Source: Desulfurococcaceae archaeon
GTDB lineage: Archaea; Thermoproteota; Thermoprotei_A; Sulfolobales; Desulfurococcaceae
Direction: 5' to 3'
Assembly (NCBI GenBank): GCA_038889555.1
Contig: JAWAHD010000001.1
Location: 1,016-65,015 of the forward strand
Length of the DNA: 64,000 nucleotides
The position numbers and the translations under genes were made by a program. Shown piece by piece: positions 1 to 64,000 of the stretch. Below the pieces are notes generated by a model. It saw only the letters and a program-made list of their open reading frames with translations, did not search any database and had not been told where the DNA came from. Within the stretch, counting starts at the first letter, position 1, and the number at the start of each line of letters is the position of its first letter.

Positions 1-434
1 AGAACTACTCCACCGGCTTCTTCGATCTTTCTTTTAGCTGTCTCTGAGACATGTTTTGCTATGAGCTTTATTGGTACTGTAACTTCCCCTTTTCCAAGTA
101 CTTTGTCATATCCTAGTTCAATAGCGTTGAAGACAACCATTCCTTCTTCTTTGATAGCTGTGTTTTTAGCGATCATGTCGAGAACGATCTCGTTTATTTC
201 ACCAACATTTATGATTCTTGGAGCACCCCTTAGTTGCTGAACACTTGTAAATCCATGTTTGCCGTACCATTCAGGTGCGTACTTTATTATCCACATGATT
301 TTATGCTTGTGGAAACCCACAGCACCAACGCCTCCCTTTGATCCGCTCTTTCGGTGCTGACCCACTCTACCCCAACCCATTGTTCTTGTTCTTCCGCGTA
401 GTTTCCTCGTCTTCTTCCTTTTTCTAACAACCAT
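1..434 (-). CDS. rpl15: 50S ribosomal protein L15 (uL15), 3' end cut by window edge
   Basis: Not in the ORF track because there is no stop inside the window. The - strand ATG at 432-434 reads [45 protein letters not shown]..., a typical basic uL15 N-terminus. It lies directly downstream of L30, as in archaeal spc-type operons. Confidence 0.85.
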
Positions 435-445
435 GCTTCGTACAC

Positions 446-946
446 CTACAGCATTCGTTTAATCAGCTCGTTTATGGCAGATCCCCGGTAACCTAGCTCT
501 CCACCTTGATCGTAAGGTCTTTTCGTTGAACCTTTAAATCCTTTTCTAGGTGGATGAAGTCTAAATACTGGTTTTATCAGGTTATTCAGCTTATGAAGCA
601 TTACACGACCCTCCAGAATAGCATCAGCGAGTGCTGGTATTCCACCATTTATACCGAGCTTCGCTAGGTGAGTATCCACGTACTCGTCTGTTAAAGGCTT
701 GTTGCAGGCTATCTTGCCACGCTTATACAGTAGCTCTATTAGAGTTTCTCTATCGATTTCCCCCCAGGTAATCCAATCTTTTGCTTTCAATAACATACCA
801 TCTAGTCCGGGAAGGGTTTTGGGGTAAAGCACGCAGTGGTACTTTTTGTGTAGTCTTAGAAGCTTTAAGGTGTATTCTACGTCGTATGGACAGTCAACTC
901 GACCTTTGATCCTTATTATAGCGTAAACAGGTATTCTGTGCGCCAT
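446..946 (-). CDS. rpl30: 50S ribosomal protein L30 (uL30)
   Basis: ORF 446-958. [35 protein letters not shown] resembles archaeal uL30. The ATG at 946 is preferred over the GTG at 958, which overlaps the S5 stop. Position between S5 and L15. Confidence 0.88.
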
Positions 947-954
947 GGACCCTT

Positions 955-1593
955 TCACCCTCTAGCCCACTCCACAGGTGTTATGAACTTGTATGTGTTG
1001 TGGAGAGCGGTAACAACAGCTTTCGCGAAATTGAGCGTGGTTCTAGTTTCTCCGTAGCTTTCGGTCCATACGTCACTGATGCCTGCTAATCTCAGCACTA
1101 TCTTAGCGACGTCTCCTGCAACAAGCCCTGTTCCCCGTGGTGCAGGTTTCAACGTTATTCTAACGCTACCAGACTTACCCGTAACGATGAAAGGTACTGT
1201 ATGGGGCTGTGTACACCTACACTCCCAGCTTCCACAACCTCTTCTAATGGGGGATATGTTTAGCTTAGCGTCACGGACAGCCTTTGCTAAAGCTTCCGTA
1301 TACTGCTTAGCTTTTCCTATTCCTATTCCCACGTAGCCGTTCTCATTACCTATAACAACTACGACCTGAAACTTGGACCTTCTACCAGCATCGGTCATTT
1401 TTTGAACAATCCTAGCGTCGATTCTGACGTACTTTAAGTCTGGTAGTAGGTAGTCTACTATCTCGGGTTCCAGCAGAGGCAGGTTTCTTTCAAAGATCTC
1501 CCTTAAGCTCGTTATCTTTCCTTCAAGTACTAGTTTACCGGTTTTTGTTCTAGGCACCCACTTCTCCAGGGCTACTTTGTCTATTGCAGGCAT
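955..1593 (-). CDS. rps5: 30S ribosomal protein S5 (uS5)
   Basis: ORF 955-1617. MPAIDKVALEKWVPRTKTGKLVLEGKITSLREIFERNLPLLEPEIVDYLLPDL matches the archaeal S5 N-terminus. The in-frame ATG at 1593 is preferred over the TTG at 1617. Operon position between L18 and L30. Confidence 0.9.
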   Translation of the reverse strand: MPAIDKVALEKWVPRTKTGKLVLEGKITSLREIFERNLPLLEPEIVDYLLPDLKYVRIDARIVQKMTDAGRRSKFQVVVVIGNENGYVGIGIGKAKQYTEALAKAVRDAKLNISPIRRGCGSWECRCTQPHTVPFIVTGKSGSVRITLKPAPRGTGLVAGDVAKIVLRLAGISDVWTESYGETRTTLNFAKAVVTALHNTYKFITPVEWARG

Positions 1594-1613
1594 GGGTGCA
1601 TATGACAAGGTTT

Positions 1614-2222
1614 TCAATCACCTCCTTGTGACCTGGATTTATAAGTATCCAAAATGGCCTGTTTAACGGTTTCAAAATGCAGAGGGAGTTCTTCGGGGTT
1701 TAATCCTCTCCTCAAGTACGTTGAGAACCTTGATTCAAGTAAACCACGCTCTCTCAGGATTTTCGCGTAGTTTGCTATATGGTATCCTCTGATTCTGTCC
1801 TCTGAGGGGAGAACTTCTTCGCCGACGGGAACTTTAAGACCTGCGTCGTTAGCAGCCTTTATGGCTGCGAACACTATTGAACCCTTGATTGCTCTATGTA
1901 GTCCGATGTCTGGTACAGCGTATTCAACACCCTTCTGCAAAGCTCTTAGTGCTGCTAAAAGACCGGTTAGGTAGGCTGCAGGCGTGTTCGAGGTTCCTCC
2001 TTTCCACGAGAATTTTGTAACGAGCTCTCTCGAGTGAGCAGCAGCTATGGTGTGATCCCCCTCGGGCTTAGCTACTATGATTTGAACCCAGATGTACTTG
2101 TTTGTTTTTCTAACAACGAATCTCGGGTGTCCTGACATCACCATTACGTATCTCTTGTAGTAATTTGTTTTTCCTTCGCGCCTTCTGCGTCGTGGAACCT
2201 TGTATTTTGGACCTCTGGCCAT
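1614..2222 (-). CDS. rpl18: 50S ribosomal protein L18 (uL18)
   Basis: ORF 1614-2231. [25 protein letters not shown] is the uL18/L5e-type N-terminus. ATG at 2222. Operon position. Confidence 0.9.
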
Positions 2223-2231
2223 AGTGTTCAC

Positions 2232-2690
2232 CTATTGAGCCTCTTTTATGATGCCGTGTTCTCTAAGGTACAGTTTAAGTGCTGATAAACTATCGAACTG
2301 TCCTCCCTTAGCAAGCTTGTATAGTCTTCTGTACGTCTTCTTGTCTATTACGCCATGGTCGCGCAGGTACCTTAAGTACCTCCTTATTTTTCTTATTCTA
2401 GTGATCCACGAGAGCTTTGGGTCTTGCCTAGCTCTTTTTCTTCCTTCGCGCTTACCGTGGCCTCGTCTTCGTCCTTTTTTACGCTGAACCTTCCTCGATT
2501 TACCACTATAACCAGTAATACCGTGCTCTGGTTCGATCCAGATAGCTCCTTCTTCTATGAGCTTTTTTATGTCCTCTCTCGTTATTGCTTGAGCAACATC
2601 GTCTGCTCTTGTTGGATCTATTCTCACTCTGGATACTCCTACTCCAAGTATATCGGCTGCAAGTCTCTTCTGTAGAGTTAAATCTGGCAT
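2232..2690 (-). CDS. rpl19e: 50S ribosomal protein L19e
   Basis: MPDLTLQKRLAADILGVGVSRVRIDP plus a central highly basic stretch KKGRRRGHGKREGRKRAR. The ATG overlaps the L32e stop (ATGA). Operon position. Confidence 0.9.
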   Translation of the reverse strand: MPDLTLQKRLAADILGVGVSRVRIDPTRADDVAQAITREDIKKLIEEGAIWIEPEHGITGYSGKSRKVQRKKGRRRGHGKREGRKRARQDPKLSWITRIRKIRRYLRYLRDHGVIDKKTYRRLYKLAKGGQFDSLSALKLYLREHGIIKEAQ

Positions 2691-3115
2691 CAGCTACCCC
2701 CTTCCTCTTGCACTTTAGCTATTCTTGGAGGATTTGCTACTTTAAAGCCACGTTCAACGGCCACCTTGTACACCTCGAGGGCTTTTTTCATACCGACAGT
2801 GCTACCGATGTAAATGATGTGCTTCAGTGGATTGTACTTCGATAGATCATTTACATTATAGACGACTACTGGTGTTAAACCACTTGGGTGCATTCCTCTA
2901 ACAACAGTGGGCGTTCTATACCCTACCTTTACAATAGGAGGATAACCCTTGAGCTGAAGTCTCATCTTATTATCTATACCTTTGGGCTTACGCCACTTAG
3001 GATCGTTCTTGAACTTGGGCTTTTTCCACCACTCGTGTCTTAAGAACTCTGGTCTCTGCCTTTTCATTTTTTCTCTCAGCTTTAAGTAACATTCAACGTC
3101 CTTTTCCATCGTCAA
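2690..3115 (-). CDS. rpl32e: 50S ribosomal protein L32e
   Basis: RQRPEFLRHEWWKKPKFKNDPKWRKPKGIDNKMRLQLKGYPPIVKVGYRTP is an L32e-type sequence. Lies between L6 and L19e. Confidence 0.9.
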   Translation of the reverse strand: MTMEKDVECYLKLREKMKRQRPEFLRHEWWKKPKFKNDPKWRKPKGIDNKMRLQLKGYPPIVKVGYRTPTVVRGMHPSGLTPVVVYNVNDLSKYNPLKHIIYIGSTVGMKKALEVYKVAVERGFKVANPPRIAKVQEEGGS

Positions 3116-3663
3116 TCCGCAACACCTCTCTCATAGATGTAAATACCATCCGCAAAGACTCTTCTATCAAGATCCCTTATCTTGGTTGCACGTTCTATCG
3201 ATGCGGCTGTCAAGCCCACCTCCTCGATATCTATGCCCTCCACGATCACGTCGTGACCTTCGACACGAACCGTAACATTACCGTAAATCTTAGCTACCCT
3301 ATCCGCTTTCTCACCCAAAAAATTCCTTATCCTAACAACTTTGTTCTTAGCATCAACCACTACGCTCACCGGGAAGTGCGAGTACACGATCTTGAGCTTG
3401 TACCTAAAGCCTTTTGTAACTCCTATGATCATGTTTTCTATGTGCACTGCTATTGTACCGACGAGTGCTTTAAGAGATCTATCCGCATTGTAAGCCTCAA
3501 CAACAACGTAACCGTCTTGAACGCTGATGTACACTCTTCGTGCATGCGAGAAATCCCTAACGAGCTCACCTTTGGGTCCTCTAACTTTCACTCTCGAGCC
3601 TTCTACCTGAACAGATACGTTTTCGGGGATTTTGACTTTTTCAACAATGTGTAAAGCTTTCAT
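3112..3663 (-). CDS. rpl6: 50S ribosomal protein L6 (uL6)
   Basis: KIPENVSVQVEGSRVKVRGPKGELVRDF and the duplicated-domain layout fit uL6. Operon position between S8 and L32e. Confidence 0.9.
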   Translation of the reverse strand: MKALHIVEKVKIPENVSVQVEGSRVKVRGPKGELVRDFSHARRVYISVQDGYVVVEAYNADRSLKALVGTIAVHIENMIIGVTKGFRYKLKIVYSHFPVSVVVDAKNKVVRIRNFLGEKADRVAKIYGNVTVRVEGHDVIVEGIDIEEVGLTAASIERATKIRDLDRRVFADGIYIYERGVAD

Positions 3664-3677
3664 GTTCTAACACCTCT

Positions 3678-4079
3678 CTAGTAACAATATGCTAGCAGTA
3701 TACCTCCTGTTTTCCTCTCAATAGCTTCCTTGTGCGACATTACTCCGTGAGGTGTTGTAAGGATCAGTATTCCAATATTGTAAGCTGGAAGGTACTTCTT
3801 GAGCCAATTAGGTGGATTGATAAGCTCTATGTACTTAACCGGGTATCTCGGCTTGATCACGCCAACTTTGTTAATCCTACCTAGTAATAGTATTCTTATC
3901 TTACCCCATCTTCCATCATCAATGTATTCAAATTCTCCTATGTAACCTTCCCTCTGGAGAACTTTCAGTACATTAAGTATAAGCTTTGATGCAGGCCAAG
4001 TTATAACTTCTCTCTTTGCTTTCATCTCGGCATTATGTATCGCGGAGAGAGTGTTCGCGAGTGGGTCCATAGCCACCAT
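3678..4079 (-). CDS. rps8: 30S ribosomal protein S8 (uS8)
   Basis: MVAMDPLANTLSAIHNAEMKAKREV is a canonical uS8 start. The ORF-track start at 4142 would overlap the S14 gene, so the ATG at 4077-4079 was chosen. Confidence 0.9.
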   Translation of the reverse strand: MVAMDPLANTLSAIHNAEMKAKREVITWPASKLILNVLKVLQREGYIGEFEYIDDGRWGKIRILLLGRINKVGVIKPRYPVKYIELINPPNWLKKYLPAYNIGILILTTPHGVMSHKEAIERKTGGILLAYCY

Positions 4080-4093
4080 GGTTATCATCACCA

Positions 4094-4258
4094 CTAATTG
4101 TACTTCTTGAATCCCATGGAGTATGCTATTTCTCTGAAGCACTGTCTACAGAGGTAAAGTCCATAAGCTTGGATAACAGCATCTCGAGACCCGCATCTAC
4201 GGCACTCTTGAGCTCCGCGCCCGTATTTTTCTACTTTTGGTGGTTTTAACTTAGCCAT
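4094..4258 (-). CDS. rps14: 30S ribosomal protein S14 type Z (uS14), zinc-binding
   Basis: Below the ORF-track size cut-off. The - strand reads MAKLKPPKVEKYGRGAQECRRCGSRDAVIQAYGLYLCRQCFREIAYSMGFKKYN (54 aa) with CxxC...CxxC. It sits exactly between L5 and S8, as expected. Confidence 0.88.
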   Translation of the reverse strand: MAKLKPPKVEKYGRGAQECRRCGSRDAVIQAYGLYLCRQCFREIAYSMGFKKYN

Positions 4259-4267
4259 AAGCACACC

Positions 4268-4831
4268 TTACTCTTCAATGATATCCAATCCAAAAAACCT
4301 TTTAAGAAAAACCATTGCCTCCAGTTTTGTAACTCTATGTCGCTTAGGTATAGGTCTTCGTGCCTGTCTACGTCTCATTACCCTGTAACCAGGTCTTTCA
4401 ATTGATATGCAAACGTCCATGCCGAATATTCCAACCTCGGGATCATACTTCACTCCGGGCAAGTGAATGTGTTCTTTTATCCCAAAACAAACATTGCCAT
4501 GATCATCGAAGCTGGAAGCCTTGATCCTGTAGCCTACCGCATCTAAGGCTTTCTTAAGGAACTCTATTGCTTTCTGCTTTCTGAGTGTGATTGTTACTGC
4601 GATATACTCTCCTCTTCGTATTCCAAATTCTCTAATTGTTCTTTTGGCTCTCCTAAAAGAAGCTTTCTGACCTGTGATCTCCTCTAGAACATGGGCAATC
4701 TTCTTGAGTCTTTCAATATCAGAACCTATGCATACGTTCACCACAACCTTTCCTATTCGTGGTTTCAGCATTGGATTCTCTTCCCACTTCTTTACGATTT
4801 CAGCCTCGATCTCAGGTATAAGCGTCGGCAT
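4268..4831 (-). CDS. rpl5: 50S ribosomal protein L5 (uL5)
   Basis: ORF 4268-4843. NPMLKPRIGKVVVNVCIG... is uL5-like. The ATG at 4831 lies just after the S4e stop (4833). Operon position. Confidence 0.9.
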   Translation of the reverse strand: MPTLIPEIEAEIVKKWEENPMLKPRIGKVVVNVCIGSDIERLKKIAHVLEEITGQKASFRRAKRTIREFGIRRGEYIAVTITLRKQKAIEFLKKALDAVGYRIKASSFDDHGNVCFGIKEHIHLPGVKYDPEVGIFGMDVCISIERPGYRVMRRRQARRPIPKRHRVTKLEAMVFLKRFFGLDIIEE

Positions 4832-4832
4832 A

Positions 4833-5594
4833 TTACCATGCACCTTCAGGCAGTGTAATAACTGGTTTTTCGATTCCTATGGGGAATATGTATTCGAAAC
4901 TAGTTTGAAATCTATTACCGTACTTATCCTCCAGTGTAACAATGTACTTTCTTCTCTTCAGTGCTCCAGGTATGATCTCAATTATTCTGCCCACTCTTCC
5001 AACGTTTTTACCTCCACTTACAATTGCTATAACCCCCTCCTTAGCGGGTATGTAATCTACTACTCTGTTGTCTTTCAGTGAGAGAACTACTGTACCCAAG
5101 GTTTCGTATTGATCTTCTACGGGATTACGGGGATCAGAGACTTTTATGAGAACGTTACGTCCGTCGTGTAAGTTAAGTTGAATGTGTCCATCCTTTACGG
5201 TTGTTTTATTCTCTATTCTACAGGGTTTTATGGAGGCTTCTTCGGGCGGTATCCTCAGAAGTCCTAGAACTTTCGTGGGAACCGGTATAACCCTGTAATA
5301 TTCACCCGTTTCCGGTATTTCAATAACATCCATTACTCCAACTGGGAACTTGTAGTTTCGCCTAACCTTGCCATCTACTTTGAAGTGACCTTCGGCAATC
5401 AACTTGCGCGCTTCGGTACTGGTTTTAGCATACTTCAAAATGTCCCTTACAATTATTAATAGCGGTAAGCATCTCTCAATAGGGTGGGGTCCTGGTGATG
5501 GTTTCACAGACCACTTAAACTTCTTTCTGAGTATAGGCCAAAAAGCAGGTGCTACAAGTGCTTTTAGGTGTCTACTACCACCGTGTTTAGTCAT
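4833..5594 (-). CDS. rps4e: 30S ribosomal protein S4e
   Basis: MTKHGGSRHLKALVAPAFWPILRKKFKWSVKPSPGPH is the conserved S4e N-terminus. Operon position. Confidence 0.92.
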   Translation of the reverse strand: MTKHGGSRHLKALVAPAFWPILRKKFKWSVKPSPGPHPIERCLPLLIIVRDILKYAKTSTEARKLIAEGHFKVDGKVRRNYKFPVGVMDVIEIPETGEYYRVIPVPTKVLGLLRIPPEEASIKPCRIENKTTVKDGHIQLNLHDGRNVLIKVSDPRNPVEDQYETLGTVVLSLKDNRVVDYIPAKEGVIAIVSGGKNVGRVGRIIEIIPGALKRRKYIVTLEDKYGNRFQTSFEYIFPIGIEKPVITLPEGAW

Positions 5595-5600
5595 ACTTCA

Positions 5601-6032
5601 TCAGCCTACCTCTGTTTCTTTTCCGGACTGTTCAAAACTGCGTTCTTCAACAGTCTTCTTTCGTCTTTCGACTATATTTAGCCTGTACTTATCTGAAAGG
5701 TCGAGTTTAACGATCATTACCTTGCTAGGATGTATTGGGTAATACACCGGTGTTCCATCGGCTTTTTTCATCTGAACGCCCTCAACGAATATCCTTACGC
5801 GCTTAAGGTCTACTTTTACCACTCTTCCCTCATGACCAGTGTAGTCGCCGCGCATTACTCGAACAACATCTCCTGTTCTCACAGGTAATCTTTTAACTCC
5901 ATATTTCTCTCTGAGTTCAGGTGAAAGTGGAGCATTGAAGAATTTGTGCCTTAAGTGTAACGGTGCATTGTAGAAAGCTTTTCTCTGAGCTCTTGGTTGG
6001 GAGGAGGACACGAACGGCACATTGATCACCAC
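5601..6032 (-). CDS. rpl24: 50S ribosomal protein L24 (uL24)
   Basis: [22 protein letters not shown] plus the KOW motif [18 protein letters not shown]. The GTG start abuts the L14 stop. Confidence 0.9.
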
Positions 6033-6460
6033 TAAACGATTATCGAAGCTAAGTTAGCTATCTGAGGCCATCTTTCAGCAGCTTCACGAGCAACAGGACC
6101 TCTGATCTCAGTACCCTTAGGAGTGCCCTCGGGTGTTAGTATAACCACCGCATTGTCCTCAAAAGCCACCCATGTTCCATCCGGTCTTTTGTAAGGTCTT
6201 CTTTGCCTAATAACGATCGCCTTGAAAATCTTTTTTCTCATCTCTGGTGTTCCCTTCTTAACACTCACTACAACTAGGTCTCCGACCCCTGCTCTGGGCA
6301 CTCTCCTCAGTCTACCCCTATAACCTGGTACACCAATTATCGTTACTTCCTTTGCACCACTATTATCAGCAACTTTTACTCTCGATGCTACCTGTAAACC
6401 GGTGTTTACGCGTCTTCTTGAGTAAGCAGGTTTTCCCGCAACAGCTCTTTTGGCACCCAT
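6032..6460 (-). CDS. rpl14: 50S ribosomal protein L14 (uL14)
   Basis: [26 protein letters not shown] is the uL14 signature region. The ATG at 6460 is taken; the ORF track starts at GTG 6469. Confidence 0.9.
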
Positions 6461-6486
6461 TGACAGCACCTCTTAACTTAACCTAC

Positions 6487-6843
6487 TTAGCGCCTTTTAA
6501 CTACACTCAGAACTACGAATGAAACGGTCTTAGCCAAGGGCCGTGTCTCGCCGATAATAACTTCGTCTCCTTCATTAACGTCAATGCATGGAGGAAGTCT
6601 CGCGTGTATGTTTCTTCTACGCTTCTCGTACCTCATATACTTGCTTACGTAGTGGAGATACTCGTGTCTTACTACAACAGTTCTTTGCATCTTTTTCTTT
6701 ACAACTATACCCCTTAGTATAACTCCTCTAACTTTTAAATGTCCATGCCATGGACACTTAGGATCGTTACACACCTTGTCGGGTGGCTGTACGCCAGATA
6801 TTCCAACATTCCTCACTTTCGACCTTACACTACCTGTGCTCAT
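6487..6843 (-). CDS. rps17: 30S ribosomal protein S17 (uS17)
   Basis: CNDPKCPWHGHLKVRGVILRGIVVKKKMQRTVVV is archaeal S17-like. The ATG at 6843 follows the Rpp29 stop at 6849-6851. Confidence 0.88.
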   Translation of the reverse strand: MSTGSVRSKVRNVGISGVQPPDKVCNDPKCPWHGHLKVRGVILRGIVVKKKMQRTVVVRHEYLHYVSKYMRYEKRRRNIHARLPPCIDVNEGDEVIIGETRPLAKTVSFVVLSVVKRR

Positions 6844-6848
6844 TCCTT

Positions 6849-7130
6849 TCAACCTCTACTCGTAAGAACCTTCTTGAGTCTATCCCAGGGTCTACCAACG
6901 ATCCTATCTCCTTTTAAAACTATGACGTCTCCACTGGGAAGTTGTAATTGAAACACACCGTTGGATTTGAACACTCTTATTCGCTTACCGTTGTTTTTTT
7001 CTATTAATAGCGTCTTCATGGTTTCATCAACTATAATGCCTTCAACTCCGACCAAGGCTTGATCAGTGTATTGCAAAATCTTCACCTTTAAGCCGATCAA
7101 CTCATGATAAATTATGTTCTTAGGCGTCAT
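6849..7130 (-). CDS. rnp1: RNase P protein component 1 (Rpp29/Pop4 family)
   Basis: ELIGLKVKILQYTDQALVGVEGIIVDETMKTLLIE...GDRIVGRPWDRLKK. It occupies the conserved archaeal slot between L29 and S17. ATG at 7130. Confidence 0.75.
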   Translation of the reverse strand: MTPKNIIYHELIGLKVKILQYTDQALVGVEGIIVDETMKTLLIEKNNGKRIRVFKSNGVFQLQLPSGDVIVLKGDRIVGRPWDRLKKVLTSRG

Positions 7131-7137
7131 CTTCACG

Positions 7138-7365
7138 CTAAAATCCCTCACTACTGGTTTGGGTTTGATTTCTCCTTTCTTCGTTGATAATGGTTAATAT
7201 TCTTGCTATGCTTCTTCTAGTATTTCTTATTCTTGCTGTATCCTTGAGAAGACCCATCCTGGCTTGCATTCTTAACTTTAGGAGTTCTAGTCTTAATTCT
7301 TCTAGTTTTTTAACTCTTTCCTCCGGGCTCATTTTTCTAATCTCATCCGGCTTCACTTTTAACAC
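7138..7365 (-). CDS. rpl29: 50S ribosomal protein L29 (uL29)
   Basis: KPDEIRKMSPEERVKKLEELRLELLKLRMQ...RNTRRSIARILTIINE is the uL29 helical hairpin pattern. The GTG start overlaps the S3 3' end. Confidence 0.85.
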   Translation of the reverse strand: MLKVKPDEIRKMSPEERVKKLEELRLELLKLRMQARMGLLKDTARIRNTRRSIARILTIINEERRNQTQTSSEGF

Positions 7366-8017
7366 CTAGACCAAGCTCTTGTCTAATTTTTTCAAGCTCA
7401 TCTTTGGGTAGTTCTCTAATTGCGACCTGATCAGGCATTCTTATGCCTGGTTTGACAATCACGACTTCCACACCATAGATACCCGGCTTTAACATGGCCT
7501 TTGCAACAGCTCTATCAACTATGTAATCAACGGGATCTCCGACCTTGTACACCTTTCCAACCCTGATCTTCTCGTATGTTGCTCGTTCACCTCTTAGCTT
7601 GCCGCTGATGATAATTTCGCAACCAACCGCGCCTGCTTCCATTATTCTACGTGCCATGAACATCATTGCTCTTCTGAACGGTATTCCCTTCTCAAGAGCT
7701 CTCGCAAGTCTAAAGGCTACAACTCTGGCGTTTAAATCTGGATCTGCAACGGGAGAAACCGTTATACTCACGTTCTCTAGCTCGAATCGTTTCTCTAAGA
7801 CAGCAGCGATTTTCCTCAATATGGTTGCTCCCCTGCCAATGAATCTCCCCGGGAACTCCGCATAGATAACCACTCTATGACCTAGAGGGGTTTTGTATAT
7901 CTCTACGTCGGCGTAACCAGCATCCTTGAAGTAATTAGCTAGAAACTCGTCAACCATTACTTTCTTTAATCCATAGCTTAGAAAGTAGCTCTTGATCTTG
8001 GGTCCTACGCCAACCAC
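7343..8017 (-). CDS. rps3: 30S ribosomal protein S3 (uS3)
   Basis: The KH-domain region EIYKTPLGHRVVIYAEFPGRFIGRGATILRKI and the length fit uS3. Operon position. Confidence 0.9.
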   Translation of the reverse strand: MVGVGPKIKSYFLSYGLKKVMVDEFLANYFKDAGYADVEIYKTPLGHRVVIYAEFPGRFIGRGATILRKIAAVLEKRFELENVSITVSPVADPDLNARVVAFRLARALEKGIPFRRAMMFMARRIMEAGAVGCEIIISGKLRGERATYEKIRVGKVYKVGDPVDYIVDRAVAKAMLKPGIYGVEVVIVKPGIRMPDQVAIRELPKDELEKIRQELGLGVKSEAG

Positions 8018-8019
8018 TC

Positions 8020-8493
8020 CTAACCAACCTCTTCTACTATAATCTCCATATGCGTTGTTCTACGGAATTTAGGAGTGGCACGTCCGAATGCTCTAGGCAT
8101 GTACCTCTTCAAAGTGGGTCCTTTGTGTGCAATGATATGCTTTATTATTAGTCTATTTGCGTCAAGACCCTTGTTCTCAGCGTTTGCTTTCACGTTTTGC
8201 AGGAGTTCAAGGGTGTATTTGGCCCCCTTCACAGGGTATCGTCCAATAGGCCATTTGAACCTATCTGCTAATCCTCGCTTATGGCTAAGTTTGCCGTGAT
8301 ACCTTTTAAAGGGAACCGGTTGCTTTAACTTAATGACGTCTTCCAGGAACTTAATGGCGTCTATTAGCTTCATGCCTTTTATGGTGTTAGCGATCTCTCT
8401 CATATACTTGATTGATACTGGGATATCGTATCGTACAGCCTTTGCGATTTTGGCATCTTCTCTTATTTCAACGGAGTAGTTCCAGGTTGGCAT
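8020..8493 (-). CDS. rpl22: 50S ribosomal protein L22 (uL22)
   Basis: AKAVRYDIPVSIKYMREIANTIKGMKLIDAIKFLEDV is uL22-like. Lies between S19 and S3. Confidence 0.9.
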   Translation of the reverse strand: MPTWNYSVEIREDAKIAKAVRYDIPVSIKYMREIANTIKGMKLIDAIKFLEDVIKLKQPVPFKRYHGKLSHKRGLADRFKWPIGRYPVKGAKYTLELLQNVKANAENKGLDANRLIIKHIIAHKGPTLKRYMPRAFGRATPKFRRTTHMEIIVEEVG

Positions 8494-8502
8494 AAACGTC
8501 GC

Positions 8503-8982
8503 CTACTTCATAGCAATAAACCTGCTACTCTTGGTAGCTTTGAGTCCAGGCTCTCCATGTGTAACTTTCTTCGTACTAGGGCTGAACTCGCCGAGCCTGT
8601 GCCCGATCATCTCTGGTACAACCTTGAACTGTACGTACTCCTTGCCATTGTATACTGCAAAGGTTAATCCAACCATTTCAGGTAGAATTATCATGTCTCT
8701 CACATGCGTTTTTATAACGGTTTTCTTGGCTCTCTCGGGATCCTTTATCACTTTTCTGATCTTTGCGAGAAGCTTAATCTGCTCCTTCGTAAATCCTCTA
8801 GTCAAGCTTCTTCGCTGTCTTGCTGGTAGAAGCTTTGCAAACTCGTCTAGGGACATTGTTAGCAACTCCTCTAGTGTTTTACCTCTGTACTTGAATCTCT
8901 TCCATTCTGGTGGTACGTCCTGCAGATGTGGAGGTAATCTCAACGGTTGCTTAGTCTGTGAAGTACTCATGTACAACGACAC
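8503..8982 (-). CDS. rps19: 30S ribosomal protein S19 (uS19)
   Basis: [34 protein letters not shown]...[16 protein letters not shown]. The start is ambiguous (GTG 8982 or ATG 8970). Confidence 0.9.
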
Positions 8983-9068
8983 CTCTGAATAAGCACGTAT
9001 TCTTCTTTAACCTCTAGTTCAAAAAGCTTATATCTTGCAATAGGTAATAAAACAGACACTGATAACAC

Positions 9069-9791
9069 CTACCGAACTTTTCCACGTTTTCTACCTGTTC
9101 TTCTCGCTGCGATGTGTCCAACTTTTCTTCCAGGAGGCGTTGTCCTAGCCACTGTTGTTGGTCTACCAACGTGTCTGCCACCTCCGTGCGGGTGAGATAC
9201 TGGGTTCATTGCTACACCTCTTACTCTAGGCCACCAGTAGCTTTTCGCCTTCCACTTGTAGTAAGCTGCACCTGCTTTTAGCAGAGGCTTCTCAAGTCTT
9301 CCTCCCCCGGCTATTACCCCTATCATAGCTCTCGCCTGACTTGAAACTTCAATTACCTTACCGCTGGGTAGTTGAACCTTTACTTTATCCCCTGATTTTC
9401 CTAGCACTATACCGTAGGCTCCACTGGCTCTAGCGTATCTGCCACCGTCTCCGTAGATCTTCTCGATGTTCGATACTTGTGCTCCCTCTGGTATCATGCC
9501 TATAGGTAGAATGTTACCATTTGCCACTCTTGCGCCTGGCCCTATTTCTATAATCTGTCCCTTGTACATTCCTTCCACGGCTGGTGCATAGAACACTTCT
9601 CCGCTTTCAAGCTCTACTTCTGCCAAAGGCACCCATCTACCAGGATCGTGAATAAGTTCTTTAATCACGGCTTTGTACGTTTTGTTTGGGTCGAGTGAAG
9701 GATACCTGGCTGGAGCTATGTGCAAGTGGTCAGGGGTTCTCCAAGTTGGTGATCCCCTACCACGTCTTTGTACTATTATTCTTTTACCCAT
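9069..9791 (-). CDS. rpl2: 50S ribosomal protein L2 (uL2)
   Basis: MGKRIIVQRRGRGS... and the C-terminal GVAMNPVSHPHGGGRHVGRPTTV signature. Confidence 0.95.
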   Translation of the reverse strand: MGKRIIVQRRGRGSPTWRTPDHLHIAPARYPSLDPNKTYKAVIKELIHDPGRWVPLAEVELESGEVFYAPAVEGMYKGQIIEIGPGARVANGNILPIGMIPEGAQVSNIEKIYGDGGRYARASGAYGIVLGKSGDKVKVQLPSGKVIEVSSQARAMIGVIAGGGRLEKPLLKAGAAYYKWKAKSYWWPRVRGVAMNPVSHPHGGGRHVGRPTTVARTTPPGRKVGHIAARRTGRKRGKVR

Positions 9792-9806
9792 TCCGGATCA
9801 CCACTA

Positions 9807-10088
9807 CTACATTATACCAAGCTTTGTTGCCACTTCGGACGCTTTGAATTCTGGCGATAGTTTTACGTAAGCTTTCTTCTCGCCGGTTGCAGTTATTAAT
9901 GTTCTAACACTTTCAACCTTTACTCCGAATAGAGCTTCAACAGCTCTTTTAACGTCGTGTTTTGTTGCGTTTATATCTACTATAAATGTAAGCGTGTTCT
10001 GCTTATCTATGAGCCACAAGGCTTTCTCTGTTTGAAGAGGTCTTAGGATAATTCTTAGGTATCTTTTCTCCTCACCATCTGCTGTCAT
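9807..10088 (-). CDS. rpl23: 50S ribosomal protein L23 (uL23)
   Basis: [48 protein letters not shown] is uL23-like. The ATG overlaps the L4 stop (ATGA). Confidence 0.88.
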
Positions 10089-10918
10089 ATGTAGATCACC
10101 TCGTACTTCTTTGCGATCTTTTCCAGCGCAGGCTTTGTTATGACAGTAAGACGTCCGGGCACTCCTCCTGGTGCTAAGTGTAGAATACTTAGATTACTTG
10201 GTGTTGCGATATCTACGCCGGGTAGATTTCTTACAGCTTTAGCAAAGGGTGTTAGGTAGCTGGATAGTATGAAAAGAACACTCCTTGGCTCAACGTACCT
10301 TCTTCCCCTCATTTTTCCTTTTCCAGCTCTTATTCTAATTCTATCGTAGCTTCTCTCAATGTCCGTCCAGACGCCTATCTTCTCGAGGTAGTACTTAACA
10401 TCCTTTGTTCTAGCGTAGGTTGTTTCAACAGCATCTTCAACTACAACTGGTAGCTTATCAACTGTAAATACATGTCCGCGCTCTCTGACGATATTTACTC
10501 TCGCTGTAGCGGCTAATGCCGAAATAATTGCACTAATTCTCTCCTGTTTGTTCACTTCTTCGTGTATATTCCTATCAGGTCTTGGAGGAAACGCTAATCT
10601 TCCTTTTCGTGCAAACGGCACGAATCTAGCTGTACCATCAGGTAACCTGGGAACACGTGATAACCCGTATCCTACACCCCAGAATCTGGCCGTTGTCCTT
10701 TTGCCTGCGAGAGGATCTCTACCCTTTGGTTGCAGCATAGCGGTAAATGCTGAGAGGAAAGCACGGTTTATGATGTCTTTTCTTACTGGATAGTAGAATA
10801 TGTTAGGTAGCTCTATTTCTTTGGTTACATTACCGTTCACGTCGAACAAATATGCAGTAAGCTTTTCAACTTCTAACTGTGGATCTCTAATCGCAACTAG
10901 GGGCTTCACTTTTACCAC
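10085..10918 (-). CDS. rpl4: 50S ribosomal protein L4 (uL4)
   Basis: Size and operon position between L3 and L23. [14 protein letters not shown] and [10 protein letters not shown] regions are typical of archaeal L4. GTG start. Confidence 0.88.
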
Positions 10919-12112
10919 CTAAGCACCTTGTTTACTCTCTAAGCTCAAGTAGACTATTTTAGGCGCTGAGATGGGGATCCACTTGTGTGGAGGCCTTATC
11001 GGGTGCCTTAGTATAAGTAACCTCTTAGCTGGTCCCATGGTTGAACCCTTCAGAAGTATGTATGGACCGTGTATTAGACCATAATGTAGGAAACCACCTT
11101 TCACTACAACCTCGGGACCAAATGTACCGATTTTTACAATCCTTTTGTTAAACTCTGTTCTCCTGTGGAAGCCCATTTGACCAGCTTGCGGTACCTCGCT
11201 CATAGAGTAGGTGAACGCCGGACCTCTAGTTCCAACCTTTCTACTGCCTTTTCTGTGTTTGTGCCACCTCGGGAGTTCCTTAACGCCGAACCTTTTTATT
11301 ACCCCCTGGAACCCGTGACCCTTCGTAACACCTATTACATCCACGAACTGACCTTCGAGAAAGACATCGTATGGTGTAAGGTAGGAACCTAGTATGGACT
11401 CCGCATACCTTACGACTTCGTCTAGGTTTCCGCCGTGTATTTTCACCTCGAGTATTTCTGCCTTCTTCTTGCCAATACCGGATAAGGGAGGTACCGTAGT
11501 AACAATCGCTCTTACCTCTACTATATCCCCACTTAACACCTTCTTAAGCTCCTCTTCGCTAGATTCAGCGACGAACTTATAACCGAGTTCACTGTTAGGG
11601 TCAGGTTTTACAAGGCCGTGGTTAACCTTCCTTAGTCCGTGAAGATACTTTCTAGCTACCTCCTTTGGGCTAAGAGTCCACAATGGATTACTCGAATAAA
11701 AGGTTTCTGTAGCCTTAATTAGCGCATCAACGGGGTTTCTCCAGGCTTCGCCCATGGTTTTTAAGTAACCGTTCTCATCTCGTGTATATGTTCTAATACC
11801 AACAACTAGTATGGGAGGAGCATCAAGTACCGTTACAGGTACGAATACCTCCTTACCTGTGAACGGGGTATTTGGTCTATCTTCAACTATGATAGCATGA
11901 GTCATTCCAGCCTTGTAGACCGGGTAAGCCAGTAAAAGAGGTTTACTCGAGATATTCCTCTCAAGAGCTTCTTTGTTGTACTTTTTAACTACGAGATCAA
12001 ACCAGCTGATTTCAGGCCAATTCTTAATTCGAGGTGTAAGTTCATCCGCTCTCTTGCGTGGTCTTACTCCTAGACTTCCATGTCTTGGAGCACTTAACTT
12101 CCTATGGCCCAA
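10919..12112 (-). CDS. rpl3: 50S ribosomal protein L3 (uL3), unusually long (397 aa)
   Basis: (TTG)[21 protein letters not shown] is the canonical archaeal L3 start. [17 protein letters not shown] is also present. The TTG start is preceded by GGTGA (SD-like) 6 nt upstream. First gene of the operon. Confidence 0.9.
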
Positions 12113-12160
12113 GCTACGTCACCATGATAAGCATACTACCTATCTACTAAACGTGAGTAC

Positions 12161-12169
12161 CTTTTATAC
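12161..12169 (-). promoter_or_regulatory. candidate TATA box for the L3 ribosomal-protein operon
   Basis: The - strand reads AGTATAAAAGG about 49 nt upstream of the L3 TTG start, inside the only gap (76 bp) upstream of the operon. By-eye call only. Confidence 0.35.
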
Positions 12170-12188
12170 TCCACAACGAAACAGATTC

Positions 12189-13025
12189 CTATATACCTTT
12201 TAAGTATATGTTCACTATTGCGAGAGTTATTACGAGAGCTTCCTCTGTTCTAACTGTGGTAACTTTTTGATCTGGAACAGTGTTCCAGATGAAGTCAGCG
12301 TACTCTTGTATCCTGAAGTGTTCCTGCTCGGAAAGCTCAAACAGATCGTACTTAGGACTACCGAATAGTATTAGCAAGTCGCATCCTCTCATTCTCTCGA
12401 CCTCATGAAATGTGGGAACAGAACCTTTTCTGTCTGTGACTATTATGTAATCAACTATTCCACGATACCTGGTTACAGCCTCTTTTAAACTGCTCGTGGA
12501 AGTTAGTATAGGACCTCTATAGACCTCTTTTTCTAGGCATACTGCTTCCCGGGTTTCACTGCTTATCACCTTAACAAGGACTACACTGTTTACTTTACTG
12601 CACTCCCCAATTATTTTAAAGGGTTCCACGCTTCCTACGTGGGCTTTCAGCTCTCCATCACTATCCCGGAAAACATACGCTAATCTCTCTTCACCCGAGA
12701 CGGGTTTTCTGCTAACGTTAAACACGTTTAACCTTATAGGCGGCAACATACCAACGTATTTCAATTCAGGTGAGAGAGGTACCAGTATTTTACGTAGATA
12801 AGGAGGTGTGAACAAGTACTTCCAGTGCTCTCGTATAATACGCAGATGCTCGATGTGTTCTTCAGTACTTGTCGAAAAATCTTTGTAGAACACTACCTCG
12901 CTTACTCCGAATATCGAGGTCCATCTGGCTACCTGATGAACTCTAAAAGACTTCTGTATAAGAGAAGGCTCAACGCTTAATATACTACTCGGTAGTGCAA
13001 CGCGAATTCTCGTTTTTACCATCAA
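12189..13025 (-). CDS. putative SPOUT-class RNA methyltransferase (DUF171/COG2106-like)
   Basis: 278-aa ORF starting RIRVALPSSILSVEPSLIQKSFRVHQVARWTSIFGVSEVVFY. A COG2106-type gene is recalled to precede rpl3 in many archaea. Assignment rests on memory and synteny, not a search. Confidence 0.55.
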   Translation of the reverse strand: MMVKTRIRVALPSSILSVEPSLIQKSFRVHQVARWTSIFGVSEVVFYKDFSTSTEEHIEHLRIIREHWKYLFTPPYLRKILVPLSPELKYVGMLPPIRLNVFNVSRKPVSGEERLAYVFRDSDGELKAHVGSVEPFKIIGECSKVNSVVLVKVISSETREAVCLEKEVYRGPILTSTSSLKEAVTRYRGIVDYIIVTDRKGSVPTFHEVERMRGCDLLILFGSPKYDLFELSEQEHFRIQEYADFIWNTVPDQKVTTVRTEEALVITLAIVNIYLKGI

Positions 13026-13049
13026 CTACACACTGTGGATACGCTTGTT

Positions 13050-13154
13050 CTACTTTTTCTCCTCACTTTTCTGCTGCTTGGACTTTTCCTTGGCTTTTTC
13101 TCTGGTCTCCTTTGATCTCTCTTCCTCTGTTTTCTTGGTGGTCTCCTTCATCAT
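13050..13154 (-). CDS. possible micro-ORF, 34 aa, Lys/Glu-rich
   Basis: The - strand reads MMKETTKKTEEERSKETREKAKEKSKQQKSEEKK. A GTATAAAA element lies about 80 nt upstream on the same strand. It could equally be low-complexity non-coding sequence. Confidence 0.15.
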   Translation of the reverse strand: MMKETTKKTEEERSKETREKAKEKSKQQKSEEKK

Positions 13155-13246
13155 GAATATAGTTGTCTTCTGCCTACCACCCACACAGTTTCACCTGTTT
13201 CTGTTCTCGTTAAAAACAATACAGAGTAATCCAGTTTTATACCTGC

Positions 13247-14914
13247 TTAGCGCTTTTGCAGAGTTCTAAGTTTTAGTGGAGTATGAATGTTCAGCACCTT
13301 AGCATTCTTTAGAACAGCGTTGACGTATATAGCTTCACCAACGCTCAGCTTAGATAACACTGATGCCAGTTCCGGCTTTATTCCAAGTATTTTCCTCACT
13401 TTGTCCAGATACTCCTCGTTCTTAGACCCGAAGACTAGTATGTTATAGATGTTCTCCAGTATTTCGTTAGGGAAGTCTTCGGGACCTTGGGAGGATACCA
13501 CCACGCCTAACTTCCTACTCCTCCCCTCACGGACGATCTCTAGTAGTGTCTTCAATTTGAGTATTCTCCATGCATCATCTACTAGCAGGAGGAGACCTTT
13601 TTCGCTGCTCTCTCTAAGTAATAGATGTCTTACTATTCCGAGAAGTAGCGATGCATATGTGTTCTGGAAAGTTGTACCTCTACCTTCTAGGTTTATTAAA
13701 ACGCATGCGTTGCCTCGTGCTAGGTGCTTTTTAATCCACTCGTAATTCGTGTTTACTTCAATGAACTCTACGAATGGTATAATAACGGATGCGGAAGGGT
13801 TCTTTGAAGCTTCCTTGGCGTCTCTCTCCACGACAACTAAGGCTTTTAGAACAATTTCGGGACTTATACCACCAGCGTGAGATAAGGATTCTACGACAAC
13901 CCCCCTCCAGCTCATGTACTCAATACCTGGAGGAGGATTTAGGATGTTTATTGGTGCATAATCTGGGGTAAGAACAGGTATAAGTTCATCTGAGATGTAA
14001 TGACGAAGATCACCCTTAAAGTCTATGATAACGATATCAGAAAATCCCTCCGAGACAACCTGCTCTACTAGAGACGCTAGTAATGTGGATTTTCCTCTCC
14101 CAGTTGGGCCAATAACGGCTATGTGATGATATAAGTACTTAAGTTGGAGAATAACGGGATGCATAGTGTTCTTCTCGAAACCTATCAGAATTCCGGGTTC
14201 ATCGATCATAGGTTTGTCTAGCGTTACCGGTTGAAAATACGAAAGCCTATCTGCTTCGATGTGAATGCTTGATAACTCTGCTTTTGCATCCAAACCAAGA
14301 ACACTGAGAATGAACGAAGCTATTTCACTATAACCCGCTCTTTCAAGTCTAAGTCCAAAACTGTTCTTGAAAACAGACGTAACGATCGACTCGTAGTAGT
14401 CAGCTATGCTCTTGGCTGTACTTTTATCTTTTGCATCAACTCTGAACACCACGGCAAGTGATATCTTTAGAAAAGGTTTGCCTTCAATTATAGCATGGTA
14501 CAAGGTCTTCAGCTTATCAAGCTTAACTCTAAGTTTAAGCTTTTCTGTTTCGCTCTGAACGAGTTCGAGGTCAGCTTGCGTATTCAATATGGAGTTCTTG
14601 AGATTCTTTAGGTATCTATCCAGGTCGAACTCCTCCTTGTAAAGATACAAGTGAACACGCGATGGCAAGGACTTAAGCAGAGCTACATATTCCTCAAAGA
14701 TGGTTTTACTGCGTTCACTCAGAAGTTCTTCAACATCATACTCTGTATCTTTGCATATGAGTATTCTGCTTAAAACAACTCCGTTAGGGTATTGAATAAT
14801 CAAGTCCGGAGGATCTACCTCAATACTCCTTATTTTTAATTGCACAATTTTGAATCCTAGCTCTGTTAAAAACCTAGCGAGGAGCTTCACGGTTATCAAC
14901 CTCCTTGTGAACAA
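13247..14914 (-). CDS. VirB4/HerA-superfamily P-loop ATPase (CedB/TedB-like candidate)
   Basis: Walker A GPTGRGKST, Walker B GLLLLVDDAW, VVVSSQGPEDFP motif, and an about 250-aa non-ATPase N-domain. Last gene of a membrane-protein operon. The likely true start is GTG 14890, preceded by AGGAGG at 14900-14905. Confidence 0.65.
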   Translation of the reverse strand: MFTRRLITVKLLARFLTELGFKIVQLKIRSIEVDPPDLIIQYPNGVVLSRILICKDTEYDVEELLSERSKTIFEEYVALLKSLPSRVHLYLYKEEFDLDRYLKNLKNSILNTQADLELVQSETEKLKLRVKLDKLKTLYHAIIEGKPFLKISLAVVFRVDAKDKSTAKSIADYYESIVTSVFKNSFGLRLERAGYSEIASFILSVLGLDAKAELSSIHIEADRLSYFQPVTLDKPMIDEPGILIGFEKNTMHPVILQLKYLYHHIAVIGPTGRGKSTLLASLVEQVVSEGFSDIVIIDFKGDLRHYISDELIPVLTPDYAPINILNPPPGIEYMSWRGVVVESLSHAGGISPEIVLKALVVVERDAKEASKNPSASVIIPFVEFIEVNTNYEWIKKHLARGNACVLINLEGRGTTFQNTYASLLLGIVRHLLLRESSEKGLLLLVDDAWRILKLKTLLEIVREGRSRKLGVVVSSQGPEDFPNEILENIYNILVFGSKNEEYLDKVRKILGIKPELASVLSKLSVGEAIYVNAVLKNAKVLNIHTPLKLRTLQKR

Positions 14915-15047
14915 GTGTTAGTACCGTAAGAAACACTGCAGATAGTATTAAGTAGAGTATATCACCAGTAAAGTAGTACTCGATTGCACCATACACAGCA
15001 ACTATCGACATGACTAGTAGTTTAACAACATTGGTTTTTCTACTCAT
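14874..15047 (-). CDS. 57-aa two-TM membrane micro-protein (CedA2-like position)
   Basis: Not in the ORF track. Reads MSRKTNVVKLLVMSIVAVYGAIEYYFTGDILYLILSAVFLTVLTLVHKEVDNREAPR. Its ATG overlaps the TGA of the upstream 455-aa gene (ATGA at 15044-15047), and its 3' end overlaps the ATPase start. Confidence 0.45.
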   Translation of the reverse strand: MSRKTNVVKLLVMSIVAVYGAIEYYFTGDILYLILSAVFLTVLTLVHKEVDNREAPR

Positions 15048-16411
15048 AAATTACCAGCCGCCAATCTCATAATTGTACTAGAGTATCCTCCGAGTAACCT
15101 TGCTACACTTATGGAGATCGTGACAAGAATACCCATGTAGATCATGGGAAGTAGTACCAACTCAATGAAGCCGTACACAGCGTAGACAAACAAAGCCTCA
15201 GGTGAGAACACGTCCACTTCCACGGCTTTCAGTATGAAAGGCTCTATGGCTACGTTTATTGGTGTGGTCTTGTAGAAGTCTAGGACTATGGTTAAGTTGT
15301 AAGTGCCCGGATTTATTGAAATCTCGTAGATGGAGTACCAGACACCATACCATTCTCCTATTCTTCTACTTGGACTTGATACAACAGTGTTGTTTAAGTA
15401 AATTGTAACACCGTCTTCACTTTCCGTGTATATCTCTATAGAACCATCTACACCCGTGTGTAGCTGTACCTGAACAACTCTATCGGCTCTCTCCACCCTT
15501 AGTATTGTTATGTTAGAGCTAAAGAACACGAATCTATTGGGAGCAAGGAATACTCCATCCACAACTTGGTATGTTCTGTTTATAGGCTCCTCATTTCTTC
15601 TTCTGAAGGTTGCTACGTATGTGTTATTGGCTATATCAAATACGATCGTGTGGTCCCTACACGGAAATCCCAAGCCAGCTGAAACAACAAGTTCACCTTG
15701 CTCATTGAGTTTGTACTTGTAAAGTAACTCTCCTGTTCTAGAATCATAACCTTCGATTACAGCAGGACCCATGGAAGTCCTAGTAGCATCCAATAATCTA
15801 AGACTAGCCGCACACACTGGTTCTTTGTACCTTAGTGGTGGTTGAACACCGCTAATGATCAGAGACGAAAAGGCGGGCATTAGTGGTATTCCTAGAATAA
15901 ACACTATTGCGAAGGATAGTATTGTTGATCCAACGCTCCTGGTTAATTTGAATGGAACAGCGTGTAATACGAGCCCTAGAGCCATTAGTAGTTTAAAAGA
16001 CGTGAATAGAACAGTTGCTATTACTAGAATAAATAGGAGCATCATATAGCATGATGCAACTAGATTGGTTATCGGAGTTAAAATAACTGAGGTAATAAAC
16101 CTGAAACCTAGTTTATCTAAAGCAATACCTAGAGCCTTGAGAATTGCCAGAAGGTTTGTGATCATGGATATCCTGTCTGTTAACCAGTAGCCGAACGCGA
16201 TCCAATCACTACCTAATACACGCCCCAAGTACTCCATTAACCGAAATATCAAGTTGTATGAGAACACCAGAGTCGCAGAAAATAATCCATCGGCAACAAG
16301 ACTTCTACCTAGCTTCTTAATGCTAATAAATGGCAGAGGCAAAGCTTTTAGTAGAAGACCTAAGCAGTAGGATAGTACAGAGAGATAGAATGCTAATGCT
16401 AGTAAGTCCAT
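15044..16411 (-). CDS. polytopic membrane protein with large extracytoplasmic insert (CedA/VirB6-like candidate)
   Basis: About 5-6 N-terminal TM helices, an about 215-aa hydrophilic beta-rich segment with 5 N-x-S/T sequons, then C-terminal TM helices. Sits between two small hairpin proteins and a VirB4-like ATPase. Confidence 0.5.
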   Translation of the reverse strand: MDLLALAFYLSVLSYCLGLLLKALPLPFISIKKLGRSLVADGLFSATLVFSYNLIFRLMEYLGRVLGSDWIAFGYWLTDRISMITNLLAILKALGIALDKLGFRFITSVILTPITNLVASCYMMLLFILVIATVLFTSFKLLMALGLVLHAVPFKLTRSVGSTILSFAIVFILGIPLMPAFSSLIISGVQPPLRYKEPVCAASLRLLDATRTSMGPAVIEGYDSRTGELLYKYKLNEQGELVVSAGLGFPCRDHTIVFDIANNTYVATFRRRNEEPINRTYQVVDGVFLAPNRFVFFSSNITILRVERADRVVQVQLHTGVDGSIEIYTESEDGVTIYLNNTVVSSPSRRIGEWYGVWYSIYEISINPGTYNLTIVLDFYKTTPINVAIEPFILKAVEVDVFSPEALFVYAVYGFIELVLLPMIYMGILVTISISVARLLGGYSSTIMRLAAGNL

Positions 16412-16441
16412 TTAAAACGGCACCGTTTCTGCGGACAAGTG

Positions 16442-16723
16442 CTAAGGCATTTGAGGTGGTTGTGGCATTGGTAACTGAATTGACGATGTGATGTAAGATA
16501 TGATCGCAAATACCGTCGTTCCCATGGCTAACCAGAAAGCAGCCCACAGGGCATCCTCGATCATCTTACTACCTGTCTTCTTAACTTTCACGAACGGTAA
16601 TGGTAATCCTTTTATTAACCAGCCGATAACCCAGGCGAGCAGAAAAACAAACCAAGCTATAATAACCACCATTGTTATTAAACCTTTGACAAACTCTACA
16701 ACACTCACCATTATCACCCACAA
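16442..16723 (-). CDS. small two-TM hairpin protein (CedA1/VirB2 pilin-like candidate)
   Basis: 93 aa (TTG start; alternative ATG at 16711). Two hydrophobic helices are separated by KGLPLPFVKVKKTGSK, with a Pro-rich tail. First gene of the operon. Confidence 0.5.
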   Translation of the reverse strand: MWVIMVSVVEFVKGLITMVVIIAWFVFLLAWVIGWLIKGLPLPFVKVKKTGSKMIEDALWAAFWLAMGTTVFAIISYITSSIQLPMPQPPQMP

Positions 16724-16780
16724 TAATGAGCATCTTAACTAGAGGAGAGAATGGCGAAAGTTACACAGCGGTGAACTGCT

Positions 16781-18709
16781 ATGAGAAAGTTGTGGCCTAA
16801 AACGGTGAAAATCTACTGGGATCCTTGGCGCAACATACCTGTAGTAAAGCCAAATCAGGAAGAACTAGACCTCTTTTATCAACTTAGATTAAGTGAACCG
16901 GGGGATGCAAGACCAGCTTTTCCAGGGGACCTAGAGAAAATAAAAGAAGCTATTGCACACGAGTTTGGAAGTACTAAGCTGTTCGATCACCTAGTGAAAG
17001 ACCGCATAGTTCTGCTCAATAAAGTTCCACACTGGGATCTTATGTACGAAGTTGTAGTTTCAGGAAACGTCATAGGACAACTCTACTACGATCCATACAA
17101 ATGTAAGTGGAGATTTAGGTTAACTTACCAGGGCGCTTACACAGCTGTACAAAACAACCTTGTTGACACCATAAGAGGTGATCCCCCCTACTACAGCGGT
17201 AAAGTAGTAAGGGAGGAGTATAGCTCAAGTGCTAGAGAGCTTGTGCTGATCGACCATAAAGGTACTATAAGAGGGGTGTGCGAAGTACTACCAAAAGGCG
17301 AGGTGGTGATCTCAAAAACCTTTCATGATAAAACAGCGCCTGTGGAAACCAGTGATAAACCAGCATCTGTGCAAGATTTAGTAAAGTACAATGAAGAAGG
17401 TATCTTAACTCTAGAAGAGAAATCGATCAAGTACTTGAGAAGACTCTTCAGTAGATACTCTAACCTTAGACCCGTAGTATCGTACTCCGGTGGAAAGGAT
17501 AGTCTCGTGGCACTGGATCTAGCTCATAGAGCATTCGGAGACCTCGACATTCTGTTCAATGATACCGGCTTGGAGATGCCTGAAACTCTACGCAACGTCG
17601 AATACGTGGCAAACTACTATGGTTATAAGCTATACGTAGCATCAGCCGGCGACATCTTCTGGAGAGCAGTAGATGTATTTGGTCCACCCGGTAAGGATTA
17701 CCGGTGGTGTTGTAAGGTAACTAAACTAGTACCTATTGCAAAGTTGACTAAAGCTGTATGGCCCAATGGGGGTTTCAACATAGTTGGTCAAAGAGCTTAC
17801 GAGTCGCTAGATAGAGCATCAAGTCCTCTCGTCTGGAGGAACAAATGGATACGGCACATGGTGAGTACAACGCCTATTCAGTACTGGAGTCAACTTTCAA
17901 CGTGGATCTACATATTTAAGTACAATCTCCCGTTTAACAAGCTCTACACATATGGATTCGACAGACTCGGATGTTTCATGTGCCCTTCATGTGCTTTAGC
18001 TGAATTTGAGGAAACCAAGAAGTTGTACCCAGATCTCTGGGGAAGATGGGAGCACGTGCTGAGAACCTGGAAAAATAGAATGACTATGCCCGAAGAGTGG
18101 ATAAAGCTTGGATTGTGGAGATGGCTTACACCCGCTACCGCGAAGAAAAGGTTGATGCATCATGTTCCAGCATACTCAATGGACTGGAGAAAGGAGTACA
18201 TACAAAGGCTTGAAAAGAGCAAGTCGAGCTTAATCCCCCTAGCTGTTGTGAAAGAAGGAGATAAGATCACAATACAGTTTAGCAAGAATCTTCTACCAGA
18301 GGATCAAGTAGGCGTGTTCATCGCCAATATGGGAAGTTTAGGTTTCATCGTTGTCAGCAAAGAGCCACTTGTGTTCGAGAAAGCGAACGCTAGGTACATG
18401 ATCAAGCACAACACCATTAATGTATCAAACTACAAAGATGAACTGTTCGAAGACCTTGTCGACGTCCTGAAGGTCATTTATAGAATGCATAATTGCGTAT
18501 ACTGTGGTAGTTGTGTACTATGGACTAGAAAAGGTAGTGTTGCATTAACACCAAAGGGACCTATAGTAAAGAATGATATGTCCGAAAGCGAGAAAAGAGT
18601 GTACATGGAAATATGCCCTATAAGCGATCAGCTCGTCGAGAAAGTGGTACTCTCTCTGTTACTTAATGATTACAGAGCGTTCAAGAGGAAGACTAGACGT
18701 AGGATATAG
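16781..18709 (+). CDS. PP-loop ATP pyrophosphatase / PAPS-reductase-family protein, multidomain (642 aa)
   Basis: PP-loop motif VVSYSGGKDSLVALDL. Cys motifs WCCKV, GCFMCPSC and a C-terminal CVYCGSC...CP (ferredoxin-like). An about 200-aa N-terminal extension. Confidence 0.7.
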   Translation: MRKLWPKTVKIYWDPWRNIPVVKPNQEELDLFYQLRLSEPGDARPAFPGDLEKIKEAIAHEFGSTKLFDHLVKDRIVLLNKVPHWDLMYEVVVSGNVIGQLYYDPYKCKWRFRLTYQGAYTAVQNNLVDTIRGDPPYYSGKVVREEYSSSARELVLIDHKGTIRGVCEVLPKGEVVISKTFHDKTAPVETSDKPASVQDLVKYNEEGILTLEEKSIKYLRRLFSRYSNLRPVVSYSGGKDSLVALDLAHRAFGDLDILFNDTGLEMPETLRNVEYVANYYGYKLYVASAGDIFWRAVDVFGPPGKDYRWCCKVTKLVPIAKLTKAVWPNGGFNIVGQRAYESLDRASSPLVWRNKWIRHMVSTTPIQYWSQLSTWIYIFKYNLPFNKLYTYGFDRLGCFMCPSCALAEFEETKKLYPDLWGRWEHVLRTWKNRMTMPEEWIKLGLWRWLTPATAKKRLMHHVPAYSMDWRKEYIQRLEKSKSSLIPLAVVKEGDKITIQFSKNLLPEDQVGVFIANMGSLGFIVVSKEPLVFEKANARYMIKHNTINVSNYKDELFEDLVDVLKVIYRMHNCVYCGSCVLWTRKGSVALTPKGPIVKNDMSESEKRVYMEICPISDQLVEKVVLSLLLNDYRAFKRKTRRRI

Positions 18710-18724
18710 CTGAAGAGCGCTATG

Positions 18725-21541
18725 CTACTCCTCTTCTTTGTCTGTAATATACTTCTTCACCATCAAGAACTTCTTCTCGCACTCAGCTACCTCAGATGCA
18801 AGGTCAGCTCCTTGCTGAACTCTATTTATAATTCTGATCAATTCCTGCGTACCAACACCTCTACCAGCAAACGCCAATAACGCTTTTTCACCATATCTGT
18901 AAAGAAGTACGGCTCTCTTAGCTAGATCCTCGTGTAGTCTACGCTCCTCAGAGTTGAGCTTTTTGCCTGATCTAAGCTTATTTACAACCTCCATTTCTTT
19001 TGTTAAATCACCTTTAACCATAGTTAACGTAGCTAAACCGCATTTAGGACACGAGTAATCAGATAAACCCATGAAGTCCTTTACAGCTCCTTCTTTATGG
19101 AACCCGCAATTAATGCATAACAAGGTTATTCTTCTCTTGAGCAGTCTCTCGTAGTAGCTCGAAGTATCGAATAGCGTTACATCAAGTAATTTTGGTATTT
19201 CTATGTAATTTAATTGAACAACATGGTGTTTGTCGAGTGTATCGTAAACTCTGAACTCCACTTTAACAATACTCCTTTTTATCTTATCAGTCAGCTCCTC
19301 GAAAGAATCTATATCGTAGTCTCTTGTTAAAACTTCTCTTAGAGCTTCTTTACCTATGATAGTGTTTACGTACGCTTCAACGAGCTTCCTACTGACCCTG
19401 GTCTCAGGGGTTATTGCTCCAAATCTTTGAGCCACCTGGTATATTCTCCAAAGACACGTAGTGCTCTCTACTGCGATTTTTTCTATAAAACTTCTATTTG
19501 TAAACTCATATAGCTTGGCAATTTTGTTGTAGATCATGCTTTTTGTGAATTCTATGGATACAGGATCTTCGAACTTGACTACTATAGTGTACGGAGTAGC
19601 GTGTACATAGAATTTAACCTGTGGATATGTGGACTTAATTATGTACTTTAGCAAGTCTTTAATCAGGTTATTGAGCCTGGATCCACCGTACAAATTGATT
19701 AGTACTAAACCAGGTCTTCGTACATAATCAACGTATATTACGTGGCTATCTCCAAGCTCAGCGGCTTGTTCACATTCGATGTTGCCATCTACAAGTTTTC
19801 TTAGGTGTTCGGGAGGGCTTCCGTTCTCTTTGATGTATTTCACGGCTTTTCCTACTTCATAAGCAATATGGTAATCCACAGGTATGTTCTCACCTTCCCA
19901 GTGTGGTATGATGGCTACCTCGGGATCAGCTTTGGCTGGTTCAACGTACAGCTTACCTTCTGCATCGTCATACCCTACAACTCTCCAGGGTTTACCAGCT
20001 AGTACCAGGAGGTCCCCTGGATTAAGGTAGAGTACTACGTATTCCTCGTCTAAGCTGCCAACTCTTTCTGCTTTATCAACAGAGACTACGTTTATTTCTC
20101 TACTAGACGGTATCATTGACACCTTATAGAGGTATAACTTGGTTTTCCTCGTAGGATAAAGCAGGTTTTTCTCTAGTTTTACCACCCGTGTATATGCTAA
20201 GTAGTTTATGGTCTCACTGTAGTCTTCTTTTGTTAAGTTGGAGTAGAGAGGATACTTCACCAGTTCTTCGTAAAGCATGTCAACGTCAACTCCATTTGGA
20301 CTTATGAAGGTGAAAAGTGCTATAGCGTATGCTAATACGTCGAGTGGAGTATTGGAAATAAGCTCATGCTCTAAGAAGCCCTCCTTGGCTTTCAGAGCTA
20401 TAATACTGGATTCAAGTAGATGGAGCAAGTTAGATGTTGATACTACTGCGCCTCTACTCACTTCTTCTATTCTATGACGACTTCTCCCGATTCTCTGAAC
20501 AAGCCTAACTACCTGTCGTGGAGACATGTACTGAACAACGTAGTTTACATGCCCTATGTCTATTCCAAGCTCTAAACTCGAAGTAGCAATTAAGGCGTTA
20601 AGCTTCCTATGCTTGAAGTCTAATTCTACTTTCTCTCTGTGAGCTTTTGAAAGGCTTCCGTGATGAACCTCCAAGCTAATATCTAAACCATGTTTTTCAG
20701 ATAAGCTTTTCATCAGAGCTCCTAACTTCTCGGCTAAACTCCTAGTGTTTGTAAAAACTAGTACATGCTTCTCATTTTCAATAGCCTTGAACAAAGTTTC
20801 CAATCGGGCGGCGAGTTGAAGGTCAGTAAGGTCTTTGTTCAAAGCCTTGCAGAACTCACTACTACACACCGGCACTACTACCTTAACATCCATGTTTCTA
20901 GTAGACGTATCCCTCAGCACTATAACGTTATTGTTGTACGGGTTGAGGAGTCTTTTCGCATATTCCTCGGCTTTGCTACTCAAAGTCGCTGTTAGGGCTA
21001 TCTTTGTAAGCTTTTTACCTAAGTATTTCTCGAGAAGGTAGATATTGGTGAGAAGAAGTAATCCACGTTTATTCTCAAGAAGATCCCTAAACTCGTCTAA
21101 CACAATGTACTCCAGATTTACTAGATGTTTCCTAGTTTCATCGTTAATCACTATGTAATTAAAGGTCTCAGGTGTGGTTACAAGTATGTGTGGAGGAGCT
21201 TGAGCTATTAGTTTTCTTACGTGTTGCGGCGTATCTCCGTGTCTTATAGCTACCTGTAGACCAAAGCACTTGCTTATTCTTTCAAGTCTACTCGCTATAT
21301 CCCTATTCAGAGCTCTCAACGGTGTAATGTACAGGACAGCTATGGGCTTGAGCTTTCTTAGAGATACCTTAAGCATTACAGGAAACATAGCAGCCTCCGT
21401 TTTACCGCTGCCGGTTGGTGCAACGATTATGAACGAGCCTGTGCTTTTGTAAATTTCGCGCACGCTTCTTCTCTGAATTTCCGTGAGGTTTCTGTAGCCG
21501 AGTTCTTTTAAGCAGACAGCTATTTTGTTAATATCCTCCAT
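18725..21541 (-). CDS. lhr: Lhr-type large superfamily-2 helicase
   Basis: 938 aa. Motif I APTGSGKTEAA, motif II VLDEFRDL, and RIGRSRH-type motif VI. A long C-terminal extension carries CINCG...CPKCG (zinc ribbon). Confidence 0.8.
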   Translation of the reverse strand: MEDINKIAVCLKELGYRNLTEIQRRSVREIYKSTGSFIIVAPTGSGKTEAAMFPVMLKVSLRKLKPIAVLYITPLRALNRDIASRLERISKCFGLQVAIRHGDTPQHVRKLIAQAPPHILVTTPETFNYIVINDETRKHLVNLEYIVLDEFRDLLENKRGLLLLTNIYLLEKYLGKKLTKIALTATLSSKAEEYAKRLLNPYNNNVIVLRDTSTRNMDVKVVVPVCSSEFCKALNKDLTDLQLAARLETLFKAIENEKHVLVFTNTRSLAEKLGALMKSLSEKHGLDISLEVHHGSLSKAHREKVELDFKHRKLNALIATSSLELGIDIGHVNYVVQYMSPRQVVRLVQRIGRSRHRIEEVSRGAVVSTSNLLHLLESSIIALKAKEGFLEHELISNTPLDVLAYAIALFTFISPNGVDVDMLYEELVKYPLYSNLTKEDYSETINYLAYTRVVKLEKNLLYPTRKTKLYLYKVSMIPSSREINVVSVDKAERVGSLDEEYVVLYLNPGDLLVLAGKPWRVVGYDDAEGKLYVEPAKADPEVAIIPHWEGENIPVDYHIAYEVGKAVKYIKENGSPPEHLRKLVDGNIECEQAAELGDSHVIYVDYVRRPGLVLINLYGGSRLNNLIKDLLKYIIKSTYPQVKFYVHATPYTIVVKFEDPVSIEFTKSMIYNKIAKLYEFTNRSFIEKIAVESTTCLWRIYQVAQRFGAITPETRVSRKLVEAYVNTIIGKEALREVLTRDYDIDSFEELTDKIKRSIVKVEFRVYDTLDKHHVVQLNYIEIPKLLDVTLFDTSSYYERLLKRRITLLCINCGFHKEGAVKDFMGLSDYSCPKCGLATLTMVKGDLTKEMEVVNKLRSGKKLNSEERRLHEDLAKRAVLLYRYGEKALLAFAGRGVGTQELIRIINRVQQGADLASEVAECEKKFLMVKKYITDKEEE

Positions 21542-21631
21542 ACACGTATGCCAAGATTAAAATCTCGTTAGGAATAGATATTATACACTGGGTTATATCA
21601 TCAAGTATAATCGGAGCACAAGGCACACTAT

Positions 21632-23539
21632 ATGAGCTTAAATAATGAAGTGAGAAAATACTTATTCGCTGTGTATGTGTTGTGGTTTTTTAACTGTATA
21701 CTGTACTTTCTGTCTTCTGGTCCACTGAAACCCACATTGACGCTTAGAGGTATAAGCTTATTCGATCTGCTAAGCTACACGAGGGTTCTAAACCAAGTGG
21801 TAGAGTTCGTAGGATATCTTATCGTATCCTTGATTCATATGACCGCGTCCATTTCAATAACCGGAAACATAGTATTAGCATTGATAAACCGCGCGCTTCT
21901 AATCGTTCAGCTATCTCTACTTGGTTTCGATCGTATAAGTTACGGTGTTTTAATTCGTGAGTTTGCAATACTGATGTTTGCTTTGTTTATACTGAGGGCA
22001 ATATCTCATGGTTCTATACCAAAACTTAGTACTATTGACCTGTTCGTTGGTTTGAAGAATCTAGTAATTAGTGTAGTTCGAGATAAAGAATGTAGAGTGA
22101 AGATTGATGCGGTCGCTTACATGCTTGCTCTACACAGTTTAGCATTATCTCTTCTCATACTATGGACGTTCTCAAACACAAGTGTACAGGATTTATACGC
22201 AATTGGAGGTGTACTGATGATCGTATTTGTGATAATACCTTTACTTCAAATAGGTCTTTTAACTGTGATCTCAAGAAGCGTGGAGAAATCGTCCTTAATT
22301 CTTCTAATGAGCGCTATTTCCGGCACAGGACTTCTAGGTACAATACCAATGCTGATGTCCATCGGTTGTATAGGTTCAACACGCTTACAACCAGCACACG
22401 CGAGATTCTCTAAGCTGAAAGCCACTGGCTTATACATGGGTACAGTGTTAGCAGAGCTTACAAGTAAAAAGATGCTGGAGAAGGAGGAGTGGTATTGGAG
22501 CAGTAAATCGTTCCCTCTTTACCTGGATCTCGACAAGCTTAACACACCGCACATCATAATCATAGGGTCGTCTGGAACCGGTAAAACAACGCTGGCCAAA
22601 CACATAGTTCAGGAAGCAAAGAGAAAGTACAATTACAACGTGATCATAATAGACTTGCACGGCGAATATCATGGTTTACAGGATAAGCTGGGGCTTAAGA
22701 TAATAGATGCCTCAAGCTGTGGCGTAAATCCACTTGCACTAGGAAATGCTTCACCAAAAGATAGAGCAATGCAGGTAGCGCACATAATATCCACGATGTT
22801 TGATCTTGGGCCACTTCAAAGGAGAATGATTGAAGAGGTGATAACGGAAGCTTACAACCTACGTGGTATAAATCAAAGAGATCCAACCACCTGGAGCAGA
22901 GATCCACCCACGCTCCAAGAGCTCGTAGAGGTTTGCAAGAGGCTTATCAAAGAGAATTTCGAGTACAGTCGTATCCTACCCTATTTGGAAATGCTAAGTG
23001 AAAGTCTGAGTACGGAGTGTTGGTTAAGCGTAGACAGCGTTCTCGAACACGACAGTCTTATAGATCTAAGCAGAGTAGCTAGCGATTTCGCGAAAACAAT
23101 CTTCATAGATACGTTAATGTATCTTCTACTGAACAGAATGTACACTATGGGTAAGAGAAAAATACAGTTGTTATTAGACGAGGCAAGAAGTTTGATGCCT
23201 AGAGCTGTAACTCGAGAGATCATCAGTAGGCTATTTGTGGAGAGCAGGAAATTTGGATTTTCACTAATCGTAATCTCGCAGGAGATAGGTAAAATACCTC
23301 GGGATTTCGTTAACAATGCCGGGGCACGCGTGTTCTTTCTACTAAATGATCCGAAAAGCGTTGAAGAAGCATCAAGAATACTCAGTGGAACAAGTCTTAG
23401 GGATAAAGTGTCTATAGTAGCAGAGGCGCTTAGAACTCTTAGGCAACATACTTTCTTAATTCACATTACAGGCTTAAACAAAGTGTATATTGTCAGCTCG
23501 CCTATTGGATCAGAAGAGCATAAAAATAAGTATGGCTAA
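21632..23539 (+). CDS. membrane-anchored HerA/FtsK/VirD4-type P-loop ATPase
   Basis: An N-terminal about 250 aa with about 6-8 predicted TM helices is fused to an ATPase. Walker A GSSGTGKTT followed by IIIDLHGEYHGL (HerA/DUF87-like), Walker B IQLLLDEARSL, and FSLIVISQEIGKIP. Confidence 0.65.
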   Translation: MSLNNEVRKYLFAVYVLWFFNCILYFLSSGPLKPTLTLRGISLFDLLSYTRVLNQVVEFVGYLIVSLIHMTASISITGNIVLALINRALLIVQLSLLGFDRISYGVLIREFAILMFALFILRAISHGSIPKLSTIDLFVGLKNLVISVVRDKECRVKIDAVAYMLALHSLALSLLILWTFSNTSVQDLYAIGGVLMIVFVIIPLLQIGLLTVISRSVEKSSLILLMSAISGTGLLGTIPMLMSIGCIGSTRLQPAHARFSKLKATGLYMGTVLAELTSKKMLEKEEWYWSSKSFPLYLDLDKLNTPHIIIIGSSGTGKTTLAKHIVQEAKRKYNYNVIIIDLHGEYHGLQDKLGLKIIDASSCGVNPLALGNASPKDRAMQVAHIISTMFDLGPLQRRMIEEVITEAYNLRGINQRDPTTWSRDPPTLQELVEVCKRLIKENFEYSRILPYLEMLSESLSTECWLSVDSVLEHDSLIDLSRVASDFAKTIFIDTLMYLLLNRMYTMGKRKIQLLLDEARSLMPRAVTREIISRLFVESRKFGFSLIVISQEIGKIPRDFVNNAGARVFFLLNDPKSVEEASRILSGTSLRDKVSIVAEALRTLRQHTFLIHITGLNKVYIVSSPIGSEEHKNKYG

Positions 23540-23586
23540 TTGTTGAACCATTAGTAGATACTGTTTATTAAGAAATTCCAGACTAT

Positions 23587-23901
23587 GTGTTTAAGGTGTC
23601 TTCGATGCTTTTCTACGAGGAAGAGTATAGGAGCGAGGTTGAGGAAGCTAGTGGAGAAAAGGAAGAAACGGTCATAGAAGAAGAGGAAGGAGAACTAGTG
23701 GTTGAGCAGTTGAAATTGCTAGTAAAAGTGTCCAGAACATGGCAACAAGTACTCCAGGGTCGAGAATCCGTGGATGCTTTAAAATCTCTATACAAACCGG
23801 CGACGAAGACTGTTCGCGTGTCAACTACAGCTGAAAGAAAAGCTGAAACTACCAGGAAGAAGCCCCAGTCTAAATCCCGAAGAAGGTCTAAGCCAAGTTA
23901 G
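23587..23901 (+). CDS. small acidic-N/basic-C protein, possible RNA polymerase subunit Rpo13
   Basis: About 100 aa. Acidic N-terminus (EEEYRSEVEEASGEKEETVIEEEEGE), a central helical segment (LKLLVKVSRTWQQVLQGRESVDALKSLYK), and a basic tail (RKKPQSKSRRRSKPS). This organisation and size match my recollection of Sulfolobus Rpo13. Confidence 0.4.
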   Translation: MFKVSSMLFYEEEYRSEVEEASGEKEETVIEEEEGELVVEQLKLLVKVSRTWQQVLQGRESVDALKSLYKPATKTVRVSTTAERKAETTRKKPQSKSRRRSKPS

Positions 23902-24278
23902 AACTCCTTGTACTCGAACAGTACTTCGGAATAGCCAATCTCGTTAAGTGCTTTTACTAAAAGCTCCCTCGGCACTTTTTTATCAAATACGAACTCGACT
24001 ATTTTACTATCTCCGTTTTTTATCAATTTAATCTTCTGCACAACAGTTCTTCCACGGATCGATTCAGCGATGTCCTTAGGAACAACTAAATAGCTTTCGT
24101 ATCTTCTTTTTGCTATACCGTAGTACTCGTCGAAGTTTTCAATTATTCTCTTCGCTTCTTCGAGGTCTTTTGTAATACCGTGTATTGATATTATGGACTC
24201 AACGAGCTTTACTGCGAGATGTTGTTCAAGTTTTACATGAAAGCACTTTGCTAGGTCCACCTCTACTGTAATCTTCAT
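23898..24278 (-). CDS. hypothetical protein (126 aa)
   Basis: Clean ORF with an ATG start, convergent with the preceding gene. No motif recognised. Confidence 0.5.
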   Translation of the reverse strand: MKITVEVDLAKCFHVKLEQHLAVKLVESIISIHGITKDLEEAKRIIENFDEYYGIAKRRYESYLVVPKDIAESIRGRTVVQKIKLIKNGDSKIVEFVFDKKVPRELLVKALNEIGYSEVLFEYKEF

Positions 24279-24334
24279 ATTAAGACCCTTCCAACTTATA
24301 TAACAGAAGTTTTGTATGCCTATATTAAGGGGGT

Positions 24335-25090
24335 ATGGTGTTTAAAGTTCAGTACCCTAATGCAAGCAAGTTAAAGCAGGTAGTTCAAGCACTAGCTAAG
24401 ATCAGCGACGAACTTCAACTACAGGTAACTCTTGAGGCATTTAACTTAATGGTTTTATCCCCAGATAAAACCATGATGGCTGTATTAACTCTACCTAACC
24501 TTGTATTCGAAGAGTACAGCGTTGAAGAAGAAACAACAATATTAGTGCCTGCAATAGAACTTAAAAGAGTCATTAGAAGAGCTACAAGAAACGACATAAT
24601 GCAGATATCCGTGAACAAAGAGACGAACGAGCTAATTATAGTTCTCCGCGATAGAAAGAGCGGGCTTGAAAGAGAACTCGCGGTACCAATAATCCCTAGG
24701 CCTCCGGAGCCTGTTCCTGAACTAGAGCTAGAGCTCTCCGTAACATTTGCGATGCTGAGTCAAGATCTAAAGAACATTGTGGGAGACTTAAAACTTGTAG
24801 GCGAAGAAGCGACCTTTATCTACGAACCTGGGAAAATAGTCATTAAGTCAACGGAGCAGCGCAAAGAGTACACGTGCGAGCTCCGAGAAGGAAACCCGCT
24901 CACAATTCTATCCTCGGCTGTGGAGAGAGCGCAATCTACTTATGGTACTGACGTGCTAGTGACGATCGCAAAAGTAGCTAGCGTGTCGAAGCAGGTGATA
25001 GTATCGTTCGATACTGGTAAACCCATGAAGGTAGAATACGAGCTTGCAGGTGGAGGCAGACTCGTGTACTGGATTGTACCACGCGTGTAG
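24335..25090 (+). CDS. pcn: DNA polymerase sliding clamp (PCNA)
   Basis: 251 aa. N-terminus FKVQYPNASKLKQVVQALAKISDELQLQVTLEAFNLMVLSPDKTMMAVLTLP and a two-domain repeat layout typical of archaeal PCNA. Confidence 0.85.
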   Translation: MVFKVQYPNASKLKQVVQALAKISDELQLQVTLEAFNLMVLSPDKTMMAVLTLPNLVFEEYSVEEETTILVPAIELKRVIRRATRNDIMQISVNKETNELIIVLRDRKSGLERELAVPIIPRPPEPVPELELELSVTFAMLSQDLKNIVGDLKLVGEEATFIYEPGKIVIKSTEQRKEYTCELREGNPLTILSSAVERAQSTYGTDVLVTIAKVASVSKQVIVSFDTGKPMKVEYELAGGGRLVYWIVPRV

Positions 25091-25092
25091 TA

Positions 25093-25392
25093 CTACTTGG
25101 TTTCCGAGCGAAGACTTTTTCCTTCAAGTAGAGATGTTAACTCCTCCATTAACTTTTCTCTCTCTTCTAAGCTCATACCCTTAATGCGCTGAGTAGGAGA
25201 TTTAAGTTGTGATTTGAAGCTCCATGCAGGGTTTTTGCAAGTTGTCATCCAGTATGGACATGCAACGCAACAGTGCGGATCAACGGCGAGTTCAGGAAAC
25301 AGTGAGCACGTCTTTGTAGGGTTGTGCAATCCACACAAGTCGCATCTATCCCAGTATATCGTCAAGCTATTCACCGCTATACAATAAACCAA
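25093..25392 (-). CDS. Cys-rich small protein (99 aa), function unknown
   Basis: 8 Cys within about 45 aa (CDLCG...C...CCVACPYWMTTC), followed by a charged helical tail. Confidence 0.45.
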   Translation of the reverse strand: MVYCIAVNSLTIYWDRCDLCGLHNPTKTCSLFPELAVDPHCCVACPYWMTTCKNPAWSFKSQLKSPTQRIKGMSLEEREKLMEELTSLLEGKSLRSETK

Positions 25393-25500
25393 TAGTAGGC
25401 TTTTAAGAGCTTTTTAGCTGTTAACGTATATGATAAACGTATGGACAGTATATACACGTATATATACCTCAGACATCATATTGTAATGTGCAGGTACTAG

Positions 25501-26100
25501 TTGGTTCAGGTGTACTATTTGCTCTATGAAATTGTTTTTCATGGTAGAGGAGGTCAGGGTGCTGTAACAGCGTCGAACATTTTGGTTCAAGCAGCGATAT
25601 TTGAGAACCTCTATGGACAGAGCTTTCCATTCTTTGGTGCTGAGAGAAGAGGTGCACCCGTTGTAGCTTATGCAAGAATAAGTGACAAACCTATTCTAAG
25701 GCATAGTAACATAAGAGAAGCAGATGTTGTTGTTGTGCTGGATAGCAGTTTACTTAAGTTGGGCGTAGTAAGGAAAACACGAATAAGACATAACGGAATT
25801 CTTATTGTTAACACCGAAGAGAGCACCGTTGATAAGACATGGTTTAGCAGCGAAGACGTTGTTCGGGTTTACGTCGTCAACGCCACGAAAATAGCTATAG
25901 AGATGGGGCTTGTTTTAGCAGGGTGGCCCTTAGTGAATACACCTATGCTGGGTGCAATCTCAAAAGCCCTGGGGATTATCTCCATGAATAGCGTAGAGAA
26001 AGCTATTATTGAATACTTTGGTGAGAGAGCTGGAAGGAAAAACGTTGAAGCAGCATTTAGAGCTTACAACGAAACTATGTATTTGGGAGAGGTGATCTAA
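25501..26100 (+). CDS. porG: 2-oxoacid (pyruvate-type):ferredoxin oxidoreductase gamma subunit
   Basis: EIVFHGRGGQGAVTASNILVQAA...FPFFGAERRGAPVVAYARI is the gamma-subunit signature. The start codon is uncertain (TTG 25501 or GTG 25510). POR versus VOR specificity cannot be decided from sequence reading. Confidence 0.85.
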   Translation: MVQVYYLLYEIVFHGRGGQGAVTASNILVQAAIFENLYGQSFPFFGAERRGAPVVAYARISDKPILRHSNIREADVVVVLDSSLLKLGVVRKTRIRHNGILIVNTEESTVDKTWFSSEDVVRVYVVNATKIAIEMGLVLAGWPLVNTPMLGAISKALGIISMNSVEKAIIEYFGERAGRKNVEAAFRAYNETMYLGEVI

Positions 26101-26376
26101 GTGAAAGTTGAAAACGTAGTAGCCTGGAAATACCCTCACTCGAAACCCGTAAAGGGAGTTGCTGGTAAGACTGGTCTTTGGCGAACACAAAAACCAATCG
26201 TTGATGCGAACAAGTGTACAAGGTGTTATCAGTGTGAGATCTTCTGCCCGGGGATCTGCATAAGGGTTGAGGCTGAATCAGGTGCTGTAATTGATTACGA
26301 TTACTGCAAGGGTTGCGGGATATGCGCGGACGTGTGTCCGGCTAGAGCTATAACAATGATCCCCGAACATGGGTGA
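26101..26376 (+). CDS. porD: 2-oxoacid:ferredoxin oxidoreductase delta subunit (2x[4Fe-4S])
   Basis: CTRCYQCEIFCP and CKGCGICADVCP ferredoxin motifs. GTG start abutting the gamma stop. Confidence 0.88.
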   Translation: MKVENVVAWKYPHSKPVKGVAGKTGLWRTQKPIVDANKCTRCYQCEIFCPGICIRVEAESGAVIDYDYCKGCGICADVCPARAITMIPEHG

Positions 26377-27572
26377 ACAGTGTGAGTGTTAAGAGGCTCG
26401 CTTTAACAGGAAACCACGCTATAGCGTACGCTGTTAAGTACGCGAAACCCCAAGTTATAGCAGCTTATCCAATAACACCTCAAACACCTATTGTGGAAAA
26501 GCTATCGGAGTTCATAGAGTTAGGTGAGCTTAAAGCAACAATGATCAGAGTTGAGTCAGAGCACTCTGCTCTTGCGGCTTGTTTTGGTGCATCAATAGCG
26601 GGTGCTAGAACCTTCACAGCAACGAGTAGTCAGGGATTACTCTACATGCACGAGGTTGTACACTGGGTCTCTAGAGCTAGAGCACCCGTAGTTATGGCTA
26701 TCGTTTCAAGAACAATAAACACACCGTGGAATATATGGCCTGATCACAGCGATTTCGTGGATCAGCGTGATGCCGGGTGGATAATGTCTTATGCCATGGA
26801 CTCACAGGAAGCATTCGATCTAACACTGCAGGCATTCAAGATAAGTGAACACCCGATGGTGTATTTACCAGTTATGGTCGGTATAGAGGGGTTCATTGTA
26901 GGGCACACGGCTACGCCGGTGGATTTACCCGATGAGAAGCTCGTTGATGAGTGGTTGGGTGAAAGAAAGCAACCCTATGTTATCGACGGCTCTGAACCCA
27001 TAGGACTAGGAAACCTCGCACTTCCCGAGGATACAGAGGACATGTTCTACGGCATACAGGAAGCTATGGAGAACTCCAAGAAAGTGATAAAGGAAGTGGA
27101 CGAGGAATACGGTAAATTGTTTGGTAGAAGATACGGCGGGCTTGTAAGTTGCTATAACTGTAGCGATGCCAAGTACATAGCTATTGCTATGGGTGCTTGG
27201 ACGGGGGACCTTATTGAGGCAGCATTAAAGCTGAGAAATGAAGGTTACCCGGTGGGTGTTCTAAGAATAAGGTATTACAGACCGTTCCCAGCTGATGATA
27301 TATGGAATTACGTAAGCAACACTAAGGGTATCGTGGTGTTCGACAGAGCTATTAGCTTCGGTGCGTGGGGACCATTATATACCGATCTCGTTGCAGGGCT
27401 TACTCTTCATAGTGCGAAGTTGCCGGTTATAGTAAACGTAGTAGCAGGAATAGCTGGTGTAGACGTTTCACCGGAGGACTTTAACCTGATACTCAAGTCG
27501 TTCATAGATAAAATAGAGAAGGGTGAATACACAGGTAGAAACTTCTTCACGTGGGAGAAGGTTAGAAGGTGA
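26373..27572 (+). CDS. porA: 2-oxoacid:ferredoxin oxidoreductase alpha subunit
   Basis: LTGNHAIAYAVKYAKPQVIAAYPITPQT...ESEHSALAACFGASIAGARTFTATSSQGL. 4-nt overlap with delta. Confidence 0.9.
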   Translation: MNSVSVKRLALTGNHAIAYAVKYAKPQVIAAYPITPQTPIVEKLSEFIELGELKATMIRVESEHSALAACFGASIAGARTFTATSSQGLLYMHEVVHWVSRARAPVVMAIVSRTINTPWNIWPDHSDFVDQRDAGWIMSYAMDSQEAFDLTLQAFKISEHPMVYLPVMVGIEGFIVGHTATPVDLPDEKLVDEWLGERKQPYVIDGSEPIGLGNLALPEDTEDMFYGIQEAMENSKKVIKEVDEEYGKLFGRRYGGLVSCYNCSDAKYIAIAMGAWTGDLIEAALKLRNEGYPVGVLRIRYYRPFPADDIWNYVSNTKGIVVFDRAISFGAWGPLYTDLVAGLTLHSAKLPVIVNVVAGIAGVDVSPEDFNLILKSFIDKIEKGEYTGRNFFTWEKVRR

Positions 27573-28507
27573 GACACGTGAGTACGTCCACGTCTAAGGT
27601 GAAACCCCCGCTTCCCTATGCATCAAGAGATTACCTCTACCCAGGAGACGCTGCGTGCCCAGGTTGTCCTATTCCAATTGCATGGAAAACTCTAATAGCA
27701 GCTCTTGGAGGCAGGATCATAGTTGTTGTACCAGCATGTTGTACTTCAATAGTTGTGGGGCCGTATCCTGGTCAAGCTTACGGCGTGAGCATAGTGCATG
27801 TTCCCTTTGCAGCGGCAGCAGCAGTAGCATCTGGAATAGCGAGTAGCCTCGAAGAGAGAGGTATAAGAGATGTTCATGTTGTTGTCTGGGCTGGTGACGG
27901 AGGGACAGCCGATATAGGCATGGCAACAGTTAGCGGAGCTGCGGAGAGAAACGACAACATAATTTACGTGATGTACGATAACGAAGCATACATGAATACC
28001 GGTATTCAGAGAAGCTCTTCAACACCTAGGGGTGCTTGGACTACTACTACGCCAATACTGGGTAAGCAGGAGAACAAGAAGGATGTTGCAAGAATAATGA
28101 TAGCTCACGGAGTCCCCTACGTGGCAACAGCGAGCATAGGGTATCCACACGACTTCTACAGTAAGTTGCAGAGAGCTAAGAACATTAGAGGATTTAGATT
28201 CATACATTTACACGCTCCATGCCCAATCGGATGGAGATTCGACCCTATGTATACAGTGAGGATCGCTAAGTTGGCTGTTGAAACAGGCATGTGGATACTA
28301 TACGAGTACCATAATGGAAAAGCGGTTATTTCACCGCCAAGCAGACCATACGCAGACCCATCCAAGAGAAAACCCATAGAAGAGTACTTAAGACTACAGG
28401 GAAGATTTAGAAGCATTGATTTCCAGCTAATCAATGAAATGAAAAGCTACGTTGATGAAAACTGGAAATGGATTATGAAATTAACATCTGTGGATACAAC
28501 CTCATGA
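27569..28507 (+). CDS. porB: 2-oxoacid:ferredoxin oxidoreductase beta subunit (TPP-binding)
   Basis: ACPGCP Cys motif and the TPP motif GDGGTADIGMATVSGAAERNDNIIYVMYDNEAYMNTG. 4-nt overlap with alpha. Confidence 0.9.
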   Translation: MRHVSTSTSKVKPPLPYASRDYLYPGDAACPGCPIPIAWKTLIAALGGRIIVVVPACCTSIVVGPYPGQAYGVSIVHVPFAAAAAVASGIASSLEERGIRDVHVVVWAGDGGTADIGMATVSGAAERNDNIIYVMYDNEAYMNTGIQRSSSTPRGAWTTTTPILGKQENKKDVARIMIAHGVPYVATASIGYPHDFYSKLQRAKNIRGFRFIHLHAPCPIGWRFDPMYTVRIAKLAVETGMWILYEYHNGKAVISPPSRPYADPSKRKPIEEYLRLQGRFRSIDFQLINEMKSYVDENWKWIMKLTSVDTTS

Positions 28508-29040
28508 ACGCCGATACGCTAAACGTATTGGTTGATCTTGCTTGCAAATTTGGGCACACTACACGATTAGCCAAGATTCTCAAAAACGCAGGAATAGATT
28601 TTAGAATCATATCATATGATACACTTAGAGTAAGAGAAAAAGTTTTTCTCAGTAAATCCTTTGAAGACGCTGTAAACAAGGTGCTCCATGTTTTCGATCA
28701 GATAAAAAATAACAAGGATCTCTGGAATACAGCATGCGTAGAAGTATGGATCGAATCCAGTAGCGATCACACGGTTAAGCCTTCGATCATAAAATACGAT
28801 GAGCTATGCATCTATGTGAGAAGAGGCACGAGGGGCAAAATGGTATTCAAGGTCGCGTGGATTGAGCCCTGTAAACAGGTAGCAGGAGAACTCATTCCAG
28901 AGAGTATCACAAGGTTTTGTTTCTCCGATCCGAACACTATAACCTCTATAAAGAACTTTGTTTTAAAGTTTACGGGTTCACTCCAACCGGTACGGGAATA
29001 CGTAATGAGATCCTCATGCAGGGAACGCGAAATCTGTTAA
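28504..29040 (+). CDS. hypothetical protein (about 178 aa) translationally coupled to porB
   Basis: ORF 28468-29040. The in-frame ATG at 28504 overlaps the porB TGA (ATGA). No motif recognised. Confidence 0.5.
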   Translation: MNADTLNVLVDLACKFGHTTRLAKILKNAGIDFRIISYDTLRVREKVFLSKSFEDAVNKVLHVFDQIKNNKDLWNTACVEVWIESSSDHTVKPSIIKYDELCIYVRRGTRGKMVFKVAWIEPCKQVAGELIPESITRFCFSDPNTITSIKNFVLKFTGSLQPVREYVMRSSCREREIC

Positions 29041-29071
29041 AACCCCTTTGAATAAATCATCATATATTGTA

Positions 29072-29159
29072 GGGCCCGTCGTCTAGCCTGGCTAGGATGC
29101 GGGGTTCGGGACTTAAGCGGAAATCCCCGTGACCCGGGGTTCAAATCCCCGCGGGCCCA
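29072..29159 (+). tRNA. tRNA-Pro (anticodon CGG) with about 13-nt intron next to the anticodon loop
   Basis: Acceptor GGGCCCG/CGGGCCC and discriminator A. D-arm GTCT-AGCCTGGCTA-GGAT. Anticodon stem CGGGG/CCCCG with loop TTCGGGA, interrupted by about 13 nt (CTTAAGCGGAAAT). T-arm CGGGG-TTCAAAT-CCCCG. Folded by hand. Confidence 0.85.
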
Positions 29160-29160
29160 C

Positions 29161-29589
29161 TTGCAATCACACTGTGAATTAGTGATTACGTTGTCAATCA
29201 GGAAGACTAGGGAGGAGCTTCGTGCACTCGATAGTACTAAGGTAGCATCAATTCTTCCAAGTGTATATGAATTCCGGTTTGTAAAGTTGGCTATCCTTGG
29301 TAATACTTCTCAACAGACACTCTGGATTTACATGGGAAGGAGCTCGGATTATCTGGTGGTTCCGGGGTATTTCTGCAGTTGCATGAACTTTGTAGTGAGA
29401 ACCGTTATTAACAAGACATCACCTTACTGTAAGCACCTAGCAGGTGTTCAAATAGCCATGAAGGCGAAAAAGTACGTCGTTCTGCATGTTGATGTTGAAA
29501 AGTCAGCTGTAATAATAGCTGAAATACTGGAGAATGGGTTTTCGTCAACACTAAGAAAATTGCTGAGCAGGGGGAAACAAACAAGTTGA
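29161..29589 (+). CDS. SWIM zinc-finger domain protein
   Basis: CxC-x(n)-CxH signature: YFCSCMNFVVRTVINKTSPYCKHLAGV. The start is uncertain (TTG 29161 abuts the tRNA; in-frame GTG at 29182). Confidence 0.6.
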   Translation: MQSHCELVITLSIRKTREELRALDSTKVASILPSVYEFRFVKLAILGNTSQQTLWIYMGRSSDYLVVPGYFCSCMNFVVRTVINKTSPYCKHLAGVQIAMKAKKYVVLHVDVEKSAVIIAEILENGFSSTLRKLLSRGKQTS

Positions 29590-29674
29590 CAACTTGAGCA
29601 AAACATATGATATAAGCTAGATTAACCCTAATACATAACACACGAAGCAAGCACATTTAAGTATGGTGTGATAA

Positions 29675-29950
29675 ATGGGTCGCAGAAGAAAGAGAAGAAG
29701 AACCATAGTTAAGAGGGTTGTTAAAATACCAATAGTGTTCGATTGCCCCAATTGCGCATCCAAGAGCTTAACCATTACAATAAAGAAGAGCGGTGATAAA
29801 GCATCAGCTCTTGTATCATGTAGTTCGTGTGGATTGCTTGATGATGAGGATTTTGCCGAGATACCTGTATTTTATGAAACTGTTGACGTGTACGCTAAGT
29901 TCTTAGATCTTTACAGCAGCGGGCAAGCAAAGGTGAAGATGATGAAGTAA
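29675..29950 (+). CDS. elf1: transcription elongation factor Elf1 homologue
   Basis: Basic N-terminus MGRRRKRRRTIVKRVVKIP, zinc ribbon CPNC-x21-CSSC, and TVDVYAKFLDLY resembling the eukaryotic Elf1 VDVYSDWFD motif. Crenarchaeal Elf1 homologues are known. Confidence 0.7.
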   Translation: MGRRRKRRRTIVKRVVKIPIVFDCPNCASKSLTITIKKSGDKASALVSCSSCGLLDDEDFAEIPVFYETVDVYAKFLDLYSSGQAKVKMMK

Positions 29951-29966
29951 TGGAGAGGGGGGCATC

Positions 29967-30710
29967 TTGGGAAAGGTACATGAGTACATCATAGCGAAGA
30001 TCAGCTCTGGCGAGAAATTACATTTTACACTAGTTGATCCCGACAAGGTAGGAGATCTTGAAAACCTAGAAGCGCTATCTCAGAAGATGGTTAGTGCTGG
30101 AACAGACGGATTTCTCATAGGGGGAAGTATTGGTGTTACACCAGAGGAATCGAGTAATGTTGCTAGAGTACTAAAAAAACACGGTTTACCTGTGATAGTA
30201 TTTCCAGGCAACATTAACTGCTTAACCCCTGAAGCGGATGCTGTACTATTCATGATTTTAATGAATACTCTAGAACCCTACTACTTGATTCAGGCACAGG
30301 TTGCAGCAGCCCCTATTATAGCTAAGTACAGACTCGAGACTTTGCCAACGGGTTACCTCGTAGTAGACCAAGGTACTGCTGTTGCACATATTGGAAGAAT
30401 ACACCCCATACCCAGGAACAAGCCTGAGCTCGTAGTAGCCTATGCTTTAGCGGCTGAAATGCTTGGCTTGAAGTACTTGTACCTCGAGGCTGGAAGTGGA
30501 GCTTCTGAGCCCGTTCCTTCATCATTTCCTCAGATGGTTAAGAGGTTCACAAAGCTTATAACGATAGTTGGTGGAGGCATAAGAAGTCCGGATACCGCTA
30601 GATTGCTCGTTAACTCTGGTGCAGATATAATAGTAACAGGTACTATAGTAGAAAAGGATGCACACTTAGCCGAAAAAATAGTCAAGAGTATAAAAGAGCG
30701 TAATCAATAG
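29967..30710 (+). CDS. geranylgeranylglyceryl phosphate synthase (GGGPS/PcrB family)
   Basis: LHFTLVDPDK, GTDGFLIGGS, YLYLEAGSGA and VGGGIRSPD are the TIM-barrel GGGPS motifs. TTG start. Confidence 0.85.
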   Translation: MGKVHEYIIAKISSGEKLHFTLVDPDKVGDLENLEALSQKMVSAGTDGFLIGGSIGVTPEESSNVARVLKKHGLPVIVFPGNINCLTPEADAVLFMILMNTLEPYYLIQAQVAAAPIIAKYRLETLPTGYLVVDQGTAVAHIGRIHPIPRNKPELVVAYALAAEMLGLKYLYLEAGSGASEPVPSSFPQMVKRFTKLITIVGGGIRSPDTARLLVNSGADIIVTGTIVEKDAHLAEKIVKSIKERNQ

Positions 30711-30985
30711 CCACTAGAATTCCCATACTTCTTTCTGAAGGCCTCTTCCAGGTTTACATTGAGCAAATTGGCTATGCTCAATAGCCACGCGAAGACATCA
30801 GCCAGTTCTTCTTCAATGGCATCCTTATTCATCTTTATTATAGCATCAGCCAGTTCTCCAACTTCCTCTATGAACCATGTGAACGTAGCATAAAGACCCC
30901 TTATTGAATCTCTCTCGTAGTAGTTTTTCCTTATTGTTTCCTGGGCTTTTGCTATATCCATGGCCATTGTCACCTTAACAGACAT
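30704..30985 (-). CDS. MazG-like nucleotide pyrophosphohydrolase (small, single domain)
   Basis: The EExGE...EExxD pattern: FIEEVGELADAI...EEELADVFAWLLSIANLLNVNLEEAFRKKY. Confidence 0.75.
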   Translation of the reverse strand: MSVKVTMAMDIAKAQETIRKNYYERDSIRGLYATFTWFIEEVGELADAIIKMNKDAIEEELADVFAWLLSIANLLNVNLEEAFRKKYGNSSGY

Positions 30986-31030
30986 ATTTTTATTTATGTA
31001 TATTCATAAGCATCTACCGGGTGGAACAGA

Positions 31031-31210
31031 GTGAGTAAGAGAAAGGATAAGAAAAGATCTCCCGCTGTTTTCTCAGCTGCTGGTTTAGTGAGGTTTTTCG
31101 AAGAAAGCGAAGCAAAGGTGTCTCTAAAGCCACATCTAATAATAATCTTAGCATTAATCTTCGTTGCGATCATCATAGCCTTATCGAAGCTTTTACCACC
31201 TTCCGTGTAA
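31031..31210 (+). CDS. secG: preprotein translocase subunit Sec61beta (archaeal SecG)
   Basis: Not in the ORF track; the listed 30994-31176 ORF is its antisense shadow. The GTG start gives (M)SKRKDKKRSPAVFSAAGLVRFFEESEAKVSLKPHLIIILALIFVAIIIALSKLLPPSV. This is the SAAGL(V/I)R(F/Y)F motif plus a C-terminal TM anchor. Confidence 0.75.
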   Translation: MSKRKDKKRSPAVFSAAGLVRFFEESEAKVSLKPHLIIILALIFVAIIIALSKLLPPSV

Positions 31211-31289
31211 AATGCAGACTGCTGGGAAGTTTTAGATCACGAGCTTTAGGCTCAAATAATGCTCTCACGCAAAAGTGGGTTCTCATCTA

Positions 31290-31338
31290 TCAGAAACACG
31301 GACCCTCGTCACTGTTCTGATAAGTGGCGATTCATCAT
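31290..31338 (-). ncRNA. C/D-box sRNA candidate 1
   Basis: The - strand reads AUGAUGA(C)-AUCGCCACUUAU-CAGA(D')-ACA-GUGACGA(C')-GGGUCCGUGUUU-CUGA(D), with exact 12-nt guides. The D guide is complementary to the LSU rRNA segment AAACACGGACC (recalled from the conserved GUCUUGAAACACGGACC region). Confidence 0.6.
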
Positions 31339-31426
31339 CATGTTTAAACCTTACTTGAGGGCTTAATATAGCTGGTTTAGGTAAGTTAAGAAGTTTAGTC
31401 TAAGTAATAGTAAGATTTTAACCCCA

Positions 31427-32194
31427 ATGCAGGTTGTATACCGTGTACTAGGAGTGGTGAAGTGCTTAGTGACGAGAGCAAAGAATCAAGGCTCGGGCGC
31501 TCGAAAAATGATTATCATACAAGTAGCGTCGCTGATCACGCTTGCGTTGCTATCTGCATTAACTCCGCGCGAGTACCTATGGTTAGTGTTTCTACTTTAC
31601 TTCGTAGTTATTATGGCTATAACCTCTAAGAGCGTTATGAAAGCTGCAAAAAAAGTAGATAAGCCCAGAAGCCTACTACTATTCGAGGAGAAGAATACTG
31701 CTGTTGCTATGTCAAGCGATGCTGTACTCCTGAACGAGCTTAAAAAGCAAATGAGCACAACTATGCTATCACTCATGTTACCACTAATACTGTTCCTGGC
31801 GTTTACACCACTATACTGGCAGTACGTGCACCCCACTCTACTTCAAGTACTTAATAATATCTTCAGCTACGATTTTCTTGTGTTGTTTATAGCATACCTA
31901 GTGTTCTACTCGATACTGATACTCATGTCACTTGGAACACGGCGCTTACTGCTAAAGTCTACAAAAATGGAGAAGCAGATACTGATACCACGAAGCTTTG
32001 CTGTGTATAGAGATGGTGTCATAGCAGATGGCAGATTCTTTGAGTTTACCAGCGATATGTGCTATGAGGTTAACACAGCTAGAAGGTTTGCAGCTATCTA
32101 CAGCAAAAACCTACCATTCATTATAAGACTCTACACGCTTGAGGCTTCTAAATTGAAGAACGCTTTGAAGGAGGTTAAGATAAGTGAGTGTTAA
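31427..32194 (+). CDS. membrane protein, function unknown
   Basis: About 4-5 hydrophobic helices followed by a soluble C-terminal domain. The true start is possibly the ATG at 31508 (MIIIQVASLITLALL). Confidence 0.5.
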   Translation: MQVVYRVLGVVKCLVTRAKNQGSGARKMIIIQVASLITLALLSALTPREYLWLVFLLYFVVIMAITSKSVMKAAKKVDKPRSLLLFEEKNTAVAMSSDAVLLNELKKQMSTTMLSLMLPLILFLAFTPLYWQYVHPTLLQVLNNIFSYDFLVLFIAYLVFYSILILMSLGTRRLLLKSTKMEKQILIPRSFAVYRDGVIADGRFFEFTSDMCYEVNTARRFAAIYSKNLPFIIRLYTLEASKLKNALKEVKISEC

Positions 32195-32429
32195 TAGGAA
32201 GCGCGTTTGCTTGGTTTGTGGTAGAGTATTCCCGGAAGGGCAAGGAGTTGTGATTAGATTCAACAATGAGATTCTAGAATTCCACAGTAATAAGTGTTTT
32301 GCCAAGTTTGCAAGAGCACTACTCGAGAGGCTTCCTTCAAACGAAGTTAAAGGCTACATCAAGAGACTCAAAGACGAATTCGAAGAAACCATAAATCAGA
32401 GAACAAAACTTAAGATCAAAAAACTATAA
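32184..32429 (+). CDS. small zinc-ribbon protein (L24e/TRASH-like C2HC pattern)
   Basis: CLVCGRVFPEGQGVVIRFNNEILEFHSNKC resembles the L24e/TRASH CxxC-x(19-22)-(C/H)xxxC layout. 11-nt overlap with the upstream gene. Confidence 0.5.
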   Translation: MSVNRKRVCLVCGRVFPEGQGVVIRFNNEILEFHSNKCFAKFARALLERLPSNEVKGYIKRLKDEFEETINQRTKLKIKKL

Positions 32430-32452
32430 GAAACCTTAACTTATGTACTTAA

Positions 32453-32517
32453 TTGAAATGATGAAACTTGCCCCGTTGGACTTAGACAGGATGAAGATAT
32501 TATCGCGGCCTGATCAA
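32453..32517 (+). ncRNA. C/D-box sRNA candidate 2
   Basis: UUGA-A-AUGAUGA(C)-AACUUGCCCCGU-UGGA(D', degenerate)-10 nt-AUGAAGA(C')-UAUUAUCGCGGC-CUGA(D)-UCAA. There is a 4-bp terminal stem UUGA/UCAA. The D guide pairs 12/12 (one G-U) with the universal 16S 530-loop GCCGCGGUAAUA. Sits in a convergent gap. Confidence 0.6.
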
Positions 32518-32765
32518 CTGCTTTGCTGATTTTTGAGTTTTTCTGCTAAAATAGACCTGATTCTTTCTAGCGAGTCCTTATCTAGATTTGCTTGAGCAAG
32601 TATACTTAGAGCTTTCCTCAAGGCTTCCTCCTCGCTGGGGGCACTCACGTTTATCACAATGTTTGTTCCTTCAACGCGGATTCTGTAGCGTTTCTCGTTG
32701 AAAAGCTCATAGACTTCTACTACTTTTAGCTCGTTTCTTGAGATCAAGATTACACCTTGTCCCAA
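32514..32765 (-). CDS. hypothetical protein (83 aa)
   Basis: ORF overlapping the HIT gene 3' end by 16 nt, so probably co-transcribed. No motif recognised. Confidence 0.45.
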   Translation of the reverse strand: MGQGVILISRNELKVVEVYELFNEKRYRIRVEGTNIVINVSAPSEEEALRKALSILAQANLDKDSLERIRSILAEKLKNQQSS

Positions 32766-33241
32766 ATCGACTTAAGGAGACTATAAGATTCTTGAAGTGC
32801 CATGGGTAGTGTTTTTGTATTAGCTATTATTGCTATGAAGTTCGTATCTCCAACCCATCTAGGTACAACGTGGACGTGAAAGTGATCGGGAATGCCAGCT
32901 CCCGCAGCTCTTCCAATGTTAGCACCAATGTTAAATCCATCTGGCTTAAACGCCTCCCTGAGTACTTTCATGGATTTTTTCACCAGGATCATCATCTCTA
33001 GTAGAGTTTCCTCGTCGAGTTCGAGAATATCACCTGTGTGCTTGTAAGATGCTATCATAAGATGTCCAGTGTTGTAGGGGTATGCGTTCAGGAGTACGAA
33101 TGATCTACTTCCTCTGTGTAGAATAAGCGCATCCTCGTCTTTTTCGCCCTGAACTCTGCAAAACAAGCACTCTTCTGTTTTATGCTTGTTTGTGAACTTC
33201 TTTATGTACTCATATCTCCACGGATTCCAGAGGATCTGCAT
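32750..33241 (-). CDS. HIT-family nucleotide hydrolase/transferase
   Basis: Histidine triad HFHVHVVPR. NAYPYNTGHLMI and an N-terminal NPWRYEYI segment. Confidence 0.8.
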   Translation of the reverse strand: MQILWNPWRYEYIKKFTNKHKTEECLFCRVQGEKDEDALILHRGSRSFVLLNAYPYNTGHLMIASYKHTGDILELDEETLLEMMILVKKSMKVLREAFKPDGFNIGANIGRAAGAGIPDHFHVHVVPRWVGDTNFIAIIANTKTLPMALQESYSLLKSIWDKV

Positions 33242-33244
33242 TGT

Positions 33245-34246
33245 TTAACGCCGTGGCGAGAGCTCTTCCACGTCGCGAATACCATCATCTGTTATTGCGA
33301 ACTCGGCTTCGCCTTCTGGTAGGTGTGGTGCATCTACTACACGGGCAATTCTCTTGTTTCCTCGTATTTTTCTAAGCTGAACCCTAACGCCTGGAACATG
33401 AGCGAGAACATGCCCTCCTACGGCAATTATGGGGTCGCCGTAGAACACGTCTGGTCTAGCCATAACTTGGTTGGTAACAACAACGGCTATGTTGTAGGCT
33501 TCTGCTAACCTCATTAGCTGATGTAAATGAGCGTTTAGCTTCTGCTGTCTCTCAGCTAAGTGCTCTCTACCTGGGTATTCAGCTCTGAAGTGGCTAGTTA
33601 CACTATCTATTACTACGAGCTTAACGTTGTTCTTAGGAACGAAGGAGAATAGCTCTTCGATTATAGACATCTGGTGGTCGCTATTATAAGCTCTAATGTA
33701 GTATATGTTGTCCATAGTCGTATCTGGGTCTAGTCCGAGAGATCTCGCCATAGCTTCTATTCTCTCCCACCTGAACGTGCCCTCGGTGTCGATGTAAACA
33801 GCTTTACCTAAGAGACCTCCTCTCTCGAATGGTAGCTGAACATTTACGCTTAACTGCATGCAGAGCTGTGTTTTACCGCTTCCATACTCGCCAAAGAACT
33901 CCGTTATAGTCTTGGTCTCTATACCACCACCTAGCAGGTCATCAAGGGATTTACTACCAGTTGTAATTTTCCTAACAGCAAGTCTCTCCTGCTTAACCTC
34001 GCGCGCTGTTTTGAACCTTATACCAAGCATTCTCCTAGCGTTCTCGATGATCTTTTGAGCTGTAAGAGCTGGGATACCGGTTTTCTCGGCGAGCTCGTCA
34101 GCTCTAGCAACTACGAGACTCCATGCAGAAGCATAACCAGCAGCTTCAAGCTTTTCAGCTATAGCCGGATTTACACCTGGTACTTCCCTTACAGAGATGA
34201 ATCCTACTTCTCCGTGCTTAGAGTCTTGAGGCTTCTGAGATGTCAC
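33245..34246 (-). CDS. radA: DNA repair and recombination protein RadA
   Basis: N-terminal HhH region ([14 protein letters not shown]), Walker [17 protein letters not shown], Walker [13 protein letters not shown]. 333 aa. Confidence 0.95.
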
Positions 34247-34352
34247 TCGGGATCCCCATGTAGTTGTGTATTTTTAAAAGGCGTTTAATATAGTAGGGTA
34301 TACTTTTAAGAATAATTTGAATTATAGTTGGATACATGAGGGTTTCTGAGAG

Positions 34353-36176
34353 TTGAAATTGCTCTTAATACACGCGAAAAGATTCACCTACGAACCCGTA
34401 GAACCAGCTGTAAAGGAGCATGAACAGATTCAAGCGGGTTTTAAGAAGGACTTTGAGAACACTCTAGTTGTGTTCACCACAGTTGAGAACTCCGATGACG
34501 AGGGTGTTGTAGCTGAAGCAGTTCAAAGCATTAACGAAGTTGTACTACAGGTTAAGCCACTAGAGGTCCTGATATATCCTTACGCTCACCTCTCTTCAGA
34601 TCTAGCTCCTCCAAGCAAAGCGCAGGATATACTCAGTAAACTCTACATGGAGGCAAGTAAAACTCTTAATGTACCTGTGCACAAAGCTCCCTTTGGCTGG
34701 TACAAGGCTTTCAAATTGGATTGCTTTGGGCACCCTCTCAGCGAACTATCGAGAACCATAACTAGGAAGGCTGTAACTCAGCGGCCTAAAATAGAGAAGA
34801 AGTTCTATATCATGACCCCCGATGGAGTGCTTCATGACCCTGGAAGTTTTGACTACACTAACTACCCTGAGCTAAAGATACTTGTTGATAAAGAAGTCTA
34901 CGGGGTTGAACTAGAGGGAGGTGAAAACAGGGTAAACGACTACTGCAGGAAGTTTGGATTCGAATGGGAGTTCATGGGAGACCACGGCCACATGAGGTAT
35001 GGTCCATACGCTACGTCGGTTATAGAAGCTGTCATGAGGTACTCGTGGAAGGTCGTTCAGAGTCTAGGTATACCTGTCTACAAGGTTATGGGTACAAACA
35101 TGTTCAACTTAAAGGAAAAGCCTGTATACGAGCACGCGCTTCTATTCGGAGATAGACTCTACGAAGTTGAGGTTGACAACGAGCGTTACGTTTTAAGGTA
35201 CGCGGCGTGTCACCAGCAGTTCGCTATGATCAAGGACTGGGTTATAAGCTATAAGGACCTCCCGTTGGGCGTGTTCGAGGTGGCTGATAGTTACAGACTT
35301 GAACAGCGCGGAGAACTTGCGCTTTGCTTTAGACTTAGAAAGTTTTACATGCCTGACCTTCACATACTAACCAAAAACATAGATGAGGCTGTTAAGGTTG
35401 CAAAGGTAATTCAGCAGAAAATACACGAAGAGGCTCAAAAGGTGGGTAGACGCTACGTAGCTCTCTACAATGTTACAGAAGACTTCCTATTAAACTTCAA
35501 GGACTATTTACTTGAGTTCGTTAAGGGTGAGAATGCACCGGTATTACTTGCCGTTATACCGGCGGGTGTATACTACTGGGTCATAAACGTTGAGTACCAT
35601 ATTATTGATAATCTCAAAAGGCCTAGAGAAATAGCTACGTTTCAAATAGATGTGGGTAACAGTAGGAGATTTGGAATAACCTATGTCGACGAGAACAACG
35701 AGAAGCGTTACCCCATAATAATACATACAGCGATTATAGGTAGTGTTGAGAGATACATATACATGGTCCTAGATACAGCTGCTCTCATGGAGAAAGAAGG
35801 TAAAACACCCTATATACCAACTTGGCTCGCACCGGTGCAGGTCCGCGTGATACCTGTTTCGGAAGAGTTTTTAGAATACGCTGAAACGGTTGCAAAACAG
35901 CTCCGTAATAGAGGTATTAGAGTTGAATTGGATGACAGAGACTTAACTCTTGGGAAGAAGATACGGGATGCTGGAACAAGCTGGATACCGTACATTGTTG
36001 TAGTAGGCAAGAGAGAATTAGAGACTCAAACAATTAACGTTAAAGTGCGGAGAACTAATGACCAGCACTTAATGAAGGTAGAAGAGCTAGTTGAGTACAT
36101 ATACTCAGAAGTAAAAGACTACGTACAGGTAGAACAGACTGTACCTATGTACCTCAGCAGAAGACCGTCATTTTAG
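34353..36176 (+). CDS. thrS: threonyl-tRNA synthetase (archaeal type with N-terminal editing domain)
   Basis: 607 aa. An archaeal-type N-terminal domain (MKLLLIHAKRFTYEP), class II core (RYAACHQQF, LRKFYMPDLH) and a C-terminal anticodon-binding domain. TTG start. Confidence 0.88.
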   Translation: MKLLLIHAKRFTYEPVEPAVKEHEQIQAGFKKDFENTLVVFTTVENSDDEGVVAEAVQSINEVVLQVKPLEVLIYPYAHLSSDLAPPSKAQDILSKLYMEASKTLNVPVHKAPFGWYKAFKLDCFGHPLSELSRTITRKAVTQRPKIEKKFYIMTPDGVLHDPGSFDYTNYPELKILVDKEVYGVELEGGENRVNDYCRKFGFEWEFMGDHGHMRYGPYATSVIEAVMRYSWKVVQSLGIPVYKVMGTNMFNLKEKPVYEHALLFGDRLYEVEVDNERYVLRYAACHQQFAMIKDWVISYKDLPLGVFEVADSYRLEQRGELALCFRLRKFYMPDLHILTKNIDEAVKVAKVIQQKIHEEAQKVGRRYVALYNVTEDFLLNFKDYLLEFVKGENAPVLLAVIPAGVYYWVINVEYHIIDNLKRPREIATFQIDVGNSRRFGITYVDENNEKRYPIIIHTAIIGSVERYIYMVLDTAALMEKEGKTPYIPTWLAPVQVRVIPVSEEFLEYAETVAKQLRNRGIRVELDDRDLTLGKKIRDAGTSWIPYIVVVGKRELETQTINVKVRRTNDQHLMKVEELVEYIYSEVKDYVQVEQTVPMYLSRRPSF

Positions 36177-36212
36177 AGGCAAAGTTCACTTCAAAGTCAC
36201 CAGGTTTTAGAA

Positions 36213-36863
36213 ATGCCGACCAACACGATGGAGGACCCAGGTAGTAGAAAGACTAGAATGAAGTTCCTTGGAAGACACATAATGCTGAGAGGAATTTACG
36301 CAGATAAACTGCTGAGAGGTGAGAAAAGAGCAACTATAAGGAGAGGATTAGTAAAACCAAAGTACGATGAGCTAATAGTTCACGCCGGGGGTAAACCTGT
36401 TGCTAAGGTGAAGATTACTAGGGTGTACTACAAGAAGCTCAAAGAACTAGGTGACTACGAAGCAAAGTTGGAAGGCTACGATAGAGCCGATTACCTGATC
36501 AGAGAGCTGAAGCGAGTGTATAGAGGACTCAAGGACGATGATTATGTTACAGTTATTGAGTTCGAGGTTGTTCAGAGACTCGATCAGTTAGAACCAGAAG
36601 ACCCCTACTTAGGTTTGAAGCCTGCAGACATAGCTCGAATAGCCTTAAGATACTTGCAAAACGAGCTTACCCCTTTTGAGAGAGAAGTTCTGCTGTATTT
36701 GACAAGAACAAATAGCATTAGGAGAACAGCGCTAAGGATTTTGAAAAACTTAAATAAACGTTACATAGTAAGAGGAATACTGAGAAAAACACTTAAACTT
36801 CTGATCAGCAAAAACCTAATTAGCATCAATGAAGCAAGCAAAGGTACTCAAATTGGTGATTGA
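36213..36863 (+). CDS. ASCH-domain protein with C-terminal helical (wHTH-like) region
   Basis: ASCH GxKxxExR-type motif RGEKRATIRRG. The start is possibly the ATG at 36258 (MKFLGRHIML). Confidence 0.55.
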   Translation: MPTNTMEDPGSRKTRMKFLGRHIMLRGIYADKLLRGEKRATIRRGLVKPKYDELIVHAGGKPVAKVKITRVYYKKLKELGDYEAKLEGYDRADYLIRELKRVYRGLKDDDYVTVIEFEVVQRLDQLEPEDPYLGLKPADIARIALRYLQNELTPFEREVLLYLTRTNSIRRTALRILKNLNKRYIVRGILRKTLKLLISKNLISINEASKGTQIGD

Positions 36864-37019
36864 ATGGGTTACTGGGTTTTAAAGTGCAGAGAGTGTAAAA
36901 GAGAGTGGAGACTACTCGTCAGCTTTCCGCTCGATAGGGAATTCACCAAGCTGTACCACTATTGTCCATACTGTGCTAAGAACACCTTTCACGATATAGT
37001 TGAATATAAGGAAGAGTAA
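36864..37019 (+). CDS. 51-aa zinc-ribbon micro-protein
   Basis: Not in the ORF track. The ATG immediately follows the upstream TGA. Reads MGYWVLKCRECKREWRLLVSFPLDREFTKLYHYCPYCAKNTFHDIVEYKEE, with CxxC...CxxC. Confidence 0.4.
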   Translation: MGYWVLKCRECKREWRLLVSFPLDREFTKLYHYCPYCAKNTFHDIVEYKEE

Positions 37020-37049
37020 TAACACGTATACCAAGGTCCCGAGAGCCCG

Positions 37050-37098
37050 GATGATGAATCCCCATTTACGGAAACATGAAGAAACCTGTCTCAGCTGA
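37050..37098 (+). ncRNA. C/D-box sRNA candidate 3
   Basis: G-AUGAUGA(C)-AUCCCCAUUUA-CGGA(D')-AAC-AUGAAGA(C')-AACCUGUCUCAG-CUGA(D). The D guide is complementary over 11 nt to the conserved LSU rRNA segment UGAGACAGGUU (recalled from GUCGUGAGACAGGUU). Sits in a convergent gap. Confidence 0.6.
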
Positions 37099-37101
37099 GG
37101 A

Positions 37102-38406
37102 TTACTCTATATAATCTCCTGTGCTGATCTTGTGGGGTATGTATTCATCGGCAAGGAACTTTAAACCTTTACCAGCTAATGCTTCTATCTCCACCTTGCT
37201 CAGAGTATTAAAGAACACGCAAAGCTCTCTGATCCACGTTGGTGTTGAAAACCATGGATAACCACTAATACCTTCTTTTTTCTTGATCTTCGTTTTTACC
37301 TCGGAGCTTTCTATACAAAGATCAGCTATCTTGTAACCAGCAAGTTCAACAGCTCTTTCTACATCTTTAGTTTTTGCTCTGATAATGAAGTTTCTTCTCT
37401 CGGATTCGCTTAGGTATGGTTTCTTCCGTGGAAGGTTAAGTATGCCGGGTGCGATTTCCTCTAGGGCGTTCTTTACGCGATGATCGCTTGCTAGTTTTCT
37501 AAAGACTTCATCGCCGAAGATGTCTGTCATGGCCACTCCTATGAACTTTGCACTAGGCACAGCGAGTCTTTCGCTTTCGTATGAAAGTGTAATACTTCCC
37601 ACTTTGAATACACTGTATATGTAGAATCCGTAAGGGTCGCTATCCGTTAGAATATATACTGGTAACTTGAACTCTTCGTTCAGTCTTCTCACAAATCTTC
37701 TAGTTGCTCTATCAGGTTGACCTGCACTAGTTACAAGTATGGCTTTATGCTTTCTCCAGAATCCATACCTGTGTAACTGTTGAAAAACAGCGTCCTTCTC
37801 AACGACAAGAACGTACTCAGCGTCAATGTCTACAAAATCTATTAAGTCCGGGGTAGGTTCAATGGCGTACGCTCCATGGCCCATTTTGCTGAGGTCTATG
37901 GTATCATCGCCACTCTTAATGATAAGGTTTCCAACAACCTTCCCTTTCTCCTTGCTCAGTATCAGCAAGTCTTCTCTAAGTACGTTCAAGTACACTTCCA
38001 GGTCTCTTATGACGCTATCAGACTCGTTTTGTTCATCCCACGTGTTCTCGTGAGATCTCTTTCCATCGATCGTTGTGTAGCTTATAGTGTGCTTACCTCT
38101 GTAGTAAAGATCACGTATTGTTGGATACTCGTTGTTCGTGAGAGCTTCGTATATAATGGAGGCCATTAGAACAGTCTGCATGAACTTCTTTGCTTCATTA
38201 ACGTTTAAAATACTTCTTCTCTGTGTATCGGGGCCGAGTAGTAAAATCTTGTTCCTGTAGTCGTATATCGTGTTTGAAAGCGTTCTTTTGGGTATTACCA
38301 GAATTGGTTTACCTCCTTCGACTACTTGATCAGCTAGTTTTTTAAACGACGCTCTTATGAGCTCCTTAGCCTTTTCTCTAGCTTTGACATCAATTCCTGA
38401 TACCAT
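37102..38406 (-). CDS. top6A: DNA topoisomerase VI subunit A (Spo11-like)
   Basis: Toprim region ILTDSDPYGFYIYSVFKVGS and a 5Y-CAP region with YYRGKH. Lies immediately downstream of top6B. Confidence 0.9.
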   Translation of the reverse strand: MVSGIDVKAREKAKELIRASFKKLADQVVEGGKPILVIPKRTLSNTIYDYRNKILLLGPDTQRRSILNVNEAKKFMQTVLMASIIYEALTNNEYPTIRDLYYRGKHTISYTTIDGKRSHENTWDEQNESDSVIRDLEVYLNVLREDLLILSKEKGKVVGNLIIKSGDDTIDLSKMGHGAYAIEPTPDLIDFVDIDAEYVLVVEKDAVFQQLHRYGFWRKHKAILVTSAGQPDRATRRFVRRLNEEFKLPVYILTDSDPYGFYIYSVFKVGSITLSYESERLAVPSAKFIGVAMTDIFGDEVFRKLASDHRVKNALEEIAPGILNLPRKKPYLSESERRNFIIRAKTKDVERAVELAGYKIADLCIESSEVKTKIKKKEGISGYPWFSTPTWIRELCVFFNTLSKVEIEALAGKGLKFLADEYIPHKISTGDYIE

Positions 38407-38415
38407 CCGTTCACC

Positions 38416-40017
38416 CTACGTTTCAATTTCAACAGACTTTACAACCCAGAGTATGAGGTCTCGCGAAATACCTGTTTTCTTCGAGATGATTTCTACTAGG
38501 TTTTCGACAAGCTTATTTCTGAGCTCGACGTTGATGTGTGGATTGCTACTACCTTGACCTAGTATAACTGTAAGGCTTCTAGCTACCTCCGGAATGTACT
38601 TTGCTATCATCTCCACCCTCTTCTTTGCTTCCTCTTCTCTGAGCTTTTTAGCCAAGTACAACCTTAACTTTCTCGCGACTTCCTGTATAGCGGTTCTTAT
38701 CTCTCTATGTAGCTCGGGTATATCAGCGATACTCTCTTTACCTACACCTTTGAACGGAACTTTGGTACTGCATACGTGAACCATGAGTACAACAGGAGCT
38801 GGGAACGTTACCAGGTAGTTTTGCCAGTCGACTTCGTCTTTAGCTACCTGCGTGATTACGTCAGATCCCTCGTCGTAGAGCAAAGGTATTTTGTTAGCGT
38901 ACCTTAGTATTAGAGGGTACTCTTCGCTAATCGGTACTCCACCTCCATAGGCTATTCCAGCTTCAACTATGAATGGGTGTCCACCATACGAGCTGGGTTT
39001 ACGGGTAACAGCCTCCGCAAACTCAGCGTCGAAGAAAATCTTTAATCCTGTTTTTATCACTTCTTCCCCGAGTGGTGATAGCGCCTTTGGTGAAGGAGGT
39101 TTATACTTGTTATAGGATTTAATAACATTAAGTAGTTTCAATAGTTCTTCCTGACTTAGCTCTTCTGGCTTTTTGCTGGGATCCAAGCCACTCAGTTCTA
39201 CTAATCGGCTCGCGGTGATTTTACCTACGCCCTGCAATCCGTTGATCAAGGCTTCATGTACGGTTGAGTAGCCTGATCTCATTATGCTAGCCAAGAGTTC
39301 GAGGTCTATACCCAGGGGATGAGGCTTTGTTTCAATAGGTGGTCTTGGAACCTTATTTATCGTTCTCGGATAGTACAGTGTTTCATCTTCTGGAGTTACA
39401 AGAACCATGCTGACGTAGGGTAATGCTATAGCTGTTCTTTGTACGTACTCTAAAATTCTCAGCTTAGCCCTATTCCAATCTCCCTCGATGGTTACAGAAA
39501 CGATGGTTCCGTGCCATTTCTTTGTTTTTCTCCAGCTACAGGCTTCGAGCACAACGGGCTCGTTCTTGCCTATATCTATTTTTAGTTTAAAGTAGTAAGT
39601 TCGTCTAAAGTCCCTCTTACTGGTTATCACCTCTACTGGCTGCCCAGTGGTCATCTGAGCGTAGAGAACCACCATTTTAATGCCTAAACCAAACATCCCG
39701 CGCGTTTGCCTCATAACATATTTACTACCGAACAGTACTCTACCAAAGGCGTTGGGTACAACATTTGGTGGAATACCAATACCATTGTCTTCAACGGTTA
39801 TTCTGTAGAAGTCATGGGATTCGTCAACCCTGGTGATATTGATTCTGACATCGGGGAGAATACCGTGAGCATCTGTAGCATCGAGAGCGTTTTCAACAAG
39901 TTCTCTTATCGTTTGATACATAGCTCTAGCCGGATTTGAAAAGCCGGCGATCTCTCTGTACTTGTAGAAGAACTCGGCTGGGCTTATTGCTTTATATGTC
40001 TCAGTTAAATCGCTCAT
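38416..40017 (-). CDS. top6B: DNA topoisomerase VI subunit B (GHKL ATPase)
   Basis: Bergerat-fold motifs ELVENALDA and DNGIGIP, plus GMFGLG. 533 aa. Confidence 0.92.
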   Translation of the reverse strand: MSDLTETYKAISPAEFFYKYREIAGFSNPARAMYQTIRELVENALDATDAHGILPDVRINITRVDESHDFYRITVEDNGIGIPPNVVPNAFGRVLFGSKYVMRQTRGMFGLGIKMVVLYAQMTTGQPVEVITSKRDFRRTYYFKLKIDIGKNEPVVLEACSWRKTKKWHGTIVSVTIEGDWNRAKLRILEYVQRTAIALPYVSMVLVTPEDETLYYPRTINKVPRPPIETKPHPLGIDLELLASIMRSGYSTVHEALINGLQGVGKITASRLVELSGLDPSKKPEELSQEELLKLLNVIKSYNKYKPPSPKALSPLGEEVIKTGLKIFFDAEFAEAVTRKPSSYGGHPFIVEAGIAYGGGVPISEEYPLILRYANKIPLLYDEGSDVITQVAKDEVDWQNYLVTFPAPVVLMVHVCSTKVPFKGVGKESIADIPELHREIRTAIQEVARKLRLYLAKKLREEEAKKRVEMIAKYIPEVARSLTVILGQGSSNPHINVELRNKLVENLVEIISKKTGISRDLILWVVKSVEIET

Positions 40018-40159
40018 ATAAACACCATACTGAATAAACTATCTTCACAGTTAGGTTATAAGCAACAAGAATACTATCGGTTAACTCTACCTAGTACACC
40101 TTATAACTTTTACCCGTGAACCCGCTTCAAAAACACCTATACTTTATTGGGATTCGTCC

Positions 40160-40552
40160 ATGAAGGGGGTTTCGGGAATAGTTGCAACGGGTATCTTACT
40201 AGCGTTAACAATAGCTGGCGGCGTACTCCTCTACTCGTACATTACCAGGTACTTAACAGTGTTCACTAACTCAGCGGATATTGTAATTACGAACGCGTAC
40301 TACGTTAAATCGCTGAACAAACTCTGCGTTACAGTAAGGAACGTAGGTTTAACTCCAACAACTGTGACAGGAGTTGAAGTCATATTAGCAAACAGAAGCA
40401 TTTCAGCTAGTAATCAAACATATGATATCCCAGCAGGTGGAGAAAGAACCATAGAAATAAACGTCGATCTCACAGAGGCCCCTCTCTACGTTATTGTGCG
40501 GTACGATAGAGACAAGCGAACGGATCCATACACGGTAAGGGTATTTGGCTGA
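40160..40552 (+). CDS. archaeal type IV pilin-like protein (class III signal peptide)
   Basis: MKG|VSGIVATGILLALTIAGGVLLYSYI. A short charged leader ends in KG and is followed by a hydrophobic helix (PibD-type site). First gene of the pilus-assembly cluster. Confidence 0.65.
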   Translation: MKGVSGIVATGILLALTIAGGVLLYSYITRYLTVFTNSADIVITNAYYVKSLNKLCVTVRNVGLTPTTVTGVEVILANRSISASNQTYDIPAGGERTIEINVDLTEAPLYVIVRYDRDKRTDPYTVRVFG

Positions 40553-40570
40553 TAAACACAGGTGTAATCA

Positions 40571-42073
40571 ATGAAGATCTCCAAAAGGTTTTCTTTTAGG
40601 TCTCCTTTTTCTTCTTTTAAATTTAGCTTATCCATTCCTTATGCAAGGAAGAACATTGATCCCACAACCTCGAACATTTTGAATATGTTGCTCGAGAACC
40701 AGCTCAAAGGTTACATTATTGAGAACGTAAGCCTGGACAGCATCCTATATACCTACAGTTTGCATAACGTTGTTGAAATCTCTGTTGGAGAACACGGTAA
40801 TGAAGTTTTTTACGTTGTTAAGGAGCCGATGTACGACAAGGAGGTTTTAGCTCAGGTTACACGAGAACTCTCCAGTAGAGTTTTCTCCGACGAACAGGTT
40901 ATTTCTAGCATAAAAACTATGCTCGAGAAGAAAGAGCTCAAACCCACCGACTACGTGTACTTCAAAGTAACAAGCGGTCTTGGTCCTCTCACACCTCTTG
41001 TTTTAGACCCTCATGTCGAGGATATTCATTTGAGTAAGTCTTCTGGCAGAATTTATGTTGTTCACAATTCTTTTTCTTGGATTGGCTGGTTGAAGACTAA
41101 CATAGTAGTTAAACCAGAGCTAGTAGATCAGCTGGTTCTCGCTCTATCTAGAAGAGCTGGAAAACACATATCACTTGTTCAACCACTCGTCGAGGGATCA
41201 CTAGAGGGTGTTTTGAGAGCTAGTTTGGTTTACAGTGGAAGCATAGCTCAGCTTGGTAGTAGCATAGTACTAAGGAAGAAAAGTGGAGCGACTCACACCA
41301 TTACAAAACTGATAAACGAGGGAACAATTTCGTCTGCGGTTGCAGCATACCTTTGGCTTGTGATAGAGAACAAGGGTTGGATCGTAATCGCAGGCCATGT
41401 TGGCTCTGGGAAAACCACCTTGCTTCAAGCATTACTGAGCCTTATACCAAGGAACAAGAAGATCATCACAATAGAAGACTCCCCTGAAGTCTACGTTCAA
41501 AGCGAACTATGGGACTCTTTCGTTGAAAACCACGAGGTTTTTTCGAGATTACCTCAAGTGGATGCTTTCGCGCTTCTCAAATTCGCTCTTCGTAGAAGAG
41601 CAGACTATATAGTTATTGGTGAAGTTAGAGGAGTTGAAGCGAGGTTATTGGTTCAAGCTTCGAGATTAGGACACGGTGTGCTGAATACCATACATGCTGA
41701 TGGTGCACAGTCTGTTCTTGAAAGACTCATGGCATCTCCAATATCAATTCCAAAGAACCTTCTGGGTAACATATGGACGATTGTGCTGACAGAACTTGTT
41801 GGTAAAACAAGAAAAGTGGTAAGTATTACAGAAGTAAACAGCGACGTAGAACTGGTAGAAATATGCAGTTCCTTTGTACCATGTAGCTTAGAGAATATTG
41901 CTCAGAGGTCTGTCAGGCTCGCTAAGATCTACAATAGTGAAGAACTGTACCAGGAACTTGCTCGTAGAGCGATCTTCCTAGAAAAACTAGTCTCCGAGGG
42001 TGTTTTCGCGCCAGAAGCACTGGCACGTAGGCTCTTCGAGTTTTACGCGGGAAGACACGTGGAGGTTGAATAG
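40571..42073 (+). CDS. type II/IV secretion-family assembly ATPase (PilB/FlaI/VirB11 superfamily)
   Basis: Walker A GHVGSGKTT, Walker B/Asp box ADYIVIGEVRGVEA, His box NTIHAD. Confidence 0.85.
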   Translation: MKISKRFSFRSPFSSFKFSLSIPYARKNIDPTTSNILNMLLENQLKGYIIENVSLDSILYTYSLHNVVEISVGEHGNEVFYVVKEPMYDKEVLAQVTRELSSRVFSDEQVISSIKTMLEKKELKPTDYVYFKVTSGLGPLTPLVLDPHVEDIHLSKSSGRIYVVHNSFSWIGWLKTNIVVKPELVDQLVLALSRRAGKHISLVQPLVEGSLEGVLRASLVYSGSIAQLGSSIVLRKKSGATHTITKLINEGTISSAVAAYLWLVIENKGWIVIAGHVGSGKTTLLQALLSLIPRNKKIITIEDSPEVYVQSELWDSFVENHEVFSRLPQVDAFALLKFALRRRADYIVIGEVRGVEARLLVQASRLGHGVLNTIHADGAQSVLERLMASPISIPKNLLGNIWTIVLTELVGKTRKVVSITEVNSDVELVEICSSFVPCSLENIAQRSVRLAKIYNSEELYQELARRAIFLEKLVSEGVFAPEALARRLFEFYAGRHVEVE

Positions 42074-43349
42074 CTTGTTGCTAAGAGTACTCGGTAAGAG
42101 GAGATTTCTACATAAATGCTACGATGACATGTTCCTCGACTTTCTAGTGCAACTAGCAAGCTTCGAGTCTAGTGGTTTAAAGATCTATCACTTATTCGAG
42201 AGCATTAGAAGAGGTGATATCGAGCTCGGTGAGTGCTATAGCGCTCTCTCGAACCAGTATACTGTACTAGAGAGTTCTCTAGGTGCACCTCACCTGGCTT
42301 TGAGAAAGATTGCTGAATCTGTACCTTCTTCAGAGCTCTCTAAATTTCTGAGAGATTACAGTACCGTGTTAGTTACTAGTGGTAATACGAAGTACTTCGT
42401 TGAATCTGTGCTTAAGCAGGAGTTTGCTAGGTTTAGGACAAAGGTTAATGAGCATCAGAGAGCACTAGATACGTTCTACGAAGCGTATCTAGTTGGGGTT
42501 CTAGTGCTGATGTTCCTCATGGTGCTACCCATATGGGGTTTGCTCCCGCTTCTTGGACTACTCGTAATCTATGCGCTGGGCATGACTGGGTATTTCTTCG
42601 CGTATAGACTATGCGTAAAGCTCCATTACACAATCCCTGGCTACGTAGTGTTCAGCGATATTCTCTTTTCAACGTTAGGAGTTGCTCTAGCCATGTCTTT
42701 CGAGGCGATGTTCCTACTACCTGCAATATTACTTGTTCTACACGCGACTACGAGAAAACACGTTGCTGTGAACAATATTCTCGAGCAGGAATCGTTCCGC
42801 GTAATCTACGATACTTACTCGCAGGTGTTAATGGGTAGACCAGTGAGTACAGCATTGCTGGAGTCCCTAGGTTCCTCTAGCTCGGCTCGGTACAGGTTAC
42901 TCTGGTTTAGTTTAATGCTGGGCGTTAACCCAAAGAAAGTTTTAAAGATGATTAAGCTTCCAAAACTAGCCTTCAAGGTACTTCTCTTCTCGCTTGCAAC
43001 TATGCTTTACAGCTCAGCTGAAGGTAAACACCTTGTCCACGCTGTTGATTACTTGGACGAAATTGCATCGGTGAGAAAACAGGTACGCGAGAAGACAAAG
43101 CAGTACGTTCTGTACTCCTTTGTAGTAATATTTCTTGTAGTAGTAGCCTACATTATGCTATTGAGAATACCACTAGCATCACCCTTAGACAAGCACGCGT
43201 TTTCAGCTTACAGTAGTATAGGTTTTCTAATGGTGATGCTGCCAGTGGTTCTAATCAGAGACGGAGGATTCGCTTCCTCGCGAAGCGCGATATTAGTAGT
43301 ATTCGCAGCGCTTACTTCGTATTTGGCGATGATGAACTTAGCTATTTAA
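42066..43349 (+). CDS. type IV pilus platform membrane protein (TadC/FlaJ/GspF-like)
   Basis: Polytopic membrane protein directly after the ATPase. The ORF-track start at 42000 overlaps the ATPase by 74 nt, so the in-frame TTG near 42066 is preferred (uncertain). Confidence 0.65.
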   Translation: MNSLLLRVLGKRRFLHKCYDDMFLDFLVQLASFESSGLKIYHLFESIRRGDIELGECYSALSNQYTVLESSLGAPHLALRKIAESVPSSELSKFLRDYSTVLVTSGNTKYFVESVLKQEFARFRTKVNEHQRALDTFYEAYLVGVLVLMFLMVLPIWGLLPLLGLLVIYALGMTGYFFAYRLCVKLHYTIPGYVVFSDILFSTLGVALAMSFEAMFLLPAILLVLHATTRKHVAVNNILEQESFRVIYDTYSQVLMGRPVSTALLESLGSSSSARYRLLWFSLMLGVNPKKVLKMIKLPKLAFKVLLFSLATMLYSSAEGKHLVHAVDYLDEIASVRKQVREKTKQYVLYSFVVIFLVVVAYIMLLRIPLASPLDKHAFSAYSSIGFLMVMLPVVLIRDGGFASSRSAILVVFAALTSYLAMMNLAI

Positions 43350-44325
43350 GCTCCTCAACTAGAATCTTTGCAATTGTTCTTGCAGCATTAGGGTAAATCC
43401 TAGTGGGTTTATGAGCGAGCTCCAAGGCTCTCTTTAGCTCCTCTACGCCCGGTCTCTCGATGAAAACTGCTTCTAGCTTCTCAGCGTAGATCTTTACATC
43501 ATTTTTCGGTGCACCGAGAACAACCCTGGGGTTCCACACCACTACGACCGGTTTCCCGTAAGCCAAGCTGGCGGTTGCAGCGGTAACTCCTTGCTGGGTA
43601 ATAACGATGCTTGCACCCGCGATCCACCTGTGTATATCACTAGTGTACCTGAAAACTTTCCACGAAGGGTTTCTCCTGAGGTAGGGCTCTGGATCCACAT
43701 CTCCTGTTTGTATGACAACGTTGTTTAGCTTTAGTTTCTCAATGGAGTCGAACAACTCCTTATACCCAATTGTTCCAGTCGTTACAAGCACATAGCCTTC
43801 GTCCCTGGGTTCGTAAACGGGAGGCTCGTAAACTGGACCAACTACAATCCCCCTTGGAAACATTCCCAGTTGTTCTTCCCAGTGCAGAAACACCTTTGCT
43901 CCAAAAAACTCGAGGAACTTAATGGCTCTCGAAGGCTTAGAAAAGTGCTCTATAGCTTCAATAGTGTACACTTTTGCTCTCCTGAGAACCGTGGCTACCA
44001 AGGATGGTGGAACAGAGAAATTAGAACCTCCAGCAAACACAACTTTAGTGTTCTCTTTCAATAGTAGTCGAAATGACTGATAAAACGCTTTCATCCACCT
44101 TCCTAGATCCTTTAACACTGGTTCACCAGGTCTTCGGGGTAGAACATGATAATATACTCTACCAAGGTCTTTGAACTTCTCAGCTAGGAAAGAATACTCC
44201 TCAGCTACAAGAAAAACATTGTTTTTGAATCCAACCTTGGAGAGCTCTAGCGCTACAGCGTAAACATAGCCGGAGTGACCACCATAACCGGCAACGAGTA
44301 AAATGTTGAGCGATTTAAGGCTCAT
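43342..44325 (-). CDS. MurG/Alg13-Alg14-like GT28 glycosyltransferase (Agl24-like candidate)
   Basis: N-terminal ILLVAGYGGHSGY (GGH motif, as in MurG GGTGGH). Two Rossmann-like halves, 327 aa. Confidence 0.55.
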   Translation of the reverse strand: MSLKSLNILLVAGYGGHSGYVYAVALELSKVGFKNNVFLVAEEYSFLAEKFKDLGRVYYHVLPRRPGEPVLKDLGRWMKAFYQSFRLLLKENTKVVFAGGSNFSVPPSLVATVLRRAKVYTIEAIEHFSKPSRAIKFLEFFGAKVFLHWEEQLGMFPRGIVVGPVYEPPVYEPRDEGYVLVTTGTIGYKELFDSIEKLKLNNVVIQTGDVDPEPYLRRNPSWKVFRYTSDIHRWIAGASIVITQQGVTAATASLAYGKPVVVVWNPRVVLGAPKNDVKIYAEKLEAVFIERPGVEELKRALELAHKPTRIYPNAARTIAKILVEELK

Positions 44326-44572
44326 GGCACTCCCGTTAGTAAGCTTTCAAGACTATTAGTAAAGCGTGAGTGCAATAATAATTTTTGGAATTCATCTACA
44401 TTTTAGCCACGTTCAGCGATCGAATCCGCAAGATCGGATGTCTCTACATACCCGGGCAGGGAGTTGATTTCGTGAACACATTTGAAGTTATATAAACTGT
44501 ACTTCTTATACAAGATCAAAGTCTTGTGGCATTGAATCATTAGTAGAACACGGAGTAATAGGTACGGGACCT

Positions 44573-47224
44573 ATGATTAAAGGAAGGCGCCACCTGGAAT
44601 TGCTAAATTACATTTTTTTTGCTATGATTTGTGCAGTAATCGCGTTAAACCCGCTGGAAGCTTTATCTTTAAATACCATTCCGCCCGATGGCGACTCTAG
44701 AGCGCATATATACAGAACCCACGCATTTTGGGAAGACTTTATTAAGAACAAAGGATTAAGTCTTAGACAGTACAATGGAATGATCATGCTTACCTATGCT
44801 CCACTATTCTACGTGATTCTATTTTTACCATCACTATTATCTGGACCCGTACTCGCATATAAAATAGGAAGAGTTCTCACCGTAGTATTGTATCTTCTGG
44901 CTACCGCTATGTTATCACGTAAACTAGGTTTTGCCAAAGAAACAACCCTTATTGCCATGGCGATTCTCGCATCCTTTCCTACAGTAATGAGTTTGTACTA
45001 TAGCGGTGCATTCCCATACCTACTCTCATGGAGCTTAACTCTGATGTCCTTCTCAATACTTCTGGAGTATGAGAGAACACGTCGAAAGGAGCTACTTTTA
45101 GCTTCAGGATTTATTGGTGGATTATCTGTTCTTTCTCATAGCTATGGTACAATAAATATTTCATTACTTTTGCTAGCTTGGTTCTTTACCGGTTTCCGTA
45201 AGAATCTTATGAAGGTTGTTACGGCTATTCTTACGTATCTTGGAATAGCTTTTCTGGTATCATTACCATATGTAGTTTCAATGTTATTAACACTCAATGA
45301 TGCATCTCCACTTTACGAGTATTCTCCTGGTAGATTTTCTCTATTACTGGAGACAGAATATTTAAGCATTGATGTAGTTAGCCTAATAATGGCATCGTTG
45401 TGCTTATATGTGGCTATACGCTTATTCAGAATAAACGATAATCATTCAGGGAAACAAGTTATTTCACACTTTTTATTGCTCTCTACCATTTTTCCTCTCG
45501 TGTTTCTTGCTTTGGCATCATTTAACATTCAAAACATGGCTGCAATAAACAGAATAGCGAAACTTGTATTACCGTGGAGGTTTTTATACGTTAACTGTCC
45601 AACTTTCCTTATACTCAGTTTAGAGCCGAGCATGAGAAAGGTGATTGTATTAAAGAATAGGTTTCTCGGTTACTTGACTTTGGGAATAATCTTATTAGTG
45701 TCGTTGCTAGCCAATTTAATAATCACATCAACAATATTTCCCTATGAAAAAACAATAAACGAAGCCTTCCCGGGCCTTACTGAGGTGATAAAAAACAACC
45801 GTGTTCTTGTAGTAGGTGTTCCTTTAATTCTTACCAATAGCCCGGTGGTTTTTTCTTCAATGTATGATTACGAAACATCTACAGGTTCTTACAATCAGGG
45901 TGATCCGACCTTCTTTGACCTAACAGTCTATTACGAGTGGGTAACGAACCTAGTGAAGAGTCCAGTAGTTCTTGAAAATATCTTGGAGTTAACAAGGTCT
46001 AATTACATATTCACAGACCTAGATATAGGTGTAAACTTTACTCCGATCAGCGAAGAGCTGATCTCGAGGAAGTGTTCATTGAAGATCACCGTACTTACCG
46101 AGTTTAATTACCATAGATTACAATGTAGCCTAAATGAACACTTGGTTTTAGAAAAATTCAATGGAGTTCTAATAAAGTTAATGAGCGCTGAAGATAACAT
46201 CATGAGAGTCGTCGTTGTTCAAGAGGATAATCAAGAGCTGGAAATGGTCACATTGTATAGCGCTATTGATGAAAATAGAAATACCTTACGCATTTTTCAA
46301 CTTCCTCGTTCTAAGTTGAATGAACGTGTAACCGTGAAGGACATAATCATTGATATATGGGTTGACAAATTATTACCAAATTCTTCACTAAATATAGAAA
46401 TGTACCTAGTCTCTATCAACTTAGTCAAAGTAGCTGATTATCACTACAGAGGATACAACTTTACTCTCTATGAGTATTGCAGAAAACCTCCGATGGCGAT
46501 TTCATCAAAGGTCGTGGTATTTGACACAGATCCCGAACTACCAAGGGTGTTAACACTCTTTGCTCTGGATGGTCATAAATTTGTGTTCTTATCTGTAGAG
46601 CAAGAGGTTCCAAAAGACCTTATAGCAGGTGTTATAACGATTAGAATGGATAAAGCTGACGAATACGTTAAAAACGGGTATAGAACAATTCTTCTAATGT
46701 CTGGTGATACTTTTAATGTGAGAAATCAAACAGAACTCTTTGCTATTGTTGAAACCCCCTTGTTTAGTTCACGGTTACTACCGTACGACCCAGGTAATCC
46801 TTATACGTATGCGAAATGGGATAAGAATTTAACTATGGATAGCCTTCAGCGTATTGTTTACGAATCTTCGAAACTTTTAAGCTACATTAAGGAGTTTATG
46901 GAGATAAAAGTAGAAGAAATTGACGCCTCTATAAAATCATCTCCACCGGAATTCCATATCGAGGTACGAAAGGATAGAGTGTACTTAGTTAAGTTAGCAT
47001 ACGCGTCTCATTGGAGTTCTAACGCGAAGCTCTTAAGATCACCAACAGGATTCATAGTAGTTGTTCCAGAAGAGGAAGGTGAGGTTAAGGTAACATGGAA
47101 CCCACCAATGATACGAGAGCTAACCATATTCAGTATATCATCATCTACGATAGTTTTAATCTACATTATTTTACACTATAGAAAGAAGAACAATAGTATA
47201 AAGCTTGTAAAACTTCAATCTTAA
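44573..47224 (+). CDS. 883-aa polytopic membrane protein, GT-C-like topology (possible glycosyltransferase)
   Basis: About 12 N-terminal TM helices with a first-loop DGD motif (PPDGDSRAHIY), an about 450-aa soluble domain with many N-x-S/T sequons, and a C-terminal TM anchor. No WWDYG motif, so not called AglB. Confidence 0.45.
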   Translation: MIKGRRHLELLNYIFFAMICAVIALNPLEALSLNTIPPDGDSRAHIYRTHAFWEDFIKNKGLSLRQYNGMIMLTYAPLFYVILFLPSLLSGPVLAYKIGRVLTVVLYLLATAMLSRKLGFAKETTLIAMAILASFPTVMSLYYSGAFPYLLSWSLTLMSFSILLEYERTRRKELLLASGFIGGLSVLSHSYGTINISLLLLAWFFTGFRKNLMKVVTAILTYLGIAFLVSLPYVVSMLLTLNDASPLYEYSPGRFSLLLETEYLSIDVVSLIMASLCLYVAIRLFRINDNHSGKQVISHFLLLSTIFPLVFLALASFNIQNMAAINRIAKLVLPWRFLYVNCPTFLILSLEPSMRKVIVLKNRFLGYLTLGIILLVSLLANLIITSTIFPYEKTINEAFPGLTEVIKNNRVLVVGVPLILTNSPVVFSSMYDYETSTGSYNQGDPTFFDLTVYYEWVTNLVKSPVVLENILELTRSNYIFTDLDIGVNFTPISEELISRKCSLKITVLTEFNYHRLQCSLNEHLVLEKFNGVLIKLMSAEDNIMRVVVVQEDNQELEMVTLYSAIDENRNTLRIFQLPRSKLNERVTVKDIIIDIWVDKLLPNSSLNIEMYLVSINLVKVADYHYRGYNFTLYEYCRKPPMAISSKVVVFDTDPELPRVLTLFALDGHKFVFLSVEQEVPKDLIAGVITIRMDKADEYVKNGYRTILLMSGDTFNVRNQTELFAIVETPLFSSRLLPYDPGNPYTYAKWDKNLTMDSLQRIVYESSKLLSYIKEFMEIKVEEIDASIKSSPPEFHIEVRKDRVYLVKLAYASHWSSNAKLLRSPTGFIVVVPEEEGEVKVTWNPPMIRELTIFSISSSTIVLIYIILHYRKKNNSIKLVKLQS

Positions 47225-47576
47225 ATCGCATAATACGATGAACCTTACAAGGCCTAAATCAACTTCTTCACTAATTTCGAATTTTTAGGAAAACATGCGT
47301 ATTCAATGTCTACTTAATAAGCGCCTTCAAATGAAAGATGAAACTTGCATTTTCTATCAGTGAACCCGTGCGCTGGAGAACTAGTGTATATCGGATAAGT
47401 TTCCCAGCATGTTCATGTCAGGTAGCGACGTTTAAATACTAGTCTTTACAGTTGATAAATCCTTTCAAAGTATTTTTACAGGTAGAAAGCACAAGCCGTA
47501 TTAACGAGGAGGCTCTTCCAAGGAATCAAAGCAACAAGTGTATTAACGGACCTTAGTTACTAGTAAGTAAGACAAG

Positions 47577-47625
47577 CGGGCCCGCCGGGATTTGAACCCG
47601 GGTTCTCCGGCTCTGCATGCTGGGG
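47577..47625 (-). other. orphan tRNA 3' half (anticodon-stem 3' strand, variable loop, T-arm, acceptor 3' strand)
   Basis: The - strand reads ...CCAGC-AUGCAGA-GCCGG-AGAAC-CCGGG-UUCAAAU-CCCGG-CGGGCCC-G. The matching 5' acceptor GGGCCCG and a D-arm are absent from the about 100 nt upstream. Confidence 0.6.
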
Positions 47626-47939
47626 CTCGTTTGGATTAGTTCCTGTGTTCACGCGGGGATGGAAACTGGTTACATTTTTGATTGTTTATGTGAGTGTGTT
47701 TTAACGCTTCGAACATTTTAATTAGGAAGGGCTCGCTCATCGACGTGGGTGAGAGGAGAATAGTGCGTGTTGGCTCGAAGAAAGAAAGGTACTTGATATA
47801 CCTCCCTATAGGGCGCATCTACATCTGGAGAAGCTGCTGGACGATTGGAATAAAGCAGAGGAGCTCATCAAATACATTGATGAGATCTTCGCCGAATTCA
47901 GCGTGCCAAAGAGTTCCTGATCATGACAGATCCCAAGAA

Positions 47940-48959
47940 ATCCAAAACATAGAGAAATTGGTTGCAAAGCCCGGTACTAGATACATACCCACGTTTCAGA
48001 TGGTTCTAGGGACAGATGTAATGGTTCAAATAGTAAGCAATATAACAAGATATCTCGAGGAGAGAAATGCCAAGATCTCCACTTTAATTAGCGTAGAGGA
48101 CATAAGGCGAGATCATGGAGGTTTTAAGTTGATTGCAATTAGGGGCGAATTTTATGTTAAAAAGCTATTAATAGCTTCGGGACGTGGTGGGGGTAAAATG
48201 GTTTGAGGAGGTAACGATGACGATAGGCATAGAGATCGAGTCAGGGCCCCTGGACATCGGTGCCGGAGTTGAAATATTATAGTTATGTAGCAGAGCATAT
48301 TACAAGCATAAATCACACCCCAAGACCGTCATGTACACCAAGGTATATGACGATATGGTTAGAACTTTTTGCACTAATCCACAAGGCTAGTACTCAAGGA
48401 ATACTGTGATGATGGTACGATCGGGGTTAACGGCGAGACATATTGAGTATTCAAATCAAAGAACACTAACTTCGCATTACTAATCACTCTAAGGTCGACT
48501 GATCCATACTCGGATGTTCTCGAATCGGCTAAATCGATTGCTAGAGTAGCGACAAGAGTGGGCATAGGGAAACCCATTATACAGAGATTAGGGAATTTAG
48601 AAAAAGACAGGAGAAGTACATGGGAAAGGACCTCTAGGAATGTTATAACCCCAACTCTGAAAAATGTAACACCTGGGGATATAAGCATATTTCTACCACA
48701 CCGAGTTATACAGAATTTTCTTGAAGTCATAGAAAGACTTGATGGAATATATCCAGGTGTAGCATCTCCACAAACACTTCTATATGTCCCTGAGATAAAA
48801 TAATATTATGGTGTGAAGGCAAAGACAGACTACTGCAAACTGGAAACAAACATTGAAGGCACATTCGTGACCGGGGATGGTGTAGGGCTTTCAAGAGGGA
48901 TAAACGTGGTAGCTACTACTGGCATCTTGGCGGCTAGGGCCATATCAGGTGTTCTTTAG
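47940..48959 (+). pseudogene. disrupted FAD-dependent dehydrogenase gene (COG2509-like), 5'-truncated
   Basis: Homologous reading passes through KPGTRYIPTFQMVLGTDVMVQIVSNITRYLEERNAKI...GEFYVKKLLIASGRGG, then frame shifts (about 48207 and about 48388), then VRTFCTNPQG. In-frame stops lie at 48204, 48444 and 48801. The C-terminus [34 protein letters not shown] is intact. No GxGxxG N-terminus. Confidence 0.6.
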
Positions 48960-49194
48960 CATGTATATGCCGAGTGATGTGTTGATAAGTTTATAAATAA
49001 AACACTGCATAAAAAGACTTATGGACTTCGTCAATTTTGTCAAACTATTTTCGCTGGATGAGTTATTTAGAGACTCATGTTATGCTTTTCTCTGTATTGA
49101 AAGTAAGTGGATTGAAGAATAGTTGGGTTTATAAAACCTCTTTTTATACAGAGTTTTATCTAGCAAGAATTTTTCAATATAAATTATACAAAAA

Positions 49195-49210
49195 TTAATC
49201 AATTGATTAA
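49195..49210. promoter_or_regulatory. perfect 16-bp palindrome TTAATCAATTGATTAA upstream of the pur operon
   Basis: Exact inverted repeat about 123 bp upstream of the purC start, inside a 370-bp AT-rich gap. TATA-like CTATATATAC lies at 49286-49295. Confidence 0.3.
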
Positions 49211-49332
49211 AGGATCCTGAATCCCAATATTGTGGGTTCACAGAGTTATTTATTTGATAATGTAACGAAAGTTTTTAATCTATACCTATATATACATCTA
49301 CACATCCTGAAGTAGGAAAGGTGTATTGAATC

Positions 49333-50067
49333 TTGCTTACCTTAATATATAGAGGGAAAAGCAAAACCCTTTATCAACATCCTACAATACCGAATGCGTT
49401 GATTATGAAATTCGAAGATGATGTTACAGCGGCTGATGGAGCTATCAGGATGATTGCGAAAGGTAAAGGATTATTGAATGCCAGGATCAGTGCTTATTTC
49501 TTCAAGTTACTAGAGAATAATGGAGTAAGAACACATATGATAAGCTACGATAACTCTGATACTATGGTGGTTAAGAAACTTAAAATGATCCCGCTTGAAG
49601 TGGTCATTAGGAATTACGCATATGGTTCGCAATTGAAAAGAATGCCTTTGTTTAAAGCATTACAGCCGCTTAAACCGCCCATAATAGAATATCACTACAA
49701 GAGCGATGAATTACATGATCCCCTTGTCCTACGCGAGGATGTAATATATGCAGGTGTTGTGACTGAAAGACAACTGAGATTAATAGAAGACCTTTCCCTT
49801 AAAATAAACAGCATAATGACAAATGACATGGAGAAAAAGGGCATTAAGCTCATTGACCTCAAATTAGAGTTCGGCTTTGACGAGAACGGCGAGATCGTGG
49901 TCGGAGACGAGATTACAGGGGATACTTTCAGGGCTCTGGATGAGAAAGGGGAGCACTTGGATAAAGAGATCTTTAGGAAAACCAAGAACGTACAACTATT
50001 GATCAAGAGATATATAGAGTTAGGCAAGCGATTAGGGGTATCCATCGAGGGGGTTGAAGACTACTGA
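49333..50067 (+). CDS. purC: SAICAR synthetase
   Basis: LIYRGKSKTLYQ N-terminus, and the LIDLKLEFG / GDEITGDTFR motifs typical of PurC. TTG start with GGTG upstream. Confidence 0.9.
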   Translation: MLTLIYRGKSKTLYQHPTIPNALIMKFEDDVTAADGAIRMIAKGKGLLNARISAYFFKLLENNGVRTHMISYDNSDTMVVKKLKMIPLEVVIRNYAYGSQLKRMPLFKALQPLKPPIIEYHYKSDELHDPLVLREDVIYAGVVTERQLRLIEDLSLKINSIMTNDMEKKGIKLIDLKLEFGFDENGEIVVGDEITGDTFRALDEKGEHLDKEIFRKTKNVQLLIKRYIELGKRLGVSIEGVEDY

Positions 50068-50077
50068 GGTATTACAT

Positions 50078-51340
50078 ATGCCTATAGGCATGGTAGCCAT
50101 AATGCCTTTTGAAGAGGGCTGGGATCTCAGGCCATATTTACACTATGCTTTCTTAGGACTACAGCATAGGGGAGGCGATAACAAGGTCTACTGTACACTC
50201 GTGGATAATAGGCCATTATGCATGGAATATGAGGGAGAGGGGATCTCACAGGGTATTTCAAAGCCCGTTGTGGCATTTACATCATCAGATGAGCCATCAA
50301 AGCATTGGCTGGAGATCGAGAGAAACGGAATTAGACTTGTAGCAATATATGATAGGTTCACAGATGACCTGGAGTTATTATTAAATAAGTTATTGGAGAG
50401 ATCAACTAATATAGTCAACGAAGCTGGACGTGTAGTAAGAGATTTGACGAATAGCATGGATCTAGATATACCGTCGTTCATTGCTTTAACGAGTAGAGGA
50501 GAGATATTGTCGATGAGGAGTAATCTCGGTATTTCGCCACTGGTTATAGGAGGGTATGGATTCGACCTTGCAATAGTTTCATCGGAGTCTTCGCTAGTAG
50601 ACATATTGGATAGTGATATAAGGAGACACGTTAAGCCGGGTGAAATGCTCTACATTGCTAAGTCGTTGTTCAAGGTGTTTGAATCGAACATGGATAATGG
50701 CTCGCTATGTGTTTTTGAACCACTATACCTGGCTAGGCACGACTCCATTATAGATTACAATATACATGTATACGAGTTTAGGAAAGAGTTAGGCCGAGAA
50801 CTGGCTAGGGGCTTTAACAACGAGATCGATATTGTTGTTGGGGTCCCAGAGACAGCATATCCATATGCAATTGGATTAGCGCGCGAACTCCGTAAGCCGT
50901 TTGAACTGGGCTTTCATCCAACACCTGGTAGATATAGGTCTATGCTTAAGAGAACTGGGACAGAGAGATTAATAGCTATACACTTGAAAATGAACCCTAT
51001 TAGAAAGGTATTAGAGGGTAAGAGAATAGCGCTTGTTGATGACAGCATGGTCACGGGCACCACTATTAAGACCATTTCTCAAATACTACGCAATAAGGTA
51101 GGGGTCGAGGAAATACACCTTTTAATAGCCAGTCCTCGGTTGACAAGAAGTTGTCCGTATGGTTACATGTATATAGATGAGAAATTGTTAATAGCTTCAA
51201 ATCTTAGCGAGGACGCGATAGTCAAGTACCTGGAGGTGGATAGCTTGACATGGCTAAGCGAGGATAGCTTAGACCACGTAGCTAGGGCTTGTAATATACG
51301 CCTATGTGGGAGGTGTTTTGGGAGACGATTCTTCGGGTGA
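50078..51340 (+). CDS. amidophosphoribosyltransferase paralogue lacking the N-terminal Cys nucleophile
   Basis: Begins MPIGMVAI... where PurF has MCGIVG. Retains LGLQHRGGD and the PRT motif RIALVDDSMVTGTTIKT, plus C-terminal Cys residues. Confidence 0.7.
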   Translation: MPIGMVAIMPFEEGWDLRPYLHYAFLGLQHRGGDNKVYCTLVDNRPLCMEYEGEGISQGISKPVVAFTSSDEPSKHWLEIERNGIRLVAIYDRFTDDLELLLNKLLERSTNIVNEAGRVVRDLTNSMDLDIPSFIALTSRGEILSMRSNLGISPLVIGGYGFDLAIVSSESSLVDILDSDIRRHVKPGEMLYIAKSLFKVFESNMDNGSLCVFEPLYLARHDSIIDYNIHVYEFRKELGRELARGFNNEIDIVVGVPETAYPYAIGLARELRKPFELGFHPTPGRYRSMLKRTGTERLIAIHLKMNPIRKVLEGKRIALVDDSMVTGTTIKTISQILRNKVGVEEIHLLIASPRLTRSCPYGYMYIDEKLLIASNLSEDAIVKYLEVDSLTWLSEDSLDHVARACNIRLCGRCFGRRFFG

Positions 51341-51345
51341 TATGC

Positions 51346-52851
51346 ATGAAAGTGTTGATAATCGGCTCGGGAGCTCGGGAACACGTCTTAGCCAAGTTCG
51401 TTTTGAAAAGCACCATCGGTGCTAAGCTGTATTCAATCGCTGATTATGTTAATCCAGGGTTAAAACGCGAATCGGAGAGAACAGGGGGTAGGTTATATGT
51501 GGCTAATACGCTTAGTCCAGATCAAATTGTCAAAATAGCAGAGAAGATATCGCCTGACCTTGTGGTGATAGGGCCGGAGGAACCACAGTTCGCGGGTGTC
51601 ACAGACGCCCTAAGAGAGAGCGGTTTCACAGTTTTTGGGGCTTCCAAGAAACTCTCAATTATAGAGCAGAGCAAGGTGTTTGCAAGGAGTTTTATGTGGA
51701 AACATAAAATACCAGGTAGATTGTTTTTCCAGGCATTTAGGGACTTTAGTGAGGCAGAGGAGTTCATGAAATATGCTGGCGATGTAGTGGTTAAGCCAGC
51801 TAGACAAGTTGGAGGAAAAGGTGTCAGGGTATTGAGGGATACGAGAGCATATCTATCATCCGAGAAATCAAAGATCAAGCAAGCAGCCGCCCTTGATGTA
51901 TTAAACGAGATGAAACATTACGATGACATTGAATACAAGATACTTGTGGAGCAAAGGGTTGAAGGGGTTGAATATACCGTCCACGTGATCACAGATGGCT
52001 ATAATTTCGTTTCATTACCCGTTATACAGGATCATCCGCATGCTTTCGAGTGGGATATAGGCCCAGAGACGGGTGGAATGGGGTGTATAGCCGGCCCAGG
52101 CAAAACACCACCTTTCCTGACTATCGAGGAGTACGATAGGAGCGTTGAGATAGTCTCGGATATAATTAGGAAATTATCCGAGGAAATGAGAGAACGATAC
52201 ACAGGCGTTCTAGCTGGTCAAATGATGTTGACGTGGTTCTGGGGGCCAACAATAATAGAATTCTACAGTAGGTTTGGAGACCCAGAGATCACTGCAATAC
52301 TTCCCTTGGTCGAGAGCGATTTCTTGGAATTACTGGATCGCGCCGCTAATAGAAGATTAGCTGGCTACAAGCTCGTAATAAACGAGGAAAAAGTATCAAT
52401 AGTGAAGGTCGTGGCGCCTCTAGGCTATCCTTCTCATAGAAAGGAGGCAACAGGTCACCCACTTCAAGTGGATGAGGCCCGTATAATGGATCTAGGGTGC
52501 GATGTAGTATATGGCAGTGTAGAACTAGGGGATAACGGCATCGTAACAAAGGGTTCGCGTTCAGTGGAGATCGTGTGTGTCGACGACGGTTATCCAAGTG
52601 CATATGAAAAAGCAGAGAAAGCCGTTTCGTACGTTAGATCGCTAGATGAATGGCCTCTTTTCCATAGGAGTGATATAGGCTCACATGAGTTATTGCGTGA
52701 AAGGATCAGCTTAGCTGAGAGAGTTAGAAGGATATATAAGTATAGGGCCTCAAAGGGCCTTTTAGGCGAGTACTATGTGTGGATCCCATCCAAAGGGCTG
52801 TTTTCAAATCCCCTTATAGTTCTCTTGGGTGGGTTAAATGAATCCACGTGA
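51346..52851 (+). CDS. purD: phosphoribosylamine-glycine ligase (GAR synthetase)
   Basis: [16 protein letters not shown] canonical start (ATG 51346, 6 nt after the upstream stop). ATP-grasp core. The C-terminus is about 60 aa longer than usual. Confidence 0.9.
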
Positions 52852-54067
52852 CAAGATCCCTTTAACTACTCTCTCCAAGCCATTAAAAGTATTGCTATTG
52901 GGTAGCGGCGAACTCGGTAAAGAGGTCGCTATAGAGGCCATTAGATTAGGATTTGAAGTAATAGCAGTGGATAGGTATGACATGGCACCAGCAATGCATG
53001 TATCTAGCCGTAGATATGTCGTAGACATGTTGAACGAGAATGCTGTGAAAACCCTTGTCAGACGCGAAAATCCCGATGTGATAATACCGGAGATAGAAGC
53101 CATAGCCGCCGACGCGTTAATAGACCTCGAGAAAGAGGGCTATCACATAGTGCCAAACGCCATGGCTGTCAAAATAGCTATGAATAGGATCGAATTGAGG
53201 AAATTTGCCGCCGAGAAACTAGGCTTACCCACCACTAGGTATTACTTCGCCGAGAACCATGAAGAGGCAATTGAAGGATGCGAGAAAGTTGGATACCCAT
53301 GTATAATAAAGCCGGAGATGAGTAGTAGTGGACATGGCCATGTCAAGGTCATGGAATTTAATAGAGAGAAAATAATCAGTGCATATAATTATGCGATATC
53401 ACATGCAAGAGGTAAGAGCAAAAGAGTTATTATCGAAGAATTCGTACCCCTTGAAACAGAGTTCACAGTGTTGACATATAGGTATCTTGGCCCAGATGGA
53501 AAAGTGATCACAGAAACTTGCGAGCCCGTAGAGCACTGGAGATATGGGAAATATCATTACATAGAGTCATGGCAACCATCAGATAAGCCGACCAATGTAT
53601 TAGAGAAGGCAAGAGAAATAGGCATTAAGGTGGCGAACGGCTTAGGGGGCCTTGGCATATTTGGGGTCGAAGTGTTCTTGACAACAGACGGGAGAGTGTT
53701 GTTCAGCGAAGTCGCGCCCAGGCCACATGACACCGGCATGGTGACTATGGTTACACAGGAATTGAGCGAGTTCGCTATACATGTGAGGGCTGCAGTGGGG
53801 TTACCTGTGCCAAGGCCCAAGATCATATCACCTGGTGCAAGCATAGCCTACTATGTCGATGAAGACAATGCATGGGATTGTAGCCTGAGCGGTGTTTCAA
53901 AGGCGCTGTCGATTCCCGGCGTGGACATAAGGGTATTTGGAAAACCATATACTTATAGAGATCGACGAATGGCAGTGATCCTGGCAAGGGGTAATAATGT
54001 AAAGGAAGCCCTTGAAAAAGCCCGCCTAGCTCATAGCTACCTAGGCACACTTTGTCCTGGTGATTGA
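52838..54067 (+). CDS. purT: formate-dependent GAR transformylase
   Basis: [39 protein letters not shown] closely parallels the E. coli PurT N-terminus (recalled). Confidence 0.9.
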
Positions 54068-54341
54068 TATGGGGATTTACAAGGTAGGCGTGGTGGTTAA
54101 GTACAAGAAAGGTCTCAGAGATCCGGAGAGCGAGGTAATATACAAAGACCTCGTACTCAAGAAAGGATATAACATGATTAAAAAAGTGGAAACAGGTAAG
54201 TTCTTCCTACTAGATGTTGAGGCCGATAGTTTTGAAGAAGCGGAGAGAATTGTGAAAGAGATGTGCGAGAAACTAAGGATCTATAACCCAATTGTGCACA
54301 GCCTCGAGGTATTCGAGTATGGCAAGGGTGGCGGTGATTAG
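54060..54341 (+). CDS. purS: FGAM synthase subunit PurS
   Basis: About 90 aa, with [24 protein letters not shown], immediately upstream of purQ/purL. The start is GTG 54060 or ATG 54069. Confidence 0.85.
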
Positions 54342-55008
54342 TTTCCCTGGGACAAATTGTGACGAAGACGTGGTAGTGGCATTTAAGGAGACAACTAGCC
54401 TGGAAGCGGAGATTGTGTGGTACACGGAGTTTAAACCAGGAATATACGACGCCGTGGTGATACCTGGTGGTTTTAGTTATGGTGATTGGCTAAGAGCTGG
54501 CGCGATTGCTGCTAGAACTATGACAATGGAATATGTAAAAGAAGACATCGAAAAAGGTACACCAGTGTTGGGTATTTGTAATGGATTTCAAATACTGGTG
54601 GAGGCAGGTTTACTGCCTGGGGCATTAATATACAACGAACACGGCAGATTTACCTGTAAATGGGTTAAAACGCGCATATCTAATCCCAAGGGGCCTTGGC
54701 TCAAGTTATTGAGAGATAATGATGAGATAAACATGCCAGTTGCGCACGCTGAGGGCCGTTACTATATTCCACGCGAGGAATACGATAAAATTAAGACAAC
54801 ATCGCCAGTTCTATACTACCTACCTGGTTACAATCCCAATGGAAGCCTATATGACATTGCTGGTGTGGGCAATGAAAACGGCCTGGTGTTCGGTCTAATG
54901 CCACATCCTGAAAGATCGGCGAATAAGAACTTATCTCCACGGGGTTTTATTGGAAATGGTTATTTGATTTTCAAAAGCCTTGAAGACTCTCTCAAAAGGG
55001 GCTGGTAA
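54319..55008 (+). CDS. purQ: FGAM synthase glutaminase subunit PurQ
   Basis: [18 protein letters not shown], catalytic Cys in GICNGFQIL, and MPHPER. The ATG at 54319 overlaps the purS 3' end. Confidence 0.9.
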   Translation: MARVAVISFPGTNCDEDVVVAFKETTSLEAEIVWYTEFKPGIYDAVVIPGGFSYGDWLRAGAIAARTMTMEYVKEDIEKGTPVLGICNGFQILVEAGLLPGALIYNEHGRFTCKWVKTRISNPKGPWLKLLRDNDEINMPVAHAEGRYYIPREEYDKIKTTSPVLYYLPGYNPNGSLYDIAGVGNENGLVFGLMPHPERSANKNLSPRGFIGNGYLIFKSLEDSLKRGW

Positions 55009-57209
55009 TGCCTCTATCCCGCGAGGAAATAGATGAGATCAGGGCTATACTTGGAAGGGAGCCAACCCAGGAAGAACTAGCAATGTTCGAGGCCCAATGG
55101 AGTGAGCATTGTTCATATAAGAGCAGTCGATCATTGTTGAGATTATTCAGCTCAGAGGGTAAACACGTTGTAATAGGGCCTGGCAGAGATGCATCTGCAA
55201 TTGAAGTGTTTCCTGGAATTTCAGTGGTCCTCAAAATAGAGAGCCATAATCACCCATCAGCGGTAGACCCTTATAATGGGGCTGCCACAGGTATAGGCGG
55301 TGTTGTCAGGGATGTATTAACACTCGGGGCTAAGCCAATAGCACTATTAGATTTGCTATATATGGGGGATCCGAGGGATCCCCATGCAAATTGGCTAATC
55401 AAGGGCATTGTCAAGGGCATAAGTGATTATGGAAATAGAATTGGTGTTCCCACAGTCGCCGGCGATACATGGTTCGATAGTTCATTCAATAGACAGCCGT
55501 TGGTCAACGTTGGATGTGTTGGTATAGTTGAGTCAGACGCGATAATCATCGGAGACGCCAAGCCAGGTGATTTGATCGTAATAATCGGCAACCCGACAGG
55601 CAGGGATGGACTACTTGGTAGTAGTTTCGCGTCCAAGGCCCTGAGCGATGATGTAGATCAAGAGATTGGCGCTGTACAGGTAGGAGACCCGTTGACCGAG
55701 AAGTTATTGATAAACGCTGTGTTAGAGTTGGCTAGGAAAAGACTAGTCAAATACATCAAGGACCTTGGAGGCGGTGGATTAACCACGGCAATCAGCGAGA
55801 CATTGGCGGAGTTTAACCTTGGTGGTGAAATAGAATTGAGTAATTTACATCTTAGGATGAATCTAACGCCATTGGAAATACTGGTCTCTGAGAGCCAGGA
55901 GAGAATGTTGTTAATACTTGGAAGAGATAAATTAGAAGAAGTGATCAAGGTACTTGAGAAGTATGGTTTACAATACTCTTTGATAGGCGTTACTGATTCT
56001 ACAAATCGCCTAAAGGTCTATTACAAAGGTGTTAAAGTGGCAGATGTGCCCGTTAAAGAACTCGCCAAGCCACGGAGTATTAGAAGGGATTCGGAGCCCC
56101 CATTAGACGCCCTCAAAGGGCTTAAACCAATATATAAGTTACGAGAGGTAGATCTGAAGGAGGCTGTGTTAAAAGTCTTCTCCTCGTTTAACATAGTATC
56201 GAGAAAATGGATTTTTGAACAATATGATCATGAGGTGGGTGTTAGAACAATCATTAAACCGGGCTATGGAGACGCAGCTGTGTTGAGAATAAATCCAGGC
56301 GATCTAAGCGATAAAAGAGGTATAGCGATCAAGGGAGATGGAAACCCGAGATACACCAGTATAGATCCATTTAATGGGGCAGCGAATGTCGTAGCAGAGT
56401 GTTTTAGAAACCTCGTGGCTGTGGGGTCAACGCCTCTCGCAATTGTAGATGAATTAAATGCCGGTAACCCAGAGAAACCGTGGCATTACTGGTATTTCGA
56501 GATGATGTTAAAGGGCGTTGCATGGATGGCTAGCGAGCTAGGTTTGCCAGTGATAGGGGGAAAAGTCAGCTTTTACAATGAGGATCATAGGGGGGTCCAA
56601 GTAAGGCCCACGACAACCATAATTGGAATTGGACGAGTGGATGACGTCTCCAGGGCTAAGACCTTTGATTTCAAGCAACCAGGTTCATTGATACTGATAG
56701 CGGGAATCACGTACCCGGAACTTGGCGGATCTGAATACCTGTATACAGTGCACGGTATCGAGGGAGGTGAAATACCCAGGCCTAGACCTGTCTCGGAACT
56801 GAAAACAAGTGGTTTCATCCATGAGCTCGTAGAAAGAGATCTAGCTTACTCTGTGCACGATATTGGACTTGGCGGAATAGCAACAGCCCTTATTGAGATG
56901 AGCGTTCTCGGTAGAATAGGGTTTAAAGTCGACACGGCATTAATACCTCATAAAGCATGTGACAGGTTGGATGAGCTATTATTCTCTGAGACACAGGCAC
57001 GCTATATAATCGAGATCCCAGCTAATAGTGTTGGATTAGTTAAACAAATAGCTGAAAAACACGGGGTTATAATAGGGGTTATCGGCGAGACGATAGATAA
57101 GCCAGTTGTCGTCTTCACCAAGAAAGACGTGGAATTGATAACGATAGACCTCTGGGAATTGGTAAACATCTATGAGAAACGCCTCTCGGAAACCCTTGAA
57201 AGCGTGTAG
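55008..57209 (+). CDS. purL: FGAM synthase II (PurL)
   Basis: FEAQWSEHCSYKSS motif, duplicated AIR-synthase-like domains, 733 aa. The ATG overlaps the purQ TAA. Confidence 0.95.
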   Translation: MPLSREEIDEIRAILGREPTQEELAMFEAQWSEHCSYKSSRSLLRLFSSEGKHVVIGPGRDASAIEVFPGISVVLKIESHNHPSAVDPYNGAATGIGGVVRDVLTLGAKPIALLDLLYMGDPRDPHANWLIKGIVKGISDYGNRIGVPTVAGDTWFDSSFNRQPLVNVGCVGIVESDAIIIGDAKPGDLIVIIGNPTGRDGLLGSSFASKALSDDVDQEIGAVQVGDPLTEKLLINAVLELARKRLVKYIKDLGGGGLTTAISETLAEFNLGGEIELSNLHLRMNLTPLEILVSESQERMLLILGRDKLEEVIKVLEKYGLQYSLIGVTDSTNRLKVYYKGVKVADVPVKELAKPRSIRRDSEPPLDALKGLKPIYKLREVDLKEAVLKVFSSFNIVSRKWIFEQYDHEVGVRTIIKPGYGDAAVLRINPGDLSDKRGIAIKGDGNPRYTSIDPFNGAANVVAECFRNLVAVGSTPLAIVDELNAGNPEKPWHYWYFEMMLKGVAWMASELGLPVIGGKVSFYNEDHRGVQVRPTTTIIGIGRVDDVSRAKTFDFKQPGSLILIAGITYPELGGSEYLYTVHGIEGGEIPRPRPVSELKTSGFIHELVERDLAYSVHDIGLGGIATALIEMSVLGRIGFKVDTALIPHKACDRLDELLFSETQARYIIEIPANSVGLVKQIAEKHGVIIGVIGETIDKPVVVFTKKDVELITIDLWELVNIYEKRLSETLESV

Positions 57210-57212
57210 AGC

Positions 57213-58610
57213 ATGTGTGGCATAGTAGGTGTTTTCAAACCGGGAGGCCTCAAAGAGATTTTCGAGACAATGATCAAGATGTTGATAAATCTACAGCATC
57301 GGGGCCAAGAAGGCTATGGATTCGCCATCGTGGGTAATGAGCTGAGATTGAAAGTCATCAAGACACGGTTTCATCTATACGGCTTTATATGGAGTATTGA
57401 TAAGTATGTTAAAAGCCCAGCCAAGGCCATAGCCGGGATAGCTCATGCCAGATATTCCACGACCGGTGATTACAGTACACCGGTTCAGCCAGTCGTAATA
57501 TCGACTGATAAAATCAAGATAGCAATGGCGTTCAACGGCACAATAGCCAACTACGTAGAGATACTTGAGTATATTAGGAAAGAAATAGATTTGAAAAAAG
57601 TATATCCATGTGTATTCGATAATGACTCAACTGTCCTGGCTGGATTGTTGTTGAAACTTGTAATAAATAATGGATATGACGTTATAGAGGCGTTAAGGGA
57701 TTTACCCAGTTTTGTGAACGGTGCCTATAGCCTGGTTGTATTAACCAATGAACCAAGAATAGTCGTTACCAGGGATTTACACGGTTTTCATCCATTGGCT
57801 TACGCAATACATAATGGCTTTTACGTCGCCTCCGAGAACCCGGCACTGGAGGTAATGGGGCTTCAGTCATGGAGAGAAGTTGGTTATGGAGAGATAATAT
57901 CCTACGATGGACACGGTGTTGAGAGGACAAGGGCACGTGGGAACATAGATCCATCCCCATGTGTGTTTGAATATGTATACTTCAGTAGGCCTGACACGGT
58001 GTTCAACAACATAAGTGTATATGATGCTCGTTTCAAAATGGGTGAATTATTGGCCACGGTTGAACCAGTGGACGGAGATGTAGTGATCCCGGTGCCAGAA
58101 GGGGGTAGGATAATAGCTCTTGGATATAGCAGTAAAACCGGGATTCCATATGTAGAGGGCCTTTTCGTGAACAGATATGTAGGCAGAGGGTTTATAACAC
58201 CGCCCAATATGCGTGGACTGATATCAAGTCTCAAGTACAATGCCATAAAGACAGCTATTGAAGGACAAAGAGTCATATTAATAGATGATTCAATTGTAAG
58301 AGGGACTACGATGAGGCAAATAGTTAGCCTTATCAAATCCGGGGGCGCGTTAGAGGTGCATGTGAGGATAGCATCTCCCCCGTTTAAATGCCCATGTTAC
58401 ATGGGGATAGATGTGCACTCGAAACGGGAACTCGCGTTTTCAAATAATATTGAGGATGTGAAAAAACTAATCAATGCTGATAGCTTAGCTTATAATACCC
58501 TAGAGAACTTGTTGAAAGCTGTTGGATTGCCCAGGGTTTGTCACGCGTGTTTCTCCTGTCTTTATCCAATTCCATTGAAATATCAAGGAGTTATTGCATG
58601 TTCGAGGTGA
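57213..58610 (+). CDS. purF: amidophosphoribosyltransferase
   Basis: MCGIVGVF N-terminal nucleophile, LQHRGQEG, PRT motif RVILIDDSIVRGTT, and C-terminal Cys ligands. Confidence 0.95.
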   Translation: MCGIVGVFKPGGLKEIFETMIKMLINLQHRGQEGYGFAIVGNELRLKVIKTRFHLYGFIWSIDKYVKSPAKAIAGIAHARYSTTGDYSTPVQPVVISTDKIKIAMAFNGTIANYVEILEYIRKEIDLKKVYPCVFDNDSTVLAGLLLKLVINNGYDVIEALRDLPSFVNGAYSLVVLTNEPRIVVTRDLHGFHPLAYAIHNGFYVASENPALEVMGLQSWREVGYGEIISYDGHGVERTRARGNIDPSPCVFEYVYFSRPDTVFNNISVYDARFKMGELLATVEPVDGDVVIPVPEGGRIIALGYSSKTGIPYVEGLFVNRYVGRGFITPPNMRGLISSLKYNAIKTAIEGQRVILIDDSIVRGTTMRQIVSLIKSGGALEVHVRIASPPFKCPCYMGIDVHSKRELAFSNNIEDVKKLINADSLAYNTLENLLKAVGLPRVCHACFSCLYPIPLKYQGVIACSR

Positions 58611-58614
58611 TAAT

Positions 58615-59628
58615 ATGAGATATCGTGATGCAGGGGTTGACCTCGATATACATAGGCAAATGCACATGATAGCGAGAAAGATCGTGGAGAAAACGAGTTC
58701 GCATATAGGTGTGGAAATAGGCAATATAGGGGGATATGTTCAGTTCATCCGAGGCGAAATAGGGGATATAGGGATACATGTAGATGGTGTTGGGACAAAG
58801 ACTTTGGTCTTATTGAAGACCGGTAAACTAAGAATAGCTGGATGGGACTGTGTAGTCATGAATGCAAATGATATTGCCTGTGACGGGTTCAGAGCGCTTG
58901 CTTTCTCTGATTACATAGCTATGGAAAAACCAGATATAAACATGTATGCAGAGGTCATGAAGGGTATCGAGGACGCGTCGATCCACGTTAAGGCCCCGAT
59001 AATATCTGGCGAGACGGCCATAATGCCTGGTGTAGTGAAGGGCCTAGATGTTGTATGCATAGTCCTGGCAATTAGAAGAAAGCCGTTTCAAAATAAGGCA
59101 CAGGGCTATGATGTGGTGATAGGGGTGAATAGCTACGGTTTACATGCAAATGGCTATAGCCTGGCCAGGAAGATCGTGGAAGAAGTGATAGGTGATTACA
59201 ACAAGGAAATCGATGGAATAAATATCGGGGACGAATTAAGTAAGCCAACGGCAATATACTATAACCTAGCGTTAGAGGCAGTGGAAAACGGCATCGTGAA
59301 CTCCATTGCCCATATAACCGGTGGCGGGTGGAGTAAGTTGAAAAGAGTATTAGGTGAATCACTTGACATGGAGCTGAGACCACCCCCACCTACGCCCATA
59401 TTCAGGTTATTAATGGAAAAAGGGGATATTCCGCTCGACGAGGCTTACAGGGTTTTCAACATGGGCATAGGTCTCGTCCTAACCACGCATAAATCCCGTG
59501 TGGATGAACTCGTGTCCATGATTCATAGACATGGTTTTCACCCATATATACTTGGCCATGTTAAACCCGGTCAGGGAATCGTAAGGTTACATATAGATTG
59601 GGCAGGTAATAGAGTTGTCGAGCTCTAA
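58615..59628 (+). CDS. purM: AIR synthetase
   Basis: [11 protein letters not shown] start (ATG 58615, just after the purF stop) and DGVGTK motif. Confidence 0.9.
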
Positions 59629-60730
59629 AATAGATGTAACAAGTGTCCTAAACTCATATAGCAAGGACAAAATAACCATATCATGCATAGCTAGTCATTC
59701 GGCTTTGGATGTGTTTGATGGAGCCCGTGATGAAGGCTTTAAAACAATAGCGGTTTGCCAGAAAGGGCGTGAGAAAACATACACAGCACTGTTTCCAGGG
59801 CTTATAGACGAGGTACTAATCCTCGAGAAATTCGTTGATGTGGTCAAACCGGAGATCATAGGGAAATTGATAGAGAAAAACACGATCTTTATACCCAATA
59901 GGAGTTTTGCTGTCTATGTGGGATATGAGAACATTGAGAGACATTTCACAGTTCCTGTTTTTGGCAATAGGTACCTGTTGAGATATGAGGAGAGAATTGG
60001 CGAGAAAAACTACTATAGAATACTGGACTTGGCTGGTATTAAAAGGCCCAGGACATTCGGAAACCCCGATGAGATAGATAGACCAGTGATTGTTAAGATA
60101 CCGCATGCCATTAAACGTGTTGAAAGGGGGTTTTTCATAGCGGTGGATAGAGATGATTTTTACAGGAGATTCAATAAGCTAGCCAACGCAGGTGTCGTGA
60201 GAAAGGAAGATATAGATAAAATGTCGATCGAGGAACTCGTGTTAGGGGCGCATTTCAATATTAATTATTTCTATTCAGTTGCATATAATAGATTAGAATT
60301 GATCAGTATTGATAGGAGAATACAGTCTGATATAGATGGTTTCATAAGGTTACCTGCCGACATACAGATCGATTTGAAAGATCACTTCGATATCGAGATG
60401 ATAGAGGTTGGACACATCCCAGTAACTATGAGAGAGAGTTTATTAGAGAGAGTATATGAGATAGGGGAGAAATTCGTAGATGCTACGAGGAAAATAGAGC
60501 CACCCGGTATTATAGGGCCATTTACATTGCAATTAATAGTAACAAAGAACCTGGAACCAGTGGTATATGATGTAGCTCTAAGAATAGGTGGAGGCACCAA
60601 CGCATATATGGGAATAGGTAGCCAGTACAGCAAGTTATATTTCGGGCGTCCAATAAGCCTTGGCAGGAGAATAGCAATCGAGATCAAAGAGTGTGTTCGA
60701 ATGGATTGTCTAAGCGAAATAGTAACATAG
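59615..60730 (+). CDS. PurP-family ATP-grasp protein, divergent paralogue
   Basis: [21 protein letters not shown] and [10 protein letters not shown] match PurP. The phosphate-binding stretch is [14 protein letters not shown] instead of KLPGAKGGKGYF. Confidence 0.7.
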
Positions 60731-60739
60731 GGTGTCGAT

Positions 60740-62086
60740 ATGAGTTATGAACATGTTTGTGTATTCGAATGGCGATACGGATCTCCCGAGATGAGACAGA
60801 TATTCACGTTGCCAAACATTGTGAACATTTACATAAAGGTGGAAAGGGCATTGATGAAAGGGCTCGTAGAAGCCGGGATAGCTCCTCCTCATTGCGTAGA
60901 GGAGTTTGACAGGTGTAGCGCAAACATAGAGCCCAGGGAGATATATGAAAAAGAGAAGACACTAGGACACGACATAGCAGCTATGACATATATACTAGGC
61001 GATAGATGTGGTGAATGTGGTAAATATGTCCATCTCGGGGCTACGAGTTACGATATAGTTGATACTGCCTGGGCCCTTTTAATCAAGGACGCTCTCGGCA
61101 TTGTTAAGAGGAAACTAAGGGCTATAATAGAGAGATTGATGAACATGTCGAACATGTACATTGACGCAGTAGAGCCTGGTAGAACTCATGGCCAACATGC
61201 TGTTCCAATAACCTTTGGCTTCAAATTCGCTAACTATGTCTACGAGTTGACGAGGAGTTATGAAAGACTAGTTGAAATAGAGAAAAGAATTGTGAGAGTT
61301 AAAATGTCGGGCGCAGTGGGCTCTATGGCGGCGTGGGGTGACAAGGGGCTTTTGATCGAGAGAGCTGTTTCCCACGAGCTAGGCATAGACCCCCATATCA
61401 TATCAACGCAAGTAGCTCCCAGGGATGGCTTTGCCGAGTTAATAGCTGTCCTGGCTATATTGGCATCCCAGCTTGATAGATTTGCGCTGGAGATCAGGGA
61501 GCTGTCTAGGCCTGAGATCAATGAGCTATATGAGTCCAGCCCTAGGATCGGCAGTAGCACCATGCCTCATAAGAGAAACCCCGTTATCTCGGAGAGAATA
61601 TCGGGTCTAGCCAAGGTCATGAGAGGGTTAGTCGTAACGGCGTTAGAGAACATACCCTTAATGCATGAAAGGGATCTGACCAATAGCTCCAGTGAAAGGA
61701 TATTGATACCACACGCGTTTCTAACCATAGACCAGATGTTGAATGACATGGCTAAGTTACTTGATATCCTTTACGTGAACACGGAGGCCGGTAGAAGGAA
61801 TATCGAGATAACAAAGGGGCTCATTTACAGTGAGTTGTTAATGGTGAAACTGGTTGAGAAAGGCTGGCCGCGCCATAAGGCACATAGCAAGATAATGGAT
61901 ATAACCAGGTCTATCGGGGAAGGTGAGACATTAGTGGACGCTGTAATGAGGGATCCCGAACTCTCCAATTATTTCTCCAAAGATGAATTAATAGAGCTAC
62001 TTAGGCCGGAGAACTATTTAGGTTGTATAAAGGATTTGGTCAAAAGGACTCTCGAGTACGCGAAAAACGTGCTAAGACAAGGGTGA
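60740..62086 (+). CDS. purB: adenylosuccinate lyase
   Basis: GATSYDIVDTA and the fumarase/ASL signature GSSTMPHKRNP. Confidence 0.92.
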   Translation: MSYEHVCVFEWRYGSPEMRQIFTLPNIVNIYIKVERALMKGLVEAGIAPPHCVEEFDRCSANIEPREIYEKEKTLGHDIAAMTYILGDRCGECGKYVHLGATSYDIVDTAWALLIKDALGIVKRKLRAIIERLMNMSNMYIDAVEPGRTHGQHAVPITFGFKFANYVYELTRSYERLVEIEKRIVRVKMSGAVGSMAAWGDKGLLIERAVSHELGIDPHIISTQVAPRDGFAELIAVLAILASQLDRFALEIRELSRPEINELYESSPRIGSSTMPHKRNPVISERISGLAKVMRGLVVTALENIPLMHERDLTNSSSERILIPHAFLTIDQMLNDMAKLLDILYVNTEAGRRNIEITKGLIYSELLMVKLVEKGWPRHKAHSKIMDITRSIGEGETLVDAVMRDPELSNYFSKDELIELLRPENYLGCIKDLVKRTLEYAKNVLRQG

Positions 62087-62093
62087 CGATGTC

Positions 62094-63161
62094 GTGGTAA
62101 AAGAACTGATCAAGAAATATGAAAGAACCGGCGAGATCTCAGTGGCCACGTTGGCCAGTCATAGCTCTCTTCAAATAATTCATGGAGCTAAGCAGGAGGG
62201 CTTGAGAACGATTTTGATCACACTGAGAGAGAGGGAGTGGTTTTATAAAGAGTTCCAACACCTAGTTGATGAGATGATTGTGGTGGATAAATGGAGAGAT
62301 GTATGTAGCGAGAGAGTTCTATCAAAATTGGCTGAAAACAATGCAGTGATGATCCCCCATGGTAGTTTAGTTGAATACGTTGGGCTGAATTGTGCAATGG
62401 ATTTACCATTACCTTACTTTGGCAATAGACATTTATTCGTAATTGAGGGGGATCAACAAGCCAAGATGAACTTCCTCGCAAATGCCGGCATCCCAATACC
62501 AAGGATATATAAATTAGGTGAAAAACTTGATAGACCCGTTATCGTGAAATTACCAGGAGCGAAAGGTGGAAAAGGATATTTCATATCATCCTCTATGGAT
62601 ATCGTTGAGAAACGAGTGAGAGAATACATTGAAAGGGGGTTGATAAGAAGCGTCGAAGAGATCATTATACAGGAGTATGTAGTGGGCACGCCTGCATATT
62701 ACCACTACTTTTATAGCCCGGTCATGAATAGATTGGAGATCATGGGTGCTGATATAAGATATGAAAGCAATGTTGATGGTTTAAGGAGAATACCTGTGAA
62801 CATGTATGGGGAATTCAACGTGGAACCATCTTTCATCGTAGTGGGTAATTTGCCTCTTGTGCTTAGAGAGAGCTTGTTACCCAAGATCCTGGAATATGGT
62901 AAGAAGTTTGTCGAATACTCTGTATACAGGATACCACCAGGGGTCATAGGCCCCTTCTGCTTGGAAAGCATTATCACTGAAACCATGGATATTGTGGTGT
63001 TCGAGTTCTCAGGTAGGATTGTGGCTGGCACAAATCTATACATAGTTGGGAGCCCCTATTCCTATCTATATTGGAATGAACCAATGAGCACTGGTAGAAG
63101 AATTGCAAGAGAGCTCAAAATGGCTATTGAGAAAAACATGTTACATAAGGTCTTGACATGA
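62094..63161 (+). CDS. purP: FAICAR synthetase PurP (formate-dependent, ATP-grasp)
   Basis: ISVATLASHSSLQIIHGAKQEGL, FGNRHLF, KLPGAKGGKGYFISS, YESNVDGLRRIP, and VVGNLPLVLRESLLP closely follow the M. jannaschii PurP pattern as recalled. Confidence 0.8.
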   Translation: MVKELIKKYERTGEISVATLASHSSLQIIHGAKQEGLRTILITLREREWFYKEFQHLVDEMIVVDKWRDVCSERVLSKLAENNAVMIPHGSLVEYVGLNCAMDLPLPYFGNRHLFVIEGDQQAKMNFLANAGIPIPRIYKLGEKLDRPVIVKLPGAKGGKGYFISSSMDIVEKRVREYIERGLIRSVEEIIIQEYVVGTPAYYHYFYSPVMNRLEIMGADIRYESNVDGLRRIPVNMYGEFNVEPSFIVVGNLPLVLRESLLPKILEYGKKFVEYSVYRIPPGVIGPFCLESIITETMDIVVFEFSGRIVAGTNLYIVGSPYSYLYWNEPMSTGRRIARELKMAIEKNMLHKVLT

Positions 63162-63970
63162 AGAGAATCGGACTTATACTGGCACAAGGACATTTATAGA
63201 TATCAATACGTGTTTTTCAAACAAGGCCAGGATAAGGTTTCATATACTTTTCACATCAGAATAGTCTAATTGAGTATCGTGTAAGCTGTTGCTCTAGGAT
63301 CTACCGTTTACCTCCAGTGTTGAAGGAATAAAAGAAGAAATAGTCAACTCATTGAACCCTATTCTTCCTCGTTTCAAATTGGATTAACATATATTTTTTG
63401 AATACGGCTTGGGGAAAGCACATAGACTGAGACAATATACGGACAAAGAGCTGATAGCTGATCTAAAACTAGCGGATATAGGGTGTATAATGTCAATGAT
63501 TGTGAGCAAACTAGCGGAAAAAGGCTTTGACTCTGTGATAACCCATGGATTCGTAGGCGTTAAGAGTGCTCTTAGCGAGTTGAAATCAACATATGATAGA
63601 CTTAGGTTTAAAACCAATACTGGGGGTCTCCATGTTCCATCCAGGCTCGATGGAATACATCGATAGGCATTTGAATGAATTGGTGAACAACGCGATCGAA
63701 CTAAATGTACATGGTGTTGCGGCCTCGGCTACGAGACCGAGGCATTATAAAAAAGGACGGAGAGACGCTTGGAGAAAAGATTCAAGATGTATTCGCCTGG
63801 AATAGGCGTTTAAGGCGTTGAACTATGTGATGCTCTATGTGCCGGAGCCGGATTACGAGATCATAGGCAGGGCGATAACGGATTCTTCAAACCCATATGA
63901 AACCGCAATTATGATTAGGAACAAGCAAGTCAACCGGGTGAGATCGTGTCGTGGTTGGACATCGTGGTGA
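63158..63970 (+). pseudogene. pyrF: decayed orotidine-5'-phosphate decarboxylase gene
   Basis: The ATG overlaps the purP TGA (ATGA) and reads MKRIGLILAQGHL*. Later fragments in shifting frames: PRFKLD*HIFFEYGLGKAHRLRQYTDKELIADLKLADIG...ITHGFVG; SMFHPGS...GVAASATRP; YSPGIGV*; DYEIIGRAITDSSNPYETA. In-frame stops at 63197, 63295 and 63385, plus at least 3 frameshifts. Confidence 0.6.
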
Positions 63971-64000
63971 AGAAGCTTTATAGACATGGCATGGTTGAGC
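63946..64000 (+). CDS. 5' end of an ORF running off the window (possibly pyrE)
   Basis: The GTG at 63946 reads (M)SWLDIVVKKLYRHGMVE... This loosely resembles the PyrE N-terminal pattern, and the position after pyrF is suggestive. Only 18 codons are visible. Confidence 0.2.
   Translation, partial: MSWLDIVVKKLYRHGMVE

Follow-up and report, generated by a model that had tools for sequence, protein, structure and literature searches.

The four genes at positions 13247-16723 of the stretch of DNA analysed here (the window, 64,000 nt) are best explained as the chromosomal Ced system of an uncultured hot-spring Desulfurococcaceae archaeon, a reading to which we give a probability of roughly 0.87. 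The source is ~97% identical to the MAGs ZZQ_201803_bins_11 and ZZQ_201901_bins_23. The original prediction had described four co-directional, tightly packed genes on the minus strand, and all four ORFs are found at these positions. It had further proposed a Ced- or Ted-like system, homologous to bacterial VirB2, VirB6 and VirB4. The Ced assignment is borne out by the matches of CedA1, CedA and CedB, whereas a Ted identity was rejected, as all three large products match Ced models and the pilin matches the CedA1 structure 8DFU. The bacterial homologies stand for the VirB2-like pilin and for the fold of CedB, which resembles VirB4, yet neither Foldseek nor profile searches returned a VirB6 match for CedA. 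Since Ced has been described before from Desulfurococcales and Pyrodictiaceae (PMC9905601, PMC11823120, PMC12518558), the novelty of the locus is lower than the prediction implied.

The first gene, cedA1 (16442..16711, minus strand), codes for an 89-aa two-helix VirB2-like pilin, which passes the cut-off of its NCBIfam model (NF041797; 110.3 bits against 100), matches the Ced pilin of Aeropyrum pernix (PDB 8DFU; E=1.5e-21, residues 3-75) and shows a mean column identity of 67% over 15 orthologues. The A. pernix pilin polymerises with lipids to form a conjugation-type pilus (PMC9905601). The predicted ORF of 93 aa, from a TTG at 16723 (16442..16723), is present, although the start is more likely the ATG at 16711, because both the family alignment and the 8DFU match begin there.

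The product of the second gene, cedA (15044..16411, minus strand), is the anticipated 455-aa polytopic membrane protein, a channel protein which belongs to the NCBIfam CedA family (NF041796; E=1e-35, 123 bits, under the equivalog cut-off of 330 of a model built from Sulfolobales) and also matches CedE (91 bits). Its N-terminal hairpin is homologous to CedA1, matching both CedA1 and 8DFU in family and profile searches. An AlphaFold2 model (mean pLDDT 87.7) shows that residues 187-400 (214 aa; 15212..15853, minus strand) form an inserted, beta-rich ectodomain, with strands between residues 202 and 378, apparently arranged as two beta-sandwich domains. When residues 191-396 are removed, residues 2-240 align to positions 6-252 of the 259 in NF041796 as a single end-to-end match. 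The ectodomain alone has no match in family searches, and its structural neighbours in Foldseek are SlaB (8qox_B, 6.6e-5), the BcpA pilin and transthyretin-like folds. It is probably extracellular, as it is rich in N-glycosylation sequons (N-X-S/T density of 1.94 per 100 aa, compared with 0.08 for the membrane part), and the paired cysteines (two in 23 of 27 homologues) point the same way. The ectodomain occurs in every relative examined and is missing from the Sulfolobales CedA model; the suggestion that the proteins carry features not described for Ced thus holds in part, for this domain.

The fourth gene, cedB (13247..14890, minus strand), codes for a 547-aa ATPase of the VirB4/HerA superfamily without a TM segment. 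The P-loop ATPase ORF of 555 aa that had been predicted (13247..14914, from a TTG at 14914) exists, but its length is less well placed: a start at GTG 14890, preceded by AGGAGG, is more likely, and the 97% identical MAG protein P0028 is also 547 aa long. The quoted motifs are all present, namely GPTGRGKST at residue 269, LLLLVDDAW at 441 and SSQGPEDFP at 474, and the coordinates of Walker A (14084-14110) and Walker B (13568-13594), both on the minus strand, were checked. Among NCBIfam models, CedB ranks first (72.5 bits), followed by CedD (57.1), HerA (38.3) and a VirB4-type model (28.8); the leading score lies far under the equivalog cut-off of 700, and as the CedA and CedB models were built from Sulfolobales, the case for orthology is made by best hits and synteny and not by a curated threshold. 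The alignment to the CedB model starts at model position 51. A clade profile of the ATPase recovers P0129 and P0134 over their full length (E ~1e-26), and these score 763.9 and 720 bits, above the CedB cut-off of 700 (Sulfolobales CedB). CedB is the best family for all 20 of the labelled hits of this profile, none of which has HerA or VirB4 as its best family.

Structural comparison separates the possible relatives of CedB less sharply, with TrwK/VirB4 (8rtd_O, 7.3e-17) as the best Foldseek match and HerA (4d2i, 3e-16) almost as close, and a profile search of the PDB by sequence returns HerA-family chains (4D2I, 3e-12) and no VirB4. The VirB4 and TrbE models give 20 bits or less, a VirB4-like ICE model 29 bits and HerA_Thermprot 38 bits (cut-off 800). 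A HerA-NurA end-resection helicase was considered and rejected: the HerA score is below that of CedB, the N-domain fits the CedB model and not HerA, and the neighbouring genes code for membrane proteins, not for NurA, Mre11 or Rad50. The best family, the profile search and synteny agree in identifying a CedB-type ATPase, apart from the NurA-associated HerA group, as far as sequence can tell.

Between cedA and cedB lies the 57-aa micro-ORF (14874..15047, minus strand), which had been noted as missing from the ORF track and is present, with two hydrophobic helices and the predicted ATGA overlap with the cedA stop. It has no match in Pfam or NCBIfam, hhalign detects no relation between it and CedA1 (probability 0.6%), and its charge pattern suggests a membrane topology opposite to that of CedA1. 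A VirB2-like identity, predicted for both small proteins, is therefore not supported for the 57-aa product, whereas CedA1 is homologous to the solved pilus 8DFU. An ORF of 44-70 aa nevertheless fills the cedA-cedB gap in 46 of 47 distinct loci (43 of 47 under a strict hydropathy filter), in contrast to its poorly conserved sequence (26% mean identity). The evidence supports the 57-aa product as part of Ced by position, as a candidate CedA2, and the other three products by homology. This positional conservation contrasts with the literature, in which CedA2 is called poorly conserved.

The junctions of the genes, comprising a gap of 30 nt between cedA1 and cedA, the ATGA overlap, and the overlap of the micro-ORF and ATPase ORFs (14874..15047 and 13247..14914), indicate translational coupling and one tightly coupled unit, presumably a single operon. 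An oligo-T run at 13212..13216 (minus strand), 31 nt past the cedB stop, may be an archaeal terminator. The co-occurrence of the four genes in relatives is confirmed by their collinearity in 47 distinct Desulfurococcales loci, a recurrence far beyond chance, which includes loci with different flanks (e.g. L005 and L006) and the complete genomes of Thermogladius sp. KZ2Tp1 and 4427co. Across the whole order the block keeps a fixed position beside the L3 ribosomal operon. The flanking genes in the window code for ribosomal proteins, a SPOUT methyltransferase, PCNA, pyruvate oxidoreductase, RadA, topoisomerase VI and purine biosynthesis; the claim of core-gene flanks without integrase or plasmid genes is true for every scanned ORF of the window, a few of which have no family match.

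This setting bears on the idea that the locus is the remnant of an integrated conjugative plasmid or ICE with VirB2, VirB6 and VirB4 homologues. Ced is derived evolutionarily from type IV secretion systems (PMC9905601) and the best fold match of CedB is TrwK of plasmid R388, yet no integrase, relaxase, plasmid genes or repeats were noted among the scanned window ORFs, the GC content of the locus (0.414) is that of the window (0.428), core-gene synteny is kept in the 47 loci, and a search of 72,556 plasmids gave one weak match (27%). Such an origin is scarcely credible. A functional conjugative system of the bacterial T4SS or ICE type was likewise rejected, as the resemblance is confined to the VirB4 fold, with no VirB6, relaxase or integrase among the scanned ORFs and no plasmid kin. 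The view of the locus as a chromosomal apparatus rather than a conjugative element stands on the flanks, the GC content, the fixed synteny and the plasmid search.

Upstream of cedA1 lies a candidate DNA-damage-response element, GTAACTTTCGCCATTCTCTC (16745..16764, minus strand), whose core, ACTTTC (16756-16761), is 50 nt from the cedA1 ATG. An AT-rich, putative TATA-like box, TAGTTAAGA (16733..16741, minus strand), follows 14 nt downstream of the hexamer, and relatives carry TTATTAAA, TTTTAT or TTATAA at that position. The A(C/G)TTTC box is conserved about 50-60 nt upstream of cedA1: of 37 non-redundant regions upstream of cedA1, 29 have A[CG]TTT[CT][GA] at -70..-45, against 12 of 441 control ORFs. 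The loci are related by descent, so that a binomial P value overstates the independence of these counts. In locus L005 the box stays with cedA1 despite a different upstream neighbour. Taken singly, the box of the window scores 14.0, a value within the range that shuffled sequence reaches (maxima of 12.9 on average and 19.1 at most). It agrees with the 20-bp S. islandicus consensus AATAGTTTCRGWDTACTCWS, to which Orc1-2 binds, in the ANTTTC core and at 8 of 11 positions downstream; the DDRE was footprinted with Orc1-2, and S. islandicus cedA1 requires it for induction (PMC6061795). There is no orc1-2 gene within the window; Desulfurococcus, Hyperthermus and Aeropyrum are reported to have Orc1-2 homologues (PMC12490963). 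The cedA1 box is a predicted damage-response element, and its presence in front of cedA1 across Desulfurococcaceae suggests that the Orc1-2 circuit predates the split of the two orders.

These features can be assembled into a working model. The operon would be transcribed from a promoter in which the Sulfolobales-type damage-response box stands 14 nt upstream of the TATA-like box, and DNA damage would raise ced expression via an activator of the Orc1-2 type. CedB, probably hexameric, would power pilus assembly and draw DNA inward through CedA, and RadA-dependent repair could then use the imported DNA as its template, by analogy with Sulfolobales, where alone this has been demonstrated experimentally. 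The glycosylated 214-aa CedA ectodomain, between membrane and S-layer, might act as a collar or spacer of the pilus base. The 57-aa hairpin would be an accessory membrane subunit and may tether CedB, which in this clade has no TM segment.

A homologous system may also serve other ends than import, with the CedA1 pilus mediating adhesion or cell-cell contact, or DNA export from a donor, and the ATPase acting in pilus biogenesis only. Sulfolobales are the only group in which DNA import has been demonstrated (PMC11823120, PMC11868833), CedA1 and CedE also aid export in S. islandicus, a large glycosylated ectodomain would fit surface recognition, and no UV treatment is described for the cells that yielded the Ced pili of A. 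pernix (PMC9905601). Nevertheless, all core import components are kept and translationally coupled, the damage-response-type promoter box is conserved and no relaxase or donor-processing genes are nearby, which makes a function other than import unlikely.

A polytopic ATPase of 635 aa (21632..23539, plus strand), 4.9 kb from the ced unit, is a candidate fifth component. It combines about seven N-terminal TM helices with a CedB/CedD/VirB4-like motor domain, and is a paralogue of cedB. Its NCBIfam scores (CedB 67.9, CedD 52.6, TraC 51.6 bits) do not discriminate between CedB and CedD, and its matches in the PDB include DptH (3e-14) and VirB4 (4ag5, 5e-7). It adjoins the ced locus also in distant loci of the Pyrodictiaceae type (L038, L047, L048, L054 and L055); no damage-response box was found upstream of it. 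A second ATPase, the VirD4-like CedD, is essential for Ced in Sulfolobales, and the polytopic ATPase may be such a CedD/VirD4-like second motor.

The same neighbourhood could also be taken for a DNA-modification or defence island of the Dnd/BREX type, with a PAPS-reductase/BrxP-like protein, an Lhr/BrxHI-like helicase, a DndH-like ATPase and, in CedB, a HerA-like defence or repair helicase. PADLOC indeed reports BrxP for 16781-18709 (164 bits), SngC and BrxHI for 18725-21541 (271 and 258 bits), DndH for 21632-23539 (94 bits), and mad8 and HerA for CedB (66 and 48 bits), while the C-domain of DptH (7ES4) fits both ATPases well. These domain-level hits are isolated, however: the window contains neither a complete BREX or DndA-E/DptFGH set nor PglZ, BrxC, DndA-E or NurA/Mre11/Rad50 partners, and the PAPS-reductase family matches the PRK13795 hypothetical-protein models of NCBIfam. 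The order-wide place beside the L3 operon is unlike that of patchy defence islands, and neither the homology of CedA1 to a solved pilus subunit nor the CedB-type N-domain fits a defence role, which we consider highly improbable.

An UpsA-like pilus operon at 40070-43349 of the window is preceded by a similar bipartite box. We raise tentatively, as a rather doubtful extension of the Ced reading, that Desulfurococcaceae may possess a full Orc1-2/DDRE-controlled DNA-exchange regulon like that of Sulfolobales, in which Ced and the UpsA-like operon share a box, together with a lineage-specific Ced machine that has a glycosylated double beta-sandwich CedA ectodomain and universal, not sporadic, CedA2-type micro-proteins. 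The literature confines damage-induced community DNA repair to Sulfolobales; if the extension were true, such repair with an Ups-like aggregation pilus would reach beyond that group.

To our knowledge, Ced is the only cellular system that imports chromosomal DNA for repair with conjugation-type hardware, and we know of studies of its regulation and partner pili in Sulfolobales only. The present locus is an ordinary further copy of Ced, with nothing categorically new, and its promoter box has so far been characterised only in Sulfolobales. The 47-locus comparison opens four points to test, namely the box, the ectodomain, the micro-protein and the candidate missing parts. The sizeable ectodomain, borne by all CedA proteins of the order that were examined, should matter for the passage of the pilus base through the S-layer and for structural models of the channel, while the near-universal micro-protein at the CedA2 position is testable against reports of poor conservation. 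The unanchored CedB, the polytopic paralogous ATPase and the UpsA-like pilus with its similar box are candidates for missing machine parts. The same locus in cultured Thermogladius strains makes these points accessible to experiment.

Compared with bacterial T4SSs (VirB2, VirB3, VirB4, VirB6; R388 7O41, 8RTD), the locus shares a hairpin pilin encoded before a polytopic channel protein and an ATPase whose best fold match is TrwK/VirB4, yet similarity to VirB6 is not detected (Foldseek, profile), no homologue of VirB3, VirB8, VirB10 or VirD4, relaxase or outer-membrane complex is seen, and the direction of DNA transfer is presumed to be opposite. The Ted system of Thermoproteales (TedC, TedA, TedB; PMC9905601) follows the same VirB2/VirB6/VirB4-like logic and is also chromosomal, but its components do not recognisably resemble Ced at the sequence level, and TedC carries a cleaved signal peptide. 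The pilin here is a clear CedA1, whose alignment with the unprocessed pilin of A. pernix begins at residue 3. Sulfolobales Ced (van Wolferen 2016; PMC11823120; PMC11868833) comprises CedA1-CedA-CedA2 and separate CedB, CedD and CedE. The order of cedA1, cedA and small hairpin, the CedA membrane core from end to end, the CedB N-domain and motor, and the ANTTTC/DDRE element of the S. islandicus cedA1 promoter all have their counterparts here. The differences are that cedB lies in the same operon, that its product is without the ~50-residue N-terminal TM hairpin of Sulfolobales CedB, that CedA carries the 214-aa ectodomain which the 259-position Sulfolobales-based model is without, and that there is no canonical ups operon and an uncertain counterpart of CedD. 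The Ced system of A. pernix and other Desulfurococcales (8DFU; Beltran et al. 2023, PMC9905601), whose host belongs to the same order, has a clearly orthologous CedA1, likewise lies on the chromosome and combines a polytopic CedA with a CedB ATPase; according to the literature A. pernix has no CedA2 homologue (PMC11868833), whereas the locus and its relatives (46/47) code for a micro-ORF of 44-70 aa.

Both arms of the original prediction for the minus-strand operon at window 13247-16723, namely a Ced or a related Ted system, can now be weighed: the evidence supports Ced and excludes Ted. The four minus-strand ORFs had been placed correctly, and the Walker A, Walker B and SSQGPEDFP motifs claimed for the ATPase are found at residues 269, 441 and 474 of its 555-aa ORF. 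The genes are tightly packed, with a 30-nt gap between cedA1 and cedA, an ATGA overlap between cedA and the 57-aa micro-ORF, and an overlap between the micro-ORF and the ATPase ORF. The most likely start of cedA1 is the ATG at 16711 (89 aa), and that of the ATPase is the GTG at 14890 (547 aa), which has an AGGAGG upstream and gives the length of P0028, a 97%-identical protein from a metagenome-assembled genome (MAG). Two MAGs from hot springs, L007 and L009, both named ‘Desulfurococcaceae archaeon’, are about 97% identical to the window.

The identity of the pilin and the ATPase rests on family and structural matches. CedA1 scores above the cut-off of the NCBIfam CedA1 equivalog (110.3 versus 100 bits), and its residues 3-75 align with the pilin in the solved structure of the A. 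pernix Ced pilus (8DFU, E=1.5e-21). The ATPase scores 72.5 bits against the NCBIfam CedB model, compared with 57.1 for CedD, 38.3 for Thermoproteota HerA and at most 29 for VirB4-type models. When a profile of its clade (A1) was run against 1.84 billion representatives, 54 matches fell below 1e-30; CedB was the best NCBIfam family for all 20 of the labelled proteins among the best 150 matches. Two proteins that align with this profile over their full length, P0129 (763.9 bits) and P0134 (720 bits), exceed the CedB cut-off of 700. When the sequence alone was used in a PDB profile search, CedB matched HerA-family chains and VirB4 was absent from the matches, consistent with its published description as a HerA/VirB4-like protein. 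The closest fold to its AlphaFold2 model (pLDDT 83) is TrwK/VirB4 of plasmid R388 (8rtd_O, 7.3e-17), followed by Sulfolobus HerA (3e-16). In the relatives’ loci L038-L045 and L052, CedB has, like that of Sulfolobales, a two-helix membrane hairpin fused to its N-terminus; this fused hairpin has been lost in the window’s clade and in Thermogladius, and a separate micro-ORF is kept in both groups.

CedA matches the CedA model at E=1e-35 and CedE at 8e-26, and its first 60 residues are homologous to CedA1, as already recorded by Beltran et al. (PMC9905601). Its predicted structure (pLDDT 87.7) comprises helices at residues 3-186, a beta-rich region with strands at 202-378, and a long C-terminal helix at 404-443. 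Once residues 191-396 are removed, the remainder aligns in one unbroken stretch to the CedA model (positions 6-252 of 259), and the beta region is therefore a clean insertion. Its fold resembles generic Ig-like or transthyretin-like sandwiches, such as the SlaB S-layer stalk and Gram-positive pilins. The density of sequons (1.94 per 100 aa in the insert versus 0.08 in the membrane part), two cysteines of the insert kept in 23 of 27 homologues, and a basic loop ahead of the helix preceding it would together place the beta domain outside the cell. Since CedA, taken as the longest ORF, measures 452-501 aa in all 47 loci compared, the ectodomain-bearing form appears to be that of every examined Desulfurococcales locus and not specific to the window. 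No description of this ectodomain was found in the searchable literature. No match linking CedA to VirB6 was obtained: beta domains dominated the Foldseek search with the full model, and the PDB profile search matched 8DFU only.

Conserved co-occurrence of the genes in relatives was sought in their contigs and in a scan of species-representative genomes. The order cedA1-cedA-cedB is collinear in 47 distinct loci, in accord with the co-occurrence that the original prediction called for. Among them are the complete genomes of Thermogladius sp. KZ2Tp1 and 4427co (L029 and L036), and MAGs of Staphylothermus, Pyrodictiaceae and Hyperthermus, the first with a single MAG. The cassette is kept even where its flanks are altered, as in L005, with three genes inserted upstream, and L006, where the ribosomal neighbour is lost. 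In this one lineage the inserted genes (1485, 109 and 662 aa; L005:1205-8133, equivalent to L030) separate the PAPS-reductase gene from cedA1; none of them matches a Pfam family.

Between cedA and cedB, 46 of the 47 loci contain an ORF of 44-70 aa with two hydrophobic helices. Conservation of its sequence is poor (mean identity 26%); jackhmmer joins nearer relatives only, and neither Pfam nor NCBIfam gave a family match. One possibility, that it is a CedA1 paralogue or a second pilin, was rejected at an hhalign probability of 0.6%. Its basic residues are placed at the two termini and not in the loop, a pattern that suggests a topology opposite to that of CedA1. Another candidate role was that of an N-terminal CedB membrane anchor detached in a VirB3-like split. 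This idea was rejected at the sequence level, because joining the micro-ORF to CedB did not extend the match (72.8 versus 72.5 bits, with positions 1-50 of the CedB model still unmatched) and because the clades with a fused two-helix anchor (L038-L045, L052) retain the micro-ORF beside it. A tethering role is possible.

Upstream of cedA1, the motif A[CG]TTT[CT][GA] occurs at -70 to -45 in 29 of 37 non-redundant loci, versus 12 of the 441 ORFs that served as controls in those loci, counts to be read in light of the motif’s shortness and the loci’s shared ancestry. The hexamer is followed downstream by a C-rich second half-site and an AT-rich box, and in L005 the motif stays with cedA1 despite a different upstream gene. 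The box, here a candidate site, agrees with the ANTTTC hexamer and with much of the 20-bp Orc1-2 consensus of S. islandicus, the DNA-damage-response element (DDRE), which is footprinted by Orc1-2 and needed for NQO induction of cedA1 in that species (PMC6061795). Orc1-2 homologues are reported from Desulfurococcus, Hyperthermus and Aeropyrum (PMC12490963). The deepest clade (L038-L054, including the Pyrodictiaceae-type L038, L047, L048, L052 and L054) is without the ACTTTC box. In these five loci a strong TTTATAAG or TTTTTAA TATA box is preceded, at a distance of about 5-10 nt, by a recurring AGTAC, which may be a different regulatory element.

The window’s own cedA1 site does not reach significance in a genome-wide scan. 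When the window was scanned with a leave-one-out weight matrix, whose scores overlap those of shuffled sequence, the only two sites upstream of genes were those of a pilin operon (17.3) and cedA1 (14.0); the genes for the polytopic ATPase, Lhr, PCNA and the PAPS-reductase protein have none upstream, and RadA has only an ill-placed AATTTC, 114 nt upstream. The former operon (window 40070-43349, plus strand; in relatives L087:2700-6179 and L088:2850-6201) codes for a 130-aa pilin that bears a class III signal peptide, together with an ATPase of the FlaI/T2SSE family and a membrane protein resembling T2SSF. The sole NCBIfam match of the pilin is UpsA (E=6e-8, 32.9 bits, full length, below the cut-off); Ups pili are confined to Sulfolobales in the literature. 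The window’s best match to the cedA1-promoter matrix, AATACTATCGGTTAACTCTA, lies 87 nt upstream of the pilin ATG and shares 17 of 20 positions with the S. islandicus DDRE consensus, its core being ACTATC, not ANTTTC. The equivalent place in the two relatives L087 and L088, upstream of a TATA box, holds ACTAAC in one and the canonical AGTTTC in the other. An 883-aa ORF (44573-47224, plus strand) that follows the pilus operon has no Pfam or NCBIfam match.

On one side the ced operon is flanked by a SPOUT methyltransferase gene and the L3-L4-L23-L2 ribosomal operon, and on the other by genes for a PAPS-reductase-domain protein, an Lhr-type helicase, a polytopic ATPase and PCNA. Farther away lie pyruvate oxidoreductase, RadA, ThrRS, topoisomerase VI, the type IV pilus operon and purine biosynthesis. 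A mobile-element origin was rejected on the basis of a plasmid search, composition (GC 0.414 for the operon versus 0.428 for the window) and tRNA and Rfam scans of the window, both empty. Between cedB and the methyltransferase gene is a Lys/Glu-rich micro-ORF (13050-13184, minus strand, GTG start) with no family match; it and its counterparts in relatives (L001:13224-13346, L003:13271-13372, L005:12050-12175) are of 33-44 aa and share a conserved N-terminus MGGRQ(K/R)TT(I/L/S)(F/L)F. Ribosomal protein L3 (10919-12112, minus strand) has 397 aa against a 342-position archaeal model that matches it in three stretches, suggesting an insertion of about 55 residues. Homologues are of 396-397 aa in L001, L003, L005, L029 and L036, and, by longest ORF, of 338-378 aa in L017, L038, L047, L048 and L054.

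The PAPS-reductase-domain protein (16781-18709, plus strand, 642 aa) matches NCBIfam PRK13795 hypothetical-protein models and, in PADLOC, BrxP at 164 bits; its DndC and SspD matches are weak. Its gene is divergent from cedA1 in most examined loci, with inserted genes intervening in L005/L030 and L040/L041, and is missing between Lhr and cedA1 in L055. Adjoining it is the Lhr-type helicase gene (18725-21541, minus strand), which PADLOC likens to SngC and BrxHI. The polytopic ATPase (21632-23539, plus strand, 635 aa), DndH-like by PADLOC, combines about seven N-terminal transmembrane helices with a CedB/CedD/VirB4/DptH-like motor. Between its gene and PCNA lie genes for a 104-aa protein (23587-23901, plus strand) with an acidic N-terminal half and a basic C-terminal tail, and for a 126-aa protein (23898-24278, minus strand) with a weak SduA/DUF4263-like match, whose homologues occupy the same position in the distant loci L038, L047 and L054. 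The PADLOC likenesses to defence proteins could be read as a defence island. That reading was judged unlikely: no partner genes for the BrxP-, BrxHI- and DndH-like neighbours were found in the window, and the block is fixed beside the ribosomal operon across the order. For these same reasons its adjacency to ced is taken as conserved synteny, of uncertain meaning.

The polytopic ATPase is a paralogue of cedB, annotated in MAGs simply as ‘ATP-binding protein’. Linkage of its gene to ced is seen in distant loci of Pyrodictiaceae type (L038, L047, L048, L054, L055). In Pyrodictiaceae-type loci its gene and the PAPS-reductase gene form a divergent pair adjoining cedA1. Its motor is about equally similar to CedB, CedD and TraC/VirB4, and NCBIfam, Pfam and PDB searches and local phmmer, used to look for orthology to CedD, did not tell CedB, CedD and VirB4 apart. 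It is a reasonable candidate for a CedD/VirD4-like component.

The window operon is a further Ced system, of a kind already known, and the 47 loci are consistent with the published occurrence of Ced in Desulfurococcales, Acidilobales and Pyrodictiaceae. What makes it of interest to specialists is the damage-response box and the micro-ORF, both conserved, and the ectodomain of CedA. The micro-ORF occupies the position of cedA2 in Sulfolobales (saci_0569-0568-0567); because CedA2 is described in the literature as not conserved, and as absent in A. pernix (PMC11868833), its positional conservation across Desulfurococcales is a modest new point.

Follow-up and report, generated by a model that had tools for sequence, protein, structure and literature searches.

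An orphan tRNA-Arg 3′ part as a probable attR-type scar in a composite genomic island carrying a purine-synthesis operon in a Desulfurococcaceae archaeon

Does a lone 3′ part of a tRNA on the − strand of a Desulfurococcaceae contig mark the place where an integrative element recombined with a tRNA gene, or is it one half of a split tRNA? The fragment lies at 47577–47626 of a stretch of 64,000 nt (the window), which corresponds to G000:C1:1016–65015 on a contig, C1, of 81 kb; in contig coordinates the fragment occupies C1:48592–48641. The assembly, G000, is a metagenome bin of 1.35 Mb in 125 contigs and is 89.5% complete. Both explanations had been put forward in an initial annotation of the window. 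The analysis presented here favours the first, with a probability of about 0.88: the orphan marks an attR-type junction, left by an integrative genetic element, and does not belong to a split tRNA.

On the − strand the orphan reads, from 47625 to 47577, GCAUGCAGA-GCCGG-AGAAC-CCGGG-UUCAAAU-CCCGG-CGGGCCC-G and, from 47626 to 47577, GCCCCAGC-AUGCAGA-GCCGG-AGAAC-CCGGG-UUCAAAU-CCCGG-CGGGCCC-G. These letters contain everything that had been ascribed to it, namely a perfect T-arm, a 7 nt 3′ acceptor strand with discriminator G, a 5 nt variable loop and GCCGG as the 3′ strand of an anticodon stem. The tRNA likeness extends slightly more 5′ than had been described, to about 47626–47630, and the extension includes an anticodon-loop-like segment, CAUGCAGA, together with an anticodon-stem 5′ strand that is defective. 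The orphan as delimited here thus runs from the anticodon-loop-like segment through the variable loop, T-arm and 3′ acceptor strand to the discriminator. The 25 nt of T-arm plus acceptor have a single exact copy in the window, and none of 100 shuffles gave two or more matches to this 25-mer with up to three mismatches (mean 0.00 matches); the second real match in the window at this tolerance is a tRNA-Leu gene at 29135–29159. That gene, a tRNA-Leu(CAA) at 29072–29160 on the + strand, contains an intron of 13 nt; it escaped ARAGORN at default settings and the Rfam scan of the window at the gathering threshold, but was recovered by ARAGORN with the intron search and by an RF00005 scan of the genome (46.7 bits). 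The tRNA likeness of the orphan is far above chance.

A complete tRNA is not present at this position. ARAGORN, run without and with the intron search, reports no tRNA at the orphan, nor does Rfam at the gathering threshold, and a permissive cmscan matches the T-arm part of the tRNA model only (positions 43–63, 14.3 bits against a gathering score of 29). On the 81 kb of C1, annotated tRNAs aside, GGGCCCG is confined to the acceptor palindrome of the orphan itself, and hence there is no upstream 5′ acceptor strand, whether separated by an intron or not. As first described, the fragment has no 5′ acceptor strand and no D-arm, and an intron restoring a full tRNA, for which the initial annotation had allowed, was not found by the ARAGORN intron search. 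A match of the orphan to the mascRNA-menRNA family of Rfam (19.6 bits, E=0.3) was set aside as weak, being merely the T-arm plus acceptor. A functional RNA is not expected from the orphan.

The orphan belongs to the arginine family of tRNAs. Eight exact copies of the 25-mer are present in the whole genome, in five tRNA-Arg genes, two tRNA-Lys genes and the orphan. Over the last 50 nt the orphan is identical at 45 positions to tRNA-Arg(GCG), with the last 25 exact, at 44 to tRNA-Arg(TCG) and to tRNA-Arg(CCG), at 43 to tRNA-Arg(CCT), at 38 to tRNA-Arg(TCT) and at 37 to both tRNA-Lys genes. In the part common to tRNA-Arg GCG, TCG and CCG it retains 36 of 37 positions.

A trans-spliced split tRNA, of which the fragment would be the 3′ half gene with its own promoter and a 5′ half elsewhere, has several points in its favour: split tRNAs are known in the Desulfurococcales (PMC3218864), the T-arm and acceptor strand of the fragment are perfect, a TTAAAA box, rich in A/T, precedes the fragment by about 75 nt on its own strand, and with a genome that is 89.5% complete the other half could be missing from the assembly. 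According to PMC3218864, a split tRNA is recognized by a 5′ half that matches, a promoter for each half, a leader rich in G+C, a bulge-helix-bulge junction and the lack of the isoacceptor. The evidence from G000 is against such a tRNA: a whole-genome scan with RF00005 returned 44 matches but no 5′ half in the 89.5% of the genome that is represented; 42 of them are full-length tRNAs, one is cut by a contig end and one is an exon of an intron-containing tRNA-Trp. Of the 26 GGGCCCG sites that the genome has outside annotated tRNAs, the orphan itself accounts for two, and a D-arm follows at none, so that a search for the complementary 5′-half gene came back empty. The tRNA-Arg genes GCG, TCG, CCG, TCT and CCT and tRNA-Cys(GCA) are all intact, and thus no isoacceptor is missing; an arginine body with anticodon GCA would, moreover, misread Cys codons. 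The anticodon-loop-like segment with its mismatched anticodon-stem 5′ strand has the look of a decayed copy, not of an exon cut at a splice junction. The fragment is also absent from two genomes that are 95% identical, G008 and G011, and the region upstream of it is homologous to an integrase-proximal region in another genome, G009. A split tRNA is accordingly very improbable, given the lack of a 5′ half, the complete isoacceptors, the mismatched stem and the close relatives without the fragment.

If the orphan is instead an attachment-site remnant, the initial annotation predicted that the intact tRNA would lie on the same strand at higher coordinates, within which a second copy of the fragment would be found. 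Such a gene exists beyond the window: the intact tRNA-Arg(GCG) is located at C1:70769–70843, 22.2 kb away, and like the orphan it is on the − strand. A search of the genome for a second copy within a complete − strand tRNA leads to this gene, with the 45 of 50 identities and exact last 25 nt given above. It adjoins an endonuclease V gene, and the orphan is located 22.2 kb downstream in the reading direction of the tRNA.

Comparison with related genomes defines the extent of the intervening DNA. The closest core-genome relatives of G000 within the genus are G008 and G011. In G008 (contig C4), L049:3–18209 corresponds to C1:27104–45313 at 95.7% identity, and the next alignment begins about 110 bp on, where L049:18320–20000 corresponds to C1:70769–72451 at 94.8%; the same two alignments are found for contig C130 of G011. 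Both flanks are therefore 95–96% identical between G000 and the two relatives, and a stretch of 25.4 kb in G000 (C1:45314–70768; from 44299 onward in the window) is absent from both. The first host gene held in common with G008 and G011 is a glycosyltransferase gene (Pfam) at 43342–44325 on the − strand; in those genomes some 75 bp separate its start from the tRNA-Arg(GCG) 3′ end, with no fragment in between. The homology between G000 and its relatives breaks exactly at the discriminator, the last base of the tRNA. Since the flanks are adjacent in G008 and G011, G000 carries an insertion of 25.4 kb with one boundary exactly at the tRNA 3′ end, the signature of site-specific recombination at a tRNA gene. 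Taken by itself, the comparison would fit an insertion in G000 as well as an excision in the lineage of G008 and G011. The further prediction that a zone of decayed genes and the pur operon would fall inside inserted DNA is borne out, as the relatives are without the 25.4 kb in which they lie. Read directly from the sequences, then, are a duplicate of the 3′ part of tRNA-Arg downstream of the intact tRNA-Arg(GCG) on the same strand and the lack of the interval in the closest relatives. Within the 25.4 kb segment, the orphan and the distal edge are 3.3 kb apart.

The 5′ side of the orphan connects it to an integrase. A region at 47627–47822, here called the int-arm (the arm of the element on the integrase side) and holding the start of a small + strand ORF, has relatives in 2 of 30 other genomes searched, G009 and G012. 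It is 74–77% identical at the nucleotide level to L021:9498–9789 of G009 over about 200 bp. In G009 an orphan half of Arg type (L021:9449–9497) is followed by a homologous region of about 350 bp and then by an intact integrase (L021:9856–11145), an apparently complete protein of 429 aa that belongs to PF16795 (E=4e-24) and to phrog_5127; the core lies 357 bp upstream of the integrase ORF, with ORFs in other frames between them, and the host gene on the other side of the orphan encodes a transporter. The small ORF in the int-arm is 71% identical over 45 aa to a 66 aa ORF upstream of the G009 integrase. The second relative, at L020 in G012, is 86% identical to G000 over 103 nt, comprising the core plus about 55 nt of the arm, and is located 5.6 kb downstream of that genome's own endonuclease V and tRNA-Arg(GCG) pair. 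The anticodon-like loops of the three orphans differ, being GCA in G000, CCT in G012 and CCG in G009. Two of the five differences between the G000 orphan and the tRNA (GCCCCAGC for GCGCCGGC) are common to the orphans of G000 and G012; this part of the core was therefore inherited from the element and did not arise by local decay.

No integrase remains in G000. Using the G009 integrase as query, tblastn found neither an integrase nor a fragment of one near the orphan, near the tRNA or anywhere on C1, and Pfam found no integrase domain in the scanned ORFs of the region. G000 has lost the integrase and holds a degenerate remnant. Among the marks by which an island is recognized, a same-strand partial repeat of the tRNA 3′ part, an empty site that breaks at the tRNA 3′ end and foreign content are all present; an integrase gene inside the element is lacking in G000, and the structure is for this reason a remnant and not an element.

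Several observations count against the attR reading. The repeat is imperfect, with 5 of 50 bases differing, and the tie to an integrase comes from one homologous locus, that of G009. Furthermore, the orientation of the att core relative to the integrase is, in most relatives of this integrase, opposite to that in G009. These relatives are found at 5 loci in genome contigs and 19 in metagenome contigs, with none in viral contigs. At 7 of the 24 loci (Arg-TCG, Arg-CCG twice, Ser-GGA, Ser-GCT, Gly-CCC and one Gly-like fragment) a tRNA or tRNA-like core precedes the integrase gene by 100–130 bp on the same strand, and at another 4 of the 24 a core lies about 100 bp past the integrase stop codon. 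The integrase family is tied to tRNA genes, which speaks for the attR reading. An 18 nt degenerate motif from the int-arm had 49 matches in genome contigs, all but one of them in unrelated bacteria or archaea; the pattern is too short and was uninformative.

Two features of the integrase loci may be recorded here. The spacer of about 110 bp between the tRNA and the integrase start at L130, L131, L132, L134, L140 and L053 contains an inverted repeat, GTTTCA...TGAAAC, which may be a binding site or a regulatory hairpin. At L071 (G009:C30:1–61) and several metagenome loci the contigs end within tRNA-Arg or 40–240 bp upstream of the integrase. Assemblies are broken by the 3′ sequence that the tRNAs share, and under-assembly of such integrated elements is therefore probable in these bins.

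A copy of a tRNA 3′ part could also come about with no integrase, as a tRNA-Arg pseudogene formed, for instance, by homologous or illegitimate recombination between near-identical paralogues, or could have been carried passively on imported DNA, and in either case it would mark no integration. Five tRNA-Arg genes have 35–37 of the last 37 nt in common, no integrase is left in G000, and the imported block described below has illegitimate junctions at both ends; the occurrence of one flanking sequence beside tRNA-Arg GCG, CCG and TCG and a tRNA-Gly in different genomes could additionally reflect shuffling of flanks between tRNA loci. This origin is nevertheless judged unlikely, because the orphan has its 5′ arm in common with the site beside the G009 integrase and with the G012 orphan, including two core bases that are not those of the tRNA, and because the insertion relative to G008 and G011 starts at the last base of the tRNA, as site-specific recombination predicts and random rearrangement does not.

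Between the orphan and the tRNA the island is filled mostly with metabolic genes. In the direction from orphan to tRNA, the int-arm is followed by an FAD-dependent protein pseudogene, the pur operon, fragments of an OMP-decarboxylase gene, purE, purK, an ABC-ATPase fragment, small ORFs and a region of about 400 bp, here called F. The pseudogene (47823–48953, + strand) is 5′-truncated and frameshifted and is the first gene of a block resembling the genome G004; an intact paralogue is present at C20:10547–11959. The de novo purine biosynthesis operon, identified with Pfam at 49333–63161 on the + strand, is the cargo of the island and has the gene order purC, PRTase-domain gene, purD, purT, purS, purQ, purL, purF, purM, purP, purB, purP. 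With purE and purK, which lie beyond the window at G000:C1:65788–67360, it makes up a complete archaeal-type de novo purine gene set. Of two short ORFs at 63409–63805 of the window, one has part of an OMP-decarboxylase domain (profile positions 45–102 of 221), which looks like a broken pyrF-type gene within the island.

The block has a different history from the DNA around it. The 21.5 kb of the interval between tRNA and orphan that includes the pur operon and purEK are 92–95% identical to G004: L022:102–16940 of that genome corresponds to C1:65659–48838 at 93.7%, and C1:65660–70374 is also 92–95% identical, whereas the remaining window is only 65–74% identical. The encoded Pur proteins are 92–98% identical to those of G004, compared with 46–77% to those of G012 and G009. 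An identity to G004 of 92–95% in the block, against 65–74% in the core, points to a recent transfer between species. PurL was detected in 4 of 17 genomes of the genus, and was not found in G008 (92% complete) or G011 (62% complete). In G004 intact genes extend past both ends of the block, including the 5′ part of the FAD gene and purA. In G000 the block is cut at 47822|47823 (junction J1, with the microhomology TCCAGA) and, at its other end, at C1:70374|70375; G000 is thus the recipient. No Arg-type core and no integrase are present within the 56–60 kb examined around each of the pur clusters of G012, G009 and G004, which makes the att-flanked state peculiar to G000. At G000:C1:65659|65660, some 130 bp before purE, two G004-like segments adjoin whose counterparts in G004 are on separate contigs, in both cases at internal positions (C4:80101 and C13:20689); the donor may have been unlike G004, or else one of the genomes has been rearranged here.

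On the other side of the orphan, a distal part of the insertion (44326–47576, 3.3 kb) is likewise absent from G008 and G011. Most of it is taken up by an intact ORF of 883 aa at 44573–47224 on the + strand; the GC content of the distal part and the ORF is low, 0.365–0.369 compared with 0.449 for the genome. The ORF has no Pfam and no PHROG match. Homologues with 41–46% amino acid identity are confined to a different family of the order, where 4 of 15 genomes of the genus g7 have them, and are found in none of 18 genomes of its own family, and the 1.5 kb flanks of these homologues contain no tRNA or T-loop-like sequence. An Atlas lead points from the 883 aa ORF to GT-C / AftD / YfhO-like membrane glycosyltransferases, and the ORF adjoins a GT28-type glycosyltransferase gene. 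The distal 3.3 kb are probably the remnant of an earlier insertion. A second att remnant was not recognizable at the edge beside the glycosyltransferase gene, so that a model of tandem insertions needs a deletion that was not observed.

Region F (C1:70375–70768), next to the tRNA and beyond the window, encodes the last 86 aa, at 74% identity, of a membrane protein of about 500 aa. On contig C1 of G007 this protein is full-length, follows a T2SSE-type ATPase and abuts tRNA-Gly. Pieces resembling F, 89–394 bp in length, abut tRNA-Arg GCG in G000, G016 and G015, tRNA-Arg CCG in G012 and G007, and tRNA-Arg TCG in G015, and one abuts the 3′ side of the G012 orphan. The presence of several copies per genome beside different tRNAs suggests that F is the other arm of the element family. 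The G007 locus, however, does not bear out what is predicted for such an arm, as neither an integrase nor an orphan tRNA-Gly half was found within 46 kb, and the G009 element contains no F-type gene. F could alternatively be a native flank, or a flank shuffled between tRNA-Arg loci. In five genomes (L058, L059, L060, L061, L063 and L020) F is located directly 3′ of tRNA-Arg genes or of one orphan, with varying truncation, and it holds an 8 bp inverted repeat, GTTTCCGG...CCGGAAAC, the last pair of which is mismatched in the G000 copy.

Since the locus is known from a metagenome bin of 125 contigs, the possibility was considered that the contig is a chimera which switches between co-occurring populations at the repeated tRNA-Arg sequence. 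Contigs C91 and C92 duplicate part of C1 as strain variants, the assemblies of relatives break at tRNA-Arg genes, and the read depth over the tRNA-like 150 bp is more than 100-fold above the surroundings because many tRNAs have the same sequence. Of 15 public runs listed, 13 hold the stretch wholly or partly, and these 13 come from 5 studies; none of the 13 is recorded as RNA. In runs of two studies other than that of the best holder, contigs bridge the orphan together with J1: X2 covers 47132–48294 with 1 difference and X3 covers 46781–47899 with 0 differences. The distal edge is bridged by one contig (X3, 43927–44361). Both outer flanks are of the same lineage, at about 95% identity to G008, and neither J1 nor the distal edge coincides with a repeat. 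A chimera is, on these grounds, barely conceivable. As for C91 and C92 themselves, each is 3474 bp long and corresponds to C1:41237–44710 (40222–43695 of the window), which indicates that the bin holds strain variants of a T2SSE/T2SSF-like gene region; they match the G008 counterpart of that region at 98.4% and 96.5%.

The history that would account best for an attR-type junction at this locus can be outlined as follows. A tyrosine-integrase element with a tRNA-Arg-like attP would have recombined with the 3′ part of the tRNA-Arg gene. By this event the tRNA would have been restored in functional form at one end (attL), and a non-functional duplicate of its last 37–50 nt would have come to lie at the other (attR), with the element's own arm still joined to the 5′ side of the duplicate. 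The integrase and the rest of the element would later have been lost at the illegitimate junction 47822|47823, where the arm would now be continued by 21.5 kb from the chromosome of another species of the genus, with the complete purine-synthesis operon. On the strand of the tRNA the most likely order would be tRNA, 22.2 kb unit, orphan, an older remnant of 3.3 kb and host DNA. The simplest model would be two successive insertions at the same tRNA with subsequent loss of the outer att site. The orphan is a scar within a composite 25.4 kb island at the tRNA-Arg(GCG) locus. The att-remnant explanation of the initial annotation thus stands as regards the duplicated tRNA 3′ part and both predictions drawn from it, and gives way as regards the position of the orphan, which is not the outer edge, 3.3 kb of foreign DNA lying past it. 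It is further refined in that the integrase is gone and the cargo is chromosomal DNA of a congener, not the genes typical of such elements.

The 22.2 kb unit has both att-like sites, its attR retaining 36 of 37 positions in the shared core, and no recombinase. It is conceivable, if doubtful, that the unit is a still-mobilizable att-flanked element without an integrase, the orphan being a working attR recombined in trans by integrases of the G009 type. If so, an archaeal element would be ferrying a complete de novo purine pathway between hot-spring Desulfurococcaceae species, most of which lack the pathway.

Taking the orphan as an attR-type scar, the annotation of the locus is settled to the extent that the proper label for the fragment is att remnant or tRNA pseudogene instead of split-tRNA gene, and that for 44326–64000 of the window and the DNA beyond it is genomic island. 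The locus is a clear case of a whole purine-biosynthesis operon that moved recently between species into a lineage whose nearest relatives lack the operon, and its landing site is a tRNA-Arg integration hot spot. Integration sites in these small genomes can trap metabolic DNA besides the genes of viruses and plasmids.

Archaeal integrative elements of types I and II at tRNA genes, and their decay into captured DNA, are described in PMC8371274, which cites She et al. (2001, 2002, 2004) for ‘gene capture’. The G000 locus resembles these elements in that the intact tRNA gene is followed, on its own strand, by a direct repeat of its 3′ part, that foreign DNA lies between the two copies, and that the element has decayed and lost the ability to excise by itself. 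It differs from the pNOB8 type, which has a whole integrase, and from the SSV type, which has Int(N) and Int(C) fragments, in that no integrase gene is left in G000. The family PF16795 is placed among the suicidal integrase families in PMC8371274; the signature of this SSV-type (‘suicidal’) mode was looked for, and no integrase fragments flank the tRNA or the orphan. Also unlike in archaeal integrative elements, the content is mostly a metabolic operon of a congener rather than plasmid or virus genes, and the orphan is located inside a composite island and not at its edge.

Partial tRNA fragments have been reported from the Desulfurococcales, six in Aeropyrum pernix and one in Thermosphaera aggregans, and were ascribed by the authors to viral integration or rearrangement at tRNA loci (PMC3218864). 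The orphan is similar to these in being a lone partial tRNA in the same archaeal order; beyond what is described for them, its context in G000 has been worked out with respect to the partner tRNA, the empty site, the homology of the arm to integrase-proximal DNA and the origin of the cargo. Trans-spliced split tRNAs are described from Desulfurococcales, Thermoproteales and Nanoarchaeum (PMC3218864). With their 3′ halves the orphan shares the state of a stand-alone 3′ portion with T-arm and acceptor strand intact, but it starts inside a decayed anticodon stem and not at a bulge-helix-bulge junction, it has no 5′ half, the isoacceptors are complete and it is not conserved in close relatives.

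Outside the archaea, bacterial cis-mobilizable elements (CIMEs) are att-bounded segments without a recombinase of their own, and integrative elements accrete in tandem at one tRNA locus. The G000 unit is like a CIME in being att-bounded, in lacking a recombinase and, under the tandem model, in being one of several units at one tRNA locus; it is unlike one in that it is archaeal, mobilization in trans is hypothetical and its attR has 5 differences in 50. In Thermococcales, integrase-driven recombination between similar tRNA genes has been described (PMC5495485). Points of similarity to that case are an integrase of the PF16795 family, several tRNA genes with the target sequence and one flank beside different tRNA-Arg genes, and an inversion or exchange of the Thermococcales type would be a possible explanation of the shuffled flanks. 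In kind, then, the G000 locus is known, and it is the classical picture of archaeal tRNA-gene integrative elements decaying into captured DNA; it stands out by its cargo, an entire purine operon that comes from the chromosome of a congener and was joined in between the two att-proximal ends by illegitimate recombination.
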